Virus record (IMG/VR): IMGVR_UViG_3300031787_000010
Coordinates: 9,429 to 73,428 of that record
Source: a virus
Taxonomy: Duplodnaviria > Heunggongvirae > Uroviricota > Caudoviricetes
Direction: 5' to 3' (one strand)
Length of the DNA: 64,000 bases
Shown: piece by piece, positions 1 to 64,000 of the stretch
Layout: each line of letters starts with the position of its first letter
How positions within the stretch are numbered: the stretch's first letter is position 1
Translations under genes and position numbers: made by a program
Notes under the pieces: generated by a model
Seen by the model: the letters and a program-made list of their open reading frames with translations, nothing else
Databases searched by the model: none
What the model was told of the DNA's origin: nothing

Positions 1-1
1 A

Positions 2-721
2 TTCAAAACTCTTTGACGGAATATCCCAGAGACACCAACCGTGATTCTCGAGCGTCTCTCCGTGGTTCTGTTGAATAAGACTTGAAGCATAGACAATAAT
101 TGGGTCAGCTTCCTTAAGAACTTGATGCTTGTGAATGTCTCCGAGCATAACGATATCATACCCATTGAATGAATCAACGTGTACGTGGCGATTAGTAATG
201 GTAAAGTTTGCGTCGGTAGTAGAACCGTGCACCGGCCCGTGATAGAGAGCAATTTTTGTTCCTTCGTCAATCTCATCAGCGGTTGGCCAGTTCTCTTGTT
301 CGTCAAAGATAGAACACACCGCAAACGTGGTATCAGCAACCTCGACCAATGCACTTTCTCTTACATAATAGAGATTGGGATGTTGGAGGTTGTTTACGAT
401 GGGTGTAAGTGCATCCATACGATTTGTATTTGCAAGATTACAATCGTGGTTACCTGCAATCATAATGGTCGGTGCAATATCCGAAATAGTCTTTAAGAAA
501 CGAGAAGTCACCTCAACCATTTCTGGACTCATATCGGTTTTAGCGTGAACGATGTCACCGGCTAATACGATGACAAAGTTCTTCAACTGCTTATCACGAA
601 TGTCTTGATATAAACGACTAAATGCCTGCTCATATTCATCGTGTCTACGGAACAAACGAATATGGATATCGGCTAAATGTATAACGTGCTGTAATTTCTT
701 AAACGGAACTTTTATTTTCAT
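2..721 (-). CDS. SbcD/Mre11 (T4 gp47-like) recombination nuclease, N-terminal part; runs off the window start
   Basis: Not in the ORF track. Manual translation MKIKVPFKKLQHVIHLADIHIR...LAGDIVH...IAGNHD...YHGPV...LGDIH shows metallophosphoesterase motifs; ATGA overlap with the primase stop. Confidence 0.85.
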   Translation of the reverse strand, partial: MKIKVPFKKLQHVIHLADIHIRLFRRHDEYEQAFSRLYQDIRDKQLKNFVIVLAGDIVHAKTDMSPEMVEVTSRFLKTISDIAPTIMIAGNHDCNLANTNRMDALTPIVNNLQHPNLYYVRESALVEVADTTFAVCSIFDEQENWPTADEIDEGTKIALYHGPVHGSTTDANFTITNRHVHVDSFNGYDIVMLGDIHKHQVLKEADPIIVYASSLIQQNHGETLENHGWCLWDIPSKSFE

Positions 722-1623
722 GCGATAGATAACCTCTGTTCAATAAACTGCTTGAAATTCGTTGTTTTTGCGGAATCAATTGCATCCCACGAAGTTGTGA
801 ATCCCATCTCACTCGCATCTTTTCCATCGGTCAAGACGAGTTTTGTGTCAATCTCATACTGCTTCAATCGGTGTTCAAGTTTCAATGCATCCATCCGAGC
901 ATCAGCGTCAAGAAAGATGACGATGTTCTCTACACTATGACGGAGAAGTGCGTACTCTAAATTCTTGGAAATTGTTTTTCCCATCAACGGGATAGCGTTC
1001 TGTCGAAGAGCAATTGCATCGAACATTCCTTCGCACAGAATAATTGGTTCTTCCCAATCAATCATATTTTCAAATATAATAGTATTCTTGCTGACCGGAG
1101 GATTCTTATATTTCATTCCGCCGTCATAGAACGACCGTGCGGTAAAATAATTTAATTGGTTATTACTGTCATACGAGGGAACAATGATTCGACCAGCGTA
1201 AGTCCCCGTTTCACAATATCCCATTCTATACCGAAGAATATCTTCCGCTGTGATTCCTCTATTCTTCAGATAGGTCAATGCGTGAAGATACGGGTAACTT
1301 TTCTCTGACTTCCACAACGGTTTATATTCGGCGGGTAATGTAAGATGTTGTGGTTCATCTGTACTAATGTATTTACTACGACTTTCTTCTCCCAACAATT
1401 CTTTAAATTTAGTAATAACTTGTTTGGGGAGATTCATCCGCTTTAATAGCGATATAAGTCGAGCACCCTTTGCATCACATATCCAACACTTCCACTTATT
1501 ACTTACTATATTGATAGATAGTTTTTTCTTGTGATGGTGGCAGAACGGACAACGGAACAAATATTCGTCCCGTTGTTGTGTGTGTTGTCCAAGATATTCG
1601 TCGAGTAAAGTTAATATAGTCAT
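718..1623 (-). CDS. DNA primase (Zn finger + TOPRIM)
   Basis: CPFC..H..C..C zinc finger, EGMFDA and FLDAD TOPRIM motifs. Confidence 0.9.
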   Translation of the reverse strand: MTILTLLDEYLGQHTQQRDEYLFRCPFCHHHKKKLSINIVSNKWKCWICDAKGARLISLLKRMNLPKQVITKFKELLGEESRSKYISTDEPQHLTLPAEYKPLWKSEKSYPYLHALTYLKNRGITAEDILRYRMGYCETGTYAGRIIVPSYDSNNQLNYFTARSFYDGGMKYKNPPVSKNTIIFENMIDWEEPIILCEGMFDAIALRQNAIPLMGKTISKNLEYALLRHSVENIVIFLDADARMDALKLEHRLKQYEIDTKLVLTDGKDASEMGFTTSWDAIDSAKTTNFKQFIEQRLSIA

Positions 1624-1641
1624 ACTCGAAACCTAATATCT

Positions 1642-2004
1642 TTATTCGGTTTTGTCAATAGGTTTTGGTCGCTTAATTAGTTCGAAAAAATGTTCGGCAT
1701 CTAACGCCACGTACATCTTACTGCGGTTTCTCTTAAAAAATAATATAGGATGTGTTTCTTCCTTCGTATTTTTTTCCGCTTGTTCAAGTGACGACCATAC
1801 ATTCAATTTTTCTTGATTCTTACATTCAACGGAATATGGAAATTGTTGACGAGCGGCGTGGGACAATTTAATATCTGTACCACTATCACCCATCAATGTC
1901 GATACAACGTCATCTTCATGCAAATTAGGGAAATGAGAGAGTATCATTTCCCTAATCATATTTTGGGCACGTTTACCCTTATTTTTTGCCGATCTTGCTT
2001 TCAT
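1642..2004 (-). CDS. PD-(D/E)XK nuclease, Holliday junction resolvase-like
   Basis: SAKNKGKR start, GTDI...VECKNQE motif. Confidence 0.7.
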   Translation of the reverse strand: MKARSAKNKGKRAQNMIREMILSHFPNLHEDDVVSTLMGDSGTDIKLSHAARQQFPYSVECKNQEKLNVWSSLEQAEKNTKEETHPILFFKRNRSKMYVALDAEHFFELIKRPKPIDKTE

Positions 2005-2029
2005 AAAATAACCCTTTGTTTAAATTGTA

Positions 2030-2494
2030 TTAACCGCCCAAACCAGCCGGCGATGGTCCTACTGCACCACCGTTTACTTTACCTTTTGAAAGTTCACCTA
2101 ACTTTGTGATAAAATCTTTACCAGACAATCCATTATATTTTTGTACGATTGTGTTAGCGTTACGAACATCATTAATTGTAGTAAATCGGTTGTTGGTTAA
2201 ATAGGTATCACCTTTATCTACACCTTTTTGCAACCAACGGCTGAGTGAGTATGTACCTGCTACTTTACCACCACCACCGTAACGGAAATCTCCCGCGGCG
2301 TTTTTAGTAAATTCAGTTTGTACTTCATCTGGTGCTGCGGTTGCGTCGGGCGACCAGGCACCACGACCATCACCGTCCAAGAAATTTACACCTGCACCAG
2401 CTTCACCACCAGCCTGAAATGATTTTACTCGACCAACATATGTTTCATTACCAGCTGCGTTATATCTTTCTTCTAACGTCATACGAATCTCCAA
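2030..2494 (-). CDS. hypothetical protein (Gly-rich, probably virion-associated)
   Basis: ORF in frame within the minus-strand structural operon. Confidence 0.6.
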   Translation of the reverse strand: MEIRMTLEERYNAAGNETYVGRVKSFQAGGEAGAGVNFLDGDGRGAWSPDATAAPDEVQTEFTKNAAGDFRYGGGGKVAGTYSLSRWLQKGVDKGDTYLTNNRFTTINDVRNANTIVQKYNGLSGKDFITKLGELSKGKVNGGAVGPSPAGLGG

Positions 2495-2497
2495 AGG

Positions 2498-3427
2498 TTA
2501 TTCGGTATCAAACCTAACTATAAATATCTGTTCCGCATCAAAAGTACGTTGAATTGGACCACTTAATTTTGCAACCGCCAGTAATTCATACTGGTCGTTG
2601 TATAACCCAATTGTTGTTATATACGGCTTAATTATTTCTGCACCCATTAGATTGTATAACGACCAACTATTTTCTGTCTTTGGATCGATATTATTTTCTA
2701 TAAAGGATGCGGTTACACTACCAGTACTACTATATATTGATTTTATTGTTGGATTGAAGGCTGAAAAATTAAAATCATTTGCTCCCAATCTTACGTTTAT
2801 CTGATATTGTTGAAACTCTACATTACTATTGTATGTTAGTTCTACTGAAGAACCGCTGACAATTTGTATACCATCAGTTGACACAGTTGGGGATAGTGAC
2901 GCGGTGTTTTGTTTTATTATTGCAATTCCCCGTGAATAAATAATACGACCAACGTAGTTTGTTGCTCCAGACTGTGTATAATACAGATTTCCTATTGAGT
3001 CATCTACAATTTTTGGTAAAGACGAAGAACTTACGATTAATTCAAATGATCCAGGTTTTATTTTGTCACCATATAAATTTTGCGCAATGCTTATTACAAA
3101 AGCATCATTAGGAAGTGCCACTACACTTTCTGTAACTAGTCTGGTACCGCTAACGAACGCATTGTGTTTAGAATTATAAAACAAATGTTTCAACGATCGA
3201 TGTAAAACATACCCACGGGTACCCGTATCTACGTTTACAAAATCCTCATATTCATTTGCTGTGGCTCTGTTAATCGTTATAGTGCCATCCAATCCATTAA
3301 TAGATTCAGTTGGATACGTTATTTCCATGCCATTTGAAGATGACAAAAACTGCCAAGTTAAATTAGCATATGTAGTATACGTTCTTTCTGTTATATCTTT
3401 TTTATCTATCGTGCTAAATGTTTTCAT
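2498..3427 (-). CDS. virion structural protein (baseplate/tail associated)
   Basis: C-terminal PYITTIGLYNDQYELLAVAKL shared with the paralog at 3512-4687. Confidence 0.65.
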   Translation of the reverse strand: MKTFSTIDKKDITERTYTTYANLTWQFLSSSNGMEITYPTESINGLDGTITINRATANEYEDFVNVDTGTRGYVLHRSLKHLFYNSKHNAFVSGTRLVTESVVALPNDAFVISIAQNLYGDKIKPGSFELIVSSSSLPKIVDDSIGNLYYTQSGATNYVGRIIYSRGIAIIKQNTASLSPTVSTDGIQIVSGSSVELTYNSNVEFQQYQINVRLGANDFNFSAFNPTIKSIYSSTGSVTASFIENNIDPKTENSWSLYNLMGAEIIKPYITTIGLYNDQYELLAVAKLSGPIQRTFDAEQIFIVRFDTE

Positions 3428-3511
3428 TGATAAATATGTCTTATAGTATTATGACCACTCCCCTATAACTAGAGTCGTGGTCACAATACGTTTCAGATTG
3501 TCCTTATTTTA

Positions 3512-4687
3512 TTAGAAGTCTAATCTAACTCTTAACAATAATTCTTCGTCAAACGATTTTTGAACCGGCTTACTTAACTTAGCCACTGCCAATAATTCAC
3601 TAGAATCATTATACAAACCGACAGTAGTAATGTATACTCTAGGATCTTTTCTAAATTCAGAGAATACTAGTGTTCCAGTATCTGCGTTATAGAAGGTAGG
3701 ATTGTTAGAGTAATTATATTCTTTGTTACGAAGTCTTACAAAGTAATGTGTTGAAGAAATTGTTTCTGCTGAACGTGCTTTAAATTGATAATCTTCATCT
3801 CGTAACAATGCTTGTTTCATAGAAACAAACAATGATGCGTGATTATACGTTGATTCTGTTGTACCCCAAGTTAATGAATGTGTTACCGGAGCATATGGTT
3901 TGGTTGCAGAAGCAATAGTAGCTTTTGTGTACAAAGCTGTTGGGCTTGTTATTGAACTCGTAGCAGCAGATCCTGTAGTTATTCCTGAACCCGATGTGAA
4001 GAATCCAACCATTGGTCCAATTGCATTTGGATTAAGTATGATAATACCTAAATCTGGATAGACAAGTCCGTATCCCGACCCATTAAATGAACTACTGACT
4101 GTACCCGTTGCTAGGGTAGAACCAGATACACCTGTTAATGAACCAGAAACTACGTTATAAACTCTTCCTGCTTTTGTGTTTGAGGTAAGTGCGCCGCGAG
4201 TTTGACCACTATCGTCAATAAATAAATGAACACCATTTGCACCTGATAATGGTAATACCCAATTACCTGGATCTAGTTGTTCACGAATACGTGCACGTTG
4301 TATGTTAATTACATAAAAATGATCAGACGAATCACCTTGTGAGAAAGTAAATTTGGTATCGCCTGGATCTAATAATAAATTACGATATTGACTGTATATT
4401 GCTTTAGTTGCTAAAGTTGCTTGCTCATTGTCCGTTAACGTTGGCGAACCACCTCCGTTAACGTGTCCGTATGCTACAGCAAATTGTACTTCTGCTAAAC
4501 TATCCGTGGTGTCTTTGTTATATACATCAAAATAATATAATCCGGAATCACCGTTAACTTGTGAATCTTTTAAATACATTGAAGTACTAACCAATGAACC
4601 CGTATCACCTGACCAAAGCCCAGTAGTTACTACTGTCGGGTTTGCTTCAACTATGTCGTCAGGACTAAAACGTGTATAAATACTCAT
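3512..4687 (-). CDS. virion structural protein (baseplate/tail associated)
   Basis: C-terminal YITTVGLYNDSSELLAVAKL; Ser/Thr/Gly-rich. Confidence 0.65.
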   Translation of the reverse strand: MSIYTRFSPDDIVEANPTVVTTGLWSGDTGSLVSTSMYLKDSQVNGDSGLYYFDVYNKDTTDSLAEVQFAVAYGHVNGGGSPTLTDNEQATLATKAIYSQYRNLLLDPGDTKFTFSQGDSSDHFYVINIQRARIREQLDPGNWVLPLSGANGVHLFIDDSGQTRGALTSNTKAGRVYNVVSGSLTGVSGSTLATGTVSSSFNGSGYGLVYPDLGIIILNPNAIGPMVGFFTSGSGITTGSAATSSITSPTALYTKATIASATKPYAPVTHSLTWGTTESTYNHASLFVSMKQALLRDEDYQFKARSAETISSTHYFVRLRNKEYNYSNNPTFYNADTGTLVFSEFRKDPRVYITTVGLYNDSSELLAVAKLSKPVQKSFDEELLLRVRLDF

Positions 4688-4702
4688 ATATTATTCCTAA
4701 TG

Positions 4703-5341
4703 TTATACGGTGAGTCGTGGGTTAATAGTAACAGGAACACTTATAGTTGCACCAGTTTGGTTACCAACAATTACTAATTGTGTTTCTGTTACGGTAGTGA
4801 CATCTCTTGGAATTAATGTAAAGCTAGTTCCACGAACAACAATAGCATTACTTGTAACAGCGTCACCTATAAATGTTGGTACAGTTGGCGCACCGGTTAA
4901 TCCTGTTCCGGTTAATAACGCAGCTTCACCGTCGTAAAGAATTGCGGTATATCCAAATGGTGCTGAGTTAAGTCCGTCTGTAGTGGTAACCGTAATAATT
5001 TGTGACGGGGTTGATGTTGCACTATATGTAAGTTCAATTGACTTTGGATTGACCTGAATTTGAGGAATAGCGTTTGCACCTCGTGCCAAAGTTACTAACT
5101 TATAACGTAGTGATTGTGTTTCATCCGGTGATGCTTCTACTAGTGGTAAATTTTCAATTGATGAACCATAGTATTCTGTGCCAAGCGGATGTGCCGGATC
5201 ATATAATCCATAATCAATTTCATCATCCGCTACAGCAAATTGCGTAACGTTAAATGCCGAACGGCCTCTTGCAAGGAGCTCCCGTCCCTTTTTCGTCAAA
5301 ATTGCATCAACCGTGACGCTTGAATTGTTTAAATATCCCAT
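4703..5341 (-). CDS. virion structural protein with tail-fibre-attachment-like N-terminus
   Basis: ILTKKGRELLA...VTQFAVADD resembles N-termini of tail-collar fibre proteins; SD GGAG. Confidence 0.55.
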   Translation of the reverse strand: MGYLNNSSVTVDAILTKKGRELLARGRSAFNVTQFAVADDEIDYGLYDPAHPLGTEYYGSSIENLPLVEASPDETQSLRYKLVTLARGANAIPQIQVNPKSIELTYSATSTPSQIITVTTTDGLNSAPFGYTAILYDGEAALLTGTGLTGAPTVPTFIGDAVTSNAIVVRGTSFTLIPRDVTTVTETQLVIVGNQTGATISVPVTINPRLTV

Positions 5342-5408
5342 ACTGTTAAACTCCGAGTGTTAAGAGGTCTAATATAAATATATAGTTTGCAAAGATTTAT
5401 TCCGTTGG

Positions 5409-8400
5409 TTATTGTACTTGCAACGTTCCACCACCACCGGTTTGAATCTCTGTGTTTGTTTGTGTCGGTGATACGACAAGTTCGTTTCCTTCACCAATAA
5501 ATACTTGTACCGGCGGTAAACCATCAATTGTTGTATCTACGGTATTTTTACATCCTTCATAGTTTCTACGTTTAGTTGCTGTAGATGTGTCTCTGTAGAA
5601 CCGATAATGTTTTGGTAGATATCCAAATGGAATTCTTGGTTCAATTTCAAGTGCGAAATAAAATGCATATATTGTTGTACCAAGTTTATCTGTTCCTGTT
5701 AGATTGTTAATTGTGTAGTATATTGTGGCATTTGGTGGGAACTCTCCAGCAACAACAAGAGGTATTGGATTTGTTAATGTCAACTGACTAACGTTCGGTA
5801 ATACTGTATCAAGTAGTACACCGTGTGACCCTGTTGGAAGTGTTGTAATTGAACGATTAATATCATTAGTCCGTGCTTCGTCTGTACTATAGAATCGTAC
5901 TCTTATGTCCGATGTGTTAGATTGAAGTGCAAATAAAACTAATGTATTTTGAAGAACCGCTTCACCTATTGCGTAAGATCCAGAACCAATACTTGCTACT
6001 CTAATAGTATCAACATAACGATCTGGAATGTCTACTATTCTGTCTACAGAAACCGTTGTTGTTCTGTAGTTATTTAATTCCGGCTGCGATACTGTAAATA
6101 TATCGTATACAATTTTTCTAGGTTCTCGTACTTCGGTTGGCTTAAACTTTAATAACTGCCAATTATTTCTATCCAACGATGGTGGCAAATAACTTGGAGT
6201 TCCACCTAAATAATAGGAAGTTCCATCAGAAGGAGCGGCATACGCAGCTCTTGTGTTAAATACATAGTATCTACCATTACCACCTTGTGCGGTTGATGCC
6301 ACACTCTCTAAATTTTGATCATATAATGATACGTCTTGATATACTACATCATAAATATTGTATGTTTGCCCGTAAGACCAAGTAGTTGCTGCTTCAAAAT
6401 TAATTGGTTTAGGATATACTGGTAGTTTTTCTGTCTTAGCAAAGAGATATACACCTTCTGGGTTATTGAAATATGTTCTGGTACCAACATCTGTCAAATC
6501 CGCTATTGGTTTGATTTCACGCAATGCAGGGATATACAGACTTGTTACTCCACCAGTTCTATTAATTTCAATTTCTTGTTTAAATAATTTTCTTGTGTAT
6601 ACTCTTCTATAAGGCTCAGCTCCCTCACTACCATAATTAATATCGTTGTACTTGATTTTATTTCCTATATCATTTTCTAAATTAATTATAGTTTGTGGTT
6701 TTGGACGATTCCACGCATATCCCGGCGAACCCTTATAGGAACCAGTAACGTCCGAGTCAACTTCATTCATCAGTCTGTATGTGGCTGATTCTCCAATAAA
6801 TCTAAAATCATCATATCTGTTTATTACTGAGCTGGTGTAATAGTTTACCGTAGCATAAGGTATTTGTTGAACTATACTATTAGTCACATATCCTTTAATA
6901 GTATTGTTTGCGTTAGATTCAATTGTAAGTGGTTGTTCTAAACTACCGCTAATTTTTTGTAAATCTGCTGAAGTCTCTGCTACAAGGTTTGGTAACGTAG
7001 TTTTTAAACTACTAGTAACGGTTGTTAGTGCTGTAGACTGTAGTACTTGTATCGGCGTTGACGGTACCGTTGCTAATAATTTTCCGTTTTGAGAAGCAAT
7101 GGAAGATTCTATACTAATATCCGATGACTTACTAATTGCTGATTGATATGAATTGTATTGTGCTGTTAATCTATTTTCCGCTGATTGCGACAATGATGTT
7201 CTGTAATCTGCGTATTTTGCATTAACTTCTGTTTCTTGTAAAAATTCAATTTCTGTTTTAAAGTTACTTGGTTTACCGGACATCGACAACAAATCGTTAC
7301 TGATATCAATATCTGTTTTATATGATGTTGACGAACCGAGTACCGTTCTTTCTTGTTCTAAATCAATTTGTTGGCTAAGATTAAATGTTGCCGCATAGTC
7401 AGGTTTACTTCCAGTTAATGACGATGCAGCGTTTAATGTTTTTCTTGTACCAGCACCGTAAACACGAAGATTTTTTGTCAACGGAATTGTTGTTCTTTCT
7501 AGAATATTTGGTTCTATTAGTATGCCCTTAAATAATGTAGCTTTTGATGGAATAAAATAATTCAAAGTTTGATCGAGTACAGAACTGATACCGGAGAGAA
7601 TTCTTATAAATTTATTTATGTTTATTGGGGCATAGTAGAACTGGCTATAATACTCTTGTAAAGTGGAAATTGTTGGATTTCCTGTTCTATAAAAATCAAC
7701 TGGCAATCCTAATATATTATTAATATTTTCTGCGCCAAGATTTCTTATGATATTTTGATTGACGAAATCTGTTGGTGATAACGCAAGTAGTATCTCGTTT
7801 CGTGTAGCTTGTAGTCGTTTTTTCTCAACACTAACAATACTAGTTGATCGTGATAATTTTTTCACACCACCAGTTGTTAAGTTTTCTGCATTGAATACTG
7901 GTTCTGGTGCTATTCTAATTTTATTTGTGACATAAGTTTGTGATCCGACAGTCGGCGCAATCTGTCGAACTATTCTACTGTATCTGTTAAACGATCCTGT
8001 ATTAATGTTATATGTTTCAAATTGCTCAATAGACGGTGAATCGGTAAGTTGTGCATATGGACTTTCATTTATTATATAATTTGGCGCAGAACCAGTTAAT
8101 AGAGAGTTGTCAATTCTATTAAACGATAACTGTGCATATAAGTAATCAGATGGATCGGAATACTCATCTCCAGCGTTAGAACCAGGATCATATGCATTTG
8201 TTTCTATTGTGCCCTGTGATAATGTTTTACCCCACATTCTAAACTCATCTACCGTTCCGTCCATTCGAGCTTGTACTGCTGATCCAGATCCACCCAAATA
8301 CAAATATTGAGTATTATTCCAAACAGAATTCAATGGTGCAGTAGATGTTATTTGTGGAGATTTAAATATCATCGTATCACCTTCAGTTGACATTAACTGT

Positions 8401-10304
8401 AGTGACACCGCTCCTGCTATATTTTGTACTGTGATATTGATTAAATCGTTTGTAAATATTGGGTAGTAGTCTGTTAGTATCGTGGCTGTACTTCCAGACA
8501 ATAACATTAATCTTCCTTGTTCTGTTATTGTTGGATGTGGCAATGTGTGTAATCCCCAAGAATCATCACCTGTTAAGATTGTATTAACTTGTGATGTGGG
8601 CAACAGTATGTTAAATTGTATTGCTTTTGGTTCTCTTAATGATGCGGAAAACGGTATTTTTACATACGAAGTTGTAGTGCTATCAAAATCTAAACCAGTA
8701 CTAAATTCATCAAATATTTTATACGAACTAGTTGTTGCCGTACCAACTTCTCTAACTGATATAAATTCAGGCGGGAGTCCAAATGATCGAAGTAGTGTAT
8801 TTAATGAACTTCTTGTACCTTTAGATTTTGCAAACAAAGAAAGATTATGTAGTAATCTCTTGTATGTTTGTGCAGTATAAAGTCGTCTTGAATCATTATT
8901 TCCAGTACCCAGTACAGTAGAACTTAAATCATATACCGAATCTAATGTTGGTAATTTAAATCCGTATGATTCTGCTACTTCATTAATTAAATCTTTTGCT
9001 AATTCTTCATCAGGATTTAATGCTCTACTATTGATGTCACCAAACTTATCAATATAAGGTTTAATTGTATCAAAGAAGTGACCAATCATAGACACAAACG
9101 TAATATATGCTTGTGAATTTTCATCTTCTCTGATGTGTGTTGGTATTGTGTTGACTAGATTATTTTGATTGAATTCGTCATATCGTTGTGCAATTTCAAA
9201 TTGAGTGTCAAACCAAGTTAATGCAGTACTACTAGTTACTGGCCACAATGCACTTCCAGATTTTGGCCAGTATCCCAGAGAGTTATATTCAACACCACCG
9301 TCCACATAATCAAACGATGCAGTATACGGACTATTTGATCCGGACAAAGTAAAATACAGATATTGTTCGTATTTATCAAATGCTCTAATAATTGATTCTT
9401 TTTCTTTTGCTAATTCCGCAGTTTGTTCTTGAACGTAGATACTACCAGCACTTGATATACTACCTGTAAATGATGAGCTGATAAATTGCGTTCGTTGTGT
9501 TTCTATTTTTTCTATGCGCTTAAGCTTTTCCCTAAACGCCACCAATCGTAATGCTGCTGAACTGTAAAATATAAAATTATTATAGTCGGTAAAATCAATG
9601 TTTATGTCAGCGGAATTAAAATCGTCAGTATACCATTGTCTGAATATCTGATCTTCAAATGATATATTATTGTAATTATCCGTTGTCCCGATTGAGCCGG
9701 AGTTTAATGACAACCGTTGTAAAGTTATATTTTTTAATCGTTTTCCTAAATTTGGATTAAACGGAATTTTTGTATTTTTTGGACGTAAAAATGGAGTGTT
9801 GTCGATGGGTGGAGCAAATCGTATCTTAACCGTATCAATTAATGATTTAACAACTTCACGACTTAAGAATACGGAATCGTTCAGATTTACATCGTCGGGT
9901 ACAGGTTGTAGTAGTTTTAATTGAATAGACTTTTCTCGTGCACCAGATCTGTATGCTAGCACAACCGACTGTCTATCTTCACCGTAATTTAATAAAGTTT
10001 TTAACTCTCTATCTTCATCAATATAATTAAGAATCGCATCATTGACGAATCTACTAGCGACAGATATGAGTGGATCAGAAATATTAATATTAATTGGTAA
10101 CGTTGTAATATTAAACGGATATACCAATCGTGTGGTAGCCTCTGGTGTAGCTATCGGTGTTATACTAACCACCACCGGCGCTACTACGTTTATTGCAGGT
10201 AACGGTGGGGCAATCTGAACAACAATACTTGCATTAAATGTGATAGTATTTACTACTTTTGGTGATATTTCAACTACTATTTGTGCTGTATAGTTGTATG
10301 CCAT
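5409..10304 (-). CDS. large baseplate wedge-like structural protein
   Basis: 1631 aa ORF in baseplate module; AKSKGTRSSLNTLLRSFGLP motif typical of wedge/tail-I-like proteins. Confidence 0.6.
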   Translation of the reverse strand: MAYNYTAQIVVEISPKVVNTITFNASIVVQIAPPLPAINVVAPVVVSITPIATPEATTRLVYPFNITTLPININISDPLISVASRFVNDAILNYIDEDRELKTLLNYGEDRQSVVLAYRSGAREKSIQLKLLQPVPDDVNLNDSVFLSREVVKSLIDTVKIRFAPPIDNTPFLRPKNTKIPFNPNLGKRLKNITLQRLSLNSGSIGTTDNYNNISFEDQIFRQWYTDDFNSADINIDFTDYNNFIFYSSAALRLVAFREKLKRIEKIETQRTQFISSSFTGSISSAGSIYVQEQTAELAKEKESIIRAFDKYEQYLYFTLSGSNSPYTASFDYVDGGVEYNSLGYWPKSGSALWPVTSSTALTWFDTQFEIAQRYDEFNQNNLVNTIPTHIREDENSQAYITFVSMIGHFFDTIKPYIDKFGDINSRALNPDEELAKDLINEVAESYGFKLPTLDSVYDLSSTVLGTGNNDSRRLYTAQTYKRLLHNLSLFAKSKGTRSSLNTLLRSFGLPPEFISVREVGTATTSSYKIFDEFSTGLDFDSTTTSYVKIPFSASLREPKAIQFNILLPTSQVNTILTGDDSWGLHTLPHPTITEQGRLMLLSGSTATILTDYYPIFTNDLINITVQNIAGAVSLQLMSTEGDTMIFKSPQITSTAPLNSVWNNTQYLYLGGSGSAVQARMDGTVDEFRMWGKTLSQGTIETNAYDPGSNAGDEYSDPSDYLYAQLSFNRIDNSLLTGSAPNYIINESPYAQLTDSPSIEQFETYNINTGSFNRYSRIVRQIAPTVGSQTYVTNKIRIAPEPVFNAENLTTGGVKKLSRSTSIVSVEKKRLQATRNEILLALSPTDFVNQNIIRNLGAENINNILGLPVDFYRTGNPTISTLQEYYSQFYYAPININKFIRILSGISSVLDQTLNYFIPSKATLFKGILIEPNILERTTIPLTKNLRVYGAGTRKTLNAASSLTGSKPDYAATFNLSQQIDLEQERTVLGSSTSYKTDIDISNDLLSMSGKPSNFKTEIEFLQETEVNAKYADYRTSLSQSAENRLTAQYNSYQSAISKSSDISIESSIASQNGKLLATVPSTPIQVLQSTALTTVTSSLKTTLPNLVAETSADLQKISGSLEQPLTIESNANNTIKGYVTNSIVQQIPYATVNYYTSSVINRYDDFRFIGESATYRLMNEVDSDVTGSYKGSPGYAWNRPKPQTIINLENDIGNKIKYNDINYGSEGAEPYRRVYTRKLFKQEIEINRTGGVTSLYIPALREIKPIADLTDVGTRTYFNNPEGVYLFAKTEKLPVYPKPINFEAATTWSYGQTYNIYDVVYQDVSLYDQNLESVASTAQGGNGRYYVFNTRAAYAAPSDGTSYYLGGTPSYLPPSLDRNNWQLLKFKPTEVREPRKIVYDIFTVSQPELNNYRTTTVSVDRIVDIPDRYVDTIRVASIGSGSYAIGEAVLQNTLVLFALQSNTSDIRVRFYSTDEARTNDINRSITTLPTGSHGVLLDTVLPNVSQLTLTNPIPLVVAGEFPPNATIYYTINNLTGTDKLGTTIYAFYFALEIEPRIPFGYLPKHYRFYRDTSTATKRRNYEGCKNTVDTTIDGLPPVQVFIGEGNELVVSPTQTNTEIQTGGGGTLQVQ

Positions 10305-10313
10305 CTAATTTCC

Positions 10314-10835
10314 TCAAACAAACTGTATATTATTTGGCAACGTAATTTTTTCCAGTGGCCCCAGTTCACTAGCTTTTCTGATTAATTCGTTGTTTGGATT
10401 AAACTTAACAATAACTTCCATATTTGTGTTTACGTTTTCCATCAATTCCATAGAAACATCGTTTGATACCAGTATTTGTATTTGTTTTTTTTGTTTCGGT
10501 GGCAACGTAATAGTTGATTTATACTTTCCAGAGTCGGTTAATTGTGATGATGCTCCAGAATTTATATTTAGCATAGATTTATTATAGAGAATATCTACGA
10601 TAAGATTTGCATTTTGTGTTAAATTTAGTAATTCTAAAGTACCGACAACCGGCGTTTTATTGGTTGTACCAATAGAATACTGTATTGAGGTTGGTGTTGG
10701 GACGATGTTATATGAAAACATATTATTTATATTTTCTTCTAATTCTACGTCGGTATATACCTCAAACTTTTGTAAAAAATCTACAGTACCCGTTGGTGTG
10801 GTTTTAATAGGCATATTAGCGTTCCGTTGCTTCAA
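10314..10835 (-). CDS. hypothetical structural protein
   Basis: ORF coupled to neighbours in the structural operon. Confidence 0.55.
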   Translation of the reverse strand: MKQRNANMPIKTTPTGTVDFLQKFEVYTDVELEENINNMFSYNIVPTPTSIQYSIGTTNKTPVVGTLELLNLTQNANLIVDILYNKSMLNINSGASSQLTDSGKYKSTITLPPKQKKQIQILVSNDVSMELMENVNTNMEVIVKFNPNNELIRKASELGPLEKITLPNNIQFV

Positions 10836-11970
10836 TATTCATATTTAACGTAGACACACCATCTGCTAACTTATCAAGTAACTCGGGTGTTACTGATACG
10901 ATTACAGTTTGTGATGCTCTTGGTCCTATGTTAAACGAAGCTACTCCGTTACGTTCTACACCATTTACTGAAATTTTTACACTATCGTTAGTTCTAATTT
11001 GTATTCCGTATGTAATTCCAAATGACGGATTAATAACCTTAAATAATTTAGTCTCTGGATAAATTGACGATCCTCTTCTCCAGGTAAATCTTAATGCCTC
11101 ACTCAAACTTGGTTCAAATGCAATTTCAGTTCTAGGTTCCCAACACGTTCCACCACCCGCACCTTGAAATGCAGATTGTACGTATCCATCTGGAATATTA
11201 CCTTCTTTTATTAACCCATCTATGCAACTTCTCCAGGTAAAAATTGGTGCAGGAGTTGGTGCCGGTGTTATTGGCGCCGGAGTTATTGGAGCCGGGGTTG
11301 TTGGTGAAGGCGTTACATTTGGTGCATTTGGTGATGGAGTTATTGGTGAAGGCGTTGGTATTAATTCAAATTCTGCTTCAAAAGTTTCCCCAGATATAAA
11401 TCCTAATCCATTTGATAACGTATTAGCTGTTTGTGGGGTAAATGTTAATGTATTATCAGATGTAAATGTACCTCCTGCTTTTTTCCATCTAACAAATCTC
11501 CACCCAACTGTAGGAGTTGCTAGTGCGGTAACTGTTTCTCCAATTTGTCTACCTACAATAATTTCATTGGTAATTTCTTGACCATCTATAGTAAATTTAC
11601 CAGCATTTGAATTTGCAGGAGTTACTCGAAGTCTAAATGAATAAATTACTGCTTCAGGTGATGGAGTTGCAACTGCTTCAGGTGATGGAGTTATAGGTGA
11701 TGGAGTTGCAACTGCTTCAGGTGATGGAGTTATAGGTGATGGAGTTATAGGTGATGGTGTTGTAGCTATTGGCGACGGAGTTACCGGCGACGGAGTTACC
11801 GGTGATGGTGTTACCGGCGACGGAGTTACCGGCGACGGAGTTACAGGTGATGGCGTTACAGGTGATGGCGTTGTAGCTATTGGCGACGGAGTTACCGGCG
11901 AAGATGTTACTCGTTCAAATACTGGTGTTATTTCGTAATTAGCATCTACTGTTATAGTTAATTGTGCCAT
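10816..11970 (-). CDS. Pro/Thr/Ser-rich (TPSP repeat) protein with a small beta-repeat domain (ATPTVGWRFVRW)
   Basis: Tandem TPSPV/TPSPI and TPAPI repeats; GWRFVRW motif shared with the next gene. Confidence 0.75.
   Translation of the reverse strand: MAQLTITVDANYEITPVFERVTSSPVTPSPIATTPSPVTPSPVTPSPVTPSPVTPSPVTPSPVTPSPIATTPSPITPSPITPSPEAVATPSPITPSPEAVATPSPEAVIYSFRLRVTPANSNAGKFTIDGQEITNEIIVGRQIGETVTALATPTVGWRFVRWKKAGGTFTSDNTLTFTPQTANTLSNGLGFISGETFEAEFELIPTPSPITPSPNAPNVTPSPTTPAPITPAPITPAPTPAPIFTWRSCIDGLIKEGNIPDGYVQSAFQGAGGGTCWEPRTEIAFEPSLSEALRFTWRRGSSIYPETKLFKVINPSFGITYGIQIRTNDSVKISVNGVERNGVASFNIGPRASQTVIVSVTPELLDKLADGVSTLNMNIEATER
11650..11905 (-). repeat. in-frame 15-nt tandem repeats encoding TPSP(V/I), plus 21-nt TPSPEAV(A) units
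   Basis: Repeated ggcgacggagttacc / ggtgatggagttata / ggtgatggagttgcaactgcttca on the + strand. Confidence 0.9.
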
Positions 11971-11973
11971 AAA

Positions 11974-12882
11974 TTACTCCGCGAATTCAATGCCGTCATT
12001 ACGAACACAAACATTATTAATACATCTAAATGTATTAAAAGCTTCACCACTTAACGGATCTTGACAATCAAAATCAGATGCACAAGATACTTCCGTAGGA
12101 CCACCACCGTTTCCTACAGGTGGAAGTGAGAATACCGGCGCGGGCGTTGGTGCCGGCGTTGGTGCCGGTGCTGGTGGTGGTGCTGCGACACATCGTGATG
12201 CTGGTATTGGGAATCCAAATGTGGTATATCCTACATTTACAATTTGACAAGTAAATCCTGATGGGCAGTTTTGTAGGAAAATATCACACTCGTCATTATT
12301 TGATATAGGAGCTGGTGTTATTGTAATAGGCGGTGGCGTTGGTGCTATTGGTGATGGTGTTGGTGCCGGCGGTGTACACGGTACACATCCAGATGGACAT
12401 GGTCTATTTGGTGCATATCCATCAACACATCCATTACCACAGTTACAATATCCGTATGACAACGCAGCTGGAGCAGGTGTTGCGGGTGGTTGTGTTATTC
12501 CACACGGAAATGGTCCATTTAATCCACCAGCATCAAGCGTATAGTATTGACCACTACCTGCGCCATAAATTCCATATGGAGCAGGTTGTGTTCCATTTGC
12601 ATCTGTATAGTATGAACGGCCGTCAGTCCACAACCAACGAGAAAGTTCAGTTTGTAAATTTCCGTAGCAAATAGAATCTACTGTTGTAGAATATCCGCCA
12701 ACTGCAATTTCTTCAAATTGTACTGGAGTTTTAGTAGTTTGAAATCTGACAAATCTCCAACCAGCTTCTGCTTCTGCTGATATGGTAACTTGGCGTCCAT
12801 AATTTCCAGTTGCCTGACCAGCACTAATATATGCGCGGCCGCCTTCTGCTCCATTTACTAGTACGCTTGTTTGTATAGCCAT
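11974..12882 (-). CDS. Cys-rich and Pro-rich modular protein, probable virion appendage
   Basis: AEAEAGWRFVRF domain, three Cys clusters separated by PAPTP linkers. Confidence 0.7.
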   Translation of the reverse strand: MAIQTSVLVNGAEGGRAYISAGQATGNYGRQVTISAEAEAGWRFVRFQTTKTPVQFEEIAVGGYSTTVDSICYGNLQTELSRWLWTDGRSYYTDANGTQPAPYGIYGAGSGQYYTLDAGGLNGPFPCGITQPPATPAPAALSYGYCNCGNGCVDGYAPNRPCPSGCVPCTPPAPTPSPIAPTPPPITITPAPISNNDECDIFLQNCPSGFTCQIVNVGYTTFGFPIPASRCVAAPPPAPAPTPAPTPAPVFSLPPVGNGGGPTEVSCASDFDCQDPLSGEAFNTFRCINNVCVRNDGIEFAE

Positions 12883-12900
12883 GTATATTTTCCTATGCTG

Positions 12901-13779
12901 TTAAGTTACAACAATACGACGATCAATTGTTTGTTGTAACTGATGTATGTTACTTTTTACTATTCGTTCTATGATGCTGAACATTTCATCTTGCTGAATT
13001 CGTTCATCACCACCCAATCCTTTAATAATTATTTCTTCCCTAGCCATTTCAAACAGTTTTGGTATGAACTCGTTTAGTTTATTAGAAAAATCTTGATTAA
13101 TTGACACACGTTCAAGTTTACCAATAGTTTCGTCATATGTCTGTTCAGGTACTACACTTATTGCTCCAATAACATTATTCGCAGTTGCTCCTTCGGTGTC
13201 ATCAGAAAATTGAACTCCAGATTTAAATATTTTTTCCAAAACACCCACAGCATCAGCTCTATTAAAAGATTTTTGTAGAAATTCACGCAATAACAACGAG
13301 TTTTCAACTACGGCTACTTCACTATTATATTCATTGTTGAATATCAATTCAACTTCAGTTCGAGACGGTCCCATTTCCACCATAGACAATCTACGGTCTG
13401 CGTATGAACCAATTTCGTCAGAAAAAAAGTTCATAACAAGTTTATATGTGCCTGGTATTAGTACTAAATTGTTTATTTCGAATAGCTTTGTAAAATCTAT
13501 CTGTAGGTAATTTTTATATGTTCCGTCCGTATATCCTACAATATGTAATTTTACTATTCCATCGGACAATTTTGTAACTACACTTAATATTAAATCATTT
13601 GAGTTTACAATAGTACTATAGAAATGAAATTCTACATTATCTTCGTTATCGTAACCAAAGCTTCCTGGCAGTTCTTCCAATAAAACTCCATCTTCTGGAT
13701 ATTTTACTATTCTTGATGCTAGAAATCTTGGTTCTGTTTTTGTAGTTATGTCACTTCTAAAGTTATTTTGATTTGGCAT
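12901..13779 (-). CDS. hypothetical structural protein
   Basis: 292 aa ORF in the structural operon. Confidence 0.6.
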   Translation of the reverse strand: MPNQNNFRSDITTKTEPRFLASRIVKYPEDGVLLEELPGSFGYDNEDNVEFHFYSTIVNSNDLILSVVTKLSDGIVKLHIVGYTDGTYKNYLQIDFTKLFEINNLVLIPGTYKLVMNFFSDEIGSYADRRLSMVEMGPSRTEVELIFNNEYNSEVAVVENSLLLREFLQKSFNRADAVGVLEKIFKSGVQFSDDTEGATANNVIGAISVVPEQTYDETIGKLERVSINQDFSNKLNEFIPKLFEMAREEIIIKGLGGDERIQQDEMFSIIERIVKSNIHQLQQTIDRRIVVT

Positions 13780-13787
13780 AATTTAAC

Positions 13788-14201
13788 TTATAAAGGTGGT
13801 AACCCGTCACCAGAATCATTAAACTCTGCGTTATCTAATTCTGTAAAGGTCTTGTCTAAACTTAAAATAACAGATGGTCTATATCTTTCAAAATATACTG
13901 GTGCGTAATAATGTTGCGATGCGGTTGGTACGTTTTCTATTGTTGGGGTTAGTATGATCGTTGACCCATCAATATCAACAGGTGTTACTACTTTAAATGG
14001 ATAAACTGATGACACTTCTGGTTGCAGTTCATTTAATGACTGTGTTGTTTGTATTACGTTTGGCGAAATAGCACGTTTATCTAGTGTATAAACGTCTCCT
14101 AAAGCAGAAAAATTGCTAGAGGAAACAAATATTATATCTTCATTTTCCCGATTTACATTTACTAAAAATTTAGGTATGTAAGTGTTAAACGTATTACTCA
14201 T
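13788..14201 (-). CDS. hypothetical structural protein
   Basis: ORF coupled to neighbours. Confidence 0.55.
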   Translation of the reverse strand: MSNTFNTYIPKFLVNVNRENEDIIFVSSSNFSALGDVYTLDKRAISPNVIQTTQSLNELQPEVSSVYPFKVVTPVDIDGSTIILTPTIENVPTASQHYYAPVYFERYRPSVILSLDKTFTELDNAEFNDSGDGLPPL

Positions 14202-15234
14202 TGCTGTCTATTTTAAAAGTATAATTAAATTCTGGGAAGAATACTAAATTTTGTGATTGTATTTTTAAATCTATATTGTAGTATCTATTGATGTTTAATC
14301 CGTTTGTGTCTAGAATAATATATGAACCAGAAGCGTCACAGTTTATTGCAGAATATGCATCAAATCTAAATAATTCAACATCAGCAGCGACATCCCGTAT
14401 TCTAAAATACGATTGGGACGGAAGATAGTACATATTTCGATAACGTTGTACCGCATCAAATCGTTTATCAGGATATAAGTCTCGAACTACCAAATAAATC
14501 TTATCAACCTCACCACTAGTGTATGATTGTTTAATATTTTTTGGTACAATTGAAAGATTACTATTTGGAATAGGCTTTAAACTTCCTGTTATAAACACTT
14601 GGTCGTTCCACACGACTTCTAGTAACGGTTCATATACCGTATGCGTGTTTCCAGAAAAAAATTTAATGTTACCTTTGTTGCTCTGATCTATTTCGTCTAC
14701 ATTTGGTAACTTAACTATAAGTCCATTCCACGGTGTTGTATTTACACCTTGTATTACCGGTCCAATTAAATTTGTTACATTAATTCTTATGTTGGATGAT
14801 ATTGGAACTTCTGAAAACGTATAGGATGCGGTTGTGGTCGTGGTAAAATCACTTCCAGCATTACTCCATGATGTTAATCGTGTTGCTTTTTCCCACGTTA
14901 CACCATCTTCCACATTTCTATTATCTTGATAAAAATATCCACTACCTTCAATCCAACTACGAGATATTGGACAAATTTCTATAGCTTGATATCTATTTAC
15001 AAATTTTGCATCAGCAATGTGTAAATTCAAATAATATTGCGCACTTGATGTATATGAACCGCTTACTAAATTAAAATTAAGTAGTGTGCGCACGGAACCG
15101 GTAGCGTACATTTTATCAGCATCTGTCGGTTTTACCCACTTACCAACTTCTAATATTTCATCTAATCCAGAATTATCAAATGGTAATCTTTGATAGATAC
15201 TAGCGTCTTGTGTAGTTTTAACAAAAGTTCTCAT
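14194..15234 (-). CDS. virion protein with DNRLRE/CBM96-like beta-sandwich N-terminus
   Basis: TQDASIYQ...LEVGK...RTLLNF...A.YYLNL...WIEG.G...TW pattern. Confidence 0.45.
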   Translation of the reverse strand: MRTFVKTTQDASIYQRLPFDNSGLDEILEVGKWVKPTDADKMYATGSVRTLLNFNLVSGSYTSSAQYYLNLHIADAKFVNRYQAIEICPISRSWIEGSGYFYQDNRNVEDGVTWEKATRLTSWSNAGSDFTTTTTASYTFSEVPISSNIRINVTNLIGPVIQGVNTTPWNGLIVKLPNVDEIDQSNKGNIKFFSGNTHTVYEPLLEVVWNDQVFITGSLKPIPNSNLSIVPKNIKQSYTSGEVDKIYLVVRDLYPDKRFDAVQRYRNMYYLPSQSYFRIRDVAADVELFRFDAYSAINCDASGSYIILDTNGLNINRYYNIDLKIQSQNLVFFPEFNYTFKIDSNE

Positions 15235-15246
15235 AGTAATTCTCTA

Positions 15247-17235
15247 TTATTGTCGAGCACTTCCGATAATATCCGTTTCTGGATAACGTATCTCGAAGAT
15301 ACAAGGGTCTAACGATGGATAAATAACATCATCTTCTATTGCTTCGTCCATCGGATAACGGTATTCTTGATAATCACGACCATCTTGGAACTTATATTTA
15401 TTAATTATTTCTACATTTGTCACGGTTTGTACACCGTCCACCGAACCAATTGTCAATCGTAAATCATTAAGTATGATTGGTTGATTGATTTGCCAACGGT
15501 CAATATCAAAAAATTGTTTAACTGCATCAATTGCTCTAGCTAATACATCATTCATATTGTAATTACGATAAACTACAATATCAAATTTTACAGCAATATT
15601 AACTACGAACGCATCGACAATATTCACATCATCAGTTAAAACACGATATTGTTCTAAATAATTCGCTAAATTTTTCTTTACTAACGAATTTAATGTAGTA
15701 AGTTTTTTCTGTGCGTTGTATCCTAATACATAAAGATTTACAGCATTTGGAGAAACTGGATCGTTTACGTATGCTCTGTTGTTAAATGGATTTTGGTCAT
15801 TATTTACTACCAATTTTGTTGCATCTTGTTCCATTACTGAATTAATTTGTTCGTCACGTACAACAAATACTTTAGCAACTGCGCCAAATTTTGACGGCAT
15901 TGCTAAACTACGAACAATATAATCTGCGTCTGTAACTACTCTATTTTGTGCATTAAAGTAGGCTAGTGCATTTTGACGAAGTTCTTCTATAGTCTCAATT
16001 CCGGCTCCACCAGTTGCGGGTTCATCATTTGTAATTGCTACACTTTCTACACTACGTGCAAAAAGATTTTGTTCTGATGAAGCGTAATCAACTGCTCTAT
16101 TTGCTATTAGCACCGAATCGACATTTACAATTGTATTAGATGCAACATTTGATTCTACACCGCCACCAACCGTATATGTAATTGTTAACGTAGTATTTGC
16201 AGGTGCGACACCAAACGTATCTGACGCTAAAAAGTCTGAAGGGTCTATTGCCGTATTTGCTACATTTTGATTGTATTTTGTATTTGCAATTTGAATTGGT
16301 CCAAGTGTCATAATATCTTGATCAGCAGATGTAGCTCCACCTGACCCAAACCACACTTCCAATTTTAAATTATTGTTTATTCTAGTAGTAAATCGACGCG
16401 ACTTTCGTATAAAGCGTGCTATTTTTGCCGGAGGTAACGAACCGGTGGTCATTAATTCTGCTTGTAAAAAGGCAGAAGAGGCTCTTGGTGAAATATCACG
16501 TTCTTCAATTACAATATCTTGACCTAGATAATCAACTTCATACCAATCATTTCCATCAGAATCGACAATACTAACAATACTAATTACGTCATTTTCTGGA
16601 AGTTCTATTCTGGTGAACGGTTCGGGTGATCCAAATGTATATGTAGCAGTTTTTATATCCGCCGATATTAATTTAATTTTTTTAGACACGACATAAGACG
16701 TAGGTGCTAATGACGCATCTCTCGTTAAAATTCTTATAGTACGATTACGTTCATCTGCGAAGTCTACATCTTCTATAGACCGAAATGATTTGATAGGCGG
16801 TGTGTTGGTAGAAAATTTAGAGTTAGTTAATATCTTTAAGAAGAATCTTTTATCTGGATCGTAATTGTTTGCGACACCAAGAGCTGGAACAATTTGATGT
16901 ACCGTTGCTTCTACCGTCGCGGCCGCGGTCAATCTTGGTTTATATCCCATAGCCTGTGAGATAGCGATGATATTTTGACGCTCTTGTGCAAATAATAAAA
17001 GATTTTCTCTAAATTGTGTATCAATATAGTATGTTAAAACGTCACCGACGTATGCTGCCATTTCCATAAACATCATACCCGGTGAAGTTTCATTAAAATC
17101 CGTATATGTGTTTGGATAATATGCTTTAGCAAACTCAATTAAATTACTTCGAAACTCGGTAAAGTTTTTAGCAAGATAACTTACGTCTTTTGTATTCGGT
17201 ATGAATTTTTTAATTATCGGTTGCGTTACCGCCAT
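15247..17235 (-). CDS. baseplate wedge subunit (T4 gp6-like)
   Basis: YTDFNETSPGMMFMEMAAYVGDVLTYY, GGGVESN, QNRVVTDADY motifs. Confidence 0.88.
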   Translation of the reverse strand: MAVTQPIIKKFIPNTKDVSYLAKNFTEFRSNLIEFAKAYYPNTYTDFNETSPGMMFMEMAAYVGDVLTYYIDTQFRENLLLFAQERQNIIAISQAMGYKPRLTAAATVEATVHQIVPALGVANNYDPDKRFFLKILTNSKFSTNTPPIKSFRSIEDVDFADERNRTIRILTRDASLAPTSYVVSKKIKLISADIKTATYTFGSPEPFTRIELPENDVISIVSIVDSDGNDWYEVDYLGQDIVIEERDISPRASSAFLQAELMTTGSLPPAKIARFIRKSRRFTTRINNNLKLEVWFGSGGATSADQDIMTLGPIQIANTKYNQNVANTAIDPSDFLASDTFGVAPANTTLTITYTVGGGVESNVASNTIVNVDSVLIANRAVDYASSEQNLFARSVESVAITNDEPATGGAGIETIEELRQNALAYFNAQNRVVTDADYIVRSLAMPSKFGAVAKVFVVRDEQINSVMEQDATKLVVNNDQNPFNNRAYVNDPVSPNAVNLYVLGYNAQKKLTTLNSLVKKNLANYLEQYRVLTDDVNIVDAFVVNIAVKFDIVVYRNYNMNDVLARAIDAVKQFFDIDRWQINQPIILNDLRLTIGSVDGVQTVTNVEIINKYKFQDGRDYQEYRYPMDEAIEDDVIYPSLDPCIFEIRYPETDIIGSARQ

Positions 17236-17247
17236 GTAAGTCTCCTA

Positions 17248-17628
17248 CTAAAACGTTAATACGATTGTATCTTGTATATTTGGATTAGTTCGTAATCGAT
17301 ATCCAACATACAATCGCAACCTATTTTGATCTAAATCTTCTGGTGCAGCGTTTAACTCAAACCTAATTAATTCTAAAAACGGCATCCATTTTTCAACCGC
17401 ATCTAAAACCGAAAGTTTAGCTCCTTCTATGTTTTCCGGAGTCAACTGCTCAAAAAGATAGTCGTGAATACCACACCCAAACTCCGGTTGATGAACACGC
17501 TCCCCCTTTCTAGTAAGTATCAAATTTATAAAATTTGATTTAACTTGAGTGAGAGTATCGAGTGATTGTTCAAAATAACCTGTATTTCCTATTTGTAATG
17601 GTAGTGTTATTCCGATACCTTTAGCCAT
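17248..17628 (-). CDS. baseplate gp25/GPW-like protein
   Basis: LILTRKGERVHQPEFGCGIHDYLFE...WMPF motif. Confidence 0.9.
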   Translation of the reverse strand: MAKGIGITLPLQIGNTGYFEQSLDTLTQVKSNFINLILTRKGERVHQPEFGCGIHDYLFEQLTPENIEGAKLSVLDAVEKWMPFLELIRFELNAAPEDLDQNRLRLYVGYRLRTNPNIQDTIVLTF

Positions 17629-17640
17629 AAAAATCTCCTA

Positions 17641-18021
17641 TTATACGATTTTCATCGCTTTCATTAATTGCGAATAATCTTTTGTCAAAGCGTCTCGAAC
17701 GTTCGGATCTACAGAGGTGGCTGGGACTTGTATTTTATTTCCTGCAGAATCCACTGTAGTAAACGTATTATGCGCAGTAATATTAGATGTATTCGCACTA
17801 ATAGTTCCAGATTCACGATTATAGTCAATACCCATTAATTCTGCAAGTCTACCTCTATCAATTTTAGGTTTGACTGCTTTAGGTTTTTCTGTTATAGATT
17901 CATTTAGTTTGGATACGTTTTTTACTTCTGCAACGGCTTCCGCTAACAATTCAGGTAAAATACGTTGTACTTCTTCTTCGACTATAGTTCTTATATATGC
18001 TTTTAATAATTGTTTATCCAT
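17641..18021 (-). CDS. hypothetical protein
   Basis: ORF with SD GGAG. Confidence 0.6.
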   Translation of the reverse strand: MDKQLLKAYIRTIVEEEVQRILPELLAEAVAEVKNVSKLNESITEKPKAVKPKIDRGRLAELMGIDYNRESGTISANTSNITAHNTFTTVDSAGNKIQVPATSVDPNVRDALTKDYSQLMKAMKIV

Positions 18022-18044
18022 ATATATCTCCTTACGTAGACGAT

Positions 18045-18560
18045 TTATGTTAATGTGGATGGAAACGGTAACGCTGGTAACGGTGGTATTTTTGGTGCTT
18101 GTACTACTGTACTTGGTGGGGTTAATGGAAATTTAAATAATTCTTTTCCTTTTGCCAAATTTTGTTTTCCTGCATTTCTTTTTTCTTTTGCTAAATCTTT
18201 TATTTGTTTTAATGCGGATAGTGTAGCTAAAATTTTAGGATCAACTAATGGGGGTTTTGGTATTTTTGCTAATAATCCAGCTACAGCTGCACCCGCTGCG
18301 GCAGTAGCAGCACCTTGTAAATTACCTGCAGCAGCTTTTGCTTTATTTACTGCTTCTTCTTTTGCTTTTAACGCAGTTTCTTTTGCTTCGGTAACTTTTA
18401 ACTGTGCTTCTGCTTCCAATTGCCGTTTTACTAAATTTGGATCAGGAACTACAGGAACTTTTGCTTTAATATCAGTTAATGTTACTGGCGGAATTGGTGG
18501 TGTTGGAATTGACGTTATGGTTCCTGCCTTTTGTACTGCTGCTTGAATTGGGTCTAACAT
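18045..18560 (-). CDS. Ala/Pro/Lys-rich hypothetical protein
   Basis: ORF between spike-like and gp25 genes. Confidence 0.55.
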   Translation of the reverse strand: MLDPIQAAVQKAGTITSIPTPPIPPVTLTDIKAKVPVVPDPNLVKRQLEAEAQLKVTEAKETALKAKEEAVNKAKAAAGNLQGAATAAAGAAVAGLLAKIPKPPLVDPKILATLSALKQIKDLAKEKRNAGKQNLAKGKELFKFPLTPPSTVVQAPKIPPLPALPFPSTLT

Positions 18561-18561
18561 A

Positions 18562-20064
18562 TTAGGTTACCTTGTAATAAGATTCTGATAGTATCCATTT
18601 ATTATTTTCTGTTTTTACTTGTTGACCTTGTTCAAATTCGTTTAGTTCAATTTTTGGTTCTTCATTCTGTAACATTACATAATTATCTTCGCTGTTGAAC
18701 GGAGCTTTCTTAAATGTACCTGTTTTTAACTCGTTGTATAACGTTAGTAACGCAGTTTCTATAGCTGGATTTAGTTTACCAGGACCAGTGGGTGTAATCA
18801 CATGAAAATTTGATGCAATGGCCGGCTTTCCACCGGACAAAGTTATTCTAGAATTTGCTTGTGTCTGTGCACGTATTCCTGTTGGAACACCCATCAACGC
18901 CTCTATCAATCTAGCTAAGAATATTGCAATACTTGTACCACCCACAAGTGGTTCATCTTCATTTTCTACACTTCCTACATAGATTTTATCAGCAAGAAAT
19001 GAAGTCTTTTTAATTGAAATAGATAGTATGTCGTTTCCGGCATTTATGATATGATCTTTATCTGCAATATCTTGTATGTTGTTAGTAGCTTTTTGTATTA
19101 TATCAACAAATGCGGTTAGTATGATATTACTATCTGTATCTATGGATGTATTTTTAAAGCTATTGAGGTATATTTCTTCGTTAGCGAACATCATAATATG
19201 TGTTAGTTTTGAATCTAACACAATTCTATCTGAATTTAGTAGTATCGTTGCTTTGTCAAATTTTTGTGGTGGGTTTTGTATAGAACGATAAAAAGCACCT
19301 ATATTAATCGTAATAGGTTCAAACGGTATTACTTGATCAGAAGTCATCCAAATTGACGATGCATCTTTGTTTACATCTTCAAGTATTAATCCAAAAGGAC
19401 TTTGTTTAGTTGCATCAGTTTTTTCTAAATCCTTACCTTGACCAGTGCGCAAGATAATATTTGGCGCCAATCCTTTGCTACTCGGGTCAATTTGACTTGA
19501 ACCAAATCGTATACTATGCCCCATTCTACCTTGAAAAATTACATCACCTTCAAAATGTTTTAATGGGCGAACTCGACTGTCTGGTTTAAAGTATTTACCA
19601 AACTGATGTCGTTCTACACTTAATTCATCACCCGATGCTACTGCAGCAGCTAACGTATTTGTCAATCGTTTATTTAACGCATCGTTTAGTTTTAACATAC
19701 CGTTTTCGGGTACTCTATGTGCTAACGGAACTCTACGACCATAAAAAAAGTTACCTCTAATTTTTTGAAGAATTACTAACTCTCCAATTAGGGGTAACTG
19801 TTGCACTTCAAAATCTATTGGGTCTGCCCAAGGCAATAATTCTTGGTCTACTGTATGTGATACAGAGAAAATACGTACTTTTGCTGCTCCTACGTTATAT
19901 CCGTCTTTAGGTGAATACTCTGGATGTGTATGATCTACTATTATGTCTACGACAAGACCCTCATATACAGATTCTTGTATACTTCTAGCTGATTCTGTGT
20001 TGCCGGAGATCGCCATATCTCCAGTAGGTCTACCTCTATAAACAATACGATCACCGGATGCCAT
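18562..20064 (-). CDS. baseplate hub/central spike-like protein (gp5/Gp138 N-terminal OB-like)
   Basis: GLVVDII...KVRIF...P...QLPLIGELV.L, GRMGHSIRFG, ILLNSDRIVL; next to gp25/gp6. Confidence 0.6.
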   Translation of the reverse strand: MASGDRIVYRGRPTGDMAISGNTESARSIQESVYEGLVVDIIVDHTHPEYSPKDGYNVGAAKVRIFSVSHTVDQELLPWADPIDFEVQQLPLIGELVILQKIRGNFFYGRRVPLAHRVPENGMLKLNDALNKRLTNTLAAAVASGDELSVERHQFGKYFKPDSRVRPLKHFEGDVIFQGRMGHSIRFGSSQIDPSSKGLAPNIILRTGQGKDLEKTDATKQSPFGLILEDVNKDASSIWMTSDQVIPFEPITINIGAFYRSIQNPPQKFDKATILLNSDRIVLDSKLTHIMMFANEEIYLNSFKNTSIDTDSNIILTAFVDIIQKATNNIQDIADKDHIINAGNDILSISIKKTSFLADKIYVGSVENEDEPLVGGTSIAIFLARLIEALMGVPTGIRAQTQANSRITLSGGKPAIASNFHVITPTGPGKLNPAIETALLTLYNELKTGTFKKAPFNSEDNYVMLQNEEPKIELNEFEQGQQVKTENNKWILSESYYKVT

Positions 20065-20065
20065 A

Positions 20066-20449
20066 TTACTTTCTCAATTGTGTTATCGTATTATCTAATT
20101 CGTCTTGTTCTGCTAAAACTGCATCGAAGTCCGATTTTATATTGTTTAATAACTGGTTTTTTTCCTCTTCTGATAGCAGTTCCGTACTTGCAGATTTACT
20201 ATTAACTGATACCAATCGTTGTGCTATCTGTACTAGTCGGACAATGTGTTCATCGTTCTTTACGTTTACTTCTAAAAAGTCTTTAACTACCGGTCCAAGT
20301 ACAGCAGCATCCTCTGGAGTACGAATTAGTTTGACCATACTTGCTACAAATTGATTTATTTGGGCACGTTTAGCTTCTGTGTTCTTATACACATCAGAAA
20401 ACAAATCCGCTAAGGTCTTTCCATCAAAAATAACGTTATCAAATGCCAT
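20066..20449 (-). CDS. hypothetical protein
   Basis: ORF. Confidence 0.6.
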   Translation of the reverse strand: MAFDNVIFDGKTLADLFSDVYKNTEAKRAQINQFVASMVKLIRTPEDAAVLGPVVKDFLEVNVKNDEHIVRLVQIAQRLVSVNSKSASTELLSEEEKNQLLNNIKSDFDAVLAEQDELDNTITQLRK

Positions 20450-20488
20450 ATTTTACTCATTTATGTAAACAGTCTATAATATAAATAT

Positions 20489-21250
20489 TTACTTCTCGTA
20501 CTTATAGACAAAATGCATGGACGGATCTGATAAATGTCCAGTTTTTCGGTATTCTTTCATTTGTTCGAGTACGTGGACTTTCATTTTGTTGATAACTTTC
20601 GTAATATGAACAGTTTTATGATTAGTCATTTCACGAATTAACAAATATAAAGCTTTTTTGTTAAAATTTTCTATGGAATTTGAACGCCGGAGAAGTTCTA
20701 CGACAGCGTTAGCAATTTCTACATCCTTTTTCTTTCTAAAAATCTTGGTAAGATTGAAATCCCAATACTGCACCAATAAATTGATAAAATCTTTGGCATC
20801 ACTGTGAGCTGTTTCTGTCTCTGGTGCAACCATTAGTACTTCTTCAAGAACAAACGAGTCATCGCCAGCTGAATCAGTTAGGTATGCTGAACGCATGCCA
20901 TCCCGATATGCGTTGTTGTTGTGTAAAATAAGATAGTTTTTTGCAACTACAGAAAAATACGAAAAGGCTTTACCTTTATCTTCCGTAAATTTGTGTAAAT
21001 TCAACACTAAAAATGATACTACTTGATTTTTAATATCATCAAAACTCTCTTCAATATACGGGAACTTAAATCTATTAATGATATTTTCTGCTAGTTTGTT
21101 AAACGCAGGGTGAATACGTTTTTTAAAAATTAGTTCTCGTTCAAATTCATCTGTACATTTATTATATTCAATAATTGCAGCTTCTGTATCCGAACTAAAG
21201 TAAATTTTTCCGGCTGGCTTTGGTTGTTCAATTTTTGCTGGTTCCGTCAT
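20489..21250 (-). CDS. RNA polymerase sigma factor, T4 gp55-like (late)
   Basis: KF...KGKAFSYFSVVAKNYLI aligns by eye with sigma region 2 of gp55-like proteins; start adjusted to MTEPAK. Confidence 0.65.
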   Translation of the reverse strand: MTEPAKIEQPKPAGKIYFSSDTEAAIIEYNKCTDEFERELIFKKRIHPAFNKLAENIINRFKFPYIEESFDDIKNQVVSFLVLNLHKFTEDKGKAFSYFSVVAKNYLILHNNNAYRDGMRSAYLTDSAGDDSFVLEEVLMVAPETETAHSDAKDFINLLVQYWDFNLTKIFRKKKDVEIANAVVELLRRSNSIENFNKKALYLLIREMTNHKTVHITKVINKMKVHVLEQMKEYRKTGHLSDPSMHFVYKYEK

Positions 21251-21503
21251 CCGATGCCCCATATAAAAGTGGACGCAAATCATTGACGGTATCTGTTATT
21301 TGTTGGAACACGGTGCCCACATCGTCATCAGATTCAAACATTTGCTTTTCGTCAATCATTCGCATAGTATGTAATGTAATATTCAATCTAGAATAAAAAT
21401 CTTCTATTGTCTGTTCATAAAATTCATTTTTACGAAACAGATTGGTTGTAACAAATACAAAAATTATGTTTAGTATTATTGAGATTATCAGTATAGTAAT
21501 CAT
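21228..21503 (-). CDS. membrane-anchored hypothetical protein
   Basis: N-terminal hydrophobic helix. Confidence 0.55.
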   Translation of the reverse strand: MITILIISIILNIIFVFVTTNLFRKNEFYEQTIEDFYSRLNITLHTMRMIDEKQMFESDDDVGTVFQQITDTVNDLRPLLYGASDDGTSKN

Positions 21504-22033
21504 ATAGTTTTACTGTTTAGTGATGGTAAATAAAAACTACTAAAATACGACATATACTTGGTTATAGTAGTTCCATTTGCATCAGAAGTAACTCGACCGT
21601 TAAAAAATTGTTGAATGCCGCCGGCGCCAGCAAAGTGTGCTCCAGCTAGAATTCCCGCTCGAGTAATTTTAATTCCACGAACAGTCTTTCCTTCGTATTT
21701 TTCAATATAACGAGAAAGTTTGTTTTCATGTAACTTCATAAGACGAACCATTGCTGTATCTTGTAATGTCGGATTATTTAAAAACTCTCGCTGAGAGGTT
21801 CTGATACCAACGGCTCGAATTGCCGGCATACTAAATTGATACTTACCCATCATTCCGAATCGATTCACAATACGATGGTTGCCACCGCTTTCAATAGTGG
21901 CGACCCGTTCAAGAAACTGTTCCACTGGCGTTGGTTCCGACAATGGTAATGATTTTATTGAAATTTTTGTAGAATTTTCTGTAAGATATATAGAACTAAG
22001 CAGTGCTATAATTAGTATAATAAATTTTTCCAT
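21500..22033 (-). CDS. lysozyme-fold / lytic transglycosylase-like protein with signal anchor
   Basis: IESGGN...GKYQF motif with putative catalytic Glu; hydrophobic N-terminus. Confidence 0.65.
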   Translation of the reverse strand: MEKFIILIIALLSSIYLTENSTKISIKSLPLSEPTPVEQFLERVATIESGGNHRIVNRFGMMGKYQFSMPAIRAVGIRTSQREFLNNPTLQDTAMVRLMKLHENKLSRYIEKYEGKTVRGIKITRAGILAGAHFAGAGGIQQFFNGRVTSDANGTTITKYMSYFSSFYLPSLNSKTI

Positions 22034-22043
22034 ACTTATATCC

Positions 22044-23078
22044 TCATAGAAGATGTGGGCGGGCTTCGTTAATCCCAGCGTTTGTTACACGCACATAATC
22101 AGGATAAAACTCTGCTATGTTATTAGCTCCCGCATAAGAAAGTGCTGAGCGCAATCCGTCTAGTAGACCTTCAACGATAAACTTCACTCCACCCTTAAAA
22201 GGTACAACCGTAGACTCTCCCTCAACGTTCCTAATTGATTGCCCATGCACACTCTTTGTTTCAAGTGATGCAGCACCACGATACCGCTTATATAATCCAT
22301 TCGACTTCTCAATAATTGCTCCAGGTGCTTCTTTTGTTCCTGCGATAAGTGAACCTAAAATAACAGAATCAGCTCCAACAGCCAAAGCTTTTGCAATATC
22401 ACCACTATTACGAATACCGCCGCACGCAATAATGGGTACATTTGCCTCTGTAGCACAGTGCTGTAGTGATGTTACGTTTGGTACGCCGAACCCCGTCTTT
22501 ACTCTAGTCGTACACAAAGAGCCACCACCAATTCCTACTCGAATTGCATCTGCACCCCAAGACTGTAATGCGTGGGCTGCTTCTCCAGTAGCTACATTTC
22601 CAGCAATAACATCTACTTTAGACGGTAACGTTTTTTTCAAATTTTCAATAGCGTCCTTTACAAATTTGTGATATCCGTGTGCTACATCAATCAATATAAT
22701 ATTGACCCCAGCATCTACAAGTGCCTGAGCACGTTCCAGATAATCACCGTTTGCCCCCACCGCTGCCATAACAGGAATAGGACAATTCCACTCCTTATGC
22801 AAATCTTCGTCATTTATTGCAGAAATAACATGCAAGACTTCTACGATTTGTTCCGAAACCGTATTAAATCTGTGGATACATCCAACTCCACCCAATCGTG
22901 CCATTGCTACTGCCATATCGCTTTCACAGACAGTATCCATTGGTGATGCAATAAGAGGGACCATTAACTTATAATTAGTGGTCAATCGTGTTGATAAATC
23001 AATTTTCTGTCTAGATTCAATCTCCGAATACCTCGGAATTAATTGAATATCATCATAAGTTAGCGATTCATTAGCCAT
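22044..23078 (-). CDS. IMP dehydrogenase / GMP reductase family (no CBS domains)
   Basis: LTYDDIQLIP, ASPMDTV, IDVAHG, GNVAT, VGIGGGSLCTTR, GGIRNSGDIAKAL. Confidence 0.92.
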   Translation of the reverse strand: MANESLTYDDIQLIPRYSEIESRQKIDLSTRLTTNYKLMVPLIASPMDTVCESDMAVAMARLGGVGCIHRFNTVSEQIVEVLHVISAINDEDLHKEWNCPIPVMAAVGANGDYLERAQALVDAGVNIILIDVAHGYHKFVKDAIENLKKTLPSKVDVIAGNVATGEAAHALQSWGADAIRVGIGGGSLCTTRVKTGFGVPNVTSLQHCATEANVPIIACGGIRNSGDIAKALAVGADSVILGSLIAGTKEAPGAIIEKSNGLYKRYRGAASLETKSVHGQSIRNVEGESTVVPFKGGVKFIVEGLLDGLRSALSYAGANNIAEFYPDYVRVTNAGINEARPHLL

Positions 23079-23080
23079 AA

Positions 23081-23707
23081 TTACCTCTGTATTGTTCCAT
23101 AATAGTCGTTCTGTTTGCGTTGTCTTTCAATATCTTTCACATGATACAAAGACCACTCTTCTTCCGGTGGTAAATTTGCTATAGTTTTACATCCGACAAT
23201 TCGTTCGTGGACTTTTCCTTCCCATTTGATATCTTTAGAATTTCTATATAGTCGAGTTTGATAATCTGGGAACATTACCCATCCTAATTCATTTACTTGC
23301 CATCCCCAACGACGAATATCTTCTTCAGTCAATCCACTGACGACATTAACACGCGGAATTAAAAATAAATCTACGTTAGTATTATTATACACAATATCAT
23401 GCATGTATGTCAAGAGGTTTGAATGAAATTTTTCATCAGCGTCTACTTGAAAAATATAATCACCTCGACACAAAGAGTTTAGATAATTTTTGTGCTCAGA
23501 AAAATCGTTGTCTAACGAGTGACTATATAACCGAATTCTGTCGGCGTCAAAATGTGTGTATAAAATTTGTGATGTGAACTCATCTGTGGAGTTGTCATCA
23601 ACGACGACAATCTCATCTCCCGTATTTTCGCAGTGGGGGATGAGTTGATCGAGAAGGTCTTGGATATATAGTCCTTCGTTGTGTGTTGTTATCGCAAATG
23701 AAATCAT
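23081..23707 (-). CDS. glycosyltransferase family 2
   Basis: VVVDDNSTD, FQVDADE (DXD), PDYQTRLY. Confidence 0.85.
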   Translation of the reverse strand: MISFAITTHNEGLYIQDLLDQLIPHCENTGDEIVVVDDNSTDEFTSQILYTHFDADRIRLYSHSLDNDFSEHKNYLNSLCRGDYIFQVDADEKFHSNLLTYMHDIVYNNTNVDLFLIPRVNVVSGLTEEDIRRWGWQVNELGWVMFPDYQTRLYRNSKDIKWEGKVHERIVGCKTIANLPPEEEWSLYHVKDIERQRKQNDYYGTIQR

Positions 23708-24603
23708 ACCAACTCTCTGTATTTAAATAATGCCAGTTCTTTTGCTTTCGCTTCAAGGTCAACATCAATTGTCAGTCCAAAATCATCAATCACAGTAAAC
23801 ACATAATCGGCATGAGCACGTGGATTACCTTTGACGTTTTCGTTGATATTTTTACTTTCACTATAATGAAACAATGGAGTGATACCTTCTGGCCAAGTTC
23901 CAGCGGAAAGTTCTGCAGCGTCTTGTGTGGTTAATCCATCTGAATGAAACTGGTGATGAAAATAGTCGAAGGTAAGTGGAATACCAAGCTCTGTATGTAG
24001 ATATGTAAACAGTTGAATAATAGAGAATGCCGATTCCTTGTCATCGTTTTCGACGACCATACGTGCTTGAAGATTCGGTGACAAACGACGATAGTTGTCA
24101 ATCCAACGTTGTGCGGTTTCTTCGGAAAAGTTCATACCAACGTGGATATTGATGGCGTTGTACGGACTGGCTTCCAGACCCATATAGTCAAATACGGTAG
24201 AATGAAGTTCCAAATCCTTTATAGAATTCAATACAACCGACTCTTTCTCCGAACCCAACTTTACAAAGTGATCGGGGTGTGCGGTGATACGTTGACCAGT
24301 TGCCTTGGCAAAATCACCACATTCCTTCAACTTACTGACAATCGCAAAATAGTCGGGGAGGTGCGTTTCTTTGTATTCTGTACCCCACGGGAAAATACCC
24401 GACCCCATACGGAACACCTTGACACCATTATCGGCGTTCCACTTTAGAATAGTCAGTAGGTCATTAGCGTTAGCAAGTGCGAGTTCAGATGCGTACTTCA
24501 ACCCCTTAGCTTCAAAGGTTGCTTTACGCATAGCGCGACCTGTAGTAATTTTTTTCTTTTGTAGTGTAGTATTGATACAACAATAACCAACGTTATGTGG
24601 CAT
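23704..24603 (-). CDS. uvsE: UV damage endonuclease
   Basis: VGYCCIN, FRMGS, RITAHP, NIHVG, VENDD, LTFDYFHH, HYSES, HADY, EAKAKE. Confidence 0.92.
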   Translation of the reverse strand: MPHNVGYCCINTTLQKKKITTGRAMRKATFEAKGLKYASELALANANDLLTILKWNADNGVKVFRMGSGIFPWGTEYKETHLPDYFAIVSKLKECGDFAKATGQRITAHPDHFVKLGSEKESVVLNSIKDLELHSTVFDYMGLEASPYNAINIHVGMNFSEETAQRWIDNYRRLSPNLQARMVVENDDKESAFSIIQLFTYLHTELGIPLTFDYFHHQFHSDGLTTQDAAELSAGTWPEGITPLFHYSESKNINENVKGNPRAHADYVFTVIDDFGLTIDVDLEAKAKELALFKYRELV

Positions 24604-24630
24604 GAAAACCCCGCTTAAAAGTATAAGTTA

Positions 24631-24659
24631 AATATACTCGTAAGCGGAGTGTTTGTCAA
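24631..24659 (-). promoter_or_regulatory. sigma70-type promoter
   Basis: TTGACA-17-TATATT upstream of uvsE. Confidence 0.7.
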
Positions 24660-24664
24660 GACTT

Positions 24665-25780
24665 TTATCTATTTGGAGCTATACGTTGATTATAATAATT
24701 AACTGCTATAGGGTCATTTTCCCATTCATGTTTTTTACTCCAATCGAAATCTCCACGCAAATAGTACTGTGGATCGTTTCTGTTTACCGCACCGTGAAGT
24801 TTAGGTTCTTCTACTATTACTTGTTCGGATTCCGGTTCTATGGGTTCTTCTTTAATAAATACTTTATAAGGTTCGTCGTCTTTTAATAATTGTTTAAGTG
24901 CTTCGGTTGGTTCCGGTGGATTTTCTATTAACTCTTGTATTTTATCAAATGCCTCGTCACTTACAATAATATTTTTATTTTCTATATTATTAATCAATGT
25001 TTTTTCTTCTGTTTTGTTTTTTAATAGAAAATTTACCGCGATAACCAACGCTACGGCAAGTGGGTCAAACACCAATACAATAACAAGTGTAAACCACTTT
25101 ACTACAACATCGAGTGGAACGCCAAACATCTTTGCAATATATACGAACGTACCAATGTCACCGTTTGTTTCAATTTCTACTTGCTTTCCAATGGTGATAC
25201 CACGGAGACTGTCTCGTTGTTCCGACAGTTTTGATATTTCGTTTTGTAATGTCGTTACGTTTCTATCTGCAGCAGTTAATGCTGATTGAGCAGAACGAAT
25301 AGTCGTATTATTACCCGTTGTGGAACGAGATACTAATTGGTCAAGTCGAGTTTCCTGTTGTGCTCGTAAAGAAATTAATTGATTTAATCTATCTTCTTTA
25401 CGTTTAATATCTTGTTCAATACTTCCAATACGACCATCGGTAGCTTGGATATCCGCACTTAATTGTAATGGTGTAGCAGCAACTTTTGCATACGCTGACG
25501 ACAAGTATCCATAGATACCTGCTGACGTAATAATCATTAAAACCAGTGCGGCAATTGATAAATAACTTTTTAATGCTCTCGGTATCTCCTTCCAATATTG
25601 ATACAAGAATGAAATACTTACGACTTTACCCAGTTCCAATGCCGATGCCATAATAGCCGCACTTAATGCAGCTCCAGCAAAGAGTTTAGCAATACCCGTC
25701 ACCGAAAACACTGCGGCACAGAGTGCGACAAATGTTGCGGTCAACGAGGTAATAGCTATTAAAGAATTTCGTGTGTTCAT
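24665..25780 (-). CDS. multi-pass membrane protein with long coiled coil
   Basis: Three N-terminal TM segments (FSVTGIAKLF, LELGKVV), coiled coil, C-terminal TM (LVFDPLAVAL). Confidence 0.7.
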   Translation of the reverse strand: MNTRNSLIAITSLTATFVALCAAVFSVTGIAKLFAGAALSAAIMASALELGKVVSISFLYQYWKEIPRALKSYLSIAALVLMIITSAGIYGYLSSAYAKVAATPLQLSADIQATDGRIGSIEQDIKRKEDRLNQLISLRAQQETRLDQLVSRSTTGNNTTIRSAQSALTAADRNVTTLQNEISKLSEQRDSLRGITIGKQVEIETNGDIGTFVYIAKMFGVPLDVVVKWFTLVIVLVFDPLAVALVIAVNFLLKNKTEEKTLINNIENKNIIVSDEAFDKIQELIENPPEPTEALKQLLKDDEPYKVFIKEEPIEPESEQVIVEEPKLHGAVNRNDPQYYLRGDFDWSKKHEWENDPIAVNYYNQRIAPNR

Positions 25781-25793
25781 ATTAGTTGTATTG

Positions 25794-25830
25794 AAAAACG
25801 CGACTGACGTTGAGAACCCATCAGTCGCGT
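25794..25830 (-). terminator. intrinsic terminator
   Basis: ACGCGACTGA/TCAGTCGCGT stem followed by U5 on the minus strand. Confidence 0.75.
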
Positions 25831-25884
25831 ATTATTCTCCAAAGTAGGGTTACTATTTTGACGTAACTGTTAGGATCACCTCCC

Positions 25885-25950
25885 TTAATAAGTTACGTTG
25901 TTGATGGTGGAAATACAGCATTTGCAACTACAATTACCACATCCACACAT
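25885..25950 (-). CDS. 21-aa Cys-rich peptide MCGCGNCSCKCCISTINNVTY (metallothionein-like)
   Basis: Not in the ORF track; SD GGAGG 5 nt before ATG; directly downstream of hsp20. Confidence 0.5.
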   Translation of the reverse strand: MCGCGNCSCKCCISTINNVTY

Positions 25951-25978
25951 ACTAACCTCCATTTAATTTAAGGTTTGA

Positions 25979-26482
25979 TTACTTAATAGAAACCTTTTTA
26001 ACTTTACTTTCTGGTTCGACCGGCTTTTTCCGCGGAATTACTAGTGTAAGCAGACCGTCCCTAAAAGATGCATCGATACTATCGGTGTCCAACTGATCGT
26101 CGAGCCTAAATGAACGACTAAACGAACTACGTTTAAGTTCTCGTAAAAGATAAACACATTTATCGGTTTGCTCGTTCAGCTGGGACGCCTTTCCAACAAT
26201 ATGTAAAACATCCTTTTCTACTTCGACAGAAACATCGTCTTTATTGTATCCAGCAATTTCTGCTTCAATTTCAATTCTATCGTCAAATGATACTACGTTA
26301 ACTTTTGGAAATGCTGCTTTACTAAATGGGTCAATTCCAAATGTTTTATATACTTCTGGGAATTGTCCACGAAAAGCTTCATCAAAAAACCTATCGAATG
26401 TGTTCAACAAATTGTCTCGGTTGAATTCGATTTCCTTCTCAATAACACTTTTAGGTACACGTTGTACTGTCCATCTGGTCAT
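25979..26482 (-). CDS. small heat shock protein (Hsp20/alpha-crystallin)
   Basis: PKVNV...IEAEIAG...V.VE...L.I.G...RSSFSRSF.L...ASF.DGLLT.VIP; SD AAGGAG. Confidence 0.93.
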   Translation of the reverse strand: MTRWTVQRVPKSVIEKEIEFNRDNLLNTFDRFFDEAFRGQFPEVYKTFGIDPFSKAAFPKVNVVSFDDRIEIEAEIAGYNKDDVSVEVEKDVLHIVGKASQLNEQTDKCVYLLRELKRSSFSRSFRLDDQLDTDSIDASFRDGLLTLVIPRKKPVEPESKVKKVSIK

Positions 26483-26505
26483 AAGATTTCTCCTTATTAT
26501 GTGTT

Positions 26506-26551
26506 ACCATTTCCACTATCGGACAATGGTGCGTAAGACCCTTGCGGCGTC
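26506..26551 (-). promoter_or_regulatory. two hairpins in the hsp20 5' leader
   Basis: GACGCC-GCAA-GGGTC (imperfect stem, GNRA loop) and ACCATT..AATGGT stems upstream of the SD. Confidence 0.45.
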
Positions 26552-26573
26552 GTACTAAAGATAAATATAACAA

Positions 26574-26613
26574 AACGGACAAAAAGTAAACGTTATGTTA
26601 CCTTTTGTCCGTT
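26574..26613 (-). terminator. hairpin after the HD gene, probable terminator
   Basis: AACGGACAAAA/TTTTGTCCGTT inverted repeat. Confidence 0.6.
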
Positions 26614-26618
26614 AGTTA

Positions 26619-27254
26619 CTAAAATCGAGTTTTGTCGTTTTCTACTCGACTTGAAATATGATCAGCCCAATGAATGATATATGGGAGATTTGTTTTCATC
26701 GCATATGGTGCGAAGTTAATTAGGTAAGATTTGTTACCTTCGTCGTAGATACCATCGGAGAGCTTGATAGCCAACCACTCGTTCTGTGTTACCTGTACAC
26801 CGTACTTCTGTAGGAGGAAGAGTCCACGTTCTGGGGCCTTCATGTACTGAATATTCTCATTCTGACGGTAAAGTTCACCACGCTTCCGATGCCAATCACT
26901 ATCTTGCTCAACGTAGTATGGGCCCTCTTCGGGATTTCCAAGTTTACCAAGGTCGTGATGAAGGGCGGCAAAGATAAGTTCTTGCTTGGTGAAATTGATA
27001 TCACCTTCCATTCCCTTATATAGACCAGCAATCTTCAACGCGGTATCGGTAACACGGAGAATGTGGTCGAGGTATCCGCCGGGAAAAGCATTGTGAAAAT
27101 GAACCTTTCCAGATGCGGGCGCAATCAAAAGTTCATCTTGTAGTACATCATAGAGTGGCTTCAACTGTTCCCAACGGGGATCAGCTTGGAGATACTCCAT
27201 AAATTTGTTATAATTTTCTTGAATTTTTTCTTCTGAATTTTCGATTGTAAACAT
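26619..27254 (-). CDS. HD-domain phosphohydrolase
   Basis: APAS...H.AFPGGYLDH...LHHDLGK...SDG...HWAD. Confidence 0.88.
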   Translation of the reverse strand: MFTIENSEEKIQENYNKFMEYLQADPRWEQLKPLYDVLQDELLIAPASGKVHFHNAFPGGYLDHILRVTDTALKIAGLYKGMEGDINFTKQELIFAALHHDLGKLGNPEEGPYYVEQDSDWHRKRGELYRQNENIQYMKAPERGLFLLQKYGVQVTQNEWLAIKLSDGIYDEGNKSYLINFAPYAMKTNLPYIIHWADHISSRVENDKTRF

Positions 27255-27281
27255 AGTAACCTTTTAATTTGTTGTGATGAT

Positions 27282-27815
27282 TTACGATATAAGATGTTTT
27301 TCAAACATATGACGCTTATTGGAATGCTTCATCCATAGTTCAAATATAGTCGGTGTGGTTGGAATTTTCAAGAGGGTCATATTAGTATCATCTAACATAT
27401 AATGTGCTTTTTTATTGTTGCACGTAGAACAAGCGGTAACAAGATTATCCCAGGTAGATTTACCACCCCTATATTCTGGAATAATATGATCTCTAGTCAA
27501 AAACTCTCTAGTTCTAAATTCAGATTTATGTCTACCGCAGTATTGACATGTATTATTATCTCTAGTAAAAAGATTTTTCTGTGTCAATGTCGCTTTGGTT
27601 TGAAAGATTTTTCTACACTTTACAAATTCTTTCAAAGCTACCATAACTGGTACTTTAAAACTTTGACGTACAGAACGGACTACTAGATGTGGATGTTCTT
27701 CAACCACAGTAGCCTTGCCTTCAAAAATAAGGAGTAACGCACGTTTGGCGGTTACAATAGAAAGTGGTTCATAACTAGCATTTAGAACCACACACCGTGA
27801 ACTTTCGAATTCCAT
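27282..27815 (-). CDS. HNH endonuclease (McrA-like)
   Basis: LFTRDNNTCQYCG...TRDHIIP...GG..TWDNLVTAC..CN..K. Confidence 0.9.
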   Translation of the reverse strand: MEFESSRCVVLNASYEPLSIVTAKRALLLIFEGKATVVEEHPHLVVRSVRQSFKVPVMVALKEFVKCRKIFQTKATLTQKNLFTRDNNTCQYCGRHKSEFRTREFLTRDHIIPEYRGGKSTWDNLVTACSTCNNKKAHYMLDDTNMTLLKIPTTPTIFELWMKHSNKRHMFEKHLIS

Positions 27816-27819
27816 AAAA

Positions 27820-28131
27820 CTAAACCTCGTTGGACTCTTTAATCAATTTATTTATGTGATATTCATCGATAATCTTTTTTGTTTTTCCTGCGTACTCGTA
27901 ATCTTCTACCTTGATAAATTCTTTTAACGCATCTTCTAACATAGGTAGATAGTGCCTTTGCTGAACTACTCTAGGTTCAGATTCATCACCAAATTTAAAT
28001 AACTCTACTGTATCTAAATTTTGCTGAATTGCTTTTTTAATCTGTTTTACTGTATATTTGTATACTATAATTTTATTTTCTTTAAAGAACCGTTGCCAAA
28101 CTACTGCAGTTTTATCTGGAAGATTTAGCAT
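27820..28131 (-). CDS. hypothetical protein with C-terminal UVR-like helix
   Basis: Start adjusted to MLNLPDK; EDYEYAGK. Confidence 0.55.
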   Translation of the reverse strand: MLNLPDKTAVVWQRFFKENKIIVYKYTVKQIKKAIQQNLDTVELFKFGDESEPRVVQQRHYLPMLEDALKEFIKVEDYEYAGKTKKIIDEYHINKLIKESNEV

Positions 28132-28501
28132 TAGCCTTCCTCGGTTTTTTCGATTTCGTTTTTTTAACAACCGTTTTAGGTTTTGATGATGTGTGGGTTT
28201 TTCTTAACCGTGCAATTTCATCTTCTTCGACAATTTCCACACCCCTCACATAAACCTTTCCTTCGTGTTCAAAATAAGCTTTGAAGTGCCAACCTTTAGG
28301 TTTATCGGACTTTTCCTTTTTAACATAGTTATCTGGCGGAGCTACCATACGTTGTACACAATATGCACATATTACTTTACCTATGTCCATATTAACTTCT
28401 AATTCTTCTTCACCACACTCACTACACATTAACCATTTTGTACCCGTTATTTTGGCTGCTTGTGCTTTTGATAACTTACGAGTTCTTCTACGCAATGACA
28501 T
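28112..28501 (-). CDS. Zn-finger hypothetical protein
   Basis: CSEC...CAYC; KGWHFK..F. Confidence 0.65.
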   Translation of the reverse strand: MSLRRRTRKLSKAQAAKITGTKWLMCSECGEEELEVNMDIGKVICAYCVQRMVAPPDNYVKKEKSDKPKGWHFKAYFEHEGKVYVRGVEIVEEDEIARLRKTHTSSKPKTVVKKTKSKKPRKANAKSSR

Positions 28502-28504
28502 ATA

Positions 28505-28786
28505 TTAACCTCTTGATTTCCACAATCGATATTTTTTATTCCAATATCTTACAACTACTTGAACCTTTCCCCGTGCCCAAGGTGGATTCCCAAGTCGTTC
28601 AATATGGTTTCTAAACGCCTTAAGGTCTTGCCGTGCTGATAGTAGTTCGGTAAGCGTTGTTGCAAAGAATATTGTTTTTAACAATTCCTTATACTTTTCT
28701 TCTACAATCTGTTGTTCAGACACAGTTGTGTATCCGAATACAAAAGCCAGAAAGCGTTTAAATTTCTCATACATAGTACTCTCCAA
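28505..28786 (-). CDS. hypothetical protein
   Basis: ORF. Confidence 0.55.
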   Translation of the reverse strand: MESTMYEKFKRFLAFVFGYTTVSEQQIVEEKYKELLKTIFFATTLTELLSARQDLKAFRNHIERLGNPPWARGKVQVVVRYWNKKYRLWKSRG

Positions 28787-28816
28787 CTAAAATTTAAACA
28801 CTAACCGTCTTTTTTA

Positions 28817-29154
28817 TGGACCCGGCGGGAATCGAACCCGCGTCCGAAATTGCTTCCTATCAAGGATTTATGTGTGTAGTCAGTTATTGAAATTCATCCA
28901 GTTCTCGTTAACTAACAAACGTAAACTGAACATAGAACCGAAGTATCACCTTGAATACGGTTCCTATCAAGGCTATACCGTATGAATAAACAAATTAACC
29001 GTATACGGTCTATCGGGTTAATTCGTCAGGCTGCAATTAAGCAGCGAGGGCTAAATTATAGTTGCCAGTTAGATTTTTTGGTCTGTTTTACTCGTCTTAC
29101 CAAACGAGACACAAAGCTTAATCATCCACACCCCGTCGAAACCAAGACGGGCCC
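28817..29154 (-). ncRNA. ssrA: tmRNA, tag (A)GNYNLALAA
   Basis: 5' GGGCCCG...UUUCGACGGGG; 3' T-arm GCGGGUUCGAUUCCCGC and CGGGUCCA; G3.U70; tag ORF 29066-29037. Confidence 0.93.
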
Positions 29155-29160
29155 GTAAAC

Positions 29161-29307
29161 TTATATTTGAAATTTTGTATTATCGTTATTATCACCATCA
29201 GTACCACCACCGCCGCCACCGCCGGAAACTACAGTCTTAACATCTTTCTTAAATCCAAACTTCCAAATTAACACTGCTGCAACAGCTATTATCAATAGTA
29301 CTTTCAT
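29161..29307 (-). CDS. small membrane protein with poly-Gly tail
   Basis: MKVLLIIAVAAVLIWKFGF...GGGGGGG; start adjusted. Confidence 0.5.
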   Translation of the reverse strand: MKVLLIIAVAAVLIWKFGFKKDVKTVVSGGGGGGGTDGDNNDNTKFQI

Positions 29308-29380
29308 ATACGTTTCTCTGTTGGAGTAAAAGTTTATACTACTAATATAAATAGTAACTATAATAAAAGTCAAGTGGTTT

Positions 29381-29848
29381 CTACTGATTATGCACCGTGG
29401 TAATTTGTAGTATTTTGTACTCTACTGTACTCGACGGTAGTTTAACTTTTACCACATCCTTTACTTTTTTTCCTTTCATCGATTGTCCAATTGGTGAGGA
29501 AATCGTGACATGATTATATTTTTCATCACCATCGTCGATATCACCTAATACAAACTTAAAATATTCAATTTTACTAGTATTTAAATTTCTAGCTTTAACT
29601 ATGGAACCAATATGCACCGCATCTTTCGGTAATAAATTTATATCTATTTTACGATATGACTCCAAACGTTCTAATAACTGGTGTAGCCTGACGCCGATGA
29701 AATGTTGACGTTCTGCTATAGCAGAATAGTCGGAGTTTTCTCGTATGTCACCCATTGACACTGCCGAATCAAACTCTTGTGGGATAGTAACAGATAATTC
29801 ATATTTTAACTGTTCTATTTCTTCTATTAAATTTTTTAATGGATCCAT
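29381..29848 (-). CDS. greA: transcription elongation factor GreA/GreB
   Basis: A..MGDIRENSDY acidic tip, IGS.V, ISSPIG...KGKKV.D.V. Confidence 0.88.
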   Translation of the reverse strand: MDPLKNLIEEIEQLKYELSVTIPQEFDSAVSMGDIRENSDYSAIAERQHFIGVRLHQLLERLESYRKIDINLLPKDAVHIGSIVKARNLNTSKIEYFKFVLGDIDDGDEKYNHVTISSPIGQSMKGKKVKDVVKVKLPSSTVEYKILQITTVHNQ

Positions 29849-29869
29849 AAAAACACCCTATACAAAGTA

Positions 29870-29912
29870 ATACAGAATGGAAACGAGTTATATACCCATT
29901 TCCATTCTGTAT
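29870..29912 (-). terminator. hairpin, probable terminator
   Basis: ATACAGAATGGAAA/TTTCCATTCTGTAT inverted repeat. Confidence 0.6.
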
Positions 29913-29949
29913 AAGTATTTCGAGAGTTTTTTAAACTATCGTAATTATA

Positions 29950-30258
29950 TTACGCGATAGTCCACTCTGAAATAGCACGTCCACGAGCCGCCGGTCGAGT
30001 CGAAGCCGTCATACCAACGTACTCAAAGTTAGGTTCACGGAGAACCGAGTTGATGAACGAAAGACGGGTACGAACCTGCTGTGGACGGACCCCTTCACGG
30101 TCAAGATAACGATGAGCGTCATCAGCCGTAACAGTACCCTCTGTACGCTTACGAGCGAGACTATAAAGATACGAACGCATCCGGTTAGCGGTACGGTCGA
30201 ACTCTTCGTTCGTGAAGGTCTTGACGGTGAAACGGCGAGTAGTGTTCTTGTTAGCCAT
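29950..30258 (-). CDS. basic hypothetical protein (GC-richer, highly-expressed-type codons)
   Basis: SD AGGAGG before MANKN; own promoter and terminator. Confidence 0.7.
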   Translation of the reverse strand: MANKNTTRRFTVKTFTNEEFDRTANRMRSYLYSLARKRTEGTVTADDAHRYLDREGVRPQQVRTRLSFINSVLREPNFEYVGMTASTRPAARGRAISEWTIA

Positions 30259-30333
30259 ACTTCCTCCTAAAAATAACATTTATACAAGGTTGATATTATA
30301 GTATCTTGATGCCTTGTTCATCAAAGATACTGA

Positions 30334-30362
30334 ATCTTAATCAAATTACTGTGTCTTGTCAA
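30334..30362 (-). promoter_or_regulatory. sigma70-type promoter
   Basis: TTGACA-17-TAAGAT. Confidence 0.65.
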
Positions 30363-30380
30363 GGGGGTATTTAAACTATA

Positions 30381-30629
30381 TTAAATACACTCAACAAAAT
30401 TAAAGTCAGAATCTACAATATATACCTTCTGTTGAATTTTCTGACCTAGAGAAACACACTTGGCGGCCAACGTGTCACGGTCTGTATCGCCGTACCAAAT
30501 CTTACCAAATTCACGGGTACCAATACCGATATTCATTACGCCGCTGTTGTGTACCATACGTCCAGTAGGTCCAAACTCTTCAATTGCTGCATTTACTGCA
30601 GGCTGTACATCTTCTTCTGTCCAAAACAT
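30381..30629 (-). CDS. hypothetical protein
   Basis: ORF, SD GAGG. Confidence 0.6.
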   Translation of the reverse strand: MFWTEEDVQPAVNAAIEEFGPTGRMVHNSGVMNIGIGTREFGKIWYGDTDRDTLAAKCVSLGQKIQQKVYIVDSDFNFVECI

Positions 30630-30636
30630 AATAACC

Positions 30637-30975
30637 TCAATTTGAGATTGTTGCAGTGTCCGCTTGATCTAGGGCATCTACCTCTAGAGCGTAACACCTC
30701 CAGCAGAGACACATCGTTTCAGGAAGATAGGAATCTCTGCGTGTTCCGTATTTCCCACAAATTTCACATATACGTGCAGATTCACGTTCTATTTTATATG
30801 TTACGCAATTTATAACATATTGGCGGTCTTTGTCAATAGCCTCTATTTCTATTCGCAACATTCCTAAATGTCTTTTAATAGATAATACTTTACTTTCTGG
30901 AAATAGAGTTAATAACGTTTGTATCTTTTGTTCAAACGCTTCTACCCATCCTGTTTTAAAATTGCGTAATATCAT
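30637..30975 (-). CDS. hypothetical protein with C-terminal Zn finger
   Basis: KRHLGMLRI...ERESARICEICG...CLCWRC. Confidence 0.65.
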   Translation of the reverse strand: MILRNFKTGWVEAFEQKIQTLLTLFPESKVLSIKRHLGMLRIEIEAIDKDRQYVINCVTYKIERESARICEICGKYGTRRDSYLPETMCLCWRCYALEVDALDQADTATISN

Positions 30976-31140
30976 GTTGTTTATTATTTTAGCGTTTTCT
31001 TTTTGCTACTTTTTCTTTTATAAGAGTTTACTATAGCGCAAACGATTCCTGCACGGGAAGTTTAGCAAATCCCGTAGTAAACGTAATAATTGTCATTTCG
31101 GCGCCTAGTTTTACTTAATATACTGACTAATTTTTTGTTG

Positions 31141-31305
31141 TCAAGAGGTGAATGGTAATTTTTTCATTTCATTGAAGATTTCACTCGACGTATCTTCTAC
31201 CACATCTTCTTTTTTAACCTCAACTTTCTTCGGTGCTGGTTTTTGAGCTACCTTTTTTTGAATTTTCTTGATAAGTGAGGCTACCTCTTTATCGGTTGGA
31301 AACAT
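31141..31305 (-). CDS. 54-aa hypothetical protein
   Basis: Manual translation MFPTDKEVASLIKKIQKK...; below the ORF-track cutoff. Confidence 0.5.
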   Translation of the reverse strand: MFPTDKEVASLIKKIQKKVAQKPAPKKVEVKKEDVVEDTSSEIFNEMKKLPFTS

Positions 31306-31318
31306 TAATCATCCTTTG

Positions 31319-31744
31319 TTAAAGTATATTTTCTTCTTCGTCGTCATCTTCTTCAAATAACTTACGAAGTCCATCAATCTCTTCTTCTGAAAGATATGAT
31401 TTTTCTTCACCATTATCTTTGATTTTATCAATCAAATCTTCTAACGATGTGGCCGCGTACTTACCATCTATAGTTCTGTATAACATACCACCACGCGGGC
31501 CCATCTGATCATTCATTTTGTCTACCAAGTTTTCTACCATAGCAGTAAACTGTCCAAACCCGTTACCCAATTTATTTAAGAACATATCTTGTTGTTGCAT
31601 TCTATTAAGAATATTACCCAATCCATTGTGCATCTGTGACGATAAGAACTTTATACCGACGATATCACGAATTAAAAGAATCACAGCAAACAATAAAACT
31701 ATGTTCACTACTACTAAAAAACCTACAATTAAAGTTATATTCAT
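31319..31744 (-). CDS. membrane-anchored hypothetical protein
   Basis: N-terminal TM, acidic tail. Confidence 0.6.
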   Translation of the reverse strand: MNITLIVGFLVVVNIVLLFAVILLIRDIVGIKFLSSQMHNGLGNILNRMQQQDMFLNKLGNGFGQFTAMVENLVDKMNDQMGPRGGMLYRTIDGKYAATSLEDLIDKIKDNGEEKSYLSEEEIDGLRKLFEEDDDEEENIL

Positions 31745-31760
31745 ATACTTTTCCTATAAA

Positions 31761-32075
31761 TTAACCGATACCAAATCCATACAATCTTGATATTTGTGGT
31801 GGTACTTTTGATACATCAATTTGTTCAAACTCATCAAGTATTGTATTGTGCTTAAACCAAAGTTTTTCACCTGATTGTATATACGGACGAACTGTGTTCA
31901 ACAAAGTTTCCTCAATAACAGCATATTGATATAAATTATTATCTGCTAAATCAGATTCGTTTTCACGAACAGTTTGTATTGCTCGTTCAAGAGATGTAAA
32001 TATTGCTGGAGTTCGTCGATTACCTAAAACTGGATCACCTAACACATCCAGAACTGTTATCGCATATACAATCAT
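31761..32075 (-). CDS. hypothetical protein
   Basis: ORF; Y.YAVIEE pattern common in phage proteins. Confidence 0.6.
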   Translation of the reverse strand: MIVYAITVLDVLGDPVLGNRRTPAIFTSLERAIQTVRENESDLADNNLYQYAVIEETLLNTVRPYIQSGEKLWFKHNTILDEFEQIDVSKVPPQISRLYGFGIG

Positions 32076-32455
32076 TTAAGGTACTCGTCTTGCGAAGGCC
32101 AACCATTATTTTTACGTTCTCCTTCGGCTGGAAAAATACCACTTATACGTTTATACTCGTCCAACTCATCTGTTAATTGTAACATACTCAATCGTAATTG
32201 ATTTGTCAACTCTAACTGATGATAATATTTTTCTTTCCATTCATCTAGTTCTTTTTGAAGTTGATGCAATTCTTCTTTTACTGCGTCTAACTCTTCCCGA
32301 AGTTCCTTTCGCAATTCAAGGTGTTCAGTAAAATCTTGTTTACGTTTGTCAGAAGGTTTATTTATAAACTTAAATATTGCCCCGACAAATAACCCCGCGA
32401 CTGTGGCTAAAATTGCAGAATTAAATTCTTGTATAAAATGTGGGGTCGATACCAT
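32072..32455 (-). CDS. single-TM coiled-coil protein
   Basis: TM then LRKELREELD...WKEKYY coiled coil. Confidence 0.6.
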   Translation of the reverse strand: MVSTPHFIQEFNSAILATVAGLFVGAIFKFINKPSDKRKQDFTEHLELRKELREELDAVKEELHQLQKELDEWKEKYYHQLELTNQLRLSMLQLTDELDEYKRISGIFPAEGERKNNGWPSQDEYLK

Positions 32456-32514
32456 AGTTTCAATTTCTCCAGTAGGGTAATATAAAGTTATTTACCTTTA
32501 TAAAACCGTAATGT

Positions 32515-32721
32515 TTACTTTCGAAACCATCCTTTTGAACGATGTGATAAGTGAAAAGTTAAAGTGGAAACTCCTATAATAAATAGAGTATGCCAATGAG
32601 AATCTTCCACCGATACCACAAAAGAACCTATCAGTAATCCGAGTAAAAATATCATTGTACTACAAAACCCGTTATTACTGGACTCTTGTGTGTTCATACG
32701 ATTCTCCAAGAAAAACGTCAC
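32515..32721 (-). CDS. small 2-TM membrane protein
   Basis: Two hydrophobic segments; start uncertain. Confidence 0.4.
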   Translation of the reverse strand: MTFFLENRMNTQESSNNGFCSTMIFLLGLLIGSFVVSVEDSHWHTLFIIGVSTLTFHLSHRSKGWFRK

Positions 32722-32740
32722 AACAATATATAGATGGAAA

Positions 32741-32995
32741 TTATTTCAAATTATCAAGAACAAATGAATTACACAAATTTTCTGCCTTCATAACAATTAG
32801 AGTATCTCTCGCTGAACGTGAAATACTCAATAGAGATGGACAGATTGCTTCCCGACGTGCCATCTGTCTACCAGTAAATTTGTCAAACGCAACTAAACTA
32901 ATTTTATAACCAAGAATCACGATCGATATAATTACAATATAAGTAAACAACTTACTAGCACTACGCGATAGGGATTCTACACTAATAGGACTCAT
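32741..32995 (-). CDS. membrane-anchored hypothetical protein
   Basis: TM segment, two Cys. Confidence 0.5.
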   Translation of the reverse strand: MSPISVESLSRSASKLFTYIVIISIVILGYKISLVAFDKFTGRQMARREAICPSLLSISRSARDTLIVMKAENLCNSFVLDNLK

Positions 32996-32998
32996 AGT

Positions 32999-33187
32999 TT
33001 ATTCCTCTTCTTCAAGTTCATCGTCGTTTAACTCAATATCATCGATAACTTCGATACCAACGATACCATCTTGGTCTAATAAATCACACATATCAACAGC
33101 AGAATATAATGTGTCTAACGCATCTTCTTCAGTTTCTCCTTTAATTATAAGTTTAACATACGCGTTATAATTGTTTAATTTGTCCAT
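32999..33187 (-). CDS. acidic hypothetical protein
   Basis: Start adjusted to MDKLNN (SD GAGG). Confidence 0.6.
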   Translation of the reverse strand: MDKLNNYNAYVKLIIKGETEEDALDTLYSAVDMCDLLDQDGIVGIEVIDDIELNDDELEEEE

Positions 33188-33218
33188 AATTAATTTCCTC
33201 AAAAATTTGGATGTAATA

Positions 33219-33300
33219 AGTATACCCCCCAAACAAATAAATGTCAACCTTTGTTAAATTAAATTTTAAACTTGACATCGAAGGGTCACACCGTTATATA
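33219..33300. promoter_or_regulatory. back-to-back sigma70 promoters at the strand switch
   Basis: Minus TTGACA(33247-33242)-17-TATACT; plus TTGACA(33272)-17-TATATA. Confidence 0.75.
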
Positions 33301-33338
33301 TAATGTACGCGAACGTTAAACACTGACTTGGAGTTGAT

Positions 33339-33560
33339 ATGGAAACGTTGTACGTCATTGGTATTATAACTTTATTTATTTGTATTAGTTATATGGTTAT
33401 ATTACCTATATTATGGAAACGTATGAATAAATTTAATCAAAGTTTATTTGAACGTTGTTGGGAGCACGAAAAGTTCTTAATGACTATTTATGATAGGTGT
33501 GACGAGCAGATTCAAGAAGAAATAGAAAAATATCTTAATAACGTACCTCCTTTACGATAA
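33339..33560 (+). CDS. membrane-anchored hypothetical protein
   Basis: SD GGAG, N-terminal TM. Confidence 0.6.
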   Translation: METLYVIGIITLFICISYMVILPILWKRMNKFNQSLFERCWEHEKFLMTIYDRCDEQIQEEIEKYLNNVPPLR

Positions 33561-33572
33561 CATGGAGTTTGT

Positions 33573-34043
33573 ATGCCACCACGCAAAAAGCGAATCACCA
33601 AAAAAGCATTGTTTCAAAAAACTATCGAAATTATCCAACCCATCCTGCGATTGAGTGACTGGAAGATTATGGTGGTTTTTTCCCATTCTCAGCGGATGAA
33701 AGAGACGGCAACGTGTGAAGCTGCACCAGAGTATAAAGTAGCTAAAATTAGATTAAATTCATACGAAATGCCCAATCTATCTCATGAAGAAATCGTATCC
33801 ACCGCCATTCACGAAATGTTGCATTGTGTCTTGTGGGAATTGGGAGAATGGGGATATAAACTTAGCCGAAAGGACGAGACTAAATTAGAATTGAGTAGAA
33901 AATATGAAGAAGCAGCCGTCACCAATCTAGAAAAGATTTTTTTACCTCTTCTAGAAGAAACCATCAACGCTGAACTTAAGGTACACGGATATTATGGGGT
34001 TGACTTGACTTTTACTGATTTCGGTGTGTCTACCGAAAGATAA
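33573..34043 (+). CDS. HEXXH metalloprotease-like protein
   Basis: STAIHEMLHC. Confidence 0.6.
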   Translation: MPPRKKRITKKALFQKTIEIIQPILRLSDWKIMVVFSHSQRMKETATCEAAPEYKVAKIRLNSYEMPNLSHEEIVSTAIHEMLHCVLWELGEWGYKLSRKDETKLELSRKYEEAAVTNLEKIFLPLLEETINAELKVHGYYGVDLTFTDFGVSTER

Positions 34044-34275
34044 ATAATACTTATATAGGTAAGTTTAGAAAGGGTTTATGTAACAGAAATGTTATATAAG
34101 CCCTTTCGTTTTTTACACACTTTAATGTATTGTATATTATGATACACACTATTATTGATGTTTGGGGATACTTAAACATTATAATGGTTATAGTACTAAT
34201 ACTGTTTGGGTTAAACCCCAGCGGGTTTCTTGATGTGGTAGATTGGGTTCATCGTCGTTATGTTAACATACACAA

Positions 34276-34785
34276 ATGGATACGAAATCTATGGCAAAAG
34301 AACAAAGTAATTTAGATCCAAAGATGGCACTTAAGAAAACCCAAATCGAAGCATCTATTGACCTCAAACGCCAAGAGTTGATGGCTGATTTGGAACTTAA
34401 GAAAACTGAAAATGAATTGCGTAAAATGGAAGCTCATTCGACGGCAAAAGATGTCGCCAGTAAGTTTATTGGTAAGACGGCAATTCCGTGGATTGTACTA
34501 TTAGTTATTGTCGGCGTTGTATCAAGTGCATTCCTCCCATCTGAATCACTCCCGGCAGTTATCGGATTAGTGTCTACTGCGGTAATGGCATTTATCACGA
34601 TGTTGAGTGGTATCACGGGGACTAGAGAAAAAGAAGAGAAGCCGGAAATTGAAATCATCAAGAGCCTTATCAAGCAATTGGATGAAGCTCGTGAACCAAT
34701 GAACGTAGAATTGGATGGTGATAATGTAGTAGTGTCAAAAGGCAACACCACAATGAAAACCACAGGCAAGAAAAGAGGAAGATAA
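34276..34785 (+). CDS. 2-TM membrane protein (holin-like context)
   Basis: Two TM helices flanked by charged regions. Confidence 0.55.
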   Translation: MDTKSMAKEQSNLDPKMALKKTQIEASIDLKRQELMADLELKKTENELRKMEAHSTAKDVASKFIGKTAIPWIVLLVIVGVVSSAFLPSESLPAVIGLVSTAVMAFITMLSGITGTREKEEKPEIEIIKSLIKQLDEAREPMNVELDGDNVVVSKGNTTMKTTGKKRGR

Positions 34786-35150
34786 TGTTCATACCAAATA
34801 AAACCTTTCATGCAATAAGAGTAAGCATACTATCGGTTATTACTGTTTTGTTGCTTGTCATTGCCGTCGAATCGGTTTTATATATTCAGTTGTCACAAGA
34901 CACTAATAAAAAACTTACGGATTTATCTGCAACGTTAGATTCAATATCAAATAAAACATCTAACAAGCATAGAGTTGTAGATAATCAAATAACAGATGCC
35001 GTAACATCTATCAGAGAAGTGTCAACTGGTATAAACGTTATCAACGAACAACTAACTACCAACAAGCGATTAGTCCAAATACTCATCGATAATGAATGTA
35101 AAGTTCAGCCATATTATATGGATAGTCGATTGAGGGAGTTTTGTCAATAA
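34785..35150 (+). CDS. single-TM coiled-coil protein (i-spanin-like)
   Basis: N-terminal TM plus periplasmic coiled coil with two Cys. Confidence 0.45.
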   Translation: MFIPNKTFHAIRVSILSVITVLLLVIAVESVLYIQLSQDTNKKLTDLSATLDSISNKTSNKHRVVDNQITDAVTSIREVSTGINVINEQLTTNKRLVQILIDNECKVQPYYMDSRLREFCQ

Positions 35151-35167
35151 TCTTTTTGGAGAAAGGT

Positions 35168-35518
35168 ATGCTTAAAGGCTTTACACAAATTTTCAAAGAC
35201 AGTAATGATTGGAATGAAAAAACAATTATTGGGTTTATGTCATTTGCTGTAATGGTTGCGATTGCAGTTGTAGATTTGGTCACAGGATTGGAAGGGGTAA
35301 ATCTAGAAATTAAAGATTATATCTATCAATCGTTTGTGTACCTTACAATCGGTTCTTTTGGTATTGCCGGTTTGGAAAAGTTTTCACCTGTAGCTAAGGC
35401 ACGTGCTGAAGCAGAAATTTCTAGTGGTGATTCTTCTAGTTCGGTTGACGTAGATGTAAACATAGGAACGGGTAACTGTACTTGCCCAAGTTGCGGTACT
35501 GAATTTAACAACGGATAA
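35168..35518 (+). CDS. 2-TM holin-like protein
   Basis: NEKTIIGFMSF...GSFGIAGLEKF; upstream of endolysins; start adjusted. Confidence 0.5.
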   Translation: MLKGFTQIFKDSNDWNEKTIIGFMSFAVMVAIAVVDLVTGLEGVNLEIKDYIYQSFVYLTIGSFGIAGLEKFSPVAKARAEAEISSGDSSSSVDVDVNIGTGNCTCPSCGTEFNNG

Positions 35519-35522
35519 TACT

Positions 35523-36128
35523 ATGTTTACCCGAGAACAGATAGAAGATGCTGTAAAGGAAAACGGTTATGTGTGGTTCGAGGGCCCTAAAGATTTTGAC
35601 TTAAATATAGTTGGTGTTCGTAATCTTATGCCGACTATAAATAAAAAAGTTACAAATCTTTTTGATGATTGGATGACCGTCTCCTATAAAGCAGGTGGCG
35701 TGTGGAAGTTTCATTGTTGGCCATGCACCACAGATCCCGGCACAAAAGCCGTCAAGGAATTCAGTAATCCAAAAGGTGTGGCACGGTTGGTTCCAGGACA
35801 ATATCGTGGTTCGCATACAATTGGATTGCATCAAGGAAAATACGAAGCACTTCGGCAACATCGTCCAGTTAAAGTATTTCGTGATGCAAACAAAGATATG
35901 ACGTTTGATGAGAACGTAATTGACGTTGGAATCTTTGGTATTAACATTCATCGTTCAAATCCAAAAACAGAATCCACTTATGTAGAAAATTGGAGTGAAG
36001 GATGTCAAGTATTTAAACGAGTCAAAGATTTTGATTTGTTTATGAGTATTTGTAATAAAGCAAAGGTTATTCACGGTAATAGTTTTAGTTATACGTTATT
36101 AACCTCTGGAGATATTCGATGCAATTAG
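35523..36128 (+). CDS. L,D-transpeptidase-like (YkuD-fold) cell wall enzyme
   Basis: GINIH(x12)WSEGCQV, similar to the His...SxGC catalytic motif. Confidence 0.55.
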   Translation: MFTREQIEDAVKENGYVWFEGPKDFDLNIVGVRNLMPTINKKVTNLFDDWMTVSYKAGGVWKFHCWPCTTDPGTKAVKEFSNPKGVARLVPGQYRGSHTIGLHQGKYEALRQHRPVKVFRDANKDMTFDENVIDVGIFGINIHRSNPKTESTYVENWSEGCQVFKRVKDFDLFMSICNKAKVIHGNSFSYTLLTSGDIRCN

Positions 36129-36721
36129 ATAAACTAAAAGGACACGTTCCCGATGCGGTATTAAGTCAAATTCCACAAGTAATGGAAAAATTCCAAATTA
36201 ATACCCCATTGAGATTGTGTCACTTTTTAGCACAATGTGCACACGAAAGTGGTAACTTTAAGGCAGTAACAGAAAATTTAAATTATAGTCCCGTATCATT
36301 ACTAAAAGTATTTGGTAAATATTTTAATGAAAAGAACGTAGAAGCATATGCACGTAAACCAGAAAAGATTGCTAACCTCGTATACGGAAATAGAATGGGT
36401 AATGGTCCAGAAAGTAGTGGTGATGGATTTAAGTATCGAGGCCGTGGATATATCCAACTAACGGGTAAAGTCAACTACCAATCATTTGATAAAGTAGTAG
36501 ATGAAGATATTACCACAAACCCAGACTTGGTAGCAACAAAATATCCATTATTATCTGCGGCATGGTTCTGGAACTCCAGAGCGTTGAATGCGTTAGCTGA
36601 CAAGGGTGCAAGTGAATTAGATGTAACCGCTATTACCAAAAAGGTAAATGGTGGGACACACGGATTGGTTGATCGTATTGAGAAATTCAATAAATTCTAC
36701 GGGGTCTTGACAAAAAATTAA
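36119..36721 (+). CDS. GH19 (chitinase-like) endolysin
   Basis: FLAQCAHESG, YRGRGYIQLTGK.NY, AAWFW, VNGG..GL.DR. Confidence 0.92.
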   Translation: MQLDKLKGHVPDAVLSQIPQVMEKFQINTPLRLCHFLAQCAHESGNFKAVTENLNYSPVSLLKVFGKYFNEKNVEAYARKPEKIANLVYGNRMGNGPESSGDGFKYRGRGYIQLTGKVNYQSFDKVVDEDITTNPDLVATKYPLLSAAWFWNSRALNALADKGASELDVTAITKKVNGGTHGLVDRIEKFNKFYGVLTKN

Positions 36722-36763
36722 TTTAGTCTATATTTAAAGTTGTATGACTAAATGAGGTTACTT

Positions 36764-37129
36764 ATGAAAAAGAAAATATTTGTATTCGGAAGTAATCTTG
36801 CGGGGCGACACGGAAAAGGTGCCGCCCTTCGAGCTTATCAAGAACACGGTGCGATATACGGTCAAGGTGTGGGATTACAAGGTAATAGTTACGCCATACC
36901 AACAAAAGACGAAAACATACAATCGTTACCATTAAATAAAATTGAAAGATATGTACAACAGTTTATCAAATTCGCAAAACTAAACCCAGATTTACAATTT
37001 GAAGTAACACGGGTTGGGTGTGGACTTGCTGGATACGAGGACAACGATATTGCTCCGATGTTCACCGAAGCGCCTTCTAATTGTATATTACCGGTAGGAT
37101 GGAGAGCATATGCCAGTACGTCAAACTAA
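36764..37129 (+). CDS. A1S_2505-like (macro-domain-like) phage protein
   Basis: IFVFGSNLAGRHGKGAA...YAIPTK...VGCGLAG; own promoter TTGACA at 36707. Confidence 0.7.
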   Translation: MKKKIFVFGSNLAGRHGKGAALRAYQEHGAIYGQGVGLQGNSYAIPTKDENIQSLPLNKIERYVQQFIKFAKLNPDLQFEVTRVGCGLAGYEDNDIAPMFTEAPSNCILPVGWRAYASTSN

Positions 37130-37406
37130 AGAATTTTTACAACAGAAGCCGGTGACCTTGACAGAAACGGAAGAACATCTTATTGTTAAGCGTAAGTGGT
37201 GGGCCGTCACGTTGTTAATTATCGGTGGCATTATATTAGCAGGACGATTACCGCTTCCACTTTCTCTTCCTTATGTCTTGTTTTTCTTTGGTCACGGTGG
37301 TATGCTACATTCGTTCTATTTGAAACGAGATATTCCAATGGTCATCGTAAATTCCGTATGGTTATTGATTGATGCCGTTGGAGCGTATCGGTGGATTGGG
37401 TCGTAA
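37110..37406 (+). CDS. 3-TM membrane protein
   Basis: Hydrophobic segments. Confidence 0.55.
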   Translation: MPVRQTKEFLQQKPVTLTETEEHLIVKRKWWAVTLLIIGGIILAGRLPLPLSLPYVLFFFGHGGMLHSFYLKRDIPMVIVNSVWLLIDAVGAYRWIGS

Positions 37407-37560
37407 AATCTCCATGCATCAAAATCTGTAAGATGGATAATAATATCTGTATAGGATGTTATCGTACTATTTCAGAGATTTCTAGATGGAAAACGCATAA
37501 CGGCTTGACAAAAGTTTGGATATGGTGTAAGATACTAATCCGAAAAATTTGGAGTTAGAT

Positions 37561-38088
37561 ATGCCAAATGTTTTTTTAATTTCTGATACGCATTTCGGAC
37601 ATGACAATATGTACCGATTTACGAACGCAGATGGAACACGGGTACGCCATCAGTTTGCGAACGCAGCTGAAGGTGACCAAACGATGATTGAAAATTGGAA
37701 TAACGTAGTAAAACCTACGGATAAAGTATACCATTTGGGTGATGTCTTTATAAATCGAAAAGCTCGATTTATTTTAGAAGCACTTAATGGTAAAAAAGTA
37801 CTTATCAAAGGTAATCACGACATCTTTGATTTGGATAATTATGTACCTTATTTTAAAGACATTCGTGCTTACCATGTACTAGATAAATTCATAATTAGTC
37901 ACATCCCGATTCATAAAGATTCAATCGAACGCTTTAGGGGGAATGTACACGGACATCTTCACAGTAATGTGGTACGGCTTGACAATTCGAGCAATCCAGA
38001 TGTACATTACAAGTCGGTATGTGTAGAACATATTAATTACACACCAATTGAATTGTCGGAAATACAAACTTATTTTAATAGTATTTAA
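37561..38088 (+). CDS. calcineurin-like metallophosphoesterase
   Basis: SDTHFGH, HLGD, GNHD, SHIP, HGHLH; promoter TTGACA(37505)-17-TAAGAT. Confidence 0.9.
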   Translation: MPNVFLISDTHFGHDNMYRFTNADGTRVRHQFANAAEGDQTMIENWNNVVKPTDKVYHLGDVFINRKARFILEALNGKKVLIKGNHDIFDLDNYVPYFKDIRAYHVLDKFIISHIPIHKDSIERFRGNVHGHLHSNVVRLDNSSNPDVHYKSVCVEHINYTPIELSEIQTYFNSI

Positions 38089-38108
38089 TACTTATTTAAG
38101 ATTGGGAC

Positions 38109-38137
38109 TTGACAAACTCAACACGCTGGTGTATAAT
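38109..38137 (+). promoter_or_regulatory. consensus sigma70 promoter opening the RNA island
   Basis: TTGACA-17-TATAAT with TG extension. Confidence 0.85.
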
Positions 38138-38146
38138 TAAAGTGTG

Positions 38147-38284
38147 GTCGGAATTACCCCCGAGTAATCGGGCAGTCCAAAAGACGGTTAGATAATCTCC
38201 TTCCACATAAAAGGTTTACTTTCCGAGTTCCCGGCCTCCGACAACGAGGAAATAACTCCGACGTATGGCTCACGACACGAGCCA
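38147..38284 (+). ncRNA. unassigned structured RNA
   Basis: Closing stem GTCGGA/TCCGAC, CCCGA-GTAA-TCGGG, TGGCTC/GAGCCA; no ORF. Confidence 0.4.
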
Positions 38285-38290
38285 CTCTAC

Positions 38291-38362
38291 GCCGCGTTCG
38301 TCTATCGGTTAGGACATAGCCCTTTCAAGGCTAGAAGGCGGGTTCGATTCCCGCACGCGGTA
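38291..38362 (+). tRNA. trnE: tRNA-Glu(UUC)
   Basis: Cloverleaf, loop CTTTCAA. Confidence 0.93.
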
Positions 38363-38386
38363 CTTGGTGCACCGAAGCGCAGTCGA

Positions 38387-38608
38387 GGTGATGAAATGAA
38401 AGAACGTGCAAAATCTTTCAGCCAAAAGTTCCCGTCAGCTTCAATGGTTGTCTGACGTTAAACAATGAATCATTCCGTTTCCACGACACGGGATACGCTG
38501 TGGGGTTGGTTAGTGCTTTCTTACCAAACAAGAAACGCAAAGGTTAAGGGGAGCGGGTCTAGACCGCGCGACATCCTTGGGTAACTGGAAACTACCTCAA
38601 TTGTCACC
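38387..38608 (+). ncRNA. unassigned structured RNA
   Basis: Closing GGTGAT/GTCACC, TGAAAGA/TCTTTCA, CGTCAG/CTGACG, TTTCTT/AAGAAA stems. Confidence 0.4.
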
Positions 38609-38615
38609 CCTCTGA

Positions 38616-38686
38616 TGCCCACTCGTATAATGGCAATACAGTTGACTTTGGATCAACGAATCGTGGTTCGATTCCATGGTGGGCAA
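38616..38686 (+). tRNA. trnQ: tRNA-Gln(UUG)
   Basis: Cloverleaf, loop CTTTGGA, U1-A72. Confidence 0.93.
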
Positions 38687-38690
38687 TAAC

Positions 38691-45003: not shown

Positions 45004-45078
45004 CGGAGAGTAGCTCAGTCCGGTTAGAGCACTCGCTTTGGGAGCGAGGGGTCGCAGGTTCGAATCCTGTTTCTCCGA
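45004..45078 (+). tRNA. trnP: tRNA-Pro(UGG)
   Basis: Loop TTTGGGA, C1-G72 A73. Confidence 0.93.
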
Positions 45079-45084
45079 CTTAAA

Positions 45085-45197
45085 ATATGTACGTAGACTA
45101 ATAACCGCCCACCAGTGCGGTGCACAAGAAAGGTATTGACTGCAGCCTATACCAATCATCTGGTACAGAAACACTAGTCACGTTTCTGCGTACATAT
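45085..45197 (+). ncRNA. unassigned structured RNA
   Basis: ATATGTACG/CGTACATAT closing stem, three internal hairpins. Confidence 0.5.
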
Positions 45198-45274
45198 TAT
45201 ATGTTAGTTGTCAGCCACGGAATCTGGTGGTTAAACCGTGGAAGTAAAAGACCGCGCGGTTCGACTAACATATA
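45198..45274 (+). ncRNA. unassigned structured RNA
   Basis: 13-bp closing stem TATATGTTAGTTG/CGACTAACATATA, CCACGG/CCGTGG. Confidence 0.5.
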
Positions 45275-45332
45275 CATATGACGTTTGGTAGAGTTCGTCA
45301 CTGGCACCTTCGGGTGATAATAACTACCACTT

Positions 45333-45406
45333 GGACAATTAGCTCAGCTGGTTAGAGCATCGCTTTTACACAGCGAGGGTCGGCGGTTCGAATCCGTCAT
45401 TGTCCA
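45333..45406 (+). tRNA. trnV: tRNA-Val(UAC)
   Basis: Loop TTTACAC. Confidence 0.93.
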
Positions 45407-45464
45407 TTCCAGCTAGTGATATCAGTGGTCTGCTGGAAACCACAACGTTGCTGATATCACACAC

Positions 45465-45546
45465 GCTCTTGTGGTGGAATGGTATACACGGCAGTCTCAA
45501 AAACTGCTTCCCATTGGGATTGTGAGTTCGAGTCTCACCGGGAGCA
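45465..45546 (+). tRNA. trnL: tRNA-Leu(CAA)
   Basis: Loop CTCAAAA, long variable arm. Confidence 0.92.
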
Positions 45547-45633
45547 TAAGGATATAGGGCGGTGTAGGTGCTAGCAGTCGCCTGTTAAATGTTCACAATA
45601 CTATGTCCTTACTACTTTTAGTGTAAAGATTAT

Positions 45634-46380
45634 ATGAAATATGCATTACTCATCTCTGGTCAACCGCGAAATGTTAAAGAAGCATACGAAGGTATCTATA
45701 CAAAAGTTATAGAACCTAACGGCATAAAAGACATTTTTATTCATTCGTGGATTGATCCTGATATGGTCGGTAAGCAGTATGTAGCACAGTGGCGTAGAAA
45801 GTTATTAAAGCAACAACAAAATGAAGAAGCAGAGGAACGATCTGTTGCCAGTAAAGTAGTTCCATCAAATATAGATTCTACTATTTTAGAATTATATAAT
45901 CCAAAAGTATGGAAGTTTGAAAAGCCAAAAACATTTTCATACGATACTTCTGTAGAAGAATATCTATCAGATGTAATGTATCCACAAGATATGTTAAGTT
46001 GGATGTACTCTATGTGGCAAGCAAATCTTCTTAAAACCGAATACGAAAATTTTCATAAGATAAAATATGATATGGTACTTCGTATACGGTTTGATTTCTT
46101 ACCAGCCGAACCGTTAGACCTAAAAAAGTTTACAGAGATCGACACAATATACGCATCAGATCGTTATCCATCTGAAATTGGAATGAACGATATATGGTGC
46201 GCTTGCAATAGTAATTTGATGGATATCTATACTAGTATGTTTTTAAATTTTGAAAACATATTATCTGACGCAGGTGATGTTAGATTCAATCACGAAATGA
46301 TGCTTAAACGTTGGATTGAAGTGATTAATAAAATTAAAGTAGAACGCATAGATTTCGACTTTGGAACTATGTTGATTTAA
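45634..46380 (+). CDS. putative glycosyltransferase-like protein (ALxISGQPR family)
   Basis: ALLISGQPR, IFIHSW, YDMVLRIRFD, NDIW, HE..L. Confidence 0.55.
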   Translation: MKYALLISGQPRNVKEAYEGIYTKVIEPNGIKDIFIHSWIDPDMVGKQYVAQWRRKLLKQQQNEEAEERSVASKVVPSNIDSTILELYNPKVWKFEKPKTFSYDTSVEEYLSDVMYPQDMLSWMYSMWQANLLKTEYENFHKIKYDMVLRIRFDFLPAEPLDLKKFTEIDTIYASDRYPSEIGMNDIWCACNSNLMDIYTSMFLNFENILSDAGDVRFNHEMMLKRWIEVINKIKVERIDFDFGTMLI

Positions 46381-46385
46381 ATCTA

Positions 46386-46470
46386 GGACAGGTGGCCGAG
46401 TGGTTTAAGGCAGCAGTCTTGAAAACTGCCGAACTGAAAGGTTCCGTGAGTTCGAATCTCACCCTGTCCG
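46386..46470 (+). tRNA. trnS: tRNA-Ser(UGA)
   Basis: Loop CTTGAAA, long variable arm, G73. Confidence 0.93.
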
Positions 46471-46485
46471 TTTTTTGGAGGTTTT

Positions 46486-46809
46486 ATGAACGATTTAGTT
46501 AAAAAATATTTTGCCGCACTCTCTAACAAAAATTTAACGACATTATCTGAATTATACCACGATGATGTTGTTCTTTGGGAATGGGGTCAACGTGTTTTCA
46601 TAGGAAAGGAAGAAGTATTGAAAGCTAACGAAGAACTGTTCAGCTCGTCGGAAACTTTAACGGTGCTCGTACAAACGTCTGCTACAGACGGTGATAAACA
46701 CTACTGCGAATTATCTATTATACTGGATGAAAAATTAATTTCAGTACTTGATGTTCTTACTATAAAAGATGATAAGATTTTTTCCGTACAGGCATACCGA
46801 GGATTCTAA
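46486..46809 (+). CDS. SnoaL/NTF2-like protein
   Basis: VKKYFAAL...LYHDDV...GKEEV...GKI-like end. Confidence 0.7.
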   Translation: MNDLVKKYFAALSNKNLTTLSELYHDDVVLWEWGQRVFIGKEEVLKANEELFSSSETLTVLVQTSATDGDKHYCELSIILDEKLISVLDVLTIKDDKIFSVQAYRGF

Positions 46810-47168
46810 TGCGATTTCTTACCCGCAAACTAGTACAACCAGGAGATTTAAATGCTAACGGTACTCTGTTTGGTGGTCGTTGTCTTGCTTGGGTTGACGA
46901 AGAAGCAGCAATCTATGCGGCAATCGAAACACGACACAAGAAAGTCGTAACGAAAAGTATTTCAGCAATTAATTTTGTCGCTCCTGCGTTTCAAGGTGAT
47001 GTGGTAGAAATCGGTATAGCTCTAAAAAAAGTTGGTAGAACATCACTTACATTAGAAGTTCAAGTACGAGATTTGACTACACAAAGAATAATTGTAAATA
47101 TTGATGAAATGGTATTCGTATGTGTTGATGATACGGGAAAGCCAACACGACACTCTTTGAGCACATGA
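46809..47168 (+). CDS. acyl-CoA thioesterase (hotdog fold, YciA-like)
   Basis: DLNANGTLFGG..L.W.DE.A; VGRTSL.LEV; MVFVCVD..GKP. Confidence 0.9.
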   Translation: MRFLTRKLVQPGDLNANGTLFGGRCLAWVDEEAAIYAAIETRHKKVVTKSISAINFVAPAFQGDVVEIGIALKKVGRTSLTLEVQVRDLTTQRIIVNIDEMVFVCVDDTGKPTRHSLST

Positions 47169-47175
47169 GGTCAGT

Positions 47176-47574
47176 ATGATTGAAACTATTGGTATAATTG
47201 TTAGTGTTGCTACAGGAATCTTATCTGGAATCGGTACCGTAAAAGGACTACAAGCTGACAAGAAGAATACAATTAGCCAATTCTTAAATGTTATCGCTGA
47301 CACTATTGATGAAGCTGTTGTGAAGTTTAAGAATGATGAGATTCCCCACGGCGCATGTGAACGTATGAGACGATACGCCACAGAGTTCCCATATGCATTA
47401 GAAGGTTATATGGAAACTGACAAGTTACAAACTTATGCTGACGAGTTATATCGGGCTCACGAAATTGAACAACTGTATAAAACAGTAAAGGATAGTCCAG
47501 AAAGTATAGCAGAACTGGAACGCGCTGCCAGTGGATTTAGAGTAGCAGCAAATATGATTAAATTTACCAAGTAG
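47176..47574 (+). CDS. hypothetical protein
   Basis: SD GAGG. Confidence 0.6.
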   Translation: MIETIGIIVSVATGILSGIGTVKGLQADKKNTISQFLNVIADTIDEAVVKFKNDEIPHGACERMRRYATEFPYALEGYMETDKLQTYADELYRAHEIEQLYKTVKDSPESIAELERAASGFRVAANMIKFTK

Positions 47575-47582
47575 AGGTTACT

Positions 47583-47837
47583 ATGAACTTAACGCCACAA
47601 GATAAGAAAAAGCTCGAGAACGCCTTAAAGGATATGAGCGCGTCAATGGCACGGCAATCAGCCGAACGTGATTTGCAAAAGAATGTTATTGGTGATATCT
47701 GCGAAGAGTTGGATTTAAATAAGAAAGTGTTTCGTAAGCTAGCGAAGGTCTATCACAAGCAGAATTTCGCAGACGAGGTAGCTACTCATCAAGAATTTGA
47801 ATCTCTCTATGAGACGGTCACTAAAAATACCTTATAA
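47583..47837 (+). CDS. T4 DsbA-like dsDNA-binding protein
   Basis: EEL.L.KK.F.KLAKVYHKQNF..E...EF.SLYETV. Confidence 0.75.
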   Translation: MNLTPQDKKKLENALKDMSASMARQSAERDLQKNVIGDICEELDLNKKVFRKLAKVYHKQNFADEVATHQEFESLYETVTKNTL

Positions 47838-47845
47838 TAGACCCC

Positions 47846-47874
47846 TTGACAAATAATTGGTTTTTGGGTAAATT
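47846..47874 (+). promoter_or_regulatory. sigma70 promoter
   Basis: TTGACA-17-TAAATT. Confidence 0.65.
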
Positions 47875-47902
47875 TCAATATATCCCAAACCAAGAGGTTT
47901 TT

Positions 47903-48460
47903 GTGAATCAGATTCAGAAGTATATCGATCATTATGAGAACAAACTTTCCCTTGCAGCTTCTTATGCGAAGAAAAATGAAAAGGGATTTGTTCGTTCGAC
48001 GATGGGTGAATTGGTTGAAGGTATGTTGGATTTGATTTGGACGGATGTTGTTGGTGGTTCCTCTAAAAAGAATGACTATGTGGTTTCGAAAAGCACGAGC
48101 GGAATTAAGCTGAAGTTTCAGGTTGATCGACATCTATACACTCCTTCTAACACTCTTGTCGCGTTAGGGGAGTGTAAAGCATATCTTGACCGATGCTTTA
48201 TGGAACGTGCAAGTAGTGATTTTAGTCGAATCACCCGTGGTCTTAAACAGAAACCGGCAACATTTATTCTGGCACTCGAACAAGCTACTGGAAAAGATGC
48301 GTTTCAGTACTATATGGATGAAGGTCATATCGATCATATTTTCTTTTTGTGTGATGGCATTCGTTCACCAAAGAAGCCTATCTGGAATAACAACTTTTAC
48401 AAGCCTATCAATCGTAAGAGTTTGCAATCCTTTGTTTCCTTTATTGAATCAATGAGGTAA
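47903..48460 (+). CDS. PD-(D/E)XK restriction-endonuclease-like protein
   Basis: E...QVD(x12)GECKAY motif; GTG start with SD AAGAGG. Confidence 0.55.
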   Translation: MNQIQKYIDHYENKLSLAASYAKKNEKGFVRSTMGELVEGMLDLIWTDVVGGSSKKNDYVVSKSTSGIKLKFQVDRHLYTPSNTLVALGECKAYLDRCFMERASSDFSRITRGLKQKPATFILALEQATGKDAFQYYMDEGHIDHIFFLCDGIRSPKKPIWNNNFYKPINRKSLQSFVSFIESMR

Positions 48461-48585
48461 TTTATGTTATTCAAAATGGCAATGTTGCTTGTGGGTCTTA
48501 TCTTTATTGTGGCCACGTTCGGTGCTATATATCTTGGGTATGAAAAAAATACAGAAGAGTATAACAATCGTAATAGGAAAGATTT

Positions 48586-48795
48586 ATGAAAACGGTTTTT
48601 ATTGTATTAGGTATTTGGACAATGGTTTCTTTAATATTTTGTTTTGTTATCTGGCCTAGAATTGCAAACCGATTTATTCCAGCAACCAACGATACCTTTA
48701 TCAGATCAAGATGTAGAAAGTGCGGAAATATTCAACGGTGTTGTGCACCGCCTTGTTCAAAGTGTCAGAGTATTGACATGGAAATGCTAAAATAA
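48586..48795 (+). CDS. TM plus Zn-ribbon small protein
   Basis: TM then CRKC...CSKC. Confidence 0.55.
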   Translation: MKTVFIVLGIWTMVSLIFCFVIWPRIANRFIPATNDTFIRSRCRKCGNIQRCCAPPCSKCQSIDMEMLK

Positions 48796-48803
48796 TAGAA
48801 GTT

Positions 48804-48890
48804 GGAAGTGTGGCCGAGTGGTTTAAGGCAGCTGTCTACTAAACAGCCGTGGGATAATACCTACCGTGAGTTCGAATCTCACCGCTTCCG
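48804..48890 (+). tRNA. trnS: tRNA-Ser(ACU)
   Basis: Ser body (long arm, G73); loop CTACTAA. Confidence 0.85.
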
Positions 48891-48914
48891 TACTCATACT
48901 TAAGGAATACACAT

Positions 48915-49580
48915 ATGATTATGTTACTTGGAGATATTCACGGTGAAACGATGGCACTGCGAGATGCCGTTGATAAAGCCGTAAAGACAAACGCAACGGC
49001 AATTATCCAGCTGGGCGACTTTGGTATGTTTTCGTATAACGAGAAATCGTTTTATGTCATTGCCGAACAGTCACCCATTCCTATCTATTTCATCGATGGT
49101 AATCACGATGACTGTATCCGATGGAATCAGTATAGTGATATTACCCGTCTGTGGGATGGACTTGATATGTTCTATATTCCCCGTGGGTGTGTGTTCGAAT
49201 TGGATGGTAGAACGTTTGCTGCGATGGGTGGAGCAGCATCAATTGATAAGAATACACGACTGATGTATAATTGGCATTGGGACGAATACGAAAATATTAG
49301 TCCAGAGGAAACTCTTCGCCTTCGAGAGAATATGGAAGGTAAGCAGATTGATATTCTGCTTACACATTGTCCGCCGAATAGTGTGATTGAAAAACATTTT
49401 GATCCACGCCAAAAACTAATGTTTGGTGTGGGGTTGGATTGGCATGACCATAACCAAGATGTCATCCAACACATCTGGGATTCACTAGATAACATTCCAA
49501 TTTATTCTGGTCACATGCACCGTTCAATTATTGCACCTAACTATCGTATTGTGGATATTAATGAAACTGTAATGGTATAG
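48915..49580 (+). CDS. calcineurin-like metallophosphoesterase
   Basis: LGDIHG, QLGDFG, DGNHD, LTHCPP, SGHMH. Confidence 0.9.
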   Translation: MIMLLGDIHGETMALRDAVDKAVKTNATAIIQLGDFGMFSYNEKSFYVIAEQSPIPIYFIDGNHDDCIRWNQYSDITRLWDGLDMFYIPRGCVFELDGRTFAAMGGAASIDKNTRLMYNWHWDEYENISPEETLRLRENMEGKQIDILLTHCPPNSVIEKHFDPRQKLMFGVGLDWHDHNQDVIQHIWDSLDNIPIYSGHMHRSIIAPNYRIVDINETVMV

Positions 49581-49582
49581 TT

Positions 49583-50593
49583 ATGGAACTTGACATAGTG
49601 TATCAAGCAACAAACCACCCAGCATGGAGTCCCCATTATGTCTATGAACAATCTTTTGCGATGCTTAAAACAAAGTATCCAGAAGTACGGTTCAGCCATA
49701 TCAATCCAGAACAATTTAACGGATTGGGATTTCCATCGCCGGGTGCGTTTGTTGTAATAAATCCAAAAAATAACAAACGAATAATTTTATCTTATCTAGA
49801 TAATTCTCGATATGTTTTATTGAAGGATGAATCTGTTGGCTGGCAACCTTATACAGTACAGCAATTATTTTGTTTGTCGGATATTGTTCCAATGAAAGAT
49901 GCTGCACGACAATATAAAATAAAGAAAGATGAAACGTTGTTGCCATATGTCGGAACAAATGACAGTGTTGCACTAGATCTAGATTTGGAAAGAATTATAA
50001 AACCGTTCAATCAAGTAGTATTTAGAACCGAGTACGATTTAAAAATTTCCGATAAGTTATATGAAACTAAACTATCCGCTAAAGACAGAAAACAATCATT
50101 GGTGTTTCGTGGTGCAATGCATTACTCACGCCCGTTTGTGGCGGAACACACCAATCACCCAGAAATTAGTTTCTTCAAAGACCACGTTCCAGATTATTAC
50201 GGTGAACTAGCATCACTTCGATGTGGGTTGTCATTGAACGGAGTAGCAGAAATTTGTAATCGTGACTTGGAACTTATGGCAATTGGAATTCCTATCATTC
50301 GTCCGTTATTTAAAAATGTGCAGTTTCACGAACCATTAATTCCGAATGTACATTACATTCCGTATGATTATGATCGGGAATATTATTATGTAGAAGCAAC
50401 CGATTACCCATACAACCGTGACTATAAACTGCACAGCCAGGCGTTGATTGAAAAGTGGGAAGAAGTAAAAAATAATTATGAGTTATTAGAGTTTGTTGGA
50501 AAAAATGCACGTGAATGGTATTTACGAACAGGAAAGCTTGATAGGCAAGTTGAATTGTTCGTTAATACGTTTGATATAAATTTATTAACTTAA
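49583..50593 (+). CDS. glycosyltransferase-like protein (GT-B / CgeB-like C-terminus)
   Basis: LSLNG...CNRDLE.MAIG.P...PL.PNVHYI...I..NAREWY. Confidence 0.55.
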   Translation: MELDIVYQATNHPAWSPHYVYEQSFAMLKTKYPEVRFSHINPEQFNGLGFPSPGAFVVINPKNNKRIILSYLDNSRYVLLKDESVGWQPYTVQQLFCLSDIVPMKDAARQYKIKKDETLLPYVGTNDSVALDLDLERIIKPFNQVVFRTEYDLKISDKLYETKLSAKDRKQSLVFRGAMHYSRPFVAEHTNHPEISFFKDHVPDYYGELASLRCGLSLNGVAEICNRDLELMAIGIPIIRPLFKNVQFHEPLIPNVHYIPYDYDREYYYVEATDYPYNRDYKLHSQALIEKWEEVKNNYELLEFVGKNAREWYLRTGKLDRQVELFVNTFDINLLT

Positions 50594-50646
50594 TGGTAGG
50601 TTGTTATGACACCAGTTGCGTTTGAATGGTACAATCCGGAGGGAGT

Positions 50647-50901
50647 ATGGGACGTAGAAAACACGCGTGGACCGCATACGAATACAGTAAAGAATCAGAA
50701 TCAGAAAACAAATCAGATTTGGTATGGCGTGCCGCTCGAGCAGTCGAGGGGGCAGTTGTCGAAGATTTCACCGATGCTGTGTTCGAACGTCTTGGGGAAT
50801 TAGAAGATACCCTCAATTTAAATTCCGATGTTAAGTTAGGGTATGAACTAGCTATGAGAGAACTTCGAAACACTTATCTTGATTGGACATCTAACATATG
50901 A
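50647..50901 (+). CDS. hypothetical protein
   Basis: SD GGAGG; start adjusted to MGRRK. Confidence 0.5.
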   Translation: MGRRKHAWTAYEYSKESESENKSDLVWRAARAVEGAVVEDFTDAVFERLGELEDTLNLNSDVKLGYELAMRELRNTYLDWTSNI

Positions 50902-51755
50902 TTTACGTTACACTATGTACTGTGCCAGACAGAATGGCATCTGAAGAGTGGTTTAAGGTTTGTTTGGAAAGTCTTTTAAACCAGGACACCACGGAACCTT
51001 ACCAGATTGTTTTGAACATCCCATTCAAGTATAACAATTATCCAGACGCAACTATTCCGCAGTGGTTGCAAGAGTTTGTAAATACACGGTCAAATAAGAT
51101 TAGAATACTACGGGACAATAATGATTACGGTCCTATATCAAATCTATTGTACCCAATGAAGCATCTACCAAATAATCCAAATGATATATTCATTGTAGTT
51201 GACGATGATCAAGAATATCATCCAAGTATGATTTCCTATCACCTAAAAAAACTAAAACAGTATTCACATCGCCACGTTATATGTTACAGAGGTAATGGAA
51301 TTATTGAAGCACGTACTTGGTATGAGAATGGAAAAAAGTGGGCGAAGATGTATAATACGCACGTACATTTTCCAACTAAAAAAGACATTTATGTAAGACT
51401 CCCCGATCATTGGCATAGTGTTTCATATCCTCGCCATCTACTTGGTAATGATATGTTTGATGAAAAGTTCTTATCGATAACGTGGAACAATGATCAACTT
51501 ATGGGATACTATGGATGGACGCACGATTTCTATTTCTTATGTGCAGAGTGGGATGCGGAAACCGACTATAGACCAGTAAACCACGATGGACGAGGTGCCT
51601 ATTCATTTCCGGTATTACGCACTCTACCAAATATAAACGAAAGTGGATGTTATTTCTGGAGATTCCCCGGCGATAAACTCCAACGAACCTTTCCCAATGC
51701 GGAAGAAATGAATAAGATACACGAAGAAAAACCCATTATGGAGTGGTTCGTATAG
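50898..51755 (+). CDS. GT-A-fold glycosyltransferase-like protein
   Basis: SLLNQ...I.LNIP...DYGP...IVVDDD..Y. Confidence 0.6.
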   Translation: MIYVTLCTVPDRMASEEWFKVCLESLLNQDTTEPYQIVLNIPFKYNNYPDATIPQWLQEFVNTRSNKIRILRDNNDYGPISNLLYPMKHLPNNPNDIFIVVDDDQEYHPSMISYHLKKLKQYSHRHVICYRGNGIIEARTWYENGKKWAKMYNTHVHFPTKKDIYVRLPDHWHSVSYPRHLLGNDMFDEKFLSITWNNDQLMGYYGWTHDFYFLCAEWDAETDYRPVNHDGRGAYSFPVLRTLPNINESGCYFWRFPGDKLQRTFPNAEEMNKIHEEKPIMEWFV

Positions 51756-51811
51756 GGTCAAAATGGGGTAAAAATAGGCTAAAATGGGGTAAAATCCCAT
51801 AGGGAGGGGGA

Positions 51812-51875
51812 CGTAAGGCATTGAAAATCATAGCCTTACGTCCCCCTTGACATACCCTATTAAATAGGGTATATT
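51812..51875 (+). promoter_or_regulatory. early promoter with upstream 29-bp palindromic operator
   Basis: CGTAAGGC-N13-GCCTTACG, then TTGACA-17-TATATT. Confidence 0.8.
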
Positions 51876-51909
51876 TCAAGTATCCCTCAAAATAGGACAT
51901 CACCAACGT

Positions 51910-52608
51910 ATGAAGTTGCTCACTATCGGTAACACCAAGACTGTCAAGGGCGAGGCTCTTGGGTATATGACTTTCATCATGCACCTTGCCCCCTCTACTC
52001 TTTCGGGTTATAACACCTGTCCGATGGCCTCCGATGGGTGTGCGGCGGCCTGTCTCAATACGGCGGGTCGTGGTCGTTTCACCGCCACACAGGAGGCCCG
52101 TATCCGCAAGACCAAGTGGTTCTTCGAGGACCGCGAGAGCTTTATGATTCAGCTGGTGAAGGATATCCGAGCCGCTATCCGTAAGGCTAACCGTGAAGGT
52201 ATGATTCCTGTGTTCCGTCTTAACGGTACGTCCGATATCCGTTGGGAGACGGTATCGTTTACCTTTGAAGGTATCGACTTTCGAAACATTATGGAGTTTT
52301 TTGGTAACGTGCGGTTCTATGACTACACCAAGCTTACCAATCGTCGTAACATTCCGTCGAACTATCATCTGACGTTCTCGCGTAGTGAGAGCAACGATGC
52401 GTATGTTACGACGATGTTGAATCGTGGATACAATGTTGCTGTCGTGTTCGACGTTCTCCCCGAGACGTATCTTGGGTACAAGGTCATCGACGGCACCGAG
52501 ACTGACCTGCGGTTCCTCGACGAGAAGAACGTTATCGTCGGACTCATCGCTAAGGGTAAGGCTAAGAAGGACAACAGCGGGTTCACCATTCTTCGTAAGG
52601 CGGCGTAA
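51910..52608 (+). CDS. GP88-like phage protein (Cys-cluster, radical-SAM-like fold)
   Basis: NTCP.AS.GC...CL..AGRG, RLNGTSDI, FYDYTK, YHLTFS, D..D.RF.D. Confidence 0.75.
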   Translation: MKLLTIGNTKTVKGEALGYMTFIMHLAPSTLSGYNTCPMASDGCAAACLNTAGRGRFTATQEARIRKTKWFFEDRESFMIQLVKDIRAAIRKANREGMIPVFRLNGTSDIRWETVSFTFEGIDFRNIMEFFGNVRFYDYTKLTNRRNIPSNYHLTFSRSESNDAYVTTMLNRGYNVAVVFDVLPETYLGYKVIDGTETDLRFLDEKNVIVGLIAKGKAKKDNSGFTILRKAA

Positions 52609-52609
52609 T

Positions 52610-52981
52610 ATGTACCAGACTCACATTCTCACTCCCAACGGGCACAGTATTCCCCGTACCCGATTCACCGCAATTTCCCTTTGGGATATCCTCGACTATA
52701 TGGAGCTTCGTGAGGAGGAAGTAGAAGCCATCAGCGATTTCGGGCTGAGCGAATTGCAGTGGAGTGCTGTTGAACTTCCACTCATCAACAATGTCGTGGC
52801 GCTCGAGTGTATTGTCACAGGGCTTGAGGCATATTACGACGAGCTGATGATGGACGCGGACGAGTATGGTCAGCCGTCTCGTAGTCTCCCCGCTCGTCTC
52901 TATACCCGCAAGGACATCACCGAAATGTTCTGGGCAGTGGTACAGAAAGACGATTACATTAACTTGGAAGGTAACGGATGA
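52610..52981 (+). CDS. hypothetical protein
   Basis: Start adjusted to MYQTH. Confidence 0.6.
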   Translation: MYQTHILTPNGHSIPRTRFTAISLWDILDYMELREEEVEAISDFGLSELQWSAVELPLINNVVALECIVTGLEAYYDELMMDADEYGQPSRSLPARLYTRKDITEMFWAVVQKDDYINLEGNG

Positions 52982-53166
52982 TGCAAGGATTTATCAACGT
53001 GATGACTCTTATCGGTATTCTTTCTGTTGGGGCCCTTGCGGGTATGGTGATGGTTTATATTATGGAGAAATTCTAATGGATTTCGGGCTAAAGATTTTCC
53101 TCATCAGCACGATCGTGATGTTCATTCTGGATAGACTAATCAAATAATAGATAATAATAGAGTCAC

Positions 53167-53195
53167 TTGACAAATCAACCGCACCGTAGTAAATT
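53167..53195 (+). promoter_or_regulatory. sigma70 promoter
   Basis: TTGACA-17-TAAATT. Confidence 0.65.
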
Positions 53196-53220
53196 GCATT
53201 TTCACCTTTTAGGAGTAACA

Positions 53221-53415
53221 ATGACCAACGATTGGCGTAGTCCCCGACAGAAGTTGCAGGATGAGTATATCGCTCGTATTGTGGATAATCTGTCCACTAG
53301 GGAGTTGGTGCAGTACGCATACGATAAGCTGTCGGAGGAGTTGGATGAGTATAGCGATGAGGGACTGACGCAGCAGGTTCAGGATATCTATCCCGACCTT
53401 TTGGAGAATGAGTAA
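53221..53415 (+). CDS. hypothetical protein
   Basis: SD AGGAG; start adjusted to MTNDW. Confidence 0.65.
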   Translation: MTNDWRSPRQKLQDEYIARIVDNLSTRELVQYAYDKLSEELDEYSDEGLTQQVQDIYPDLLENE

Positions 53416-53609
53416 TGAAAAAGCAACTCCCACATCTTTCCGGCCGGCGGCAATGGGTATACACCGCATACAGCCAGCACTATAACTGGTCTACTATTGT
53501 GGTCGCTCGCACGATTCAAGAAGCCCGTCGAGCAGGATATTACGAAGCAAAGAAAGTTTTTGGTAATCACGCTACCCTACAACGAGACAACGTTCGAGAA
53601 CTAGTATGA
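53415..53609 (+). CDS. hypothetical protein
   Basis: Translationally coupled ORF. Confidence 0.55.
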   Translation: MKKQLPHLSGRRQWVYTAYSQHYNWSTIVVARTIQEARRAGYYEAKKVFGNHATLQRDNVRELV

Positions 53610-53767
53610 CCGATCGATATGAGCAGTACGATGACGAATACGACAATCTACCCACGCGTGGCAAGATGTCCAGCAACAAAGAGCGTATGATTAACACTAA
53701 TATGGCTACACTCAAACGCGTCGAAAACGCTCGCAACCGATATGTGAGAGAGGGACTACTAAAGTGA
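53606..53767 (+). CDS. 53-aa hypothetical protein
   Basis: Manual translation; ATGA overlaps at both ends. Confidence 0.5.
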   Translation: MTDRYEQYDDEYDNLPTRGKMSSNKERMINTNMATLKRVENARNRYVREGLLK

Positions 53768-53985
53768 TGACCCGAACTTGTATTAAGTGTAAGACGATTA
53801 TTCCCCGCGATCGGCTCGAGGTACTTCCCGACACACATACGTGCGTTGGATGTAGCGGGGTTCAAAAGTATGTTGGGGCTATGATTTTCGATCATAAGAC
53901 CGCTCCCCGTCTGGCCTATATCCGCCCAGAGAACAAGCAGGCTGTCGAAACACTCAAGCGATTCATTAACCGTTCCAGAAACTAA
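53767..53985 (+). CDS. DksA/TraR C4-type zinc finger protein
   Basis: CIKCKTIIPRDRLEVLPDTHTCVGC. Confidence 0.8.
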   Translation: MTRTCIKCKTIIPRDRLEVLPDTHTCVGCSGVQKYVGAMIFDHKTAPRLAYIRPENKQAVETLKRFINRSRN

Positions 53986-53996
53986 CAGAGGATATT

Positions 53997-54374
53997 ATGA
54001 CTGAAGCAAATACTATTAAGCTTACGGCAGAAGCTAATCACGAAGGATTTGGTCAGACAAGTTTTACCTGCACCGTATCCACCGACACCACACTAGATGA
54101 GCTGATGGATTCTATTCGTCAGCTGGTACTATCGTTGGGATATATGGAAGGTAGTTGGGACAATGTGATTAAGAGTCGCGCTGAAGAACTTAATCACACC
54201 GAGGCTCGTCGAAAGGCACAGAACGTCTATCAGGTTCCCGTGTCGTTCCAGATTAATGCAGAAGATGCAACGATGGCTCGAGAAAAGATGTGGGATGTTC
54301 TAATGGAGATTGAAAAGACTGATCAGATTCCCGACTATTCGATTGGCGTAGCCACCCAACTAGAGCTGTTTTAA
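53997..54374 (+). CDS. hypothetical protein
   Basis: SD GAGG. Confidence 0.6.
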   Translation: MTEANTIKLTAEANHEGFGQTSFTCTVSTDTTLDELMDSIRQLVLSLGYMEGSWDNVIKSRAEELNHTEARRKAQNVYQVPVSFQINAEDATMAREKMWDVLMEIEKTDQIPDYSIGVATQLELF

Positions 54375-54393
54375 AAAATTTTACCCCTAAAAA

Positions 54394-54430
54394 GTTTAGC
54401 CCGTCTACACACGTAGCGGGCTAACTTATT
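54394..54430. terminator. hairpin between convergent genes
   Basis: TTAGCCCG..CTAC-ACAC-GTAG..CGGGCTAA. Confidence 0.65.
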
Positions 54431-54693
54431 TTCTCCATATCTTTTTCCCGTGACGGGGTATAATCGTAGGTTTGTTTCCGTTCCTTCGGTTCCTTACTCT
54501 TGGATTTCTTCGGACGCCCCAATTTCGGACCTGCGACCTCTCCCCGAGCAAAGGCCGCCGCAGATTCCCGGTCCGCAAAGTATCGGACTTGACCGACCGT
54601 GTTGCGTGCTCCATACCGATTGGCATAGGTCCGCCACACGGAACGGTCCTCTTTGTCCCCTAATTCAACGAGTAAATCGACGAGACGAATCAT
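54421..54693 (-). CDS. small basic protein with MIRLVDLLVE leader
   Basis: Start adjusted; Lys-rich tail. Confidence 0.55.
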   Translation of the reverse strand: MIRLVDLLVELGDKEDRSVWRTYANRYGARNTVGQVRYFADRESAAAFARGEVAGPKLGRPKKSKSKEPKERKQTYDYTPSREKDMEKIS

Positions 54694-54697
54694 ACAC

Positions 54698-55144
54698 TTA
54701 TGGACGGGGTGGCCAGAGTCCTTGAACAGCAATAATATAGTTTAATACAAGTGCTGGAGGAAAGTTGTTCGATGGAGCTGGAGTTTTTCCGACCAAGTGT
54801 GATACCGATACGTCCGTACCTGCTGCGGCGGTCACGGGGGTGTTGGACCACGGAAGGTCTAATGCGGTAATCGTGTGTTTATCTTGACCGAAGGATTGAC
54901 CCATATCGTAATGAACTGATGATCCATCAATCGATGTTGTGGTACCTTGTCCGACGATGACCCGCCCGTTCAAGTTGGGGAGAGCAAATGTATTATGACC
55001 ATCGCCACCATAGCGGGTACCTAAAAGGGCAAACAATGCTTGATACTGACCAATCGATAAGAGTTGTCCATTACATAACATCCAGTTCTCTGGGGCATAC
55101 TCAAATGCAACTGTCCGAATTTCTCCAATAAACCAATCACCCAT
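54698..55144 (-). CDS. phage tail-collar domain (MdpB-like) protein
   Basis: FIGEI...AP.NW.LCNGQLL.I..Y.ALFALLGT.YGGDG..TFALP.L.GR. Confidence 0.9.
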   Translation of the reverse strand: MGDWFIGEIRTVAFEYAPENWMLCNGQLLSIGQYQALFALLGTRYGGDGHNTFALPNLNGRVIVGQGTTTSIDGSSVHYDMGQSFGQDKHTITALDLPWSNTPVTAAAGTDVSVSHLVGKTPAPSNNFPPALVLNYIIAVQGLWPPRP

Positions 55145-55209
55145 ATATAACTCCTGTGTACGTGTTAGTAATAAATAGTTTCCACGCATTTCTTTATGAG
55201 GATATTTCT

Positions 55210-55440
55210 ATGATTAAGACGCTATTCCTAGTCCCCCTTGCCGTTCTACTCACTCAAGCTCCACTCCGCAGTTCTGATTTCCGCCATCACTATGAACGAC
55301 AAGTCCAACTGGAAGAGCAACAGTTCCGCCGAGAACTCCAACGCCATCTGGATACATGCCGTCGAGAGGAACAACGAATCAGACGAGAACATCAAGTCCG
55401 TCTCCGCCAGATTCAAGAAATGACCCGACGCCGACCATAA
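55210..55440 (+). CDS. small secreted or membrane helical protein
   Basis: SD GAGG, signal-like N-terminus, Arg/Glu/Gln-rich. Confidence 0.55.
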   Translation: MIKTLFLVPLAVLLTQAPLRSSDFRHHYERQVQLEEQQFRRELQRHLDTCRREEQRIRREHQVRLRQIQEMTRRRP

Positions 55441-55642
55441 TTTCCTATTAGTCCACTTCTCACCATATGACTATACCATATCGTCGGGTTAGGGGTGGCT
55501 TCGAGTCGATAATTTCCCGATACCATAATCTTTATATAAGAAGCGTTCCTATAGGGAAAAAATTGCGCCGCAACGCGAGCGTAGGCTCCCCGCCCCGATT
55601 GTCAAGCCCCCTCGCCCCTAGTTACGAGAAATTATTAGGAGG

Positions 55643-55706
55643 GTAAGTCGTTGGGGCGTCAAGCCTTACGAGGGCACTTGACGATGGCTATTAAATGGGG
55701 TATATT
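55643..55706 (+). promoter_or_regulatory. early promoter with degenerate operator
   Basis: GTAAGTC..TTG..CAA..GCCTTACG, then TTGACG-17-TATATT TCAAGTATCCCTC. Confidence 0.75.
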
Positions 55707-55738
55707 TCAAGTATCCCTCTTCATAGGAGAAGTATCAG

Positions 55739-56035
55739 ATGGCTACGCTCAAGTGTGTGTTTTGCAAGACGCCCCAGACAGCAGACAAGTCGATTCGTGC
55801 GATTCTCTGTGGTTCCTGCACGGCTCGACTGGCTGGGACGCCGGAGCAGATTGGGAAGGCTCCGAAGTCTGCCGTCCCGAAGGTCAAGAAGGTGAAGCGA
55901 GTTGCCAAGCCGAAGGTGGTCAAGGCTACCACAGGGTTTGGTCGTGGGTGGCACCTCAAGAAGCAGTTCACGGCACCCGATGGTACGAAGTACAGCTTCG
56001 GTCAGCCCGTTACCACGAAGAAGCGAGGGAAGTAA
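55739..56035 (+). CDS. Zn-finger basic early protein
   Basis: CVFC...CGSC; GRGWHLKKQF; SD AGGAG. Confidence 0.7.
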   Translation: MATLKCVFCKTPQTADKSIRAILCGSCTARLAGTPEQIGKAPKSAVPKVKKVKRVAKPKVVKATTGFGRGWHLKKQFTAPDGTKYSFGQPVTTKKRGK

Positions 56036-56036
56036 G

Positions 56037-56237
56037 ATGCGTATCATGCGGGATATCGTTCGGGAGTTCTACAGTGGCCCGAATAAGAAGGGGATTCGAT
56101 TCGGGCAGTTCTTTGTGAATCGATATGTGCACCCCAAGTTTCTCCCGTGGCCGGACCTCTACTACTGTGAGGATACGGAATCAGCGATGGAGATGGCACT
56201 GGCATTTCTTCGGACAGGAAAGAAAATCGAGCTATGA
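56037..56237 (+). CDS. hypothetical protein
   Basis: RFGQFF.N...PDLYY pattern; start adjusted. Confidence 0.65.
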   Translation: MRIMRDIVREFYSGPNKKGIRFGQFFVNRYVHPKFLPWPDLYYCEDTESAMEMALAFLRTGKKIEL

Positions 56238-56560
56238 TTAAAGTTTGGTCTACCTACCCGCCGGCCCTCTGGACGGTTCCCGCTACGGGTTCCCTACGGA
56301 TTGCCGGCGGCACCGTCACCCGAGTCCAGGTGGATGGTGTGGATGTGCCGGTGGATAGCGATCTTCCCGAAGGGTTTGACTTGGGATGGCTCGAGTGGCA
56401 GCGTCCAGCAGTCCCCAAGCCCGTCCCACCTCGCACCAAGAAGGTGAAGGGATCGACGGGCAAGATGTACACGCTCACGATGCAACCCAATGGGAAGTGG
56501 TCGTGTGAGTGTCCCGGATACCAGTTTCGACGGTTTTGTAAACACACAGGAGCTAAGTAA
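56234..56560 (+). CDS. SWIM zinc finger protein
   Basis: WSCECPGYQFRRFCKH. Confidence 0.8.
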   Translation: MIKVWSTYPPALWTVPATGSLRIAGGTVTRVQVDGVDVPVDSDLPEGFDLGWLEWQRPAVPKPVPPRTKKVKGSTGKMYTLTMQPNGKWSCECPGYQFRRFCKHTGAK

Positions 56561-56886
56561 TGGAACTTTCTGAACTCAAGGCGTTCGCTCGTCAAGAAGA
56601 GATCGAGATCAATTGGGACAAGCTTGATAGCGATCCCTTCTACGCTGACGATTTCGAGCGGGTAGTGCAGTCCGCAGTGAATCATATTCCCCAGCTCGAA
56701 CAGCTCCATACCAAGCTGACAGCTGGGGAATCGGTAGCCTTCGAGGGTCAGGCTAGCCCGCTGAAGTTTATGGATCTGGAATCGTATCTGTATCTGGTGG
56801 AGACGGAACTATTTGCCGCCTATCAGATTCAAGATGTCCACGAACGATATCACCTCATCAAGTCTATCACGCATCTATCATCTTAA
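56560..56886 (+). CDS. hypothetical protein
   Basis: Coupled ORF. Confidence 0.6.
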   Translation: MELSELKAFARQEEIEINWDKLDSDPFYADDFERVVQSAVNHIPQLEQLHTKLTAGESVAFEGQASPLKFMDLESYLYLVETELFAAYQIQDVHERYHLIKSITHLSS

Positions 56887-56905
56887 ATACCGTTTAATAT
56901 CCCGG

Positions 56906-56934
56906 TTGACTTTCGCCGGATATAAGGGTATATT
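56906..56934 (+). promoter_or_regulatory. sigma70 promoter
   Basis: TTGACT-17-TATATT. Confidence 0.7.
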
Positions 56935-56982
56935 GAATACATCGAGTTTAAACACTAAACACAACTAAACAAGGAAACCAAC

Positions 56983-57411
56983 ATGGAACACGCAATCAAG
57001 TTTGTCGAACTCACCAACGCCTTCGTCTCCGCTCTGCTCAAGGGTAGCAAGTCTGTGGAACGTATTGAGGGGCGCCGGTTTGACCGCATCAAGTGCAACG
57101 ATACCGTCCGCTTCTTCGTGGACCGCAACAGCTGGGAGATTTACGGTGCGAAGTCGAGCTTTCAGTTTAATCCCCGCCGGTGGTATGGGACGCTCGATAG
57201 CGTGGGTCAGTACGATTGGACGCAGGTAGCCCCGACACCGTTGGCCGGTACGTCCGCTGAGCGAATCTTCAATGACCGTGAGGCGGAGATTACCAAGAAC
57301 TATAAGCCCCGTGGTCGTCCCCGTAAGAACCCCGCTCCGGCTCCGAAGGCTAAGGTAGACTCACAGATCACGGACGCCGTAACCACGAAGAAGTCGAGCA
57401 AGAAGGCATAA
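56983..57411 (+). CDS. early protein with AT-hook
   Basis: KPRGRPRK; SD AAGGA. Confidence 0.7.
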   Translation: MEHAIKFVELTNAFVSALLKGSKSVERIEGRRFDRIKCNDTVRFFVDRNSWEIYGAKSSFQFNPRRWYGTLDSVGQYDWTQVAPTPLAGTSAERIFNDREAEITKNYKPRGRPRKNPAPAPKAKVDSQITDAVTTKKSSKKA

Positions 57412-57412
57412 T

Positions 57413-57670
57413 ATGGGACTTATCTTCAAGCGTAAGACGACACCTCCACCGCTTCCGAATGATATCATTGATCACGCTCCACTCATTCCAACGCCCCCAC
57501 AGCATCTGCTCGGGGGATCTGATGTGAACCTAATTCGTATGGTGGAAGAGAACGCTCCACGGCGTATTCACGAGATTGACAGCACCGTGACCGATCTCCA
57601 GGCTCGTATTGATAAGATGTTGGCGGAACGAAAGAAGCTCGAACGTCTCCTTACCGCACTCACGGAGTAA
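57413..57670 (+). CDS. hypothetical protein
   Basis: ORF with C-terminal coiled coil. Confidence 0.55.
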   Translation: MGLIFKRKTTPPPLPNDIIDHAPLIPTPPQHLLGGSDVNLIRMVEENAPRRIHEIDSTVTDLQARIDKMLAERKKLERLLTALTE

Positions 57671-57672
57671 CT

Positions 57673-57882
57673 ATGTCTGATGTTATCGCTGGTATACTGG
57701 CACTGGTGGCAATGATGTTCGGGTTGGTTCTACTACTGGCCTTCCCGACGATGTGGACCTGGAACTTTCTGATGCCGGACCTCTTCAATCTTCCCACGAT
57801 CGATCTCTGGCAGGCTGTCGCTATCAACTTCTTGTCCACGATTCTGTTCAAGAGCGTGTCGTTCAATAGTAACAATAAGTAA
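57673..57882 (+). CDS. 2-TM membrane protein
   Basis: MW.WN.LMP.LF.LP.I..WQA pattern. Confidence 0.7.
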   Translation: MSDVIAGILALVAMMFGLVLLLAFPTMWTWNFLMPDLFNLPTIDLWQAVAINFLSTILFKSVSFNSNNK

Positions 57883-57888
57883 CTAAAT

Positions 57889-57925
57889 AGATCCCCGCAC
57901 GGTACTCCCCTGCGGGGATCTCTTT
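57889..57925 (+). terminator. intrinsic terminator
   Basis: AGATCCCCGCA/TGCGGGGATCT plus CTTT. Confidence 0.75.
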
Positions 57926-58009
57926 ATAAGGTACCACAAACCCGAACGAAAACCGAAGAAAAAACCCGAATAAACCCCGAAAACTGGGGATCCGTCCCGA
58001 GGGGGTGCG

Positions 58010-58072
58010 CATAAGGCTATGATTTTCAATGCCTTACGCCCCCTTGACATGGGGGTTTTAATTGGTTAATAT
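58010..58072 (+). promoter_or_regulatory. early promoter with operator (spacer inverted relative to 51812)
   Basis: CATAAGGC-TATGATTTTCAAT-GCCTTACG, then TTGACA-17-TAATAT. Confidence 0.8.
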
Positions 58073-58080
58073 TAGGGAGT

Positions 58081-58194
58081 GGTTCGGGAACGACGGTTCC
58101 TGACCCCATCGGAACGCCAAAACCGATGGCTGATTGAAAACCGAAGGTTGAACGTGTGACGGGTCCGATGTCCATTCCGGACCCGTGTGACACG
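58081..58194 (+). ncRNA. four-hairpin leader or small RNA
   Basis: Stems at 58081-58105, 58106-58129, 58139-58149, 58153-58194. Confidence 0.45.
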
Positions 58195-58206
58195 ATGTAG
58201 GACCAC

Positions 58207-58278
58207 GGCCCTATCGTCTATCGGTTAGGACGCGACCCTTTCAAGGTCGAGAGACGGGTTCGATTCCCGTTAGGGCTA
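58207..58278 (+). tRNA. trnE: tRNA-Glu(UUC), early-region copy
   Basis: Loop CTTTCAA. Confidence 0.93.
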
Positions 58279-58317
58279 CTCACCAAATACCACACCACAA
58301 CACAAGGACAACAACGT

Positions 58318-58554
58318 ATGAAGTACAACTACAAGATCGTCGTCGAAATTCCCCGCGAGATTCGCACTCGCAACTCCACCGACATCACGGTGGACACCTT
58401 CACCTCGTTTGTTTACAATCGAAAGAACAAGGAGTCCGCTCTTCGGGCCTTCGGTTCCGTAGAGAACCTTCGGAACCTTCGAAAGCACGGGTTCAAGCTC
58501 TCCCGTTCGGAGTTCAAGAAGTTCCGTAATCACTTCCTCATCGAGCGAGTCTAA
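58318..58554 (+). CDS. hypothetical protein
   Basis: ORF with strongly biased codons. Confidence 0.65.
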   Translation: MKYNYKIVVEIPREIRTRNSTDITVDTFTSFVYNRKNKESALRAFGSVENLRNLRKHGFKLSRSEFKKFRNHFLIERV

Positions 58555-58748
58555 TGAGTAACTTTCAGAAACATCGTCTAGAGTACATCTATCTCAATAA
58601 CCTTCGTGAGTCTGGCGTCACCAATATGTTCGGTGCGACTCCCTATCTCGAAGAGGATTTCGATATCGGTAGAAAAGAGGCCAAGGCAATCTTAATGGGT
58701 TGGATGGCTTGGGTGAATGAAAATCCTTCTAATGTCAATCTCTACTAA
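58554..58748 (+). CDS. conserved small phage protein
   Basis: YL..LRESG.TNMFGA.PYL pattern. Confidence 0.7.
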   Translation: MSNFQKHRLEYIYLNNLRESGVTNMFGATPYLEEDFDIGRKEAKAILMGWMAWVNENPSNVNLY

Positions 58749-58924
58749 TGGCACTCTTCTACAATCCGACAATCAAACGTAAACCGAAGCCGATGAGTAA
58801 GACGGCTCAAATGAAAAATCTCCGTGAACTCCGCAAGGCAATCAAGGAGATAGGACAGTACGACAAACATCTCGCTGATGCGATGATGAACGCAGTGGAC
58901 ATTCTCTCAAAGGAAACCAAGTAA
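58748..58924 (+). CDS. 58-aa hypothetical protein
   Basis: Manual translation MALFYNPTIK...; coupled. Confidence 0.5.
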   Translation: MALFYNPTIKRKPKPMSKTAQMKNLRELRKAIKEIGQYDKHLADAMMNAVDILSKETK

Positions 58925-58925
58925 G

Positions 58926-59333
58926 ATGGCGTATATGAATCAGGACCGAAAGAAGAAGATCGCTGAGAAGGTGAAGCCGATTCTCAAGAAGTACGGCGTC
59001 AAGGGGTCGCTCAAGACTGACCGACTCAGCATCACGCTAACCATCAAGTCTGGTCCGATTGACTTCATCGGTGATTTGAATACTGACCGTCCTAATCGTA
59101 TGGCTCTCTCCAAGGATGAACTCCGAAAGCACTATTCGCTTGATGTCAATCCCTACTGGTTCCAAGAGCACTACAATGGTGAGAGTTATCACTTCCTAAA
59201 GGAAGTCATCACCGCTCTCAAGTCGGGCGATTGGTACGACAATAGTGACGCTCAGATTGACTACTTCGACACCGCCTACTACTACCACGTTAACGTTGGT
59301 AACTGGCAGACGCCCTACACCATCACCAAGTAA
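58926..59333 (+). CDS. conserved phage early protein
   Basis: MAYMNQ.RKK.IA...WYDNSDAQIDYFDTAYY. Confidence 0.7.
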   Translation: MAYMNQDRKKKIAEKVKPILKKYGVKGSLKTDRLSITLTIKSGPIDFIGDLNTDRPNRMALSKDELRKHYSLDVNPYWFQEHYNGESYHFLKEVITALKSGDWYDNSDAQIDYFDTAYYYHVNVGNWQTPYTITK

Positions 59334-59347
59334 GAGGAAACAACACA

Positions 59348-59557
59348 ATGGCTCGTATTCATTCGACTATCACGTTCGACCAGCTCATCGAGGCTGTAGA
59401 GTCCGGCGAGGACATGGGGTTCTGTATCGCCTGTGGTGCTGAGCACTACGGGATTGAGCCGGACGCTCGACGCTACGAGTGTGAAGAGTGTGACCTTCCC
59501 AAAGTGTACGGGGCTGAGGAGCTCCTGATGGTGCTCCACCCGACCGCTCAAGTCTAA
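59348..59557 (+). CDS. Zn-ribbon protein
   Basis: GFCIACG...EPDARRYECEEC...VYGAEEL. Confidence 0.75.
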   Translation: MARIHSTITFDQLIEAVESGEDMGFCIACGAEHYGIEPDARRYECEECDLPKVYGAEELLMVLHPTAQV

Positions 59558-59579
59558 CCAAACCAACACGGAGAACAGC

Positions 59580-59681
59580 ATGACCAAGACTATCGAAGAG
59601 CGCATCAACGACATCCTCCGCCGTGAGGATCTCTCCTACGAGGAGAAGCGGTCCCTTATCGACGGTGTTCTGGGCCGATAA
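59580..59681 (+). CDS. 33-aa hypothetical protein
   Basis: SD GGAG; manual translation. Confidence 0.45.
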   Translation: MTKTIEERINDILRREDLSYEEKRSLIDGVLGR

Positions 59682-59682
59682 T

Positions 59683-60006
59683 ATGAACACCATCGAAACC
59701 GCCATCACGAACTACGCCACGCTTCTCCAGAACACTCTTCGAGAGCGTGACCGACAGATGAATCACAACTTCGATGAGCGTGTAGAGCTCCAACGTGGTT
59801 CGAAGTACACGAAGGTCGTTGTCGCTGGTGACAGTAACCGGTCGGTTCACTCCTTCATTGAGAATAAGACGGGCAATCTCTTGAAGGCCGCCAGTTGGAA
59901 GGCTCCCGCTAAGGGCGTTCGATTTAACCTTCTCTCTGATATGGACGAGCTCCAGAATCGGATTGACCCCTATGGTTCTTACCTCTACAAGATTACCATC
60001 CGATGA
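59683..60006 (+). CDS. conserved phage early protein
   Basis: KY.KVV...SVH.FI...TG.LLKAASWKAPAKGVRFNL; start adjusted. Confidence 0.75.
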   Translation: MNTIETAITNYATLLQNTLRERDRQMNHNFDERVELQRGSKYTKVVVAGDSNRSVHSFIENKTGNLLKAASWKAPAKGVRFNLLSDMDELQNRIDPYGSYLYKITIR

Positions 60007-60149
60007 CCAACGCTGAATACAAGCAGATTATGAAGGAAGCCAAGAAAGAGTTCAACGATTGGCTGAAAGAGAACAAGAAGGAGCGGGCTCGTGTGAAGAA
60101 GGCAGCACTCAAGATTCGGAAAGCCACCCTTAAGTCCCGAGGCAAGTAA
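60003..60149 (+). CDS. 48-aa basic protein
   Basis: Manual translation; coupled. Confidence 0.5.
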   Translation: MTNAEYKQIMKEAKKEFNDWLKENKKERARVKKAALKIRKATLKSRGK

Positions 60150-60325
60150 TGGACATCGATGATTTCGACACGCAGGTGCAATGTGAGGAAGTGTATGACA
60201 GTTGGTTGAATGAATCGGCAAATGTAATGAATGATGTACGGAACCCAACCCCAGAACCCGCTCGAGAGTATGACCCGGCCGGCGATGGATGGGGTATTGA
60301 CGATGTAGATCTAATGTTAGGATAA
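60149..60325 (+). CDS. 58-aa acidic protein
   Basis: Manual translation; coupled. Confidence 0.45.
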   Translation: MDIDDFDTQVQCEEVYDSWLNESANVMNDVRNPTPEPAREYDPAGDGWGIDDVDLMLG

Positions 60326-60374
60326 TGGTACGACGAGGATTATCCCTAGACCTCGCTAAATATTAGGGGTACAT

Positions 60375-60446
60375 GCACCGTTAGCTCAATGGTAGAGCAA
60401 GTGGCTTTTAACCTCTAGGTTCTGGGTTCGAGTCCCAGGCGGTGCA
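60375..60446 (+). tRNA. trnK: tRNA-Lys(UUU), early-region copy with U29.U41 mismatch
   Basis: Anticodon arm AGTGG-CTTTTAA-CCTCT. Confidence 0.9.
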
Positions 60447-60479
60447 CTTCACTTTACATCACTTCTTCCAAAAGGATAT

Positions 60480-61022
60480 ATGACCAAGGCTTTTCTTCGT
60501 CGCCGTAACGAGTTTGACGCCCAGACCAAGGGTGACCTTCTGTTCCGTGTGTGGCTGGGGGTCGATTTCGTCGAGTCTATTCAGGACGAGACGGAACGTA
60601 CTAACTTCTTCAAGTGGTACGGCACCCCACCGCGGTTCATCACGGACAGTCTCCGCCAGTGGGGTGGGCTGACGCCGAAGCAGTATGAGTTCGCTCGTCG
60701 GAAGTTCACCGAAGCCACGATCTCCGGTCGTCAGCGGTGGGAGGCTCGAGAGAGTCAGAAGCAGCACCTGATCCAGAATAACTACATCTGGACCAAGGAA
60801 CGCCGGCAGGTCACGCTCGAGATTCTCGCCATCAAGGAGCGGATGTTCGGTCCCAAGATTCTGGGTCAGACGCCCGAAGGGATGAAGCTCTGGGTGAGTC
60901 TCCCGAATGGGTCCAACGCTCAGAAGGGCAACACCATCACGATGACGGTCACCATTACCCCATCAGAGGACGATCCGACCTTCGCGTTCGGTTCCCGTCC
61001 GAGCAAGTGGGCGGTACGATAA
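60480..61022 (+). CDS. hypothetical protein
   Basis: DF..SI......G.LT.KQ motif and OB-like C-terminus. Confidence 0.65.
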   Translation: MTKAFLRRRNEFDAQTKGDLLFRVWLGVDFVESIQDETERTNFFKWYGTPPRFITDSLRQWGGLTPKQYEFARRKFTEATISGRQRWEARESQKQHLIQNNYIWTKERRQVTLEILAIKERMFGPKILGQTPEGMKLWVSLPNGSNAQKGNTITMTVTITPSEDDPTFAFGSRPSKWAVR

Positions 61023-61053
61023 AATGACAATCAACTCCTGGAGGAGCTAGAAG

Positions 61054-61320
61054 ATGTTTAAGATTACCCGTGGTTCGGGGTTTCAGATGACGTTCGGCAA
61101 TGGTTGGACGGTCAGTGTCCAGTGGGGTGCCTGCACGTATTCGTCCAACTACGGTCAACTGATTGGAACGAAGTGTGAGAAGGCCAATTCCGCTGAGATT
61201 GCCGCCTGGGACGCGGCACGGAACTGGTACAAGTTCGAAGATGGTGACACCGTGAAGGGCTACTGCACTACTGGTGATGTGGCAGCCTTTATTACTCTCA
61301 TCTCCAACATGGAGCCCTAA
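61054..61320 (+). CDS. conserved phage protein
   Basis: GFQMTF.NGWTVSVQW...AEIA.W. Confidence 0.7.
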   Translation: MFKITRGSGFQMTFGNGWTVSVQWGACTYSSNYGQLIGTKCEKANSAEIAAWDAARNWYKFEDGDTVKGYCTTGDVAAFITLISNMEP

Positions 61321-61321
61321 T

Positions 61322-61531
61322 ATGATGCCTGTTCATCGCTTTCAGTATCGCACGGGATACCCCGCACATATGACCGTCCCGCAGTTCGAGAAAGCCTGCG
61401 ATATCGCTCATCGTTTTAATCTTCCTCATACCATTACCGTCAGCTCCCCGCTGGGCTTTCCCGATGAGTTTCTCATTGACGTTGGCAGTATGGTAATCGC
61501 TGTTCTCCCCGATGGTTCAAGTCACTCCTAA
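61322..61531 (+). CDS. hypothetical protein
   Basis: SD GGAG; start adjusted. Confidence 0.6.
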   Translation: MMPVHRFQYRTGYPAHMTVPQFEKACDIAHRFNLPHTITVSSPLGFPDEFLIDVGSMVIAVLPDGSSHS

Positions 61532-61544
61532 TACGGTACCCAAC

Positions 61545-61856
61545 ATGAATTACGATCTCCTTTGGCAGTTGCGCAATCAGGCCTCCGACGACATCCGCAT
61601 CAAGATGGATCAGCTCATCAACGAGCGATATATGGAGCTCCTCGAACAGGAAGTGCTGTCACTCCGTGCTACACTCCTCCACACGCCGGCCCCGAAGTCG
61701 GACGTTTCCAATCTCCAGACGTTGATTGGCACCCTCCGCAATACCAATCTCTCCCGATTGGACAAGATCAAGATTGTCCGTGCCGCATTCAATCTCGGGC
61801 TGGTCGAGGCCCGTAACGCCGTGGACAACGATCCGGGTGAAGATCTTCCCTTTTAA
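61545..61856 (+). CDS. protein with C-terminal ribosomal bL12 (L7/L12) CTD-like motif
   Basis: DKIKIVRAAFNLGLVEARNAVD. Confidence 0.6.
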   Translation: MNYDLLWQLRNQASDDIRIKMDQLINERYMELLEQEVLSLRATLLHTPAPKSDVSNLQTLIGTLRNTNLSRLDKIKIVRAAFNLGLVEARNAVDNDPGEDLPF

Positions 61857-61968
61857 TATGACCATGTATATCCGATATAATCCCCGCAGGGGGTTCACGC
61901 ACCCGCTCGTCACGCTGGTGCGTCTCCTCACCCAACGATACCGCACCACATACGGCCGGTAATCAATC

Positions 61969-62004
61969 AACCCCATCTGGCACTTCCGCCAGGTGGGGTT
62001 TTTT
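61969..62004 (+). terminator. intrinsic terminator ending the early block
   Basis: AACCCCATCTGG/CCAGGTGGGGTT plus U-tract. Confidence 0.8.
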
Positions 62005-62009
62005 CTTGC

Positions 62010-62410
62010 CTGCCGGCGGCGTGATAAAACGCTACCCTCGAACGATGATAAAACATATTCCTATATAGTCATATGTGTATAGCCTTTCGTATGTATATCG
62101 TCATCGTTTGCGGGCACCCTTACTACCACACATGTATATAATCATCCTTCAGCCATTACACCAGCACGTATACATCACGCACCCCATATGTACCACGCCA
62201 CACCATACCACAACGATGATAAAACATAGCCCTCTCCGCCCCCACGTTCCCCACACGCCCCACGTTGTGTAGCGTGTGGGACGCCGTGTAACGTGGTGTG
62301 GCGTGTGGTGGGCCGGCACGAACAACGGCTCCCAGCGTGTGGAACGTTGGGAACCGCTCGTAGAAGGGGGCGCAGTCGAGCGCCTATAGGGCTAGGCGTC
62401 TCTCTAGGAA
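62010..62410. repeat. non-coding direct-repeat and palindrome cluster
   Basis: AACGATGATAAAACATA at 62041 and 62212 (partial copy at 62021); nested inverted repeats 62242-62400. Confidence 0.7.
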
Positions 62411-62417
62411 AAAGTGC

Positions 62418-62615
62418 TTACTCCGCGATGGGGAGGCTAGTGCCATCGAGGTTTTGACTATGGGTAAGCAAGCGTTCCGTCAGCTGTTGAACCTGCTCCG
62501 TCACATAGTCTAATGAGATTGTATGTGATGGGGTATCCGTAGGTTCATCATGGAAAAAGTCATAGAGATCCATGCCTTGCGCTTCTTGATATCGGAGTAG
62601 TGTGTGTTCATCCAT
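62418..62615 (-). CDS. hypothetical protein
   Basis: ORF. Confidence 0.45.
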   Translation of the reverse strand: MDEHTLLRYQEAQGMDLYDFFHDEPTDTPSHTISLDYVTEQVQQLTERLLTHSQNLDGTSLPIAE

Positions 62616-62640
62616 TCGTGGGGTCCATTAGGGTAAGGGG

Positions 62641-63300
62641 TCAATCGGGATTATAGAGGGCTTCCAATTCCTCGGGCGTGAGGGTGACATCGGAAGTCGG
62701 GAGATCGTCGGAGGGGTCAATCGCATCGGCCGGGATGGGGTCGGTATCATAGTGTCGAGTATATGGTGGGAGATCCGCACGGAGTGAACGTTCCATATAT
62801 CCCCTGTACACGACACTTGGTGCTCCAGTAGTGAGGAACATACAGTTATAACAGCGGAGTTCCAGGTTGTCCAGTTGCATATGACTACGGTTGCCATCCT
62901 TGAATGATAACATCAGGGGGACTTTTCCATCCGTAATGCGGCGTTCGTGGAATCCACAGAGTGCGCAGTGTTCTGATAGTTTCTGTCTGGCGATGAGTCT
63001 ATTCTTCAGTTTGCTGAGACTATAGGTAGGATGTTTGCCCGACAAGATATCACGGAGCGGGATACTGGTTGGCTTCTTGCCAAACCCTTTATCAATCCCG
63101 ACGCCCCGCACGTTCAAGTGCCCGGCGAACAACCCGTATAACTCCGCATATTGTTTATAGCGTTTATACGGGACATTGAGATACTTGGCGGCTTGGCTAT
63201 TACTCTTCGTGTGCCGTTGTGCTTCTTCGATTTCGGCACGGAGAATCGGTTTCGCAGGTGGGCGTCCACCGGTTGGGGCATTGGGATTCTTAATCGTCAT
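62641..63300 (-). CDS. HTH plus degenerate HNH-like protein
   Basis: KLKNRL...CALCG...LSFKDGN...NLELRCYNC. Confidence 0.65.
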   Translation of the reverse strand: MTIKNPNAPTGGRPPAKPILRAEIEEAQRHTKSNSQAAKYLNVPYKRYKQYAELYGLFAGHLNVRGVGIDKGFGKKPTSIPLRDILSGKHPTYSLSKLKNRLIARQKLSEHCALCGFHERRITDGKVPLMLSFKDGNRSHMQLDNLELRCYNCMFLTTGAPSVVYRGYMERSLRADLPPYTRHYDTDPIPADAIDPSDDLPTSDVTLTPEELEALYNPD

Positions 63301-63446
63301 AACTGGTTCTTTCCATAGGGTACGATCAAGCGGTATATGAGCAACACGCTTGAAATTCGTGGGGTCAAAAATTTTTTAAAAACGCCTGGTGAATATTGGT
63401 GTATACTTGTTTATATATGTATTAAGGTTGCCCGACAAAATACGAT

Positions 63447-63999
63447 CTAATAGTTGAGAGTTGAGGGTGAATGTAGATGTATCGGGATGTTGAGTTGTTC
63501 AAGATAGATTCGAAGGTACCCCGTTGGTTGGTGAAGGTTTTCAGCAACACGCACCGGCCAGTAACGACAAGCGTATTCAAATCGTGGATATAGTAGTGAA
63601 TATTCTCGTATCAAGTCAAACGAACCGACAGCGAGATGGTCATCAAAGTCTTGCTCTTGGTCATATCCAGCTCGAACATTTATCGCGTCTTCGACTATTG
63701 ATTCATACTCAATATGTCGTGGAACAATATCAGGTCTACCCATCATCACTATATCATAAGTAATATTATGGGTTCGTGCATATAGATTACACAAGTCAAA
63801 TACCTTCCATCGTTTATACCACATCGAAAGAAAAGCAATCATATGTTCACGATGCATCCCCTTCATACTTTCGACATATGGATCGTATGGAGTCGATAAT
63901 CGATAATAGGACCATAACGGTTGAATTTGTTCTGCAAACCTTTCATAAAATGTTGGGTAAAACGGTTCTATTTCTACGTCAATGAATCCTCTAGTCTTT
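63447..63999 (-). CDS. putative glycosyltransferase-like protein (paralog family of 45634), starts outside the window
   Basis: Frame is open to the window edge; SMWYK...YDIVMMGRPD...DD..A.GS. Confidence 0.55.
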   Translation of the reverse strand, partial: KTRGFIDVEIEPFYPTFYERFAEQIQPLWSYYRLSTPYDPYVESMKGMHREHMIAFLSMWYKRWKVFDLCNLYARTHNITYDIVMMGRPDIVPRHIEYESIVEDAINVRAGYDQEQDFDDHLAVGSFDLIREYSLLYPRFEYACRYWPVRVAENLHQPTGYLRIYLEQLNIPIHLHSPSTLNY

Positions 64000-64000
64000 A

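Follow-up and report, generated by a model that had tools for sequence, protein, structure and literature searches.

The standard bacterial tRNA with adenosine at position 34 (A34) is tRNA-Arg(ACG), which is read as inosine (I34) through the deaminase TadA. A natural bacterial tRNA working with unmodified A34 is tRNA-Thr(AGU) of Mycoplasma capricolum, and in some four-codon boxes (Mycoplasma, mitochondria) an unmodified A34 reads beyond U. The TadA enzymes of S. aureus and E. coli recognise U33-A34-C35-G36, with G36 strictly preferred (PMC10586758). In the split box shared by serine and arginine, A34 was described in a 2021 review as “universally missing”, with the tRNA genes that bacteria lack being absent from phages too (PMC8007984), and in an E. 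coli lysate an engineered ACU anticodon outperformed GCU on AGU (PMC6158751).

The locus described here carries a tRNA-Ser with precisely this ACU anticodon. It lies in a stretch of 64,000 nucleotides (hereafter “the window”) taken from a 166,598-base IMG/VR virus record of an uncultivated phage (39.5% GC, estimated 89% complete), whose genes for a baseplate wedge and a DsbA-like protein point to a T4-like phage.

The serine tRNA gene and its surroundings

The features of the window on which the analysis centers are the following:

38291..46470, + strand: main tRNA cluster, 28 tRNA genes
44447..44521, + strand: tRNA-Arg(UCU), the cognate AGA reader, which has the AGN box in common with Ser(ACU) (ARAGORN)
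46386..46470, + strand: tRNA-Ser(UGA), the sole other serine tRNA, with the same D and T arms as the ACU gene and 78% identical to it
48804..48890, + strand: tRNA-Ser(ACU) gene, class II, G73, no encoded CCA (ARAGORN, Rfam RF00005, cloverleaf drawing)
48838..48840, + strand: its anticodon A34-C35-U36, ACT in the DNA (sequence and ARAGORN anticodon position)
48915-49580, + strand: calcineurin-like metallophosphoesterase, 221 aa, directly downstream of tRNA-Ser(ACU)

For ARAGORN, 48803-48891 (+) is a tRNA-Ser(act); its anticodon begins at base 36 of the gene, so that A34 falls on window position 48838. The Rfam tRNA model (RF00005) aligns in full to 48804-48890 (model positions 1-71 of 71, 56.2 bits, E 1e-9). 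Read directly from the sequence, the gene has a 7-bp acceptor stem (GGAAGUG/CGCUUCC), a 3-bp D stem as typical for bacterial tRNA-Ser, an anticodon stem GCUGU/ACAGC with the loop C-U-A-C-U-A-A (48836-48842), a long variable arm of 5 bp, and a standard T arm (GUGAG/CUCAC). The discriminator is G73 (U73 in some members of the Ser(ACU) family), and CCA is not encoded. The full-model cloverleaf, long variable arm, 3-bp D stem and G73 are those of a bacterial-type class II tRNA-Ser, but the gene is not filed under the canonical AGY isoacceptor tRNA-Ser(GCU) because the defining G34 is replaced by an A at 48838. An original prediction, made by a model from the letters alone, had described an intact Ser body with this ACU loop and no Ser(GCU) in the window. 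Every detail of that description is correct, and the absence of Ser(GCU) extends to the whole 166,598-base record, in which ARAGORN finds 31 tRNAs and one tmRNA, with UGA and ACU as the only serine anticodons. All remaining two-codon NNY boxes of the phage are served by G34 tRNAs.

The ACU gene is located 2.3 kb downstream of the main tRNA cluster and shares its strand; small ORFs precede it, and the metallophosphoesterase gene follows. No promoter-like site was found directly upstream of it, and no terminator-like site; the tRNA would be transcribed together with the neighboring + strand genes. A functional link between the tRNA and the metallophosphoesterase was considered and rejected, as eight of nine homologous loci have no nearby tRNA (the exception being L007, a relative described below). 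The 336-aa ORF beyond the metallophosphoesterase (the pair spans 48915-50593, +) has no Pfam or PHROG match. A megablast search of the 6 kb around the tRNA gene against GenBank phages returned tRNA-sized matches only, and no close relative.

The window has further RNA genes of note. The tRNA-Cys(GCA) at 43018-43102 (+), 85 nt long, is unusual in being class-II-like: its variable arm is long, its 3-bp D stem resembles that of tRNA-Ser, and its discriminator is U73. This long form is common to relatives of the phage (L013 11014-11096, 83 nt; L022 2269-2352, 84 nt). A tRNA-Ile(UAU), whose anticodon is uncommon in bacteria, is encoded at 40115-40189 (+) and recurs in the related contigs L007, L013 and L019, and in several Patescibacteria loci Ile(UAU) adjoins Ser(ACU). 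The phage tmRNA (28814-29154, -; Rfam 143 bits) has the tag peptide GNYNLALAA.

Conservation and recurrence of the ACU anticodon

ACU and GCU are one base apart, and a single-base assembly error had accordingly been named in the original prediction as the trivial alternative, with GCU in all relatives as the pattern that would count against the gene. To look at this position in other assemblies, we scanned with the exact anticodon arm of the window, leaving position 34 free. All 10 matches in IMG/VR (the window's own record excluded) have A34, and each is a Ser(act) for ARAGORN. The same holds for A34 in 32 of 32 matches from JGI metagenome contigs, a few of which are shared with the IMG/VR set. 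Together these matches represent about 20 distinct tRNA sequences, in which the acceptor, T and variable stems vary by compensatory changes. A longer arm pattern had no match in IMG/VR outside the window's own record; the matches came from the shorter pattern.

Relatives of the phage give a similar picture. L013/L019 and L022, with 48-96% amino-acid identity to the window's phage over shared genes, carry ACU, and L006/L007 are more distant relatives (55-78% protein identity). The 163,934-base record behind L006 (G001, 90% complete) also carries Ser(ACU), with acceptor and T arms as in the window but an anticodon stem and a variable arm that differ. In both G001 and L022, Arg(UCU) directly adjoins Ser(ACU). 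Overall, ACU was retained in four lineage members while proteins diverged to 48-96% identity. GCU is thus not the rule among the relatives: only the more distant L007 has a Ser(GCU) (5842-5931), with an acceptor stem different from that of the window gene, at a syntenic site directly upstream of the metallophosphoesterase gene.

Since A34 occurs in all same-arm matches, and ACU in diverged relatives, we reject the assembly error. A dead gene, i.e., a decaying Ser(GCU) copy, is opposed by the maintenance of all four stems and of the variable arm through compensatory changes, and the presence of ACU in finished genomes of cultured phages (see below) argues against either form of artefact, to which we give hardly any credence. 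The tRNA gene is real and conserved.

To evaluate how frequent the anticodon is, we used a looser pattern that combines a Ser-type D arm with Y-U-A-C-U-A-A. In IMG/VR it matched at least 117 stretches, and from the 120 loci listed ARAGORN obtained 118 Ser(act) genes (66 distinct sequences, with 29 different complementary anticodon stems). When either purine was accepted at position 34, the 120 IMG/VR matches listed comprised 23 ACU and 97 GCU genes. Among the matches listed, ACU therefore makes up roughly one-fifth of the phage Ser(RCU) genes with such a D arm. The same looser pattern retrieved only 98 stretches (89 of them ARAGORN Ser(act)) from 185,579 species-representative cellular genomes. 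The anticodon had been called very rare, which is accurate for cellular genomes but does not extend to phages.

Two cultured phages are among the carriers, Salmonella phage Munch (MK268344.1, 266654-266744) and Erwinia phage Hallingskeid (PQ464590.1, 114576-114663), and in both the deposited annotation reads merely “tRNA-Ser”. The commonest ACU type, 93 nt long, had no megablast match among GenBank phages. The best BLAST candidates proved to have other anticodons: cyanophage S-CBWM1 carries GCU, and the matches in Acinetobacter phage MD-2021a, Burkholderia FLC9, S-CAM3, Ralstonia YO105_4, RN05-S and Xoo-sp13 are UGA. Xanthomonas phage Xoo-sp13 has in addition an unannotated, putative 96-nt “tRNA-Tyr(ata)” (ARAGORN; L335 2673-2768), i.e., another A34 in a split box.

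Among the cellular matches, many are from Patescibacteria, and others from Polynucleobacter isolates, planctomycete MAGs and short contigs with phage-like tRNA arrays. At 40 loci, a Ser(GCU) gene is found near the ACU gene (at a median distance of 260 nt), and the identity between the two is only ~62%, which indicates old paralogues rather than recent copies. The Ser(ACU) genes of the Polynucleobacter isolates (L137, L138, L185, L211, L212, L223 and L229) are almost identical to each other and encode CCA, with up to four of them in a single genome. The acceptor stem is damaged in some, and several have Thr(CGU) and Gly(CCC) as neighbors; such copies may be integration-site remnants or mobile-element cargo.

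The fold itself appears to be under selection. An RNAalifold alignment of 41 diverse ACU genes, including those of the window, Munch and Hallingskeid, gives a cloverleaf with a long variable arm, in which 20 of 25 pairs show compensatory changes and the variable arm covaries. With position 34 masked, the nearest neighbor of an ACU gene was again an ACU gene for 125 of 127 unique sequences. The 15 nearest to the window gene are all ACU (80-92% identical, vs. 73% for the best GCU), and the window gene belongs to this family by its Ser body, its Y-U-A-C-U-A-A loop and its clustering. On a FastTree phylogeny, the anticodon state needs 17 changes, compared to 79-90 in five of 200 label shuffles run. 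Judged from these comparisons, ACU is an inherited isoacceptor lineage, possibly with several origins or switches (sequences of 87 nt are too short for a tree to count such events reliably).

Codon usage and the state of position 34

Codons were counted in 184 non-overlapping ORFs (48,066 codons). The comparison of AGU and AGC that the original prediction had called for shows an AGU bias (784 vs. 165, i.e., 83% U), the strongest U bias among NNY pairs, the remaining six two-codon NNY boxes reaching 67% U when pooled. The AGU share is 86% in the structural block and 81% elsewhere. AGU is also the commonest serine codon of the phage, followed by UCA (778) and UCU (739), and the two phage serine tRNAs, ACU and UGA, pair directly with the top serine codons AGU and UCA.

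We propose that the gene probably encodes a functional phage tRNA-Ser isoacceptor, in which A34 is not deaminated and reads AGU by Watson-Crick pairing. Host enzymes would mature the transcript, including the addition of the CCA that the gene does not encode, and the host seryl-tRNA synthetase (SerRS) would charge it. Charging with serine is expected because the body is of Ser type and SerRS ignores the anticodon. A34 would then remain adenosine and pair with the U of AGU in Watson-Crick geometry, so that the tRNA would supply the commonest phage serine codon, with AGC left to the host tRNA-Ser(GCU) and AGA to tRNA-Arg(UCU), one copy of which is phage-encoded. A plain A34 might also read AGC, or leak onto AGA or AGG. 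An unmodified-A34 reader for AGU had been one of the suggestions of the original prediction, and it is the best-supported mechanism, with A34 likely not inosine; both the decoding and the modification state are what we infer from the gene and its family.

Alternatively, A34 could be deaminated to inosine by a host or unrecognised enzyme, in which case an ICU anticodon would read AGU and AGC, and weakly AGA, and would replace Ser(GCU). Coverage of both AGY codons would fit the lack of GCU in the phage and in nearly all ACU-carrying viral loci (only ~2 of the 118 listed have both), the loop differs from that of Arg(ACG) mainly at position 36, and a relaxed deaminase in the phage's host, whichever organism that may be, is conceivable. 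However, position 36 is also where canonical TadA strictly needs a G (PMC10586758), and the U36 of phage Ser(ACU) makes inosine unlikely. A phage-encoded TadA was rejected, as the only CDA-fold protein of the contig is of the dCMP-deaminase type (phrog_174 at 6.9e-36; ComEB rather than TadA model), and the phage carries an Arg(UCG) rather than an Arg(ACG). The phage has 635 AGA codons, and ACU-carrying contigs among the IMG/VR loci listed do not avoid AGA (13.2 vs. 12.9 per 1000 codons), which likewise speaks against an inosine that would read this codon.

A cellular carrier points in the same direction. The complete Parcubacteria genome RAAC4_OD1_1 (a single contig of 693,530 bases) carries adjacent Ser(GCU) and Ser(ACU) genes, and its arginine tRNAs are GCG, UCG, CCU and UCU, with no ACG. 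Its sole deaminase match is ComEB-like (112.7 bits, vs. 26 bits for the TadA model), and its codons include 3,076 AGU, 596 AGC and 3,925 AGA. An I34 reader is hard to reconcile with this heavy AGA use and the separate GCU gene, and we consider deamination in the phage tRNA unlikely. RAAC4_OD1_1, which is not the phage's own host, would fit a division of labor with ACU for AGU and GCU for AGC. Besides Ser(ACU), this genome encodes Pro(AGG), likewise an A34 tRNA, and ARAGORN reports in addition a “tRNA-Stop(tta)” (the two lie at 100567-100641 and 349784-349856).

Returning to the proposed AGU reader, we asked if codon supply could account for the choice of A34 over G34. Among the IMG/VR loci listed, the pooled AGU share is 0.62 for ACU carriers (n = 93) and 0.58 for GCU carriers (n = 71), with mixed signs within GC bins. 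The two groups being alike at equal GC, we rejected as a general rule the idea that ACU follows AGU bias, and codon supply alone fails to explain why A34 replaces G34. ACU carriers do cluster at 35-50% GC, with 1 of 93 above 55% GC vs. 18 of 71 GCU carriers (loci listed). When only arrays of 5-9 tRNAs are considered, Ile(UAU) is found in 11 of 48 ACU carriers and in 0 of 21 GCU carriers, and Arg(UCU) in 16 of 48 and 4 of 21, respectively, an enrichment in line with a set of tRNAs that together read codons ending in A or U.

Codon bias that does not separate ACU from GCU carriers, together with the viral enrichment of ACU (23 of the 120 Ser(RCU) genes among the matches listed, vs. the 98 cellular matches), leaves room for another selective force. 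One such force could be counter-defence: the change from G34 to A34 would hide the phage AGY reader from a host anticodon nuclease, or let AGY decoding outlast the depletion or turnover of the host tRNA-Ser(GCU). If true, this would explain why about one-fifth of the phage Ser(RCU) genes listed have an anticodon that cells almost never use. The contig, however, has neither a T4-type RNA ligase nor a CCA-adding enzyme: searches found no CCA-adding enzyme and no Rnl1 (a weak negative for the latter, as the Rnl1 model matched no control genome), and for Rnl2 one 14-bit sub-threshold match only. Phage escape is also no explanation for the stable chromosomal Ser(ACU) of Patescibacteria, adjacent to a Ser(GCU) from which it is long diverged, and we know of no nuclease targeting tRNA-Ser(GCU) in a likely host. 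Escape from host nucleases, the other selective reason originally put forward, thus finds no support here, and we regard it as quite improbable.

Comparison with known systems

No publication that names a natural tRNA-Ser(ACU) from phages or CPR bacteria came up in our literature search (in which subscription journals were thinly covered), and Ser(ACU) is apparently an undescribed isoacceptor family, widespread in viruses and CPR. Its conservation in phages, including cultured Salmonella and Erwinia phages, and in Patescibacteria contrasts with the view that A34 is “universally missing” from this box (PMC8007984). The family offers a natural and tractable system for why split boxes avoid A34, and asks whether a ribosome with a plain A34 can tell AGU from AGC, AGA and AGG. 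It also matters for annotation, where such genes are deposited without their anticodon, and bears on models predicting phage hosts or fitness from tRNA and codon matching.

The closest described kind of tRNA is tRNA-Ser(GCU), as in L007 and in cyanophage S-CBWM1 (L328 3006-3094), which has in common with the window gene a class II body, a 3-bp D stem, a long variable arm and U36-A37-A38. It differs by G34 in place of A34, and is ~73-79% identical; no GCU gene sampled comes as near to the window gene as ACU genes from unrelated phages do. The Ser(ACU) genes of Munch and Hallingskeid have the same C-U-A-C-U-A-A loop and class II Ser architecture, but are ~74% identical, differ in the D arm, encode CCA and belong to enterobacterial jumbo phages of ~350 kb. 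The Patescibacteria Ser(ACU) (RAAC4_OD1_1, 458219-458306) resembles the window gene in anticodon, body type and an AGU-rich genome, yet it is cellular and adjoins a Ser(GCU), which the phage itself lacks.

Beyond serine, M. capricolum tRNA-Thr(AGU) has the plain A34 that we propose for Ser(ACU), but serves a four-codon box where loose wobble is harmless, whereas the Ser/Arg box needs discrimination. Finally, tRNA-Arg(ACG) also has A34 in a C/U-U-A-C-N loop, but its G36 is the TadA determinant (PMC10586758) and its box has four codons, whereas Ser(ACU) has U36 and belongs to a split box, in which inosine would lead to mistranslation of AGA.

What the first reader, a model, noticed from the sequence alone, without database searches (positions are those of the whole stretch)
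51812..58049. Palindromic operator before three early promoters, with its 13-bp core flipped between copies
Seen: 51812 CGTAAGGC-ATTGAAAATCATA-GCCTTACG; 58010 CATAAGGC-TATGATTTTCAAT-GCCTTACG, whose core is the exact reverse complement; 55643 GTAAGTC-GTTGGGGCGTCAA-GCCTTACG. Each ends 5-7 nt before a TTGAC(A/G) -35, and I did not see it at other promoters in the window. Inference: binding site for a dimeric regulator of the earliest genes, or a recombinase-type site (arms around an asymmetric core) whose core has inverted.
Basis: partly seen in the sequence, partly recalled or inferred. Interest (0 to 1): 0.75.

Follow-up and report, generated by a model that had tools for sequence, protein, structure and literature searches.

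The report
Palindromic hairpin before phage early promoters
A large lake phage puts the same roughly 43-base palindrome directly in front of five of its host-type promoters; this is a promoter-plus-hairpin cassette of a kind known from T4-like phages, built on a widespread IHF-like DNA motif, and the "flipped core" looks like a copying accident at hairpins, not a genetic switch.

Summary
The arms extend to perfect 13-15 bp stems around a 13-nt loop. The 166.6-kb virus record has five copies: three in the window and two just beyond it, facing leftward. Each ends 4-7 nt before a sigma70-type -35. All lie in a 50% GC, ORFan-rich region of a 36-40% GC phage, and the outermost two mark its edges.

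Related phages carry orthologous cassettes at the same promoters. They keep TAAG...CTTA, the 13-nt spacer and the distance to -35, but have lineage-specific arm letters and loops in either orientation. Module order differs between relatives.

The ancestral left half is a 21-mer found exactly in at least 120 viral contigs and 50 mostly Burkholderiales genomes. Its complement fits the IHF consensus perfectly.

Best reading: a PeSL-like promoter/stem-loop cassette grown from an IHF-type site by template switching, which also explains the perfect arms and flipped loops. Contigs from three independent lakes show one orientation only, and the record has no recombinase gene. A dedicated dimeric regulator is not excluded.

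This scan had already noted the two outside copies (e1-1841782) and PeSL-like cassettes on other genomes.

The parts
51760..51794 (+). Two copies of AAAATGGGGTAAAA 21 bp apart. They give A-tracts phased at about 10.5 bp upstream of cassette U1, so the DNA here is possibly curved.
   Evidence: Read directly. No function was tested.
51805..51847 (.). U1 palindrome/hairpin: perfect 15-bp arms (core CGTAAGGC/GCCTTACG plus a G-run/C-run extension) around the 13-nt loop ATTGAAAATCATA.
   Evidence: The RNA fold is -38.4 kcal/mol, z -7.5.
51847..51875 (+). U1 promoter: TTGACA, 17 nt, TATATT (11 of 12 to consensus). The spacer contains the palindrome CTATT-A-AATAG.
   Evidence: The orthologous promoter in relative REL is about 76% identical.
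51910..52608 (+). First gene of the GC-rich region: a GP88-family protein (PF17338). It is preceded by a cassette in three phages.
55643..55670 (.). U2, a decayed or hybrid copy. The 5' arm GTAAGTC is of the relatives' type, the 3' arm GCCTTACG is of this phage's type, and there is no stable fold.
   Evidence: A co-occurring strain has an intact palindrome at this promoter (loose end at L009:5105).
55678..55706 (+). U2 promoter: TTGACG, 17 nt, TATATT. It is followed by a 98-aa zinc-ribbon-like ORF at 55739-56035.
57889..57921 (+). Separate canonical terminator-like hairpin (11-bp stem, T-rich tail), 85 nt upstream of U3.
58001..58043 (.). U3 palindrome/hairpin: G-run, CATAAGGC, loop TATGATTTTCAAT (the reverse complement of the U1 loop), GCCTTACG, C-run. 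It has one A.C mismatch and a small bulge.
   Evidence: The fold is -31.5 kcal/mol, z -3.4.
58038..58072 (+). U3 promoter: TTGACA, 17 nt, TAATAT. The same C-run can instead pair with GGGGG just after the -35, giving a hairpin with the -35 in its loop, followed by TTTTAATT.
   Evidence: One search lists it both as a promoter and as a terminator-like site.
58207..58279 (+). tRNA-Glu(UUC), the first gene downstream of U3. It duplicates a tRNA type of the main tRNA array.
51850..64000 (.). GC-rich (about 50%) region of small ORFan genes. It runs on beyond the window to genome 78,011. Its right part holds U4 (genome 75591-75629, between the VWA and MoxR genes) and U5 (genome 77969-78011, the right edge), both driving leftward genes.
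   Evidence: GC step within about 200 bp of U1 and U5.

Best explanation
The palindromes are the stem-loop halves of five promoter/stem-loop cassettes (PeSL type). These cassettes punctuate the phage's GC-rich, hyperplastic early-gene region.

Each cassette has four parts in order: a G-run; an arm, 13-nt loop and arm; a C-run; and a sigma70-type promoter.

The core descends from an asymmetric, IHF-consensus motif that sat just upstream of the -35. I infer that template switching at the nascent inverted repeat copied one half onto the other, lengthened the arms into the promoter's C-run, and from time to time inverted the loop. That would account for the perfect arms and for the exact flip between U1 and U3.

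Inferred function:
- On duplex DNA the element is a bend or binding site at about -57 that helps host RNA polymerase at early promoters.
- In read-through RNA or single-stranded DNA the hairpin insulates each unit from upstream transcription.
- The hairpin also serves as a hotspot for exchange between cassettes.

Loop orientation carries no information. It is a mutational by-product tolerated because the element is nearly symmetric.
For: Shown:
- Five copies exist, all 4-7 nt before a -35 that scores 9-11 of 12, and only inside the 50% GC region. U1 and U5 sit at its two edges facing inward.
- The stems are strong: -29 to -38 kcal/mol, z -3.4 to -7.5.
- Relatives carry orthologous cassettes before the same genes, namely the GP88-like gene, the 98-aa gene, tRNA-Glu and MoxR. 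A 178-kb relative has four more, and two further contigs have one each.
- Across the cassettes found in five phage records, TAAG...CTTA, the 13-nt spacer and a 6-9 nt CTTA-to-TTGAC distance are kept.
- Covariation: 81% of cells are paired, 6 of 14 pairs change on both sides, and the score is 0.312 against 0.189 shuffled (0 of 500) and 0.04-0.13 when slid.
- Module order differs between this phage and relative REL: the U1 and U2 modules are swapped and VWA-MoxR is inverted, with cassettes at module borders.
- A co-occurring strain joins a U2-type promoter to the GP88-like gene.
- Loops are inverted relative to orthologues at U1 and U4, and in the co-occurring strain.
- The ancestral 21-mer's complement fits WATCAANNNNTTR at 9 of 9 positions. 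Its secondary copies vary only at the N positions. It lies in classic IHF settings: tRNA ends, upstream of terS, a repeat-element end, and a conserved hemE-priA spacer.

From papers:
- The PeSL definition includes a stem-loop upstream of -35 with polyG/polyC tracts (PMC2839356).
- Template switching homogenises inverted-repeat arms and inverts spacers (PMC8604942 and PMC8794818).
Against: - None of the five hairpins has a U-tract, and the loop is long, so none is a canonical intrinsic terminator.
- U3 is already preceded by a canonical terminator.
- Within each genome the arm letters are uniform while loops and outer stems differ. In this phage, U1 against U4 shows 0 of 16 arm differences and 5 of 13 loop differences. 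This is also what co-evolution with a sequence-specific protein would give.
- In one relative the 3' arm ends in G in all copies without pairing. That is sequence conservation, not structure conservation.
- This phage's own copies match the IHF consensus only 6-8 of 9, and one relative's copy not at all.
- Template switching creates compensatory pairs without selection, so covariation is weaker evidence than usual.
- Nothing here measures transcription, termination or binding.
- Whether the phage is T4-type was not established.
Confidence: 0.5

Rival explanations
1. The main function is on duplex DNA. The element is a binding and bending site for a host architectural protein (IHF or similar) that activates the adjacent promoter. 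The hairpin potential is incidental.
For: - The 21-mer half-site is identical in 65 unrelated flank families from phages and mostly Burkholderiales genomes.
- Its complement matches the IHF consensus 9 of 9, with variation only at the N positions.
- The distance to -35 and the spacer length are constant in all cassettes.
- U1 is preceded by phased A-tracts.
- The phage encodes no HU/IHF of its own.
Against: - This phage's own copies have drifted from the consensus (6-8 of 9), while the arms were lengthened to 13-15 perfect pairs with covarying outer stems.
- Such long, perfectly paired arms are unnecessary for IHF.
- One relative's GP88 cassette has no WATCAA at all.
- The host is unknown.
Confidence: 0.25
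2. The element is the operator of a phage-encoded dimeric regulator of early genes.
For: - The half-sites are invariant, the centre-to-centre spacing is 21 bp, and the position relative to -35 is fixed.
- The arm letters change in concert within each phage lineage: GTAAGGC here, GTAAGTT in REL, and ...CTTAG in G001. Operators that co-evolve with a repressor or activator do this.
Against: - No DNA-binding domain was found in about 30 neighbouring ORFs.
- The site lies upstream of the core promoter and not over it.
- Degenerate copies (U2 and REL's GP88 copy) keep intact promoters.
- The outer stems covary although their sequence is free.
- The half-site is shared with many unrelated phages and bacteria.
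Confidence: 0.12
3. The palindromes have no function of their own. They are neutral products of template switching at a chance inverted repeat next to promoters.
For: Template switching alone yields perfect arms, arm growth and loop inversion. U2 and one REL copy are decaying.
Against: The element is retained at orthologous promoters in at least four diverged phages, with constant geometry. It is absent from about 35 other promoters of the same genome.
Confidence: 0.08
4. The element is a site-specific recombination site or invertible switch whose asymmetric core sets the orientation.
For: It has arms around an asymmetric core. U1 and U3 have identical cores in opposite orientation. Gene order differs between relatives.
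Against: - A 13-bp core fits no known recombinase class (my own knowledge).
- 21 bp is too short for synapsis within one site (my own knowledge).
- The record has no integrase, resolvase or Y1 transposase gene.
- Contigs from three independent runs show only one orientation and one arrangement of this phage.
Confidence: 0.03

Closest known systems
PeSL (promoter-early stem-loop) cassettes of T4-type phages RB49/phi1 (Arbiol et al. 2010, PMC2839356)
   Same: - A strong sigma70-like promoter is joined to a stem-loop with polyG/polyC tracts.
- One PeSL subclass has the stem-loop upstream of -35.
- The cassettes are intergenic, lie before ORFans in a hyperplastic region, and sit at the borders of shuffled modules.
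- Other promoters of this phage have stems enclosing -35 or -10, like other PeSL subclasses.
   Different: - Here the stem has an invariant core, a fixed 13-nt loop and a fixed distance to -35.
- These features are conserved across diverged phages.
- The core derives from an IHF-like motif.
- Terminator activity and mini-circles were not tested.
- T4-type membership of the phage is not established.
BIME-1 / RIB elements of E. coli: two inverted REPs around a linker carrying an IHF site, at 3' ends of transcription units (Boccard & Prentki 1993, as cited in PMC3333891)
   Same: An IHF-consensus sequence sits between inverted palindromic arms. The elements are extragenic, lie at the end of one transcription unit, and are repeated in the genome.
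   Different: - The present element is much shorter.
- It is fused to a promoter.
- It has only five copies.
- It is in a phage.
- There is no REP-associated Y1 transposase.
IHF-stimulated phage early promoters (lambda pL, Mu Pe); recalled from memory, not checked here
   Same: An IHF-type site lies just upstream of a sigma70 early promoter of a phage.
   Different: Those sites are asymmetric and not hairpins. Binding here is untested.
Template-switch mutations at inverted repeats, including spacer inversions (PMC8604942, PMC8794818)
   Same: Perfectly homogenised arms, outward growth of the arms, and exact inversion of the spacer between copies and between orthologues.
   Different: This is a mutational mechanism, not a functional class. 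It explains the flip but not why the element is kept.
loxP/FRT-type sites and Hin/Gin-type invertible switches
   Same: Inverted arms flank an asymmetric centre.
   Different: The core is 13 bp, there is no recombinase gene, and no orientation polymorphism was seen.

Membership tests
PeSL cassette | Strong sigma70-like promoter | tested here: met
   TTGACA/G/T, 17 nt, then TATATT, TAATAT, TAGATT or TACATT; 9-11 of 12 matches. This is by sequence only.
PeSL cassette | Stable stem-loop, often polyG...polyC, next to or overlapping the promoter | tested here: met
   13-15 bp stems with G-run/C-run ends, -29 to -38 kcal/mol. U2 is decayed.
PeSL cassette | Intergenic, in a hyperplastic region, before genes of unknown function | tested here: met
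   All five lie in the 50% GC region of small ORFans. The region is mosaic among co-occurring strains.
PeSL cassette | Stem-loop terminates or attenuates transcription | not testable with these tools
   There is no U-tract.
PeSL cassette | Recombination between cassettes shuffles modules | tested here: inconclusive
   Module order and orientation differ from relative REL, with cassettes at module borders. One strain-level promoter swap was seen. Breakpoints were not mapped to the base.
PeSL cassette | Host genome is a T4-type phage | tested here: inconclusive
   Baseplate wedge, family-B-like polymerase, RNR and about 30 tRNAs are present. The Gp23 Pfam model gave no hit, but its controls were also silent.
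IHF binding site | Match to WATCAANNNNTTR with an A/T-rich 5' flank | tested here: inconclusive
   9 of 9 in the ancestral 21-mer, REL, G003 and the co-occurring strain. Only 8 of 9 on both strands in U1/U3, 7 of 9 in U4, 6 of 9 in U5, and poor in U2 (read).
IHF binding site | Bound and bent by IHF; host has IHF | not testable with these tools
   The host is unknown. The 21-mer occurs mostly in Burkholderiales and some Gammaproteobacteria.
Operator of a dimeric regulator | Inverted half-sites with fixed spacing | tested here: met
   TAAG...CTTA with a 13-nt loop in all cassettes.
Operator of a dimeric regulator | Cognate DNA-binding protein encoded by the element's genome | tested here: not met
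   No HTH or other DNA-binding family was found in about 30 neighbouring ORFs. ORFans could hide one.
Site-specific recombination site or invertible switch | Core of 2 or 6-8 bp, recombinase gene, both orientations in a population | tested here: not met
   The core is 13 bp. PF00589, PF00239 and PF01797 are absent. Contigs of three runs show one orientation (contigs can miss rare variants).
Intrinsic terminator | GC-rich stem, 3-8 nt loop, U-tract | tested here: not met
   The stem is present, but the loop is 13 nt and no U-tract follows. The scan did not list the five hairpins.

The most novel reading that the evidence does not exclude
The TAAGT-NN-TTGA half-site, identical as a 21-mer in more than 170 phage and Burkholderiales loci, is the high-affinity target of one widely shared DNA-bending or DNA-binding factor. 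That factor could be IHF or an unrecognised protein. This phage group has turned the half-site into a portable, orientation-independent palindromic module that both boosts early promoters and directs exchange of gene cassettes.
Probability: 0.2. Interest if true: 0.7.

Novelty: new variant of a known kind. Interest (0 to 1): 0.45.

Why it matters
If the reading holds, it shows step by step how a promoter-plus-hairpin cassette arises. An asymmetric host-factor site next to a promoter becomes a palindrome through template switching, and is then extended into a stable hairpin using the promoter's own C-run.

It offers a natural series for testing what the hairpin adds to a phage early promoter: a weak palindrome in relatives and a 15-bp stem here.

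It also exposes a 21-nt motif conserved letter for letter across many freshwater phages and Burkholderiales genomes. No held paper contains it. It could be a useful marker of host range or of a host factor that phages exploit.

For annotation, it warns that flipped cores in palindromes need not mean an invertible switch.

Tried and rejected
- The exact own palindrome (8+13+8) in IMG/VR gave 7 loci. All are one unrelated locus family without a promoter, and my rough estimate is that about this many are expected by chance.
- A metagenome scan for hairpin plus CTTGAC gave 7 unrelated hits.
- The promoter 20-mer in IMG/VR gave none.
- Megablast against GenBank phages gave none. Distant blastn found only tRNA and one hypothetical gene.
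- Related-locus searches with the VWA protein, the left flanking 285-aa protein and the 98-aa protein gave nothing useful.
- Rfam found only the two tRNAs in the 20-kb region.
- Full-text search for the 15-mers of the motif gave no paper.
- Raw-read run X21 laid no reads on the phage, so it was no test of rare flipped loops.
- GP88-like protein as a possible regulator: the AlphaFold model (pLDDT 88) is a beta/alpha partial barrel with three invariant Cys. It has only weak matches (QueE, E 0.4) and does not look DNA-binding.
- Considered by eye and dropped: N4-type hairpin promoters (those have a 3-nt loop and a different polymerase); T4 MotA box (wrong position); Fur box (U1 loop only); integron attC; dif; NtcA and CRP sites.
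- Chimeric assembly of the GC-rich region is rejected. Contigs from three other lake runs bridge both edges with 0-1 differences.
- A recent foreign insertion is unlikely, because relative REL has the same GC-rich modules.


Full report
WHAT IS THERE

The window is bases 9,429-73,428 of a 166,598-bp linear virus record, estimated 89% complete. The three quoted sites are present as written. GCCTTACG occurs 7 times in the window against 1.08 expected.

U1 (window 51805-51847) is a perfect 15-bp stem around a 13-nt loop. With the two outside copies it is among the longest perfect short-loop palindromes in the genome.

A whole-genome scan adds two copies just beyond the window. U4 is at genome 75591-75629, between a VWA gene and a MoxR ATPase gene. 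U5 is at genome 77969-78011. In both, the TTGAC lies on the minus strand.

In promoter orientation every unit reads: G-run, CGTAAGGC, 13 nt, GCCTTACG, C-run, TTGAC(A/G/T), 17 nt, TA-rich hexamer. U2 is decayed: 6 of 8 bases match in its 5' arm, it has no outer stem and no stable fold. About 35 other sigma70-like sites in the genome lack the element.

SETTING

The phage is 36-40% GC, but genome 61.3-78.0 kb is about 50% GC. The step falls within about 200 bp of U1 on the left and U5 on the right, and their promoters point inward.

The region holds mostly small ORFs without family matches. It also holds a GP88-family gene, a DUF7717 gene, an HNH endonuclease, MoxR, VWA and two tRNAs that duplicate types of the main tRNA array.

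Contigs from three other lake metagenomes (different studies, 2017-2025) bridge both edges and all five hairpins with 0-1 differences. The region is therefore not an assembly chimera.

RELATIVES

A 23.9-kb IMG/VR contig (REL, held as loci L154 plus L018) shares near-identical tRNAs, backbone genes, and VWA/MoxR at 70% nucleotide identity.

REL has four cassettes: GTAAGTT, 13 nt, G(A/G)(C/T/G)TTA(C/G), C-run, TTGAC. They stand before the orthologues of the genes served by U4, U2, U1 and U3.

A 177,878-bp relative (G001, 99% complete) has four more, including one before its GP88 homologue. Two further contigs have one each.

Across the cassettes found in five phage records, three things are kept: TAAG...CTTA, the 13-nt loop, and a CTTA-to-TTGAC distance of 6-9 nt.

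The arm letters are lineage-specific. They are GTAAGGC/GCCTTAC here, GTAAGTT/GACTTAC in REL, and ...ACTTAG in G001. The G-C to T-A change is compensatory.

Over nine aligned copies, 81% of cells pair and 6 of 14 pairs change on both sides. The covariation score is 0.312, against 0.189 for shuffles (0 of 500 reach it) and 0.04-0.13 for slid controls.

THE FLIP

The loops of U1 and U3 are exact reverse complements. Compared with their orthologues in REL, the U1 and U4 loops are inverted, while the U2 and U3 loops are direct.

A co-occurring related phage in two runs carries, before its U2-type -35, an A-rich version of the palindrome that is inverted relative to the REL type (loose end at L009:5105).

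The U1/U3 loops are identical (one inverted) and the U4/U5 loops match 12 of 13, although their promoters' spacers are unrelated. Hairpin sequence has therefore moved between cassettes independently of the promoters.

Papers describe template switching between inverted-repeat arms as producing exactly this triad: arm homogenisation, arm expansion and spacer inversion (PMC8604942, PMC8794818, PMC13100816).

No orientation polymorphism appears in contigs of three runs, though contigs can hide rare variants and the raw-read run had no coverage. The record has no integrase, resolvase or Y1 transposase. I conclude that the flip is a mutational by-product and not a switch.

ORIGIN OF THE CORE

It also occurs in 50 species genomes, mostly Comamonadaceae and other Burkholderiales plus some Gammaproteobacteria.

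Among the 130 loci held it lies in 65 unrelated flank families, usually without a complementary right arm.

Its complement contains AATCAACAACTTA. This is a 9-of-9 match to the IHF consensus WATCAANNNNTTR (consensus as in PMC10380432 and PMC9452768), preceded by an A/T tract. Secondary copies vary only at the N positions.

Its contexts are the classic IHF ones:
- beside tRNA 3' ends;
- about 120 nt upstream of a small-terminase gene, near contig ends;
- 17 nt from the end of a four-copy repeat in one Burkholderia genome;
- next to DnaA-box-like and iteron-like repeats;
- in the hemE-priA spacer of 16 Comamonadaceae genomes.

No held paper contains the motif. This phage's own copies match the consensus only 6-8 of 9.

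INTERPRETATION

The anatomy matches the published definition of PeSLs. These are strong sigma70-like early promoters joined to stem-loops with polyG/polyC tracts. One subclass has the stem-loop upstream of -35. They are concentrated before ORFans in hyperplastic regions and implicated in modular shuffling (PMC2839356).

Four observations fit that picture:
- Module order differs between this phage and REL: the U1 and U2 modules are swapped and VWA-MoxR is inverted.
- A strain-level promoter swap was seen.
- Other promoters have stems enclosing -35 (U3, genome 66334, REL's VWA promoter).
- Still others have stems enclosing -10: 11 of 41 sites against 13.5% of random positions.

What goes beyond PeSLs is the invariant core, the fixed spacer and phasing, and the descent from an IHF-like site. 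E. coli BIME-1/RIB elements, which have an IHF site between inverted REPs at operon ends, are a second parallel (PMC3333891).

UNSETTLED

I cannot tell whether the element works mainly as a hairpin, as a duplex binding site, or as both.
- Against a pure terminator: there is no U-tract, the loop is 13 nt, a canonical terminator already precedes U3, and the distance to -35 is constant.
- Against a pure IHF site: this phage's own copies have a decayed consensus but greatly lengthened, covarying stems.
- A phage-specific dimeric regulator would explain the lineage-specific arm letters, but no candidate gene was found.

No tool here measures binding or transcription.

EARLIER NOTES

This scan had already described U4 and U5 as a PeSL-like hairpin-promoter cassette (e1-1841782). 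I agree.

I correct one point in that note. The phage's own palindrome is not widespread; the IMG/VR hits are at about the number I would expect by chance. Its ancestral half-site is widespread.

A note on another genome judged a similar GC-rich early block to be native (e1-1864328). The comparison with REL supports the same conclusion here.

Noticed in passing
L104-L183 and L224-L273 (motif positions listed): A 21-nt motif, GTAAGTTGTTGATTTNTAAGG, is identical in at least 120 viral contigs and 50 mostly Burkholderiales genomes, in 65 unrelated contexts. Its complement matches the IHF consensus perfectly. No held paper contains it. It deserves its own study.
   Followed up: partly
window 51910-52608: The GP88-family protein (PF17338) is the first gene after U1. 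The AlphaFold model (pLDDT 88) is a beta/alpha partial barrel with invariant C37, C44 and C48. Only weak fold matches were found (radical-SAM QueE, E 0.4). It may be an Fe-S enzyme; its function is unknown.
   Followed up: partly
window 51760-51794: AAAATGGGGTAAAA occurs twice with a 21-bp period. This gives four A-tracts phased at about 10.5 bp just upstream of the U1 hairpin, so the DNA may be intrinsically curved.
   Followed up: no
whole genome, for example genome 98750(-), 119131(-), 46135(+), 40264(-): Many sigma70-like promoters have 6-9 bp inverted repeats that enclose the -10 hexamer. Stems of 5 bp or more occur at 11 of 41 sites, against 13.5% of random positions.
   Followed up: partly
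window 58207-58279 and 60375-60447: The GC-rich region carries its own tRNA-Glu(UUC) and tRNA-Lys(UUU). These duplicate types already present in the 28-tRNA array at window 38291-48891. A tmRNA lies at 28817-29154.
   Followed up: no
L009:13840-18011 (genome 73840-78011) against L154:3342-7476: The VWA-MoxR block, with its cassette between the two genes, is inverted and relocated relative to the related phage contig REL. REL's VWA promoter has the -35 inside the loop of a 9-bp hairpin instead of the TAAG palindrome.
   Followed up: partly
L009 (genome 60001-80000), runs X13 and X14: A second, more abundant related phage (depth about 80 against 27-45) shares only patches of the GC-rich region. 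It differs by many indels and one promoter swap (joint 5149 to 1333). The region is mosaic within single lakes.
   Followed up: no
L225-L273 subset (16 Comamonadaceae genomes): The hemE-priA intergenic spacer holds the exact 21-mer. About 60 nt downstream it also holds a related palindrome of the form AGCCTTGA-TTT-TCAAGGCT, conserved across genera.
   Followed up: no
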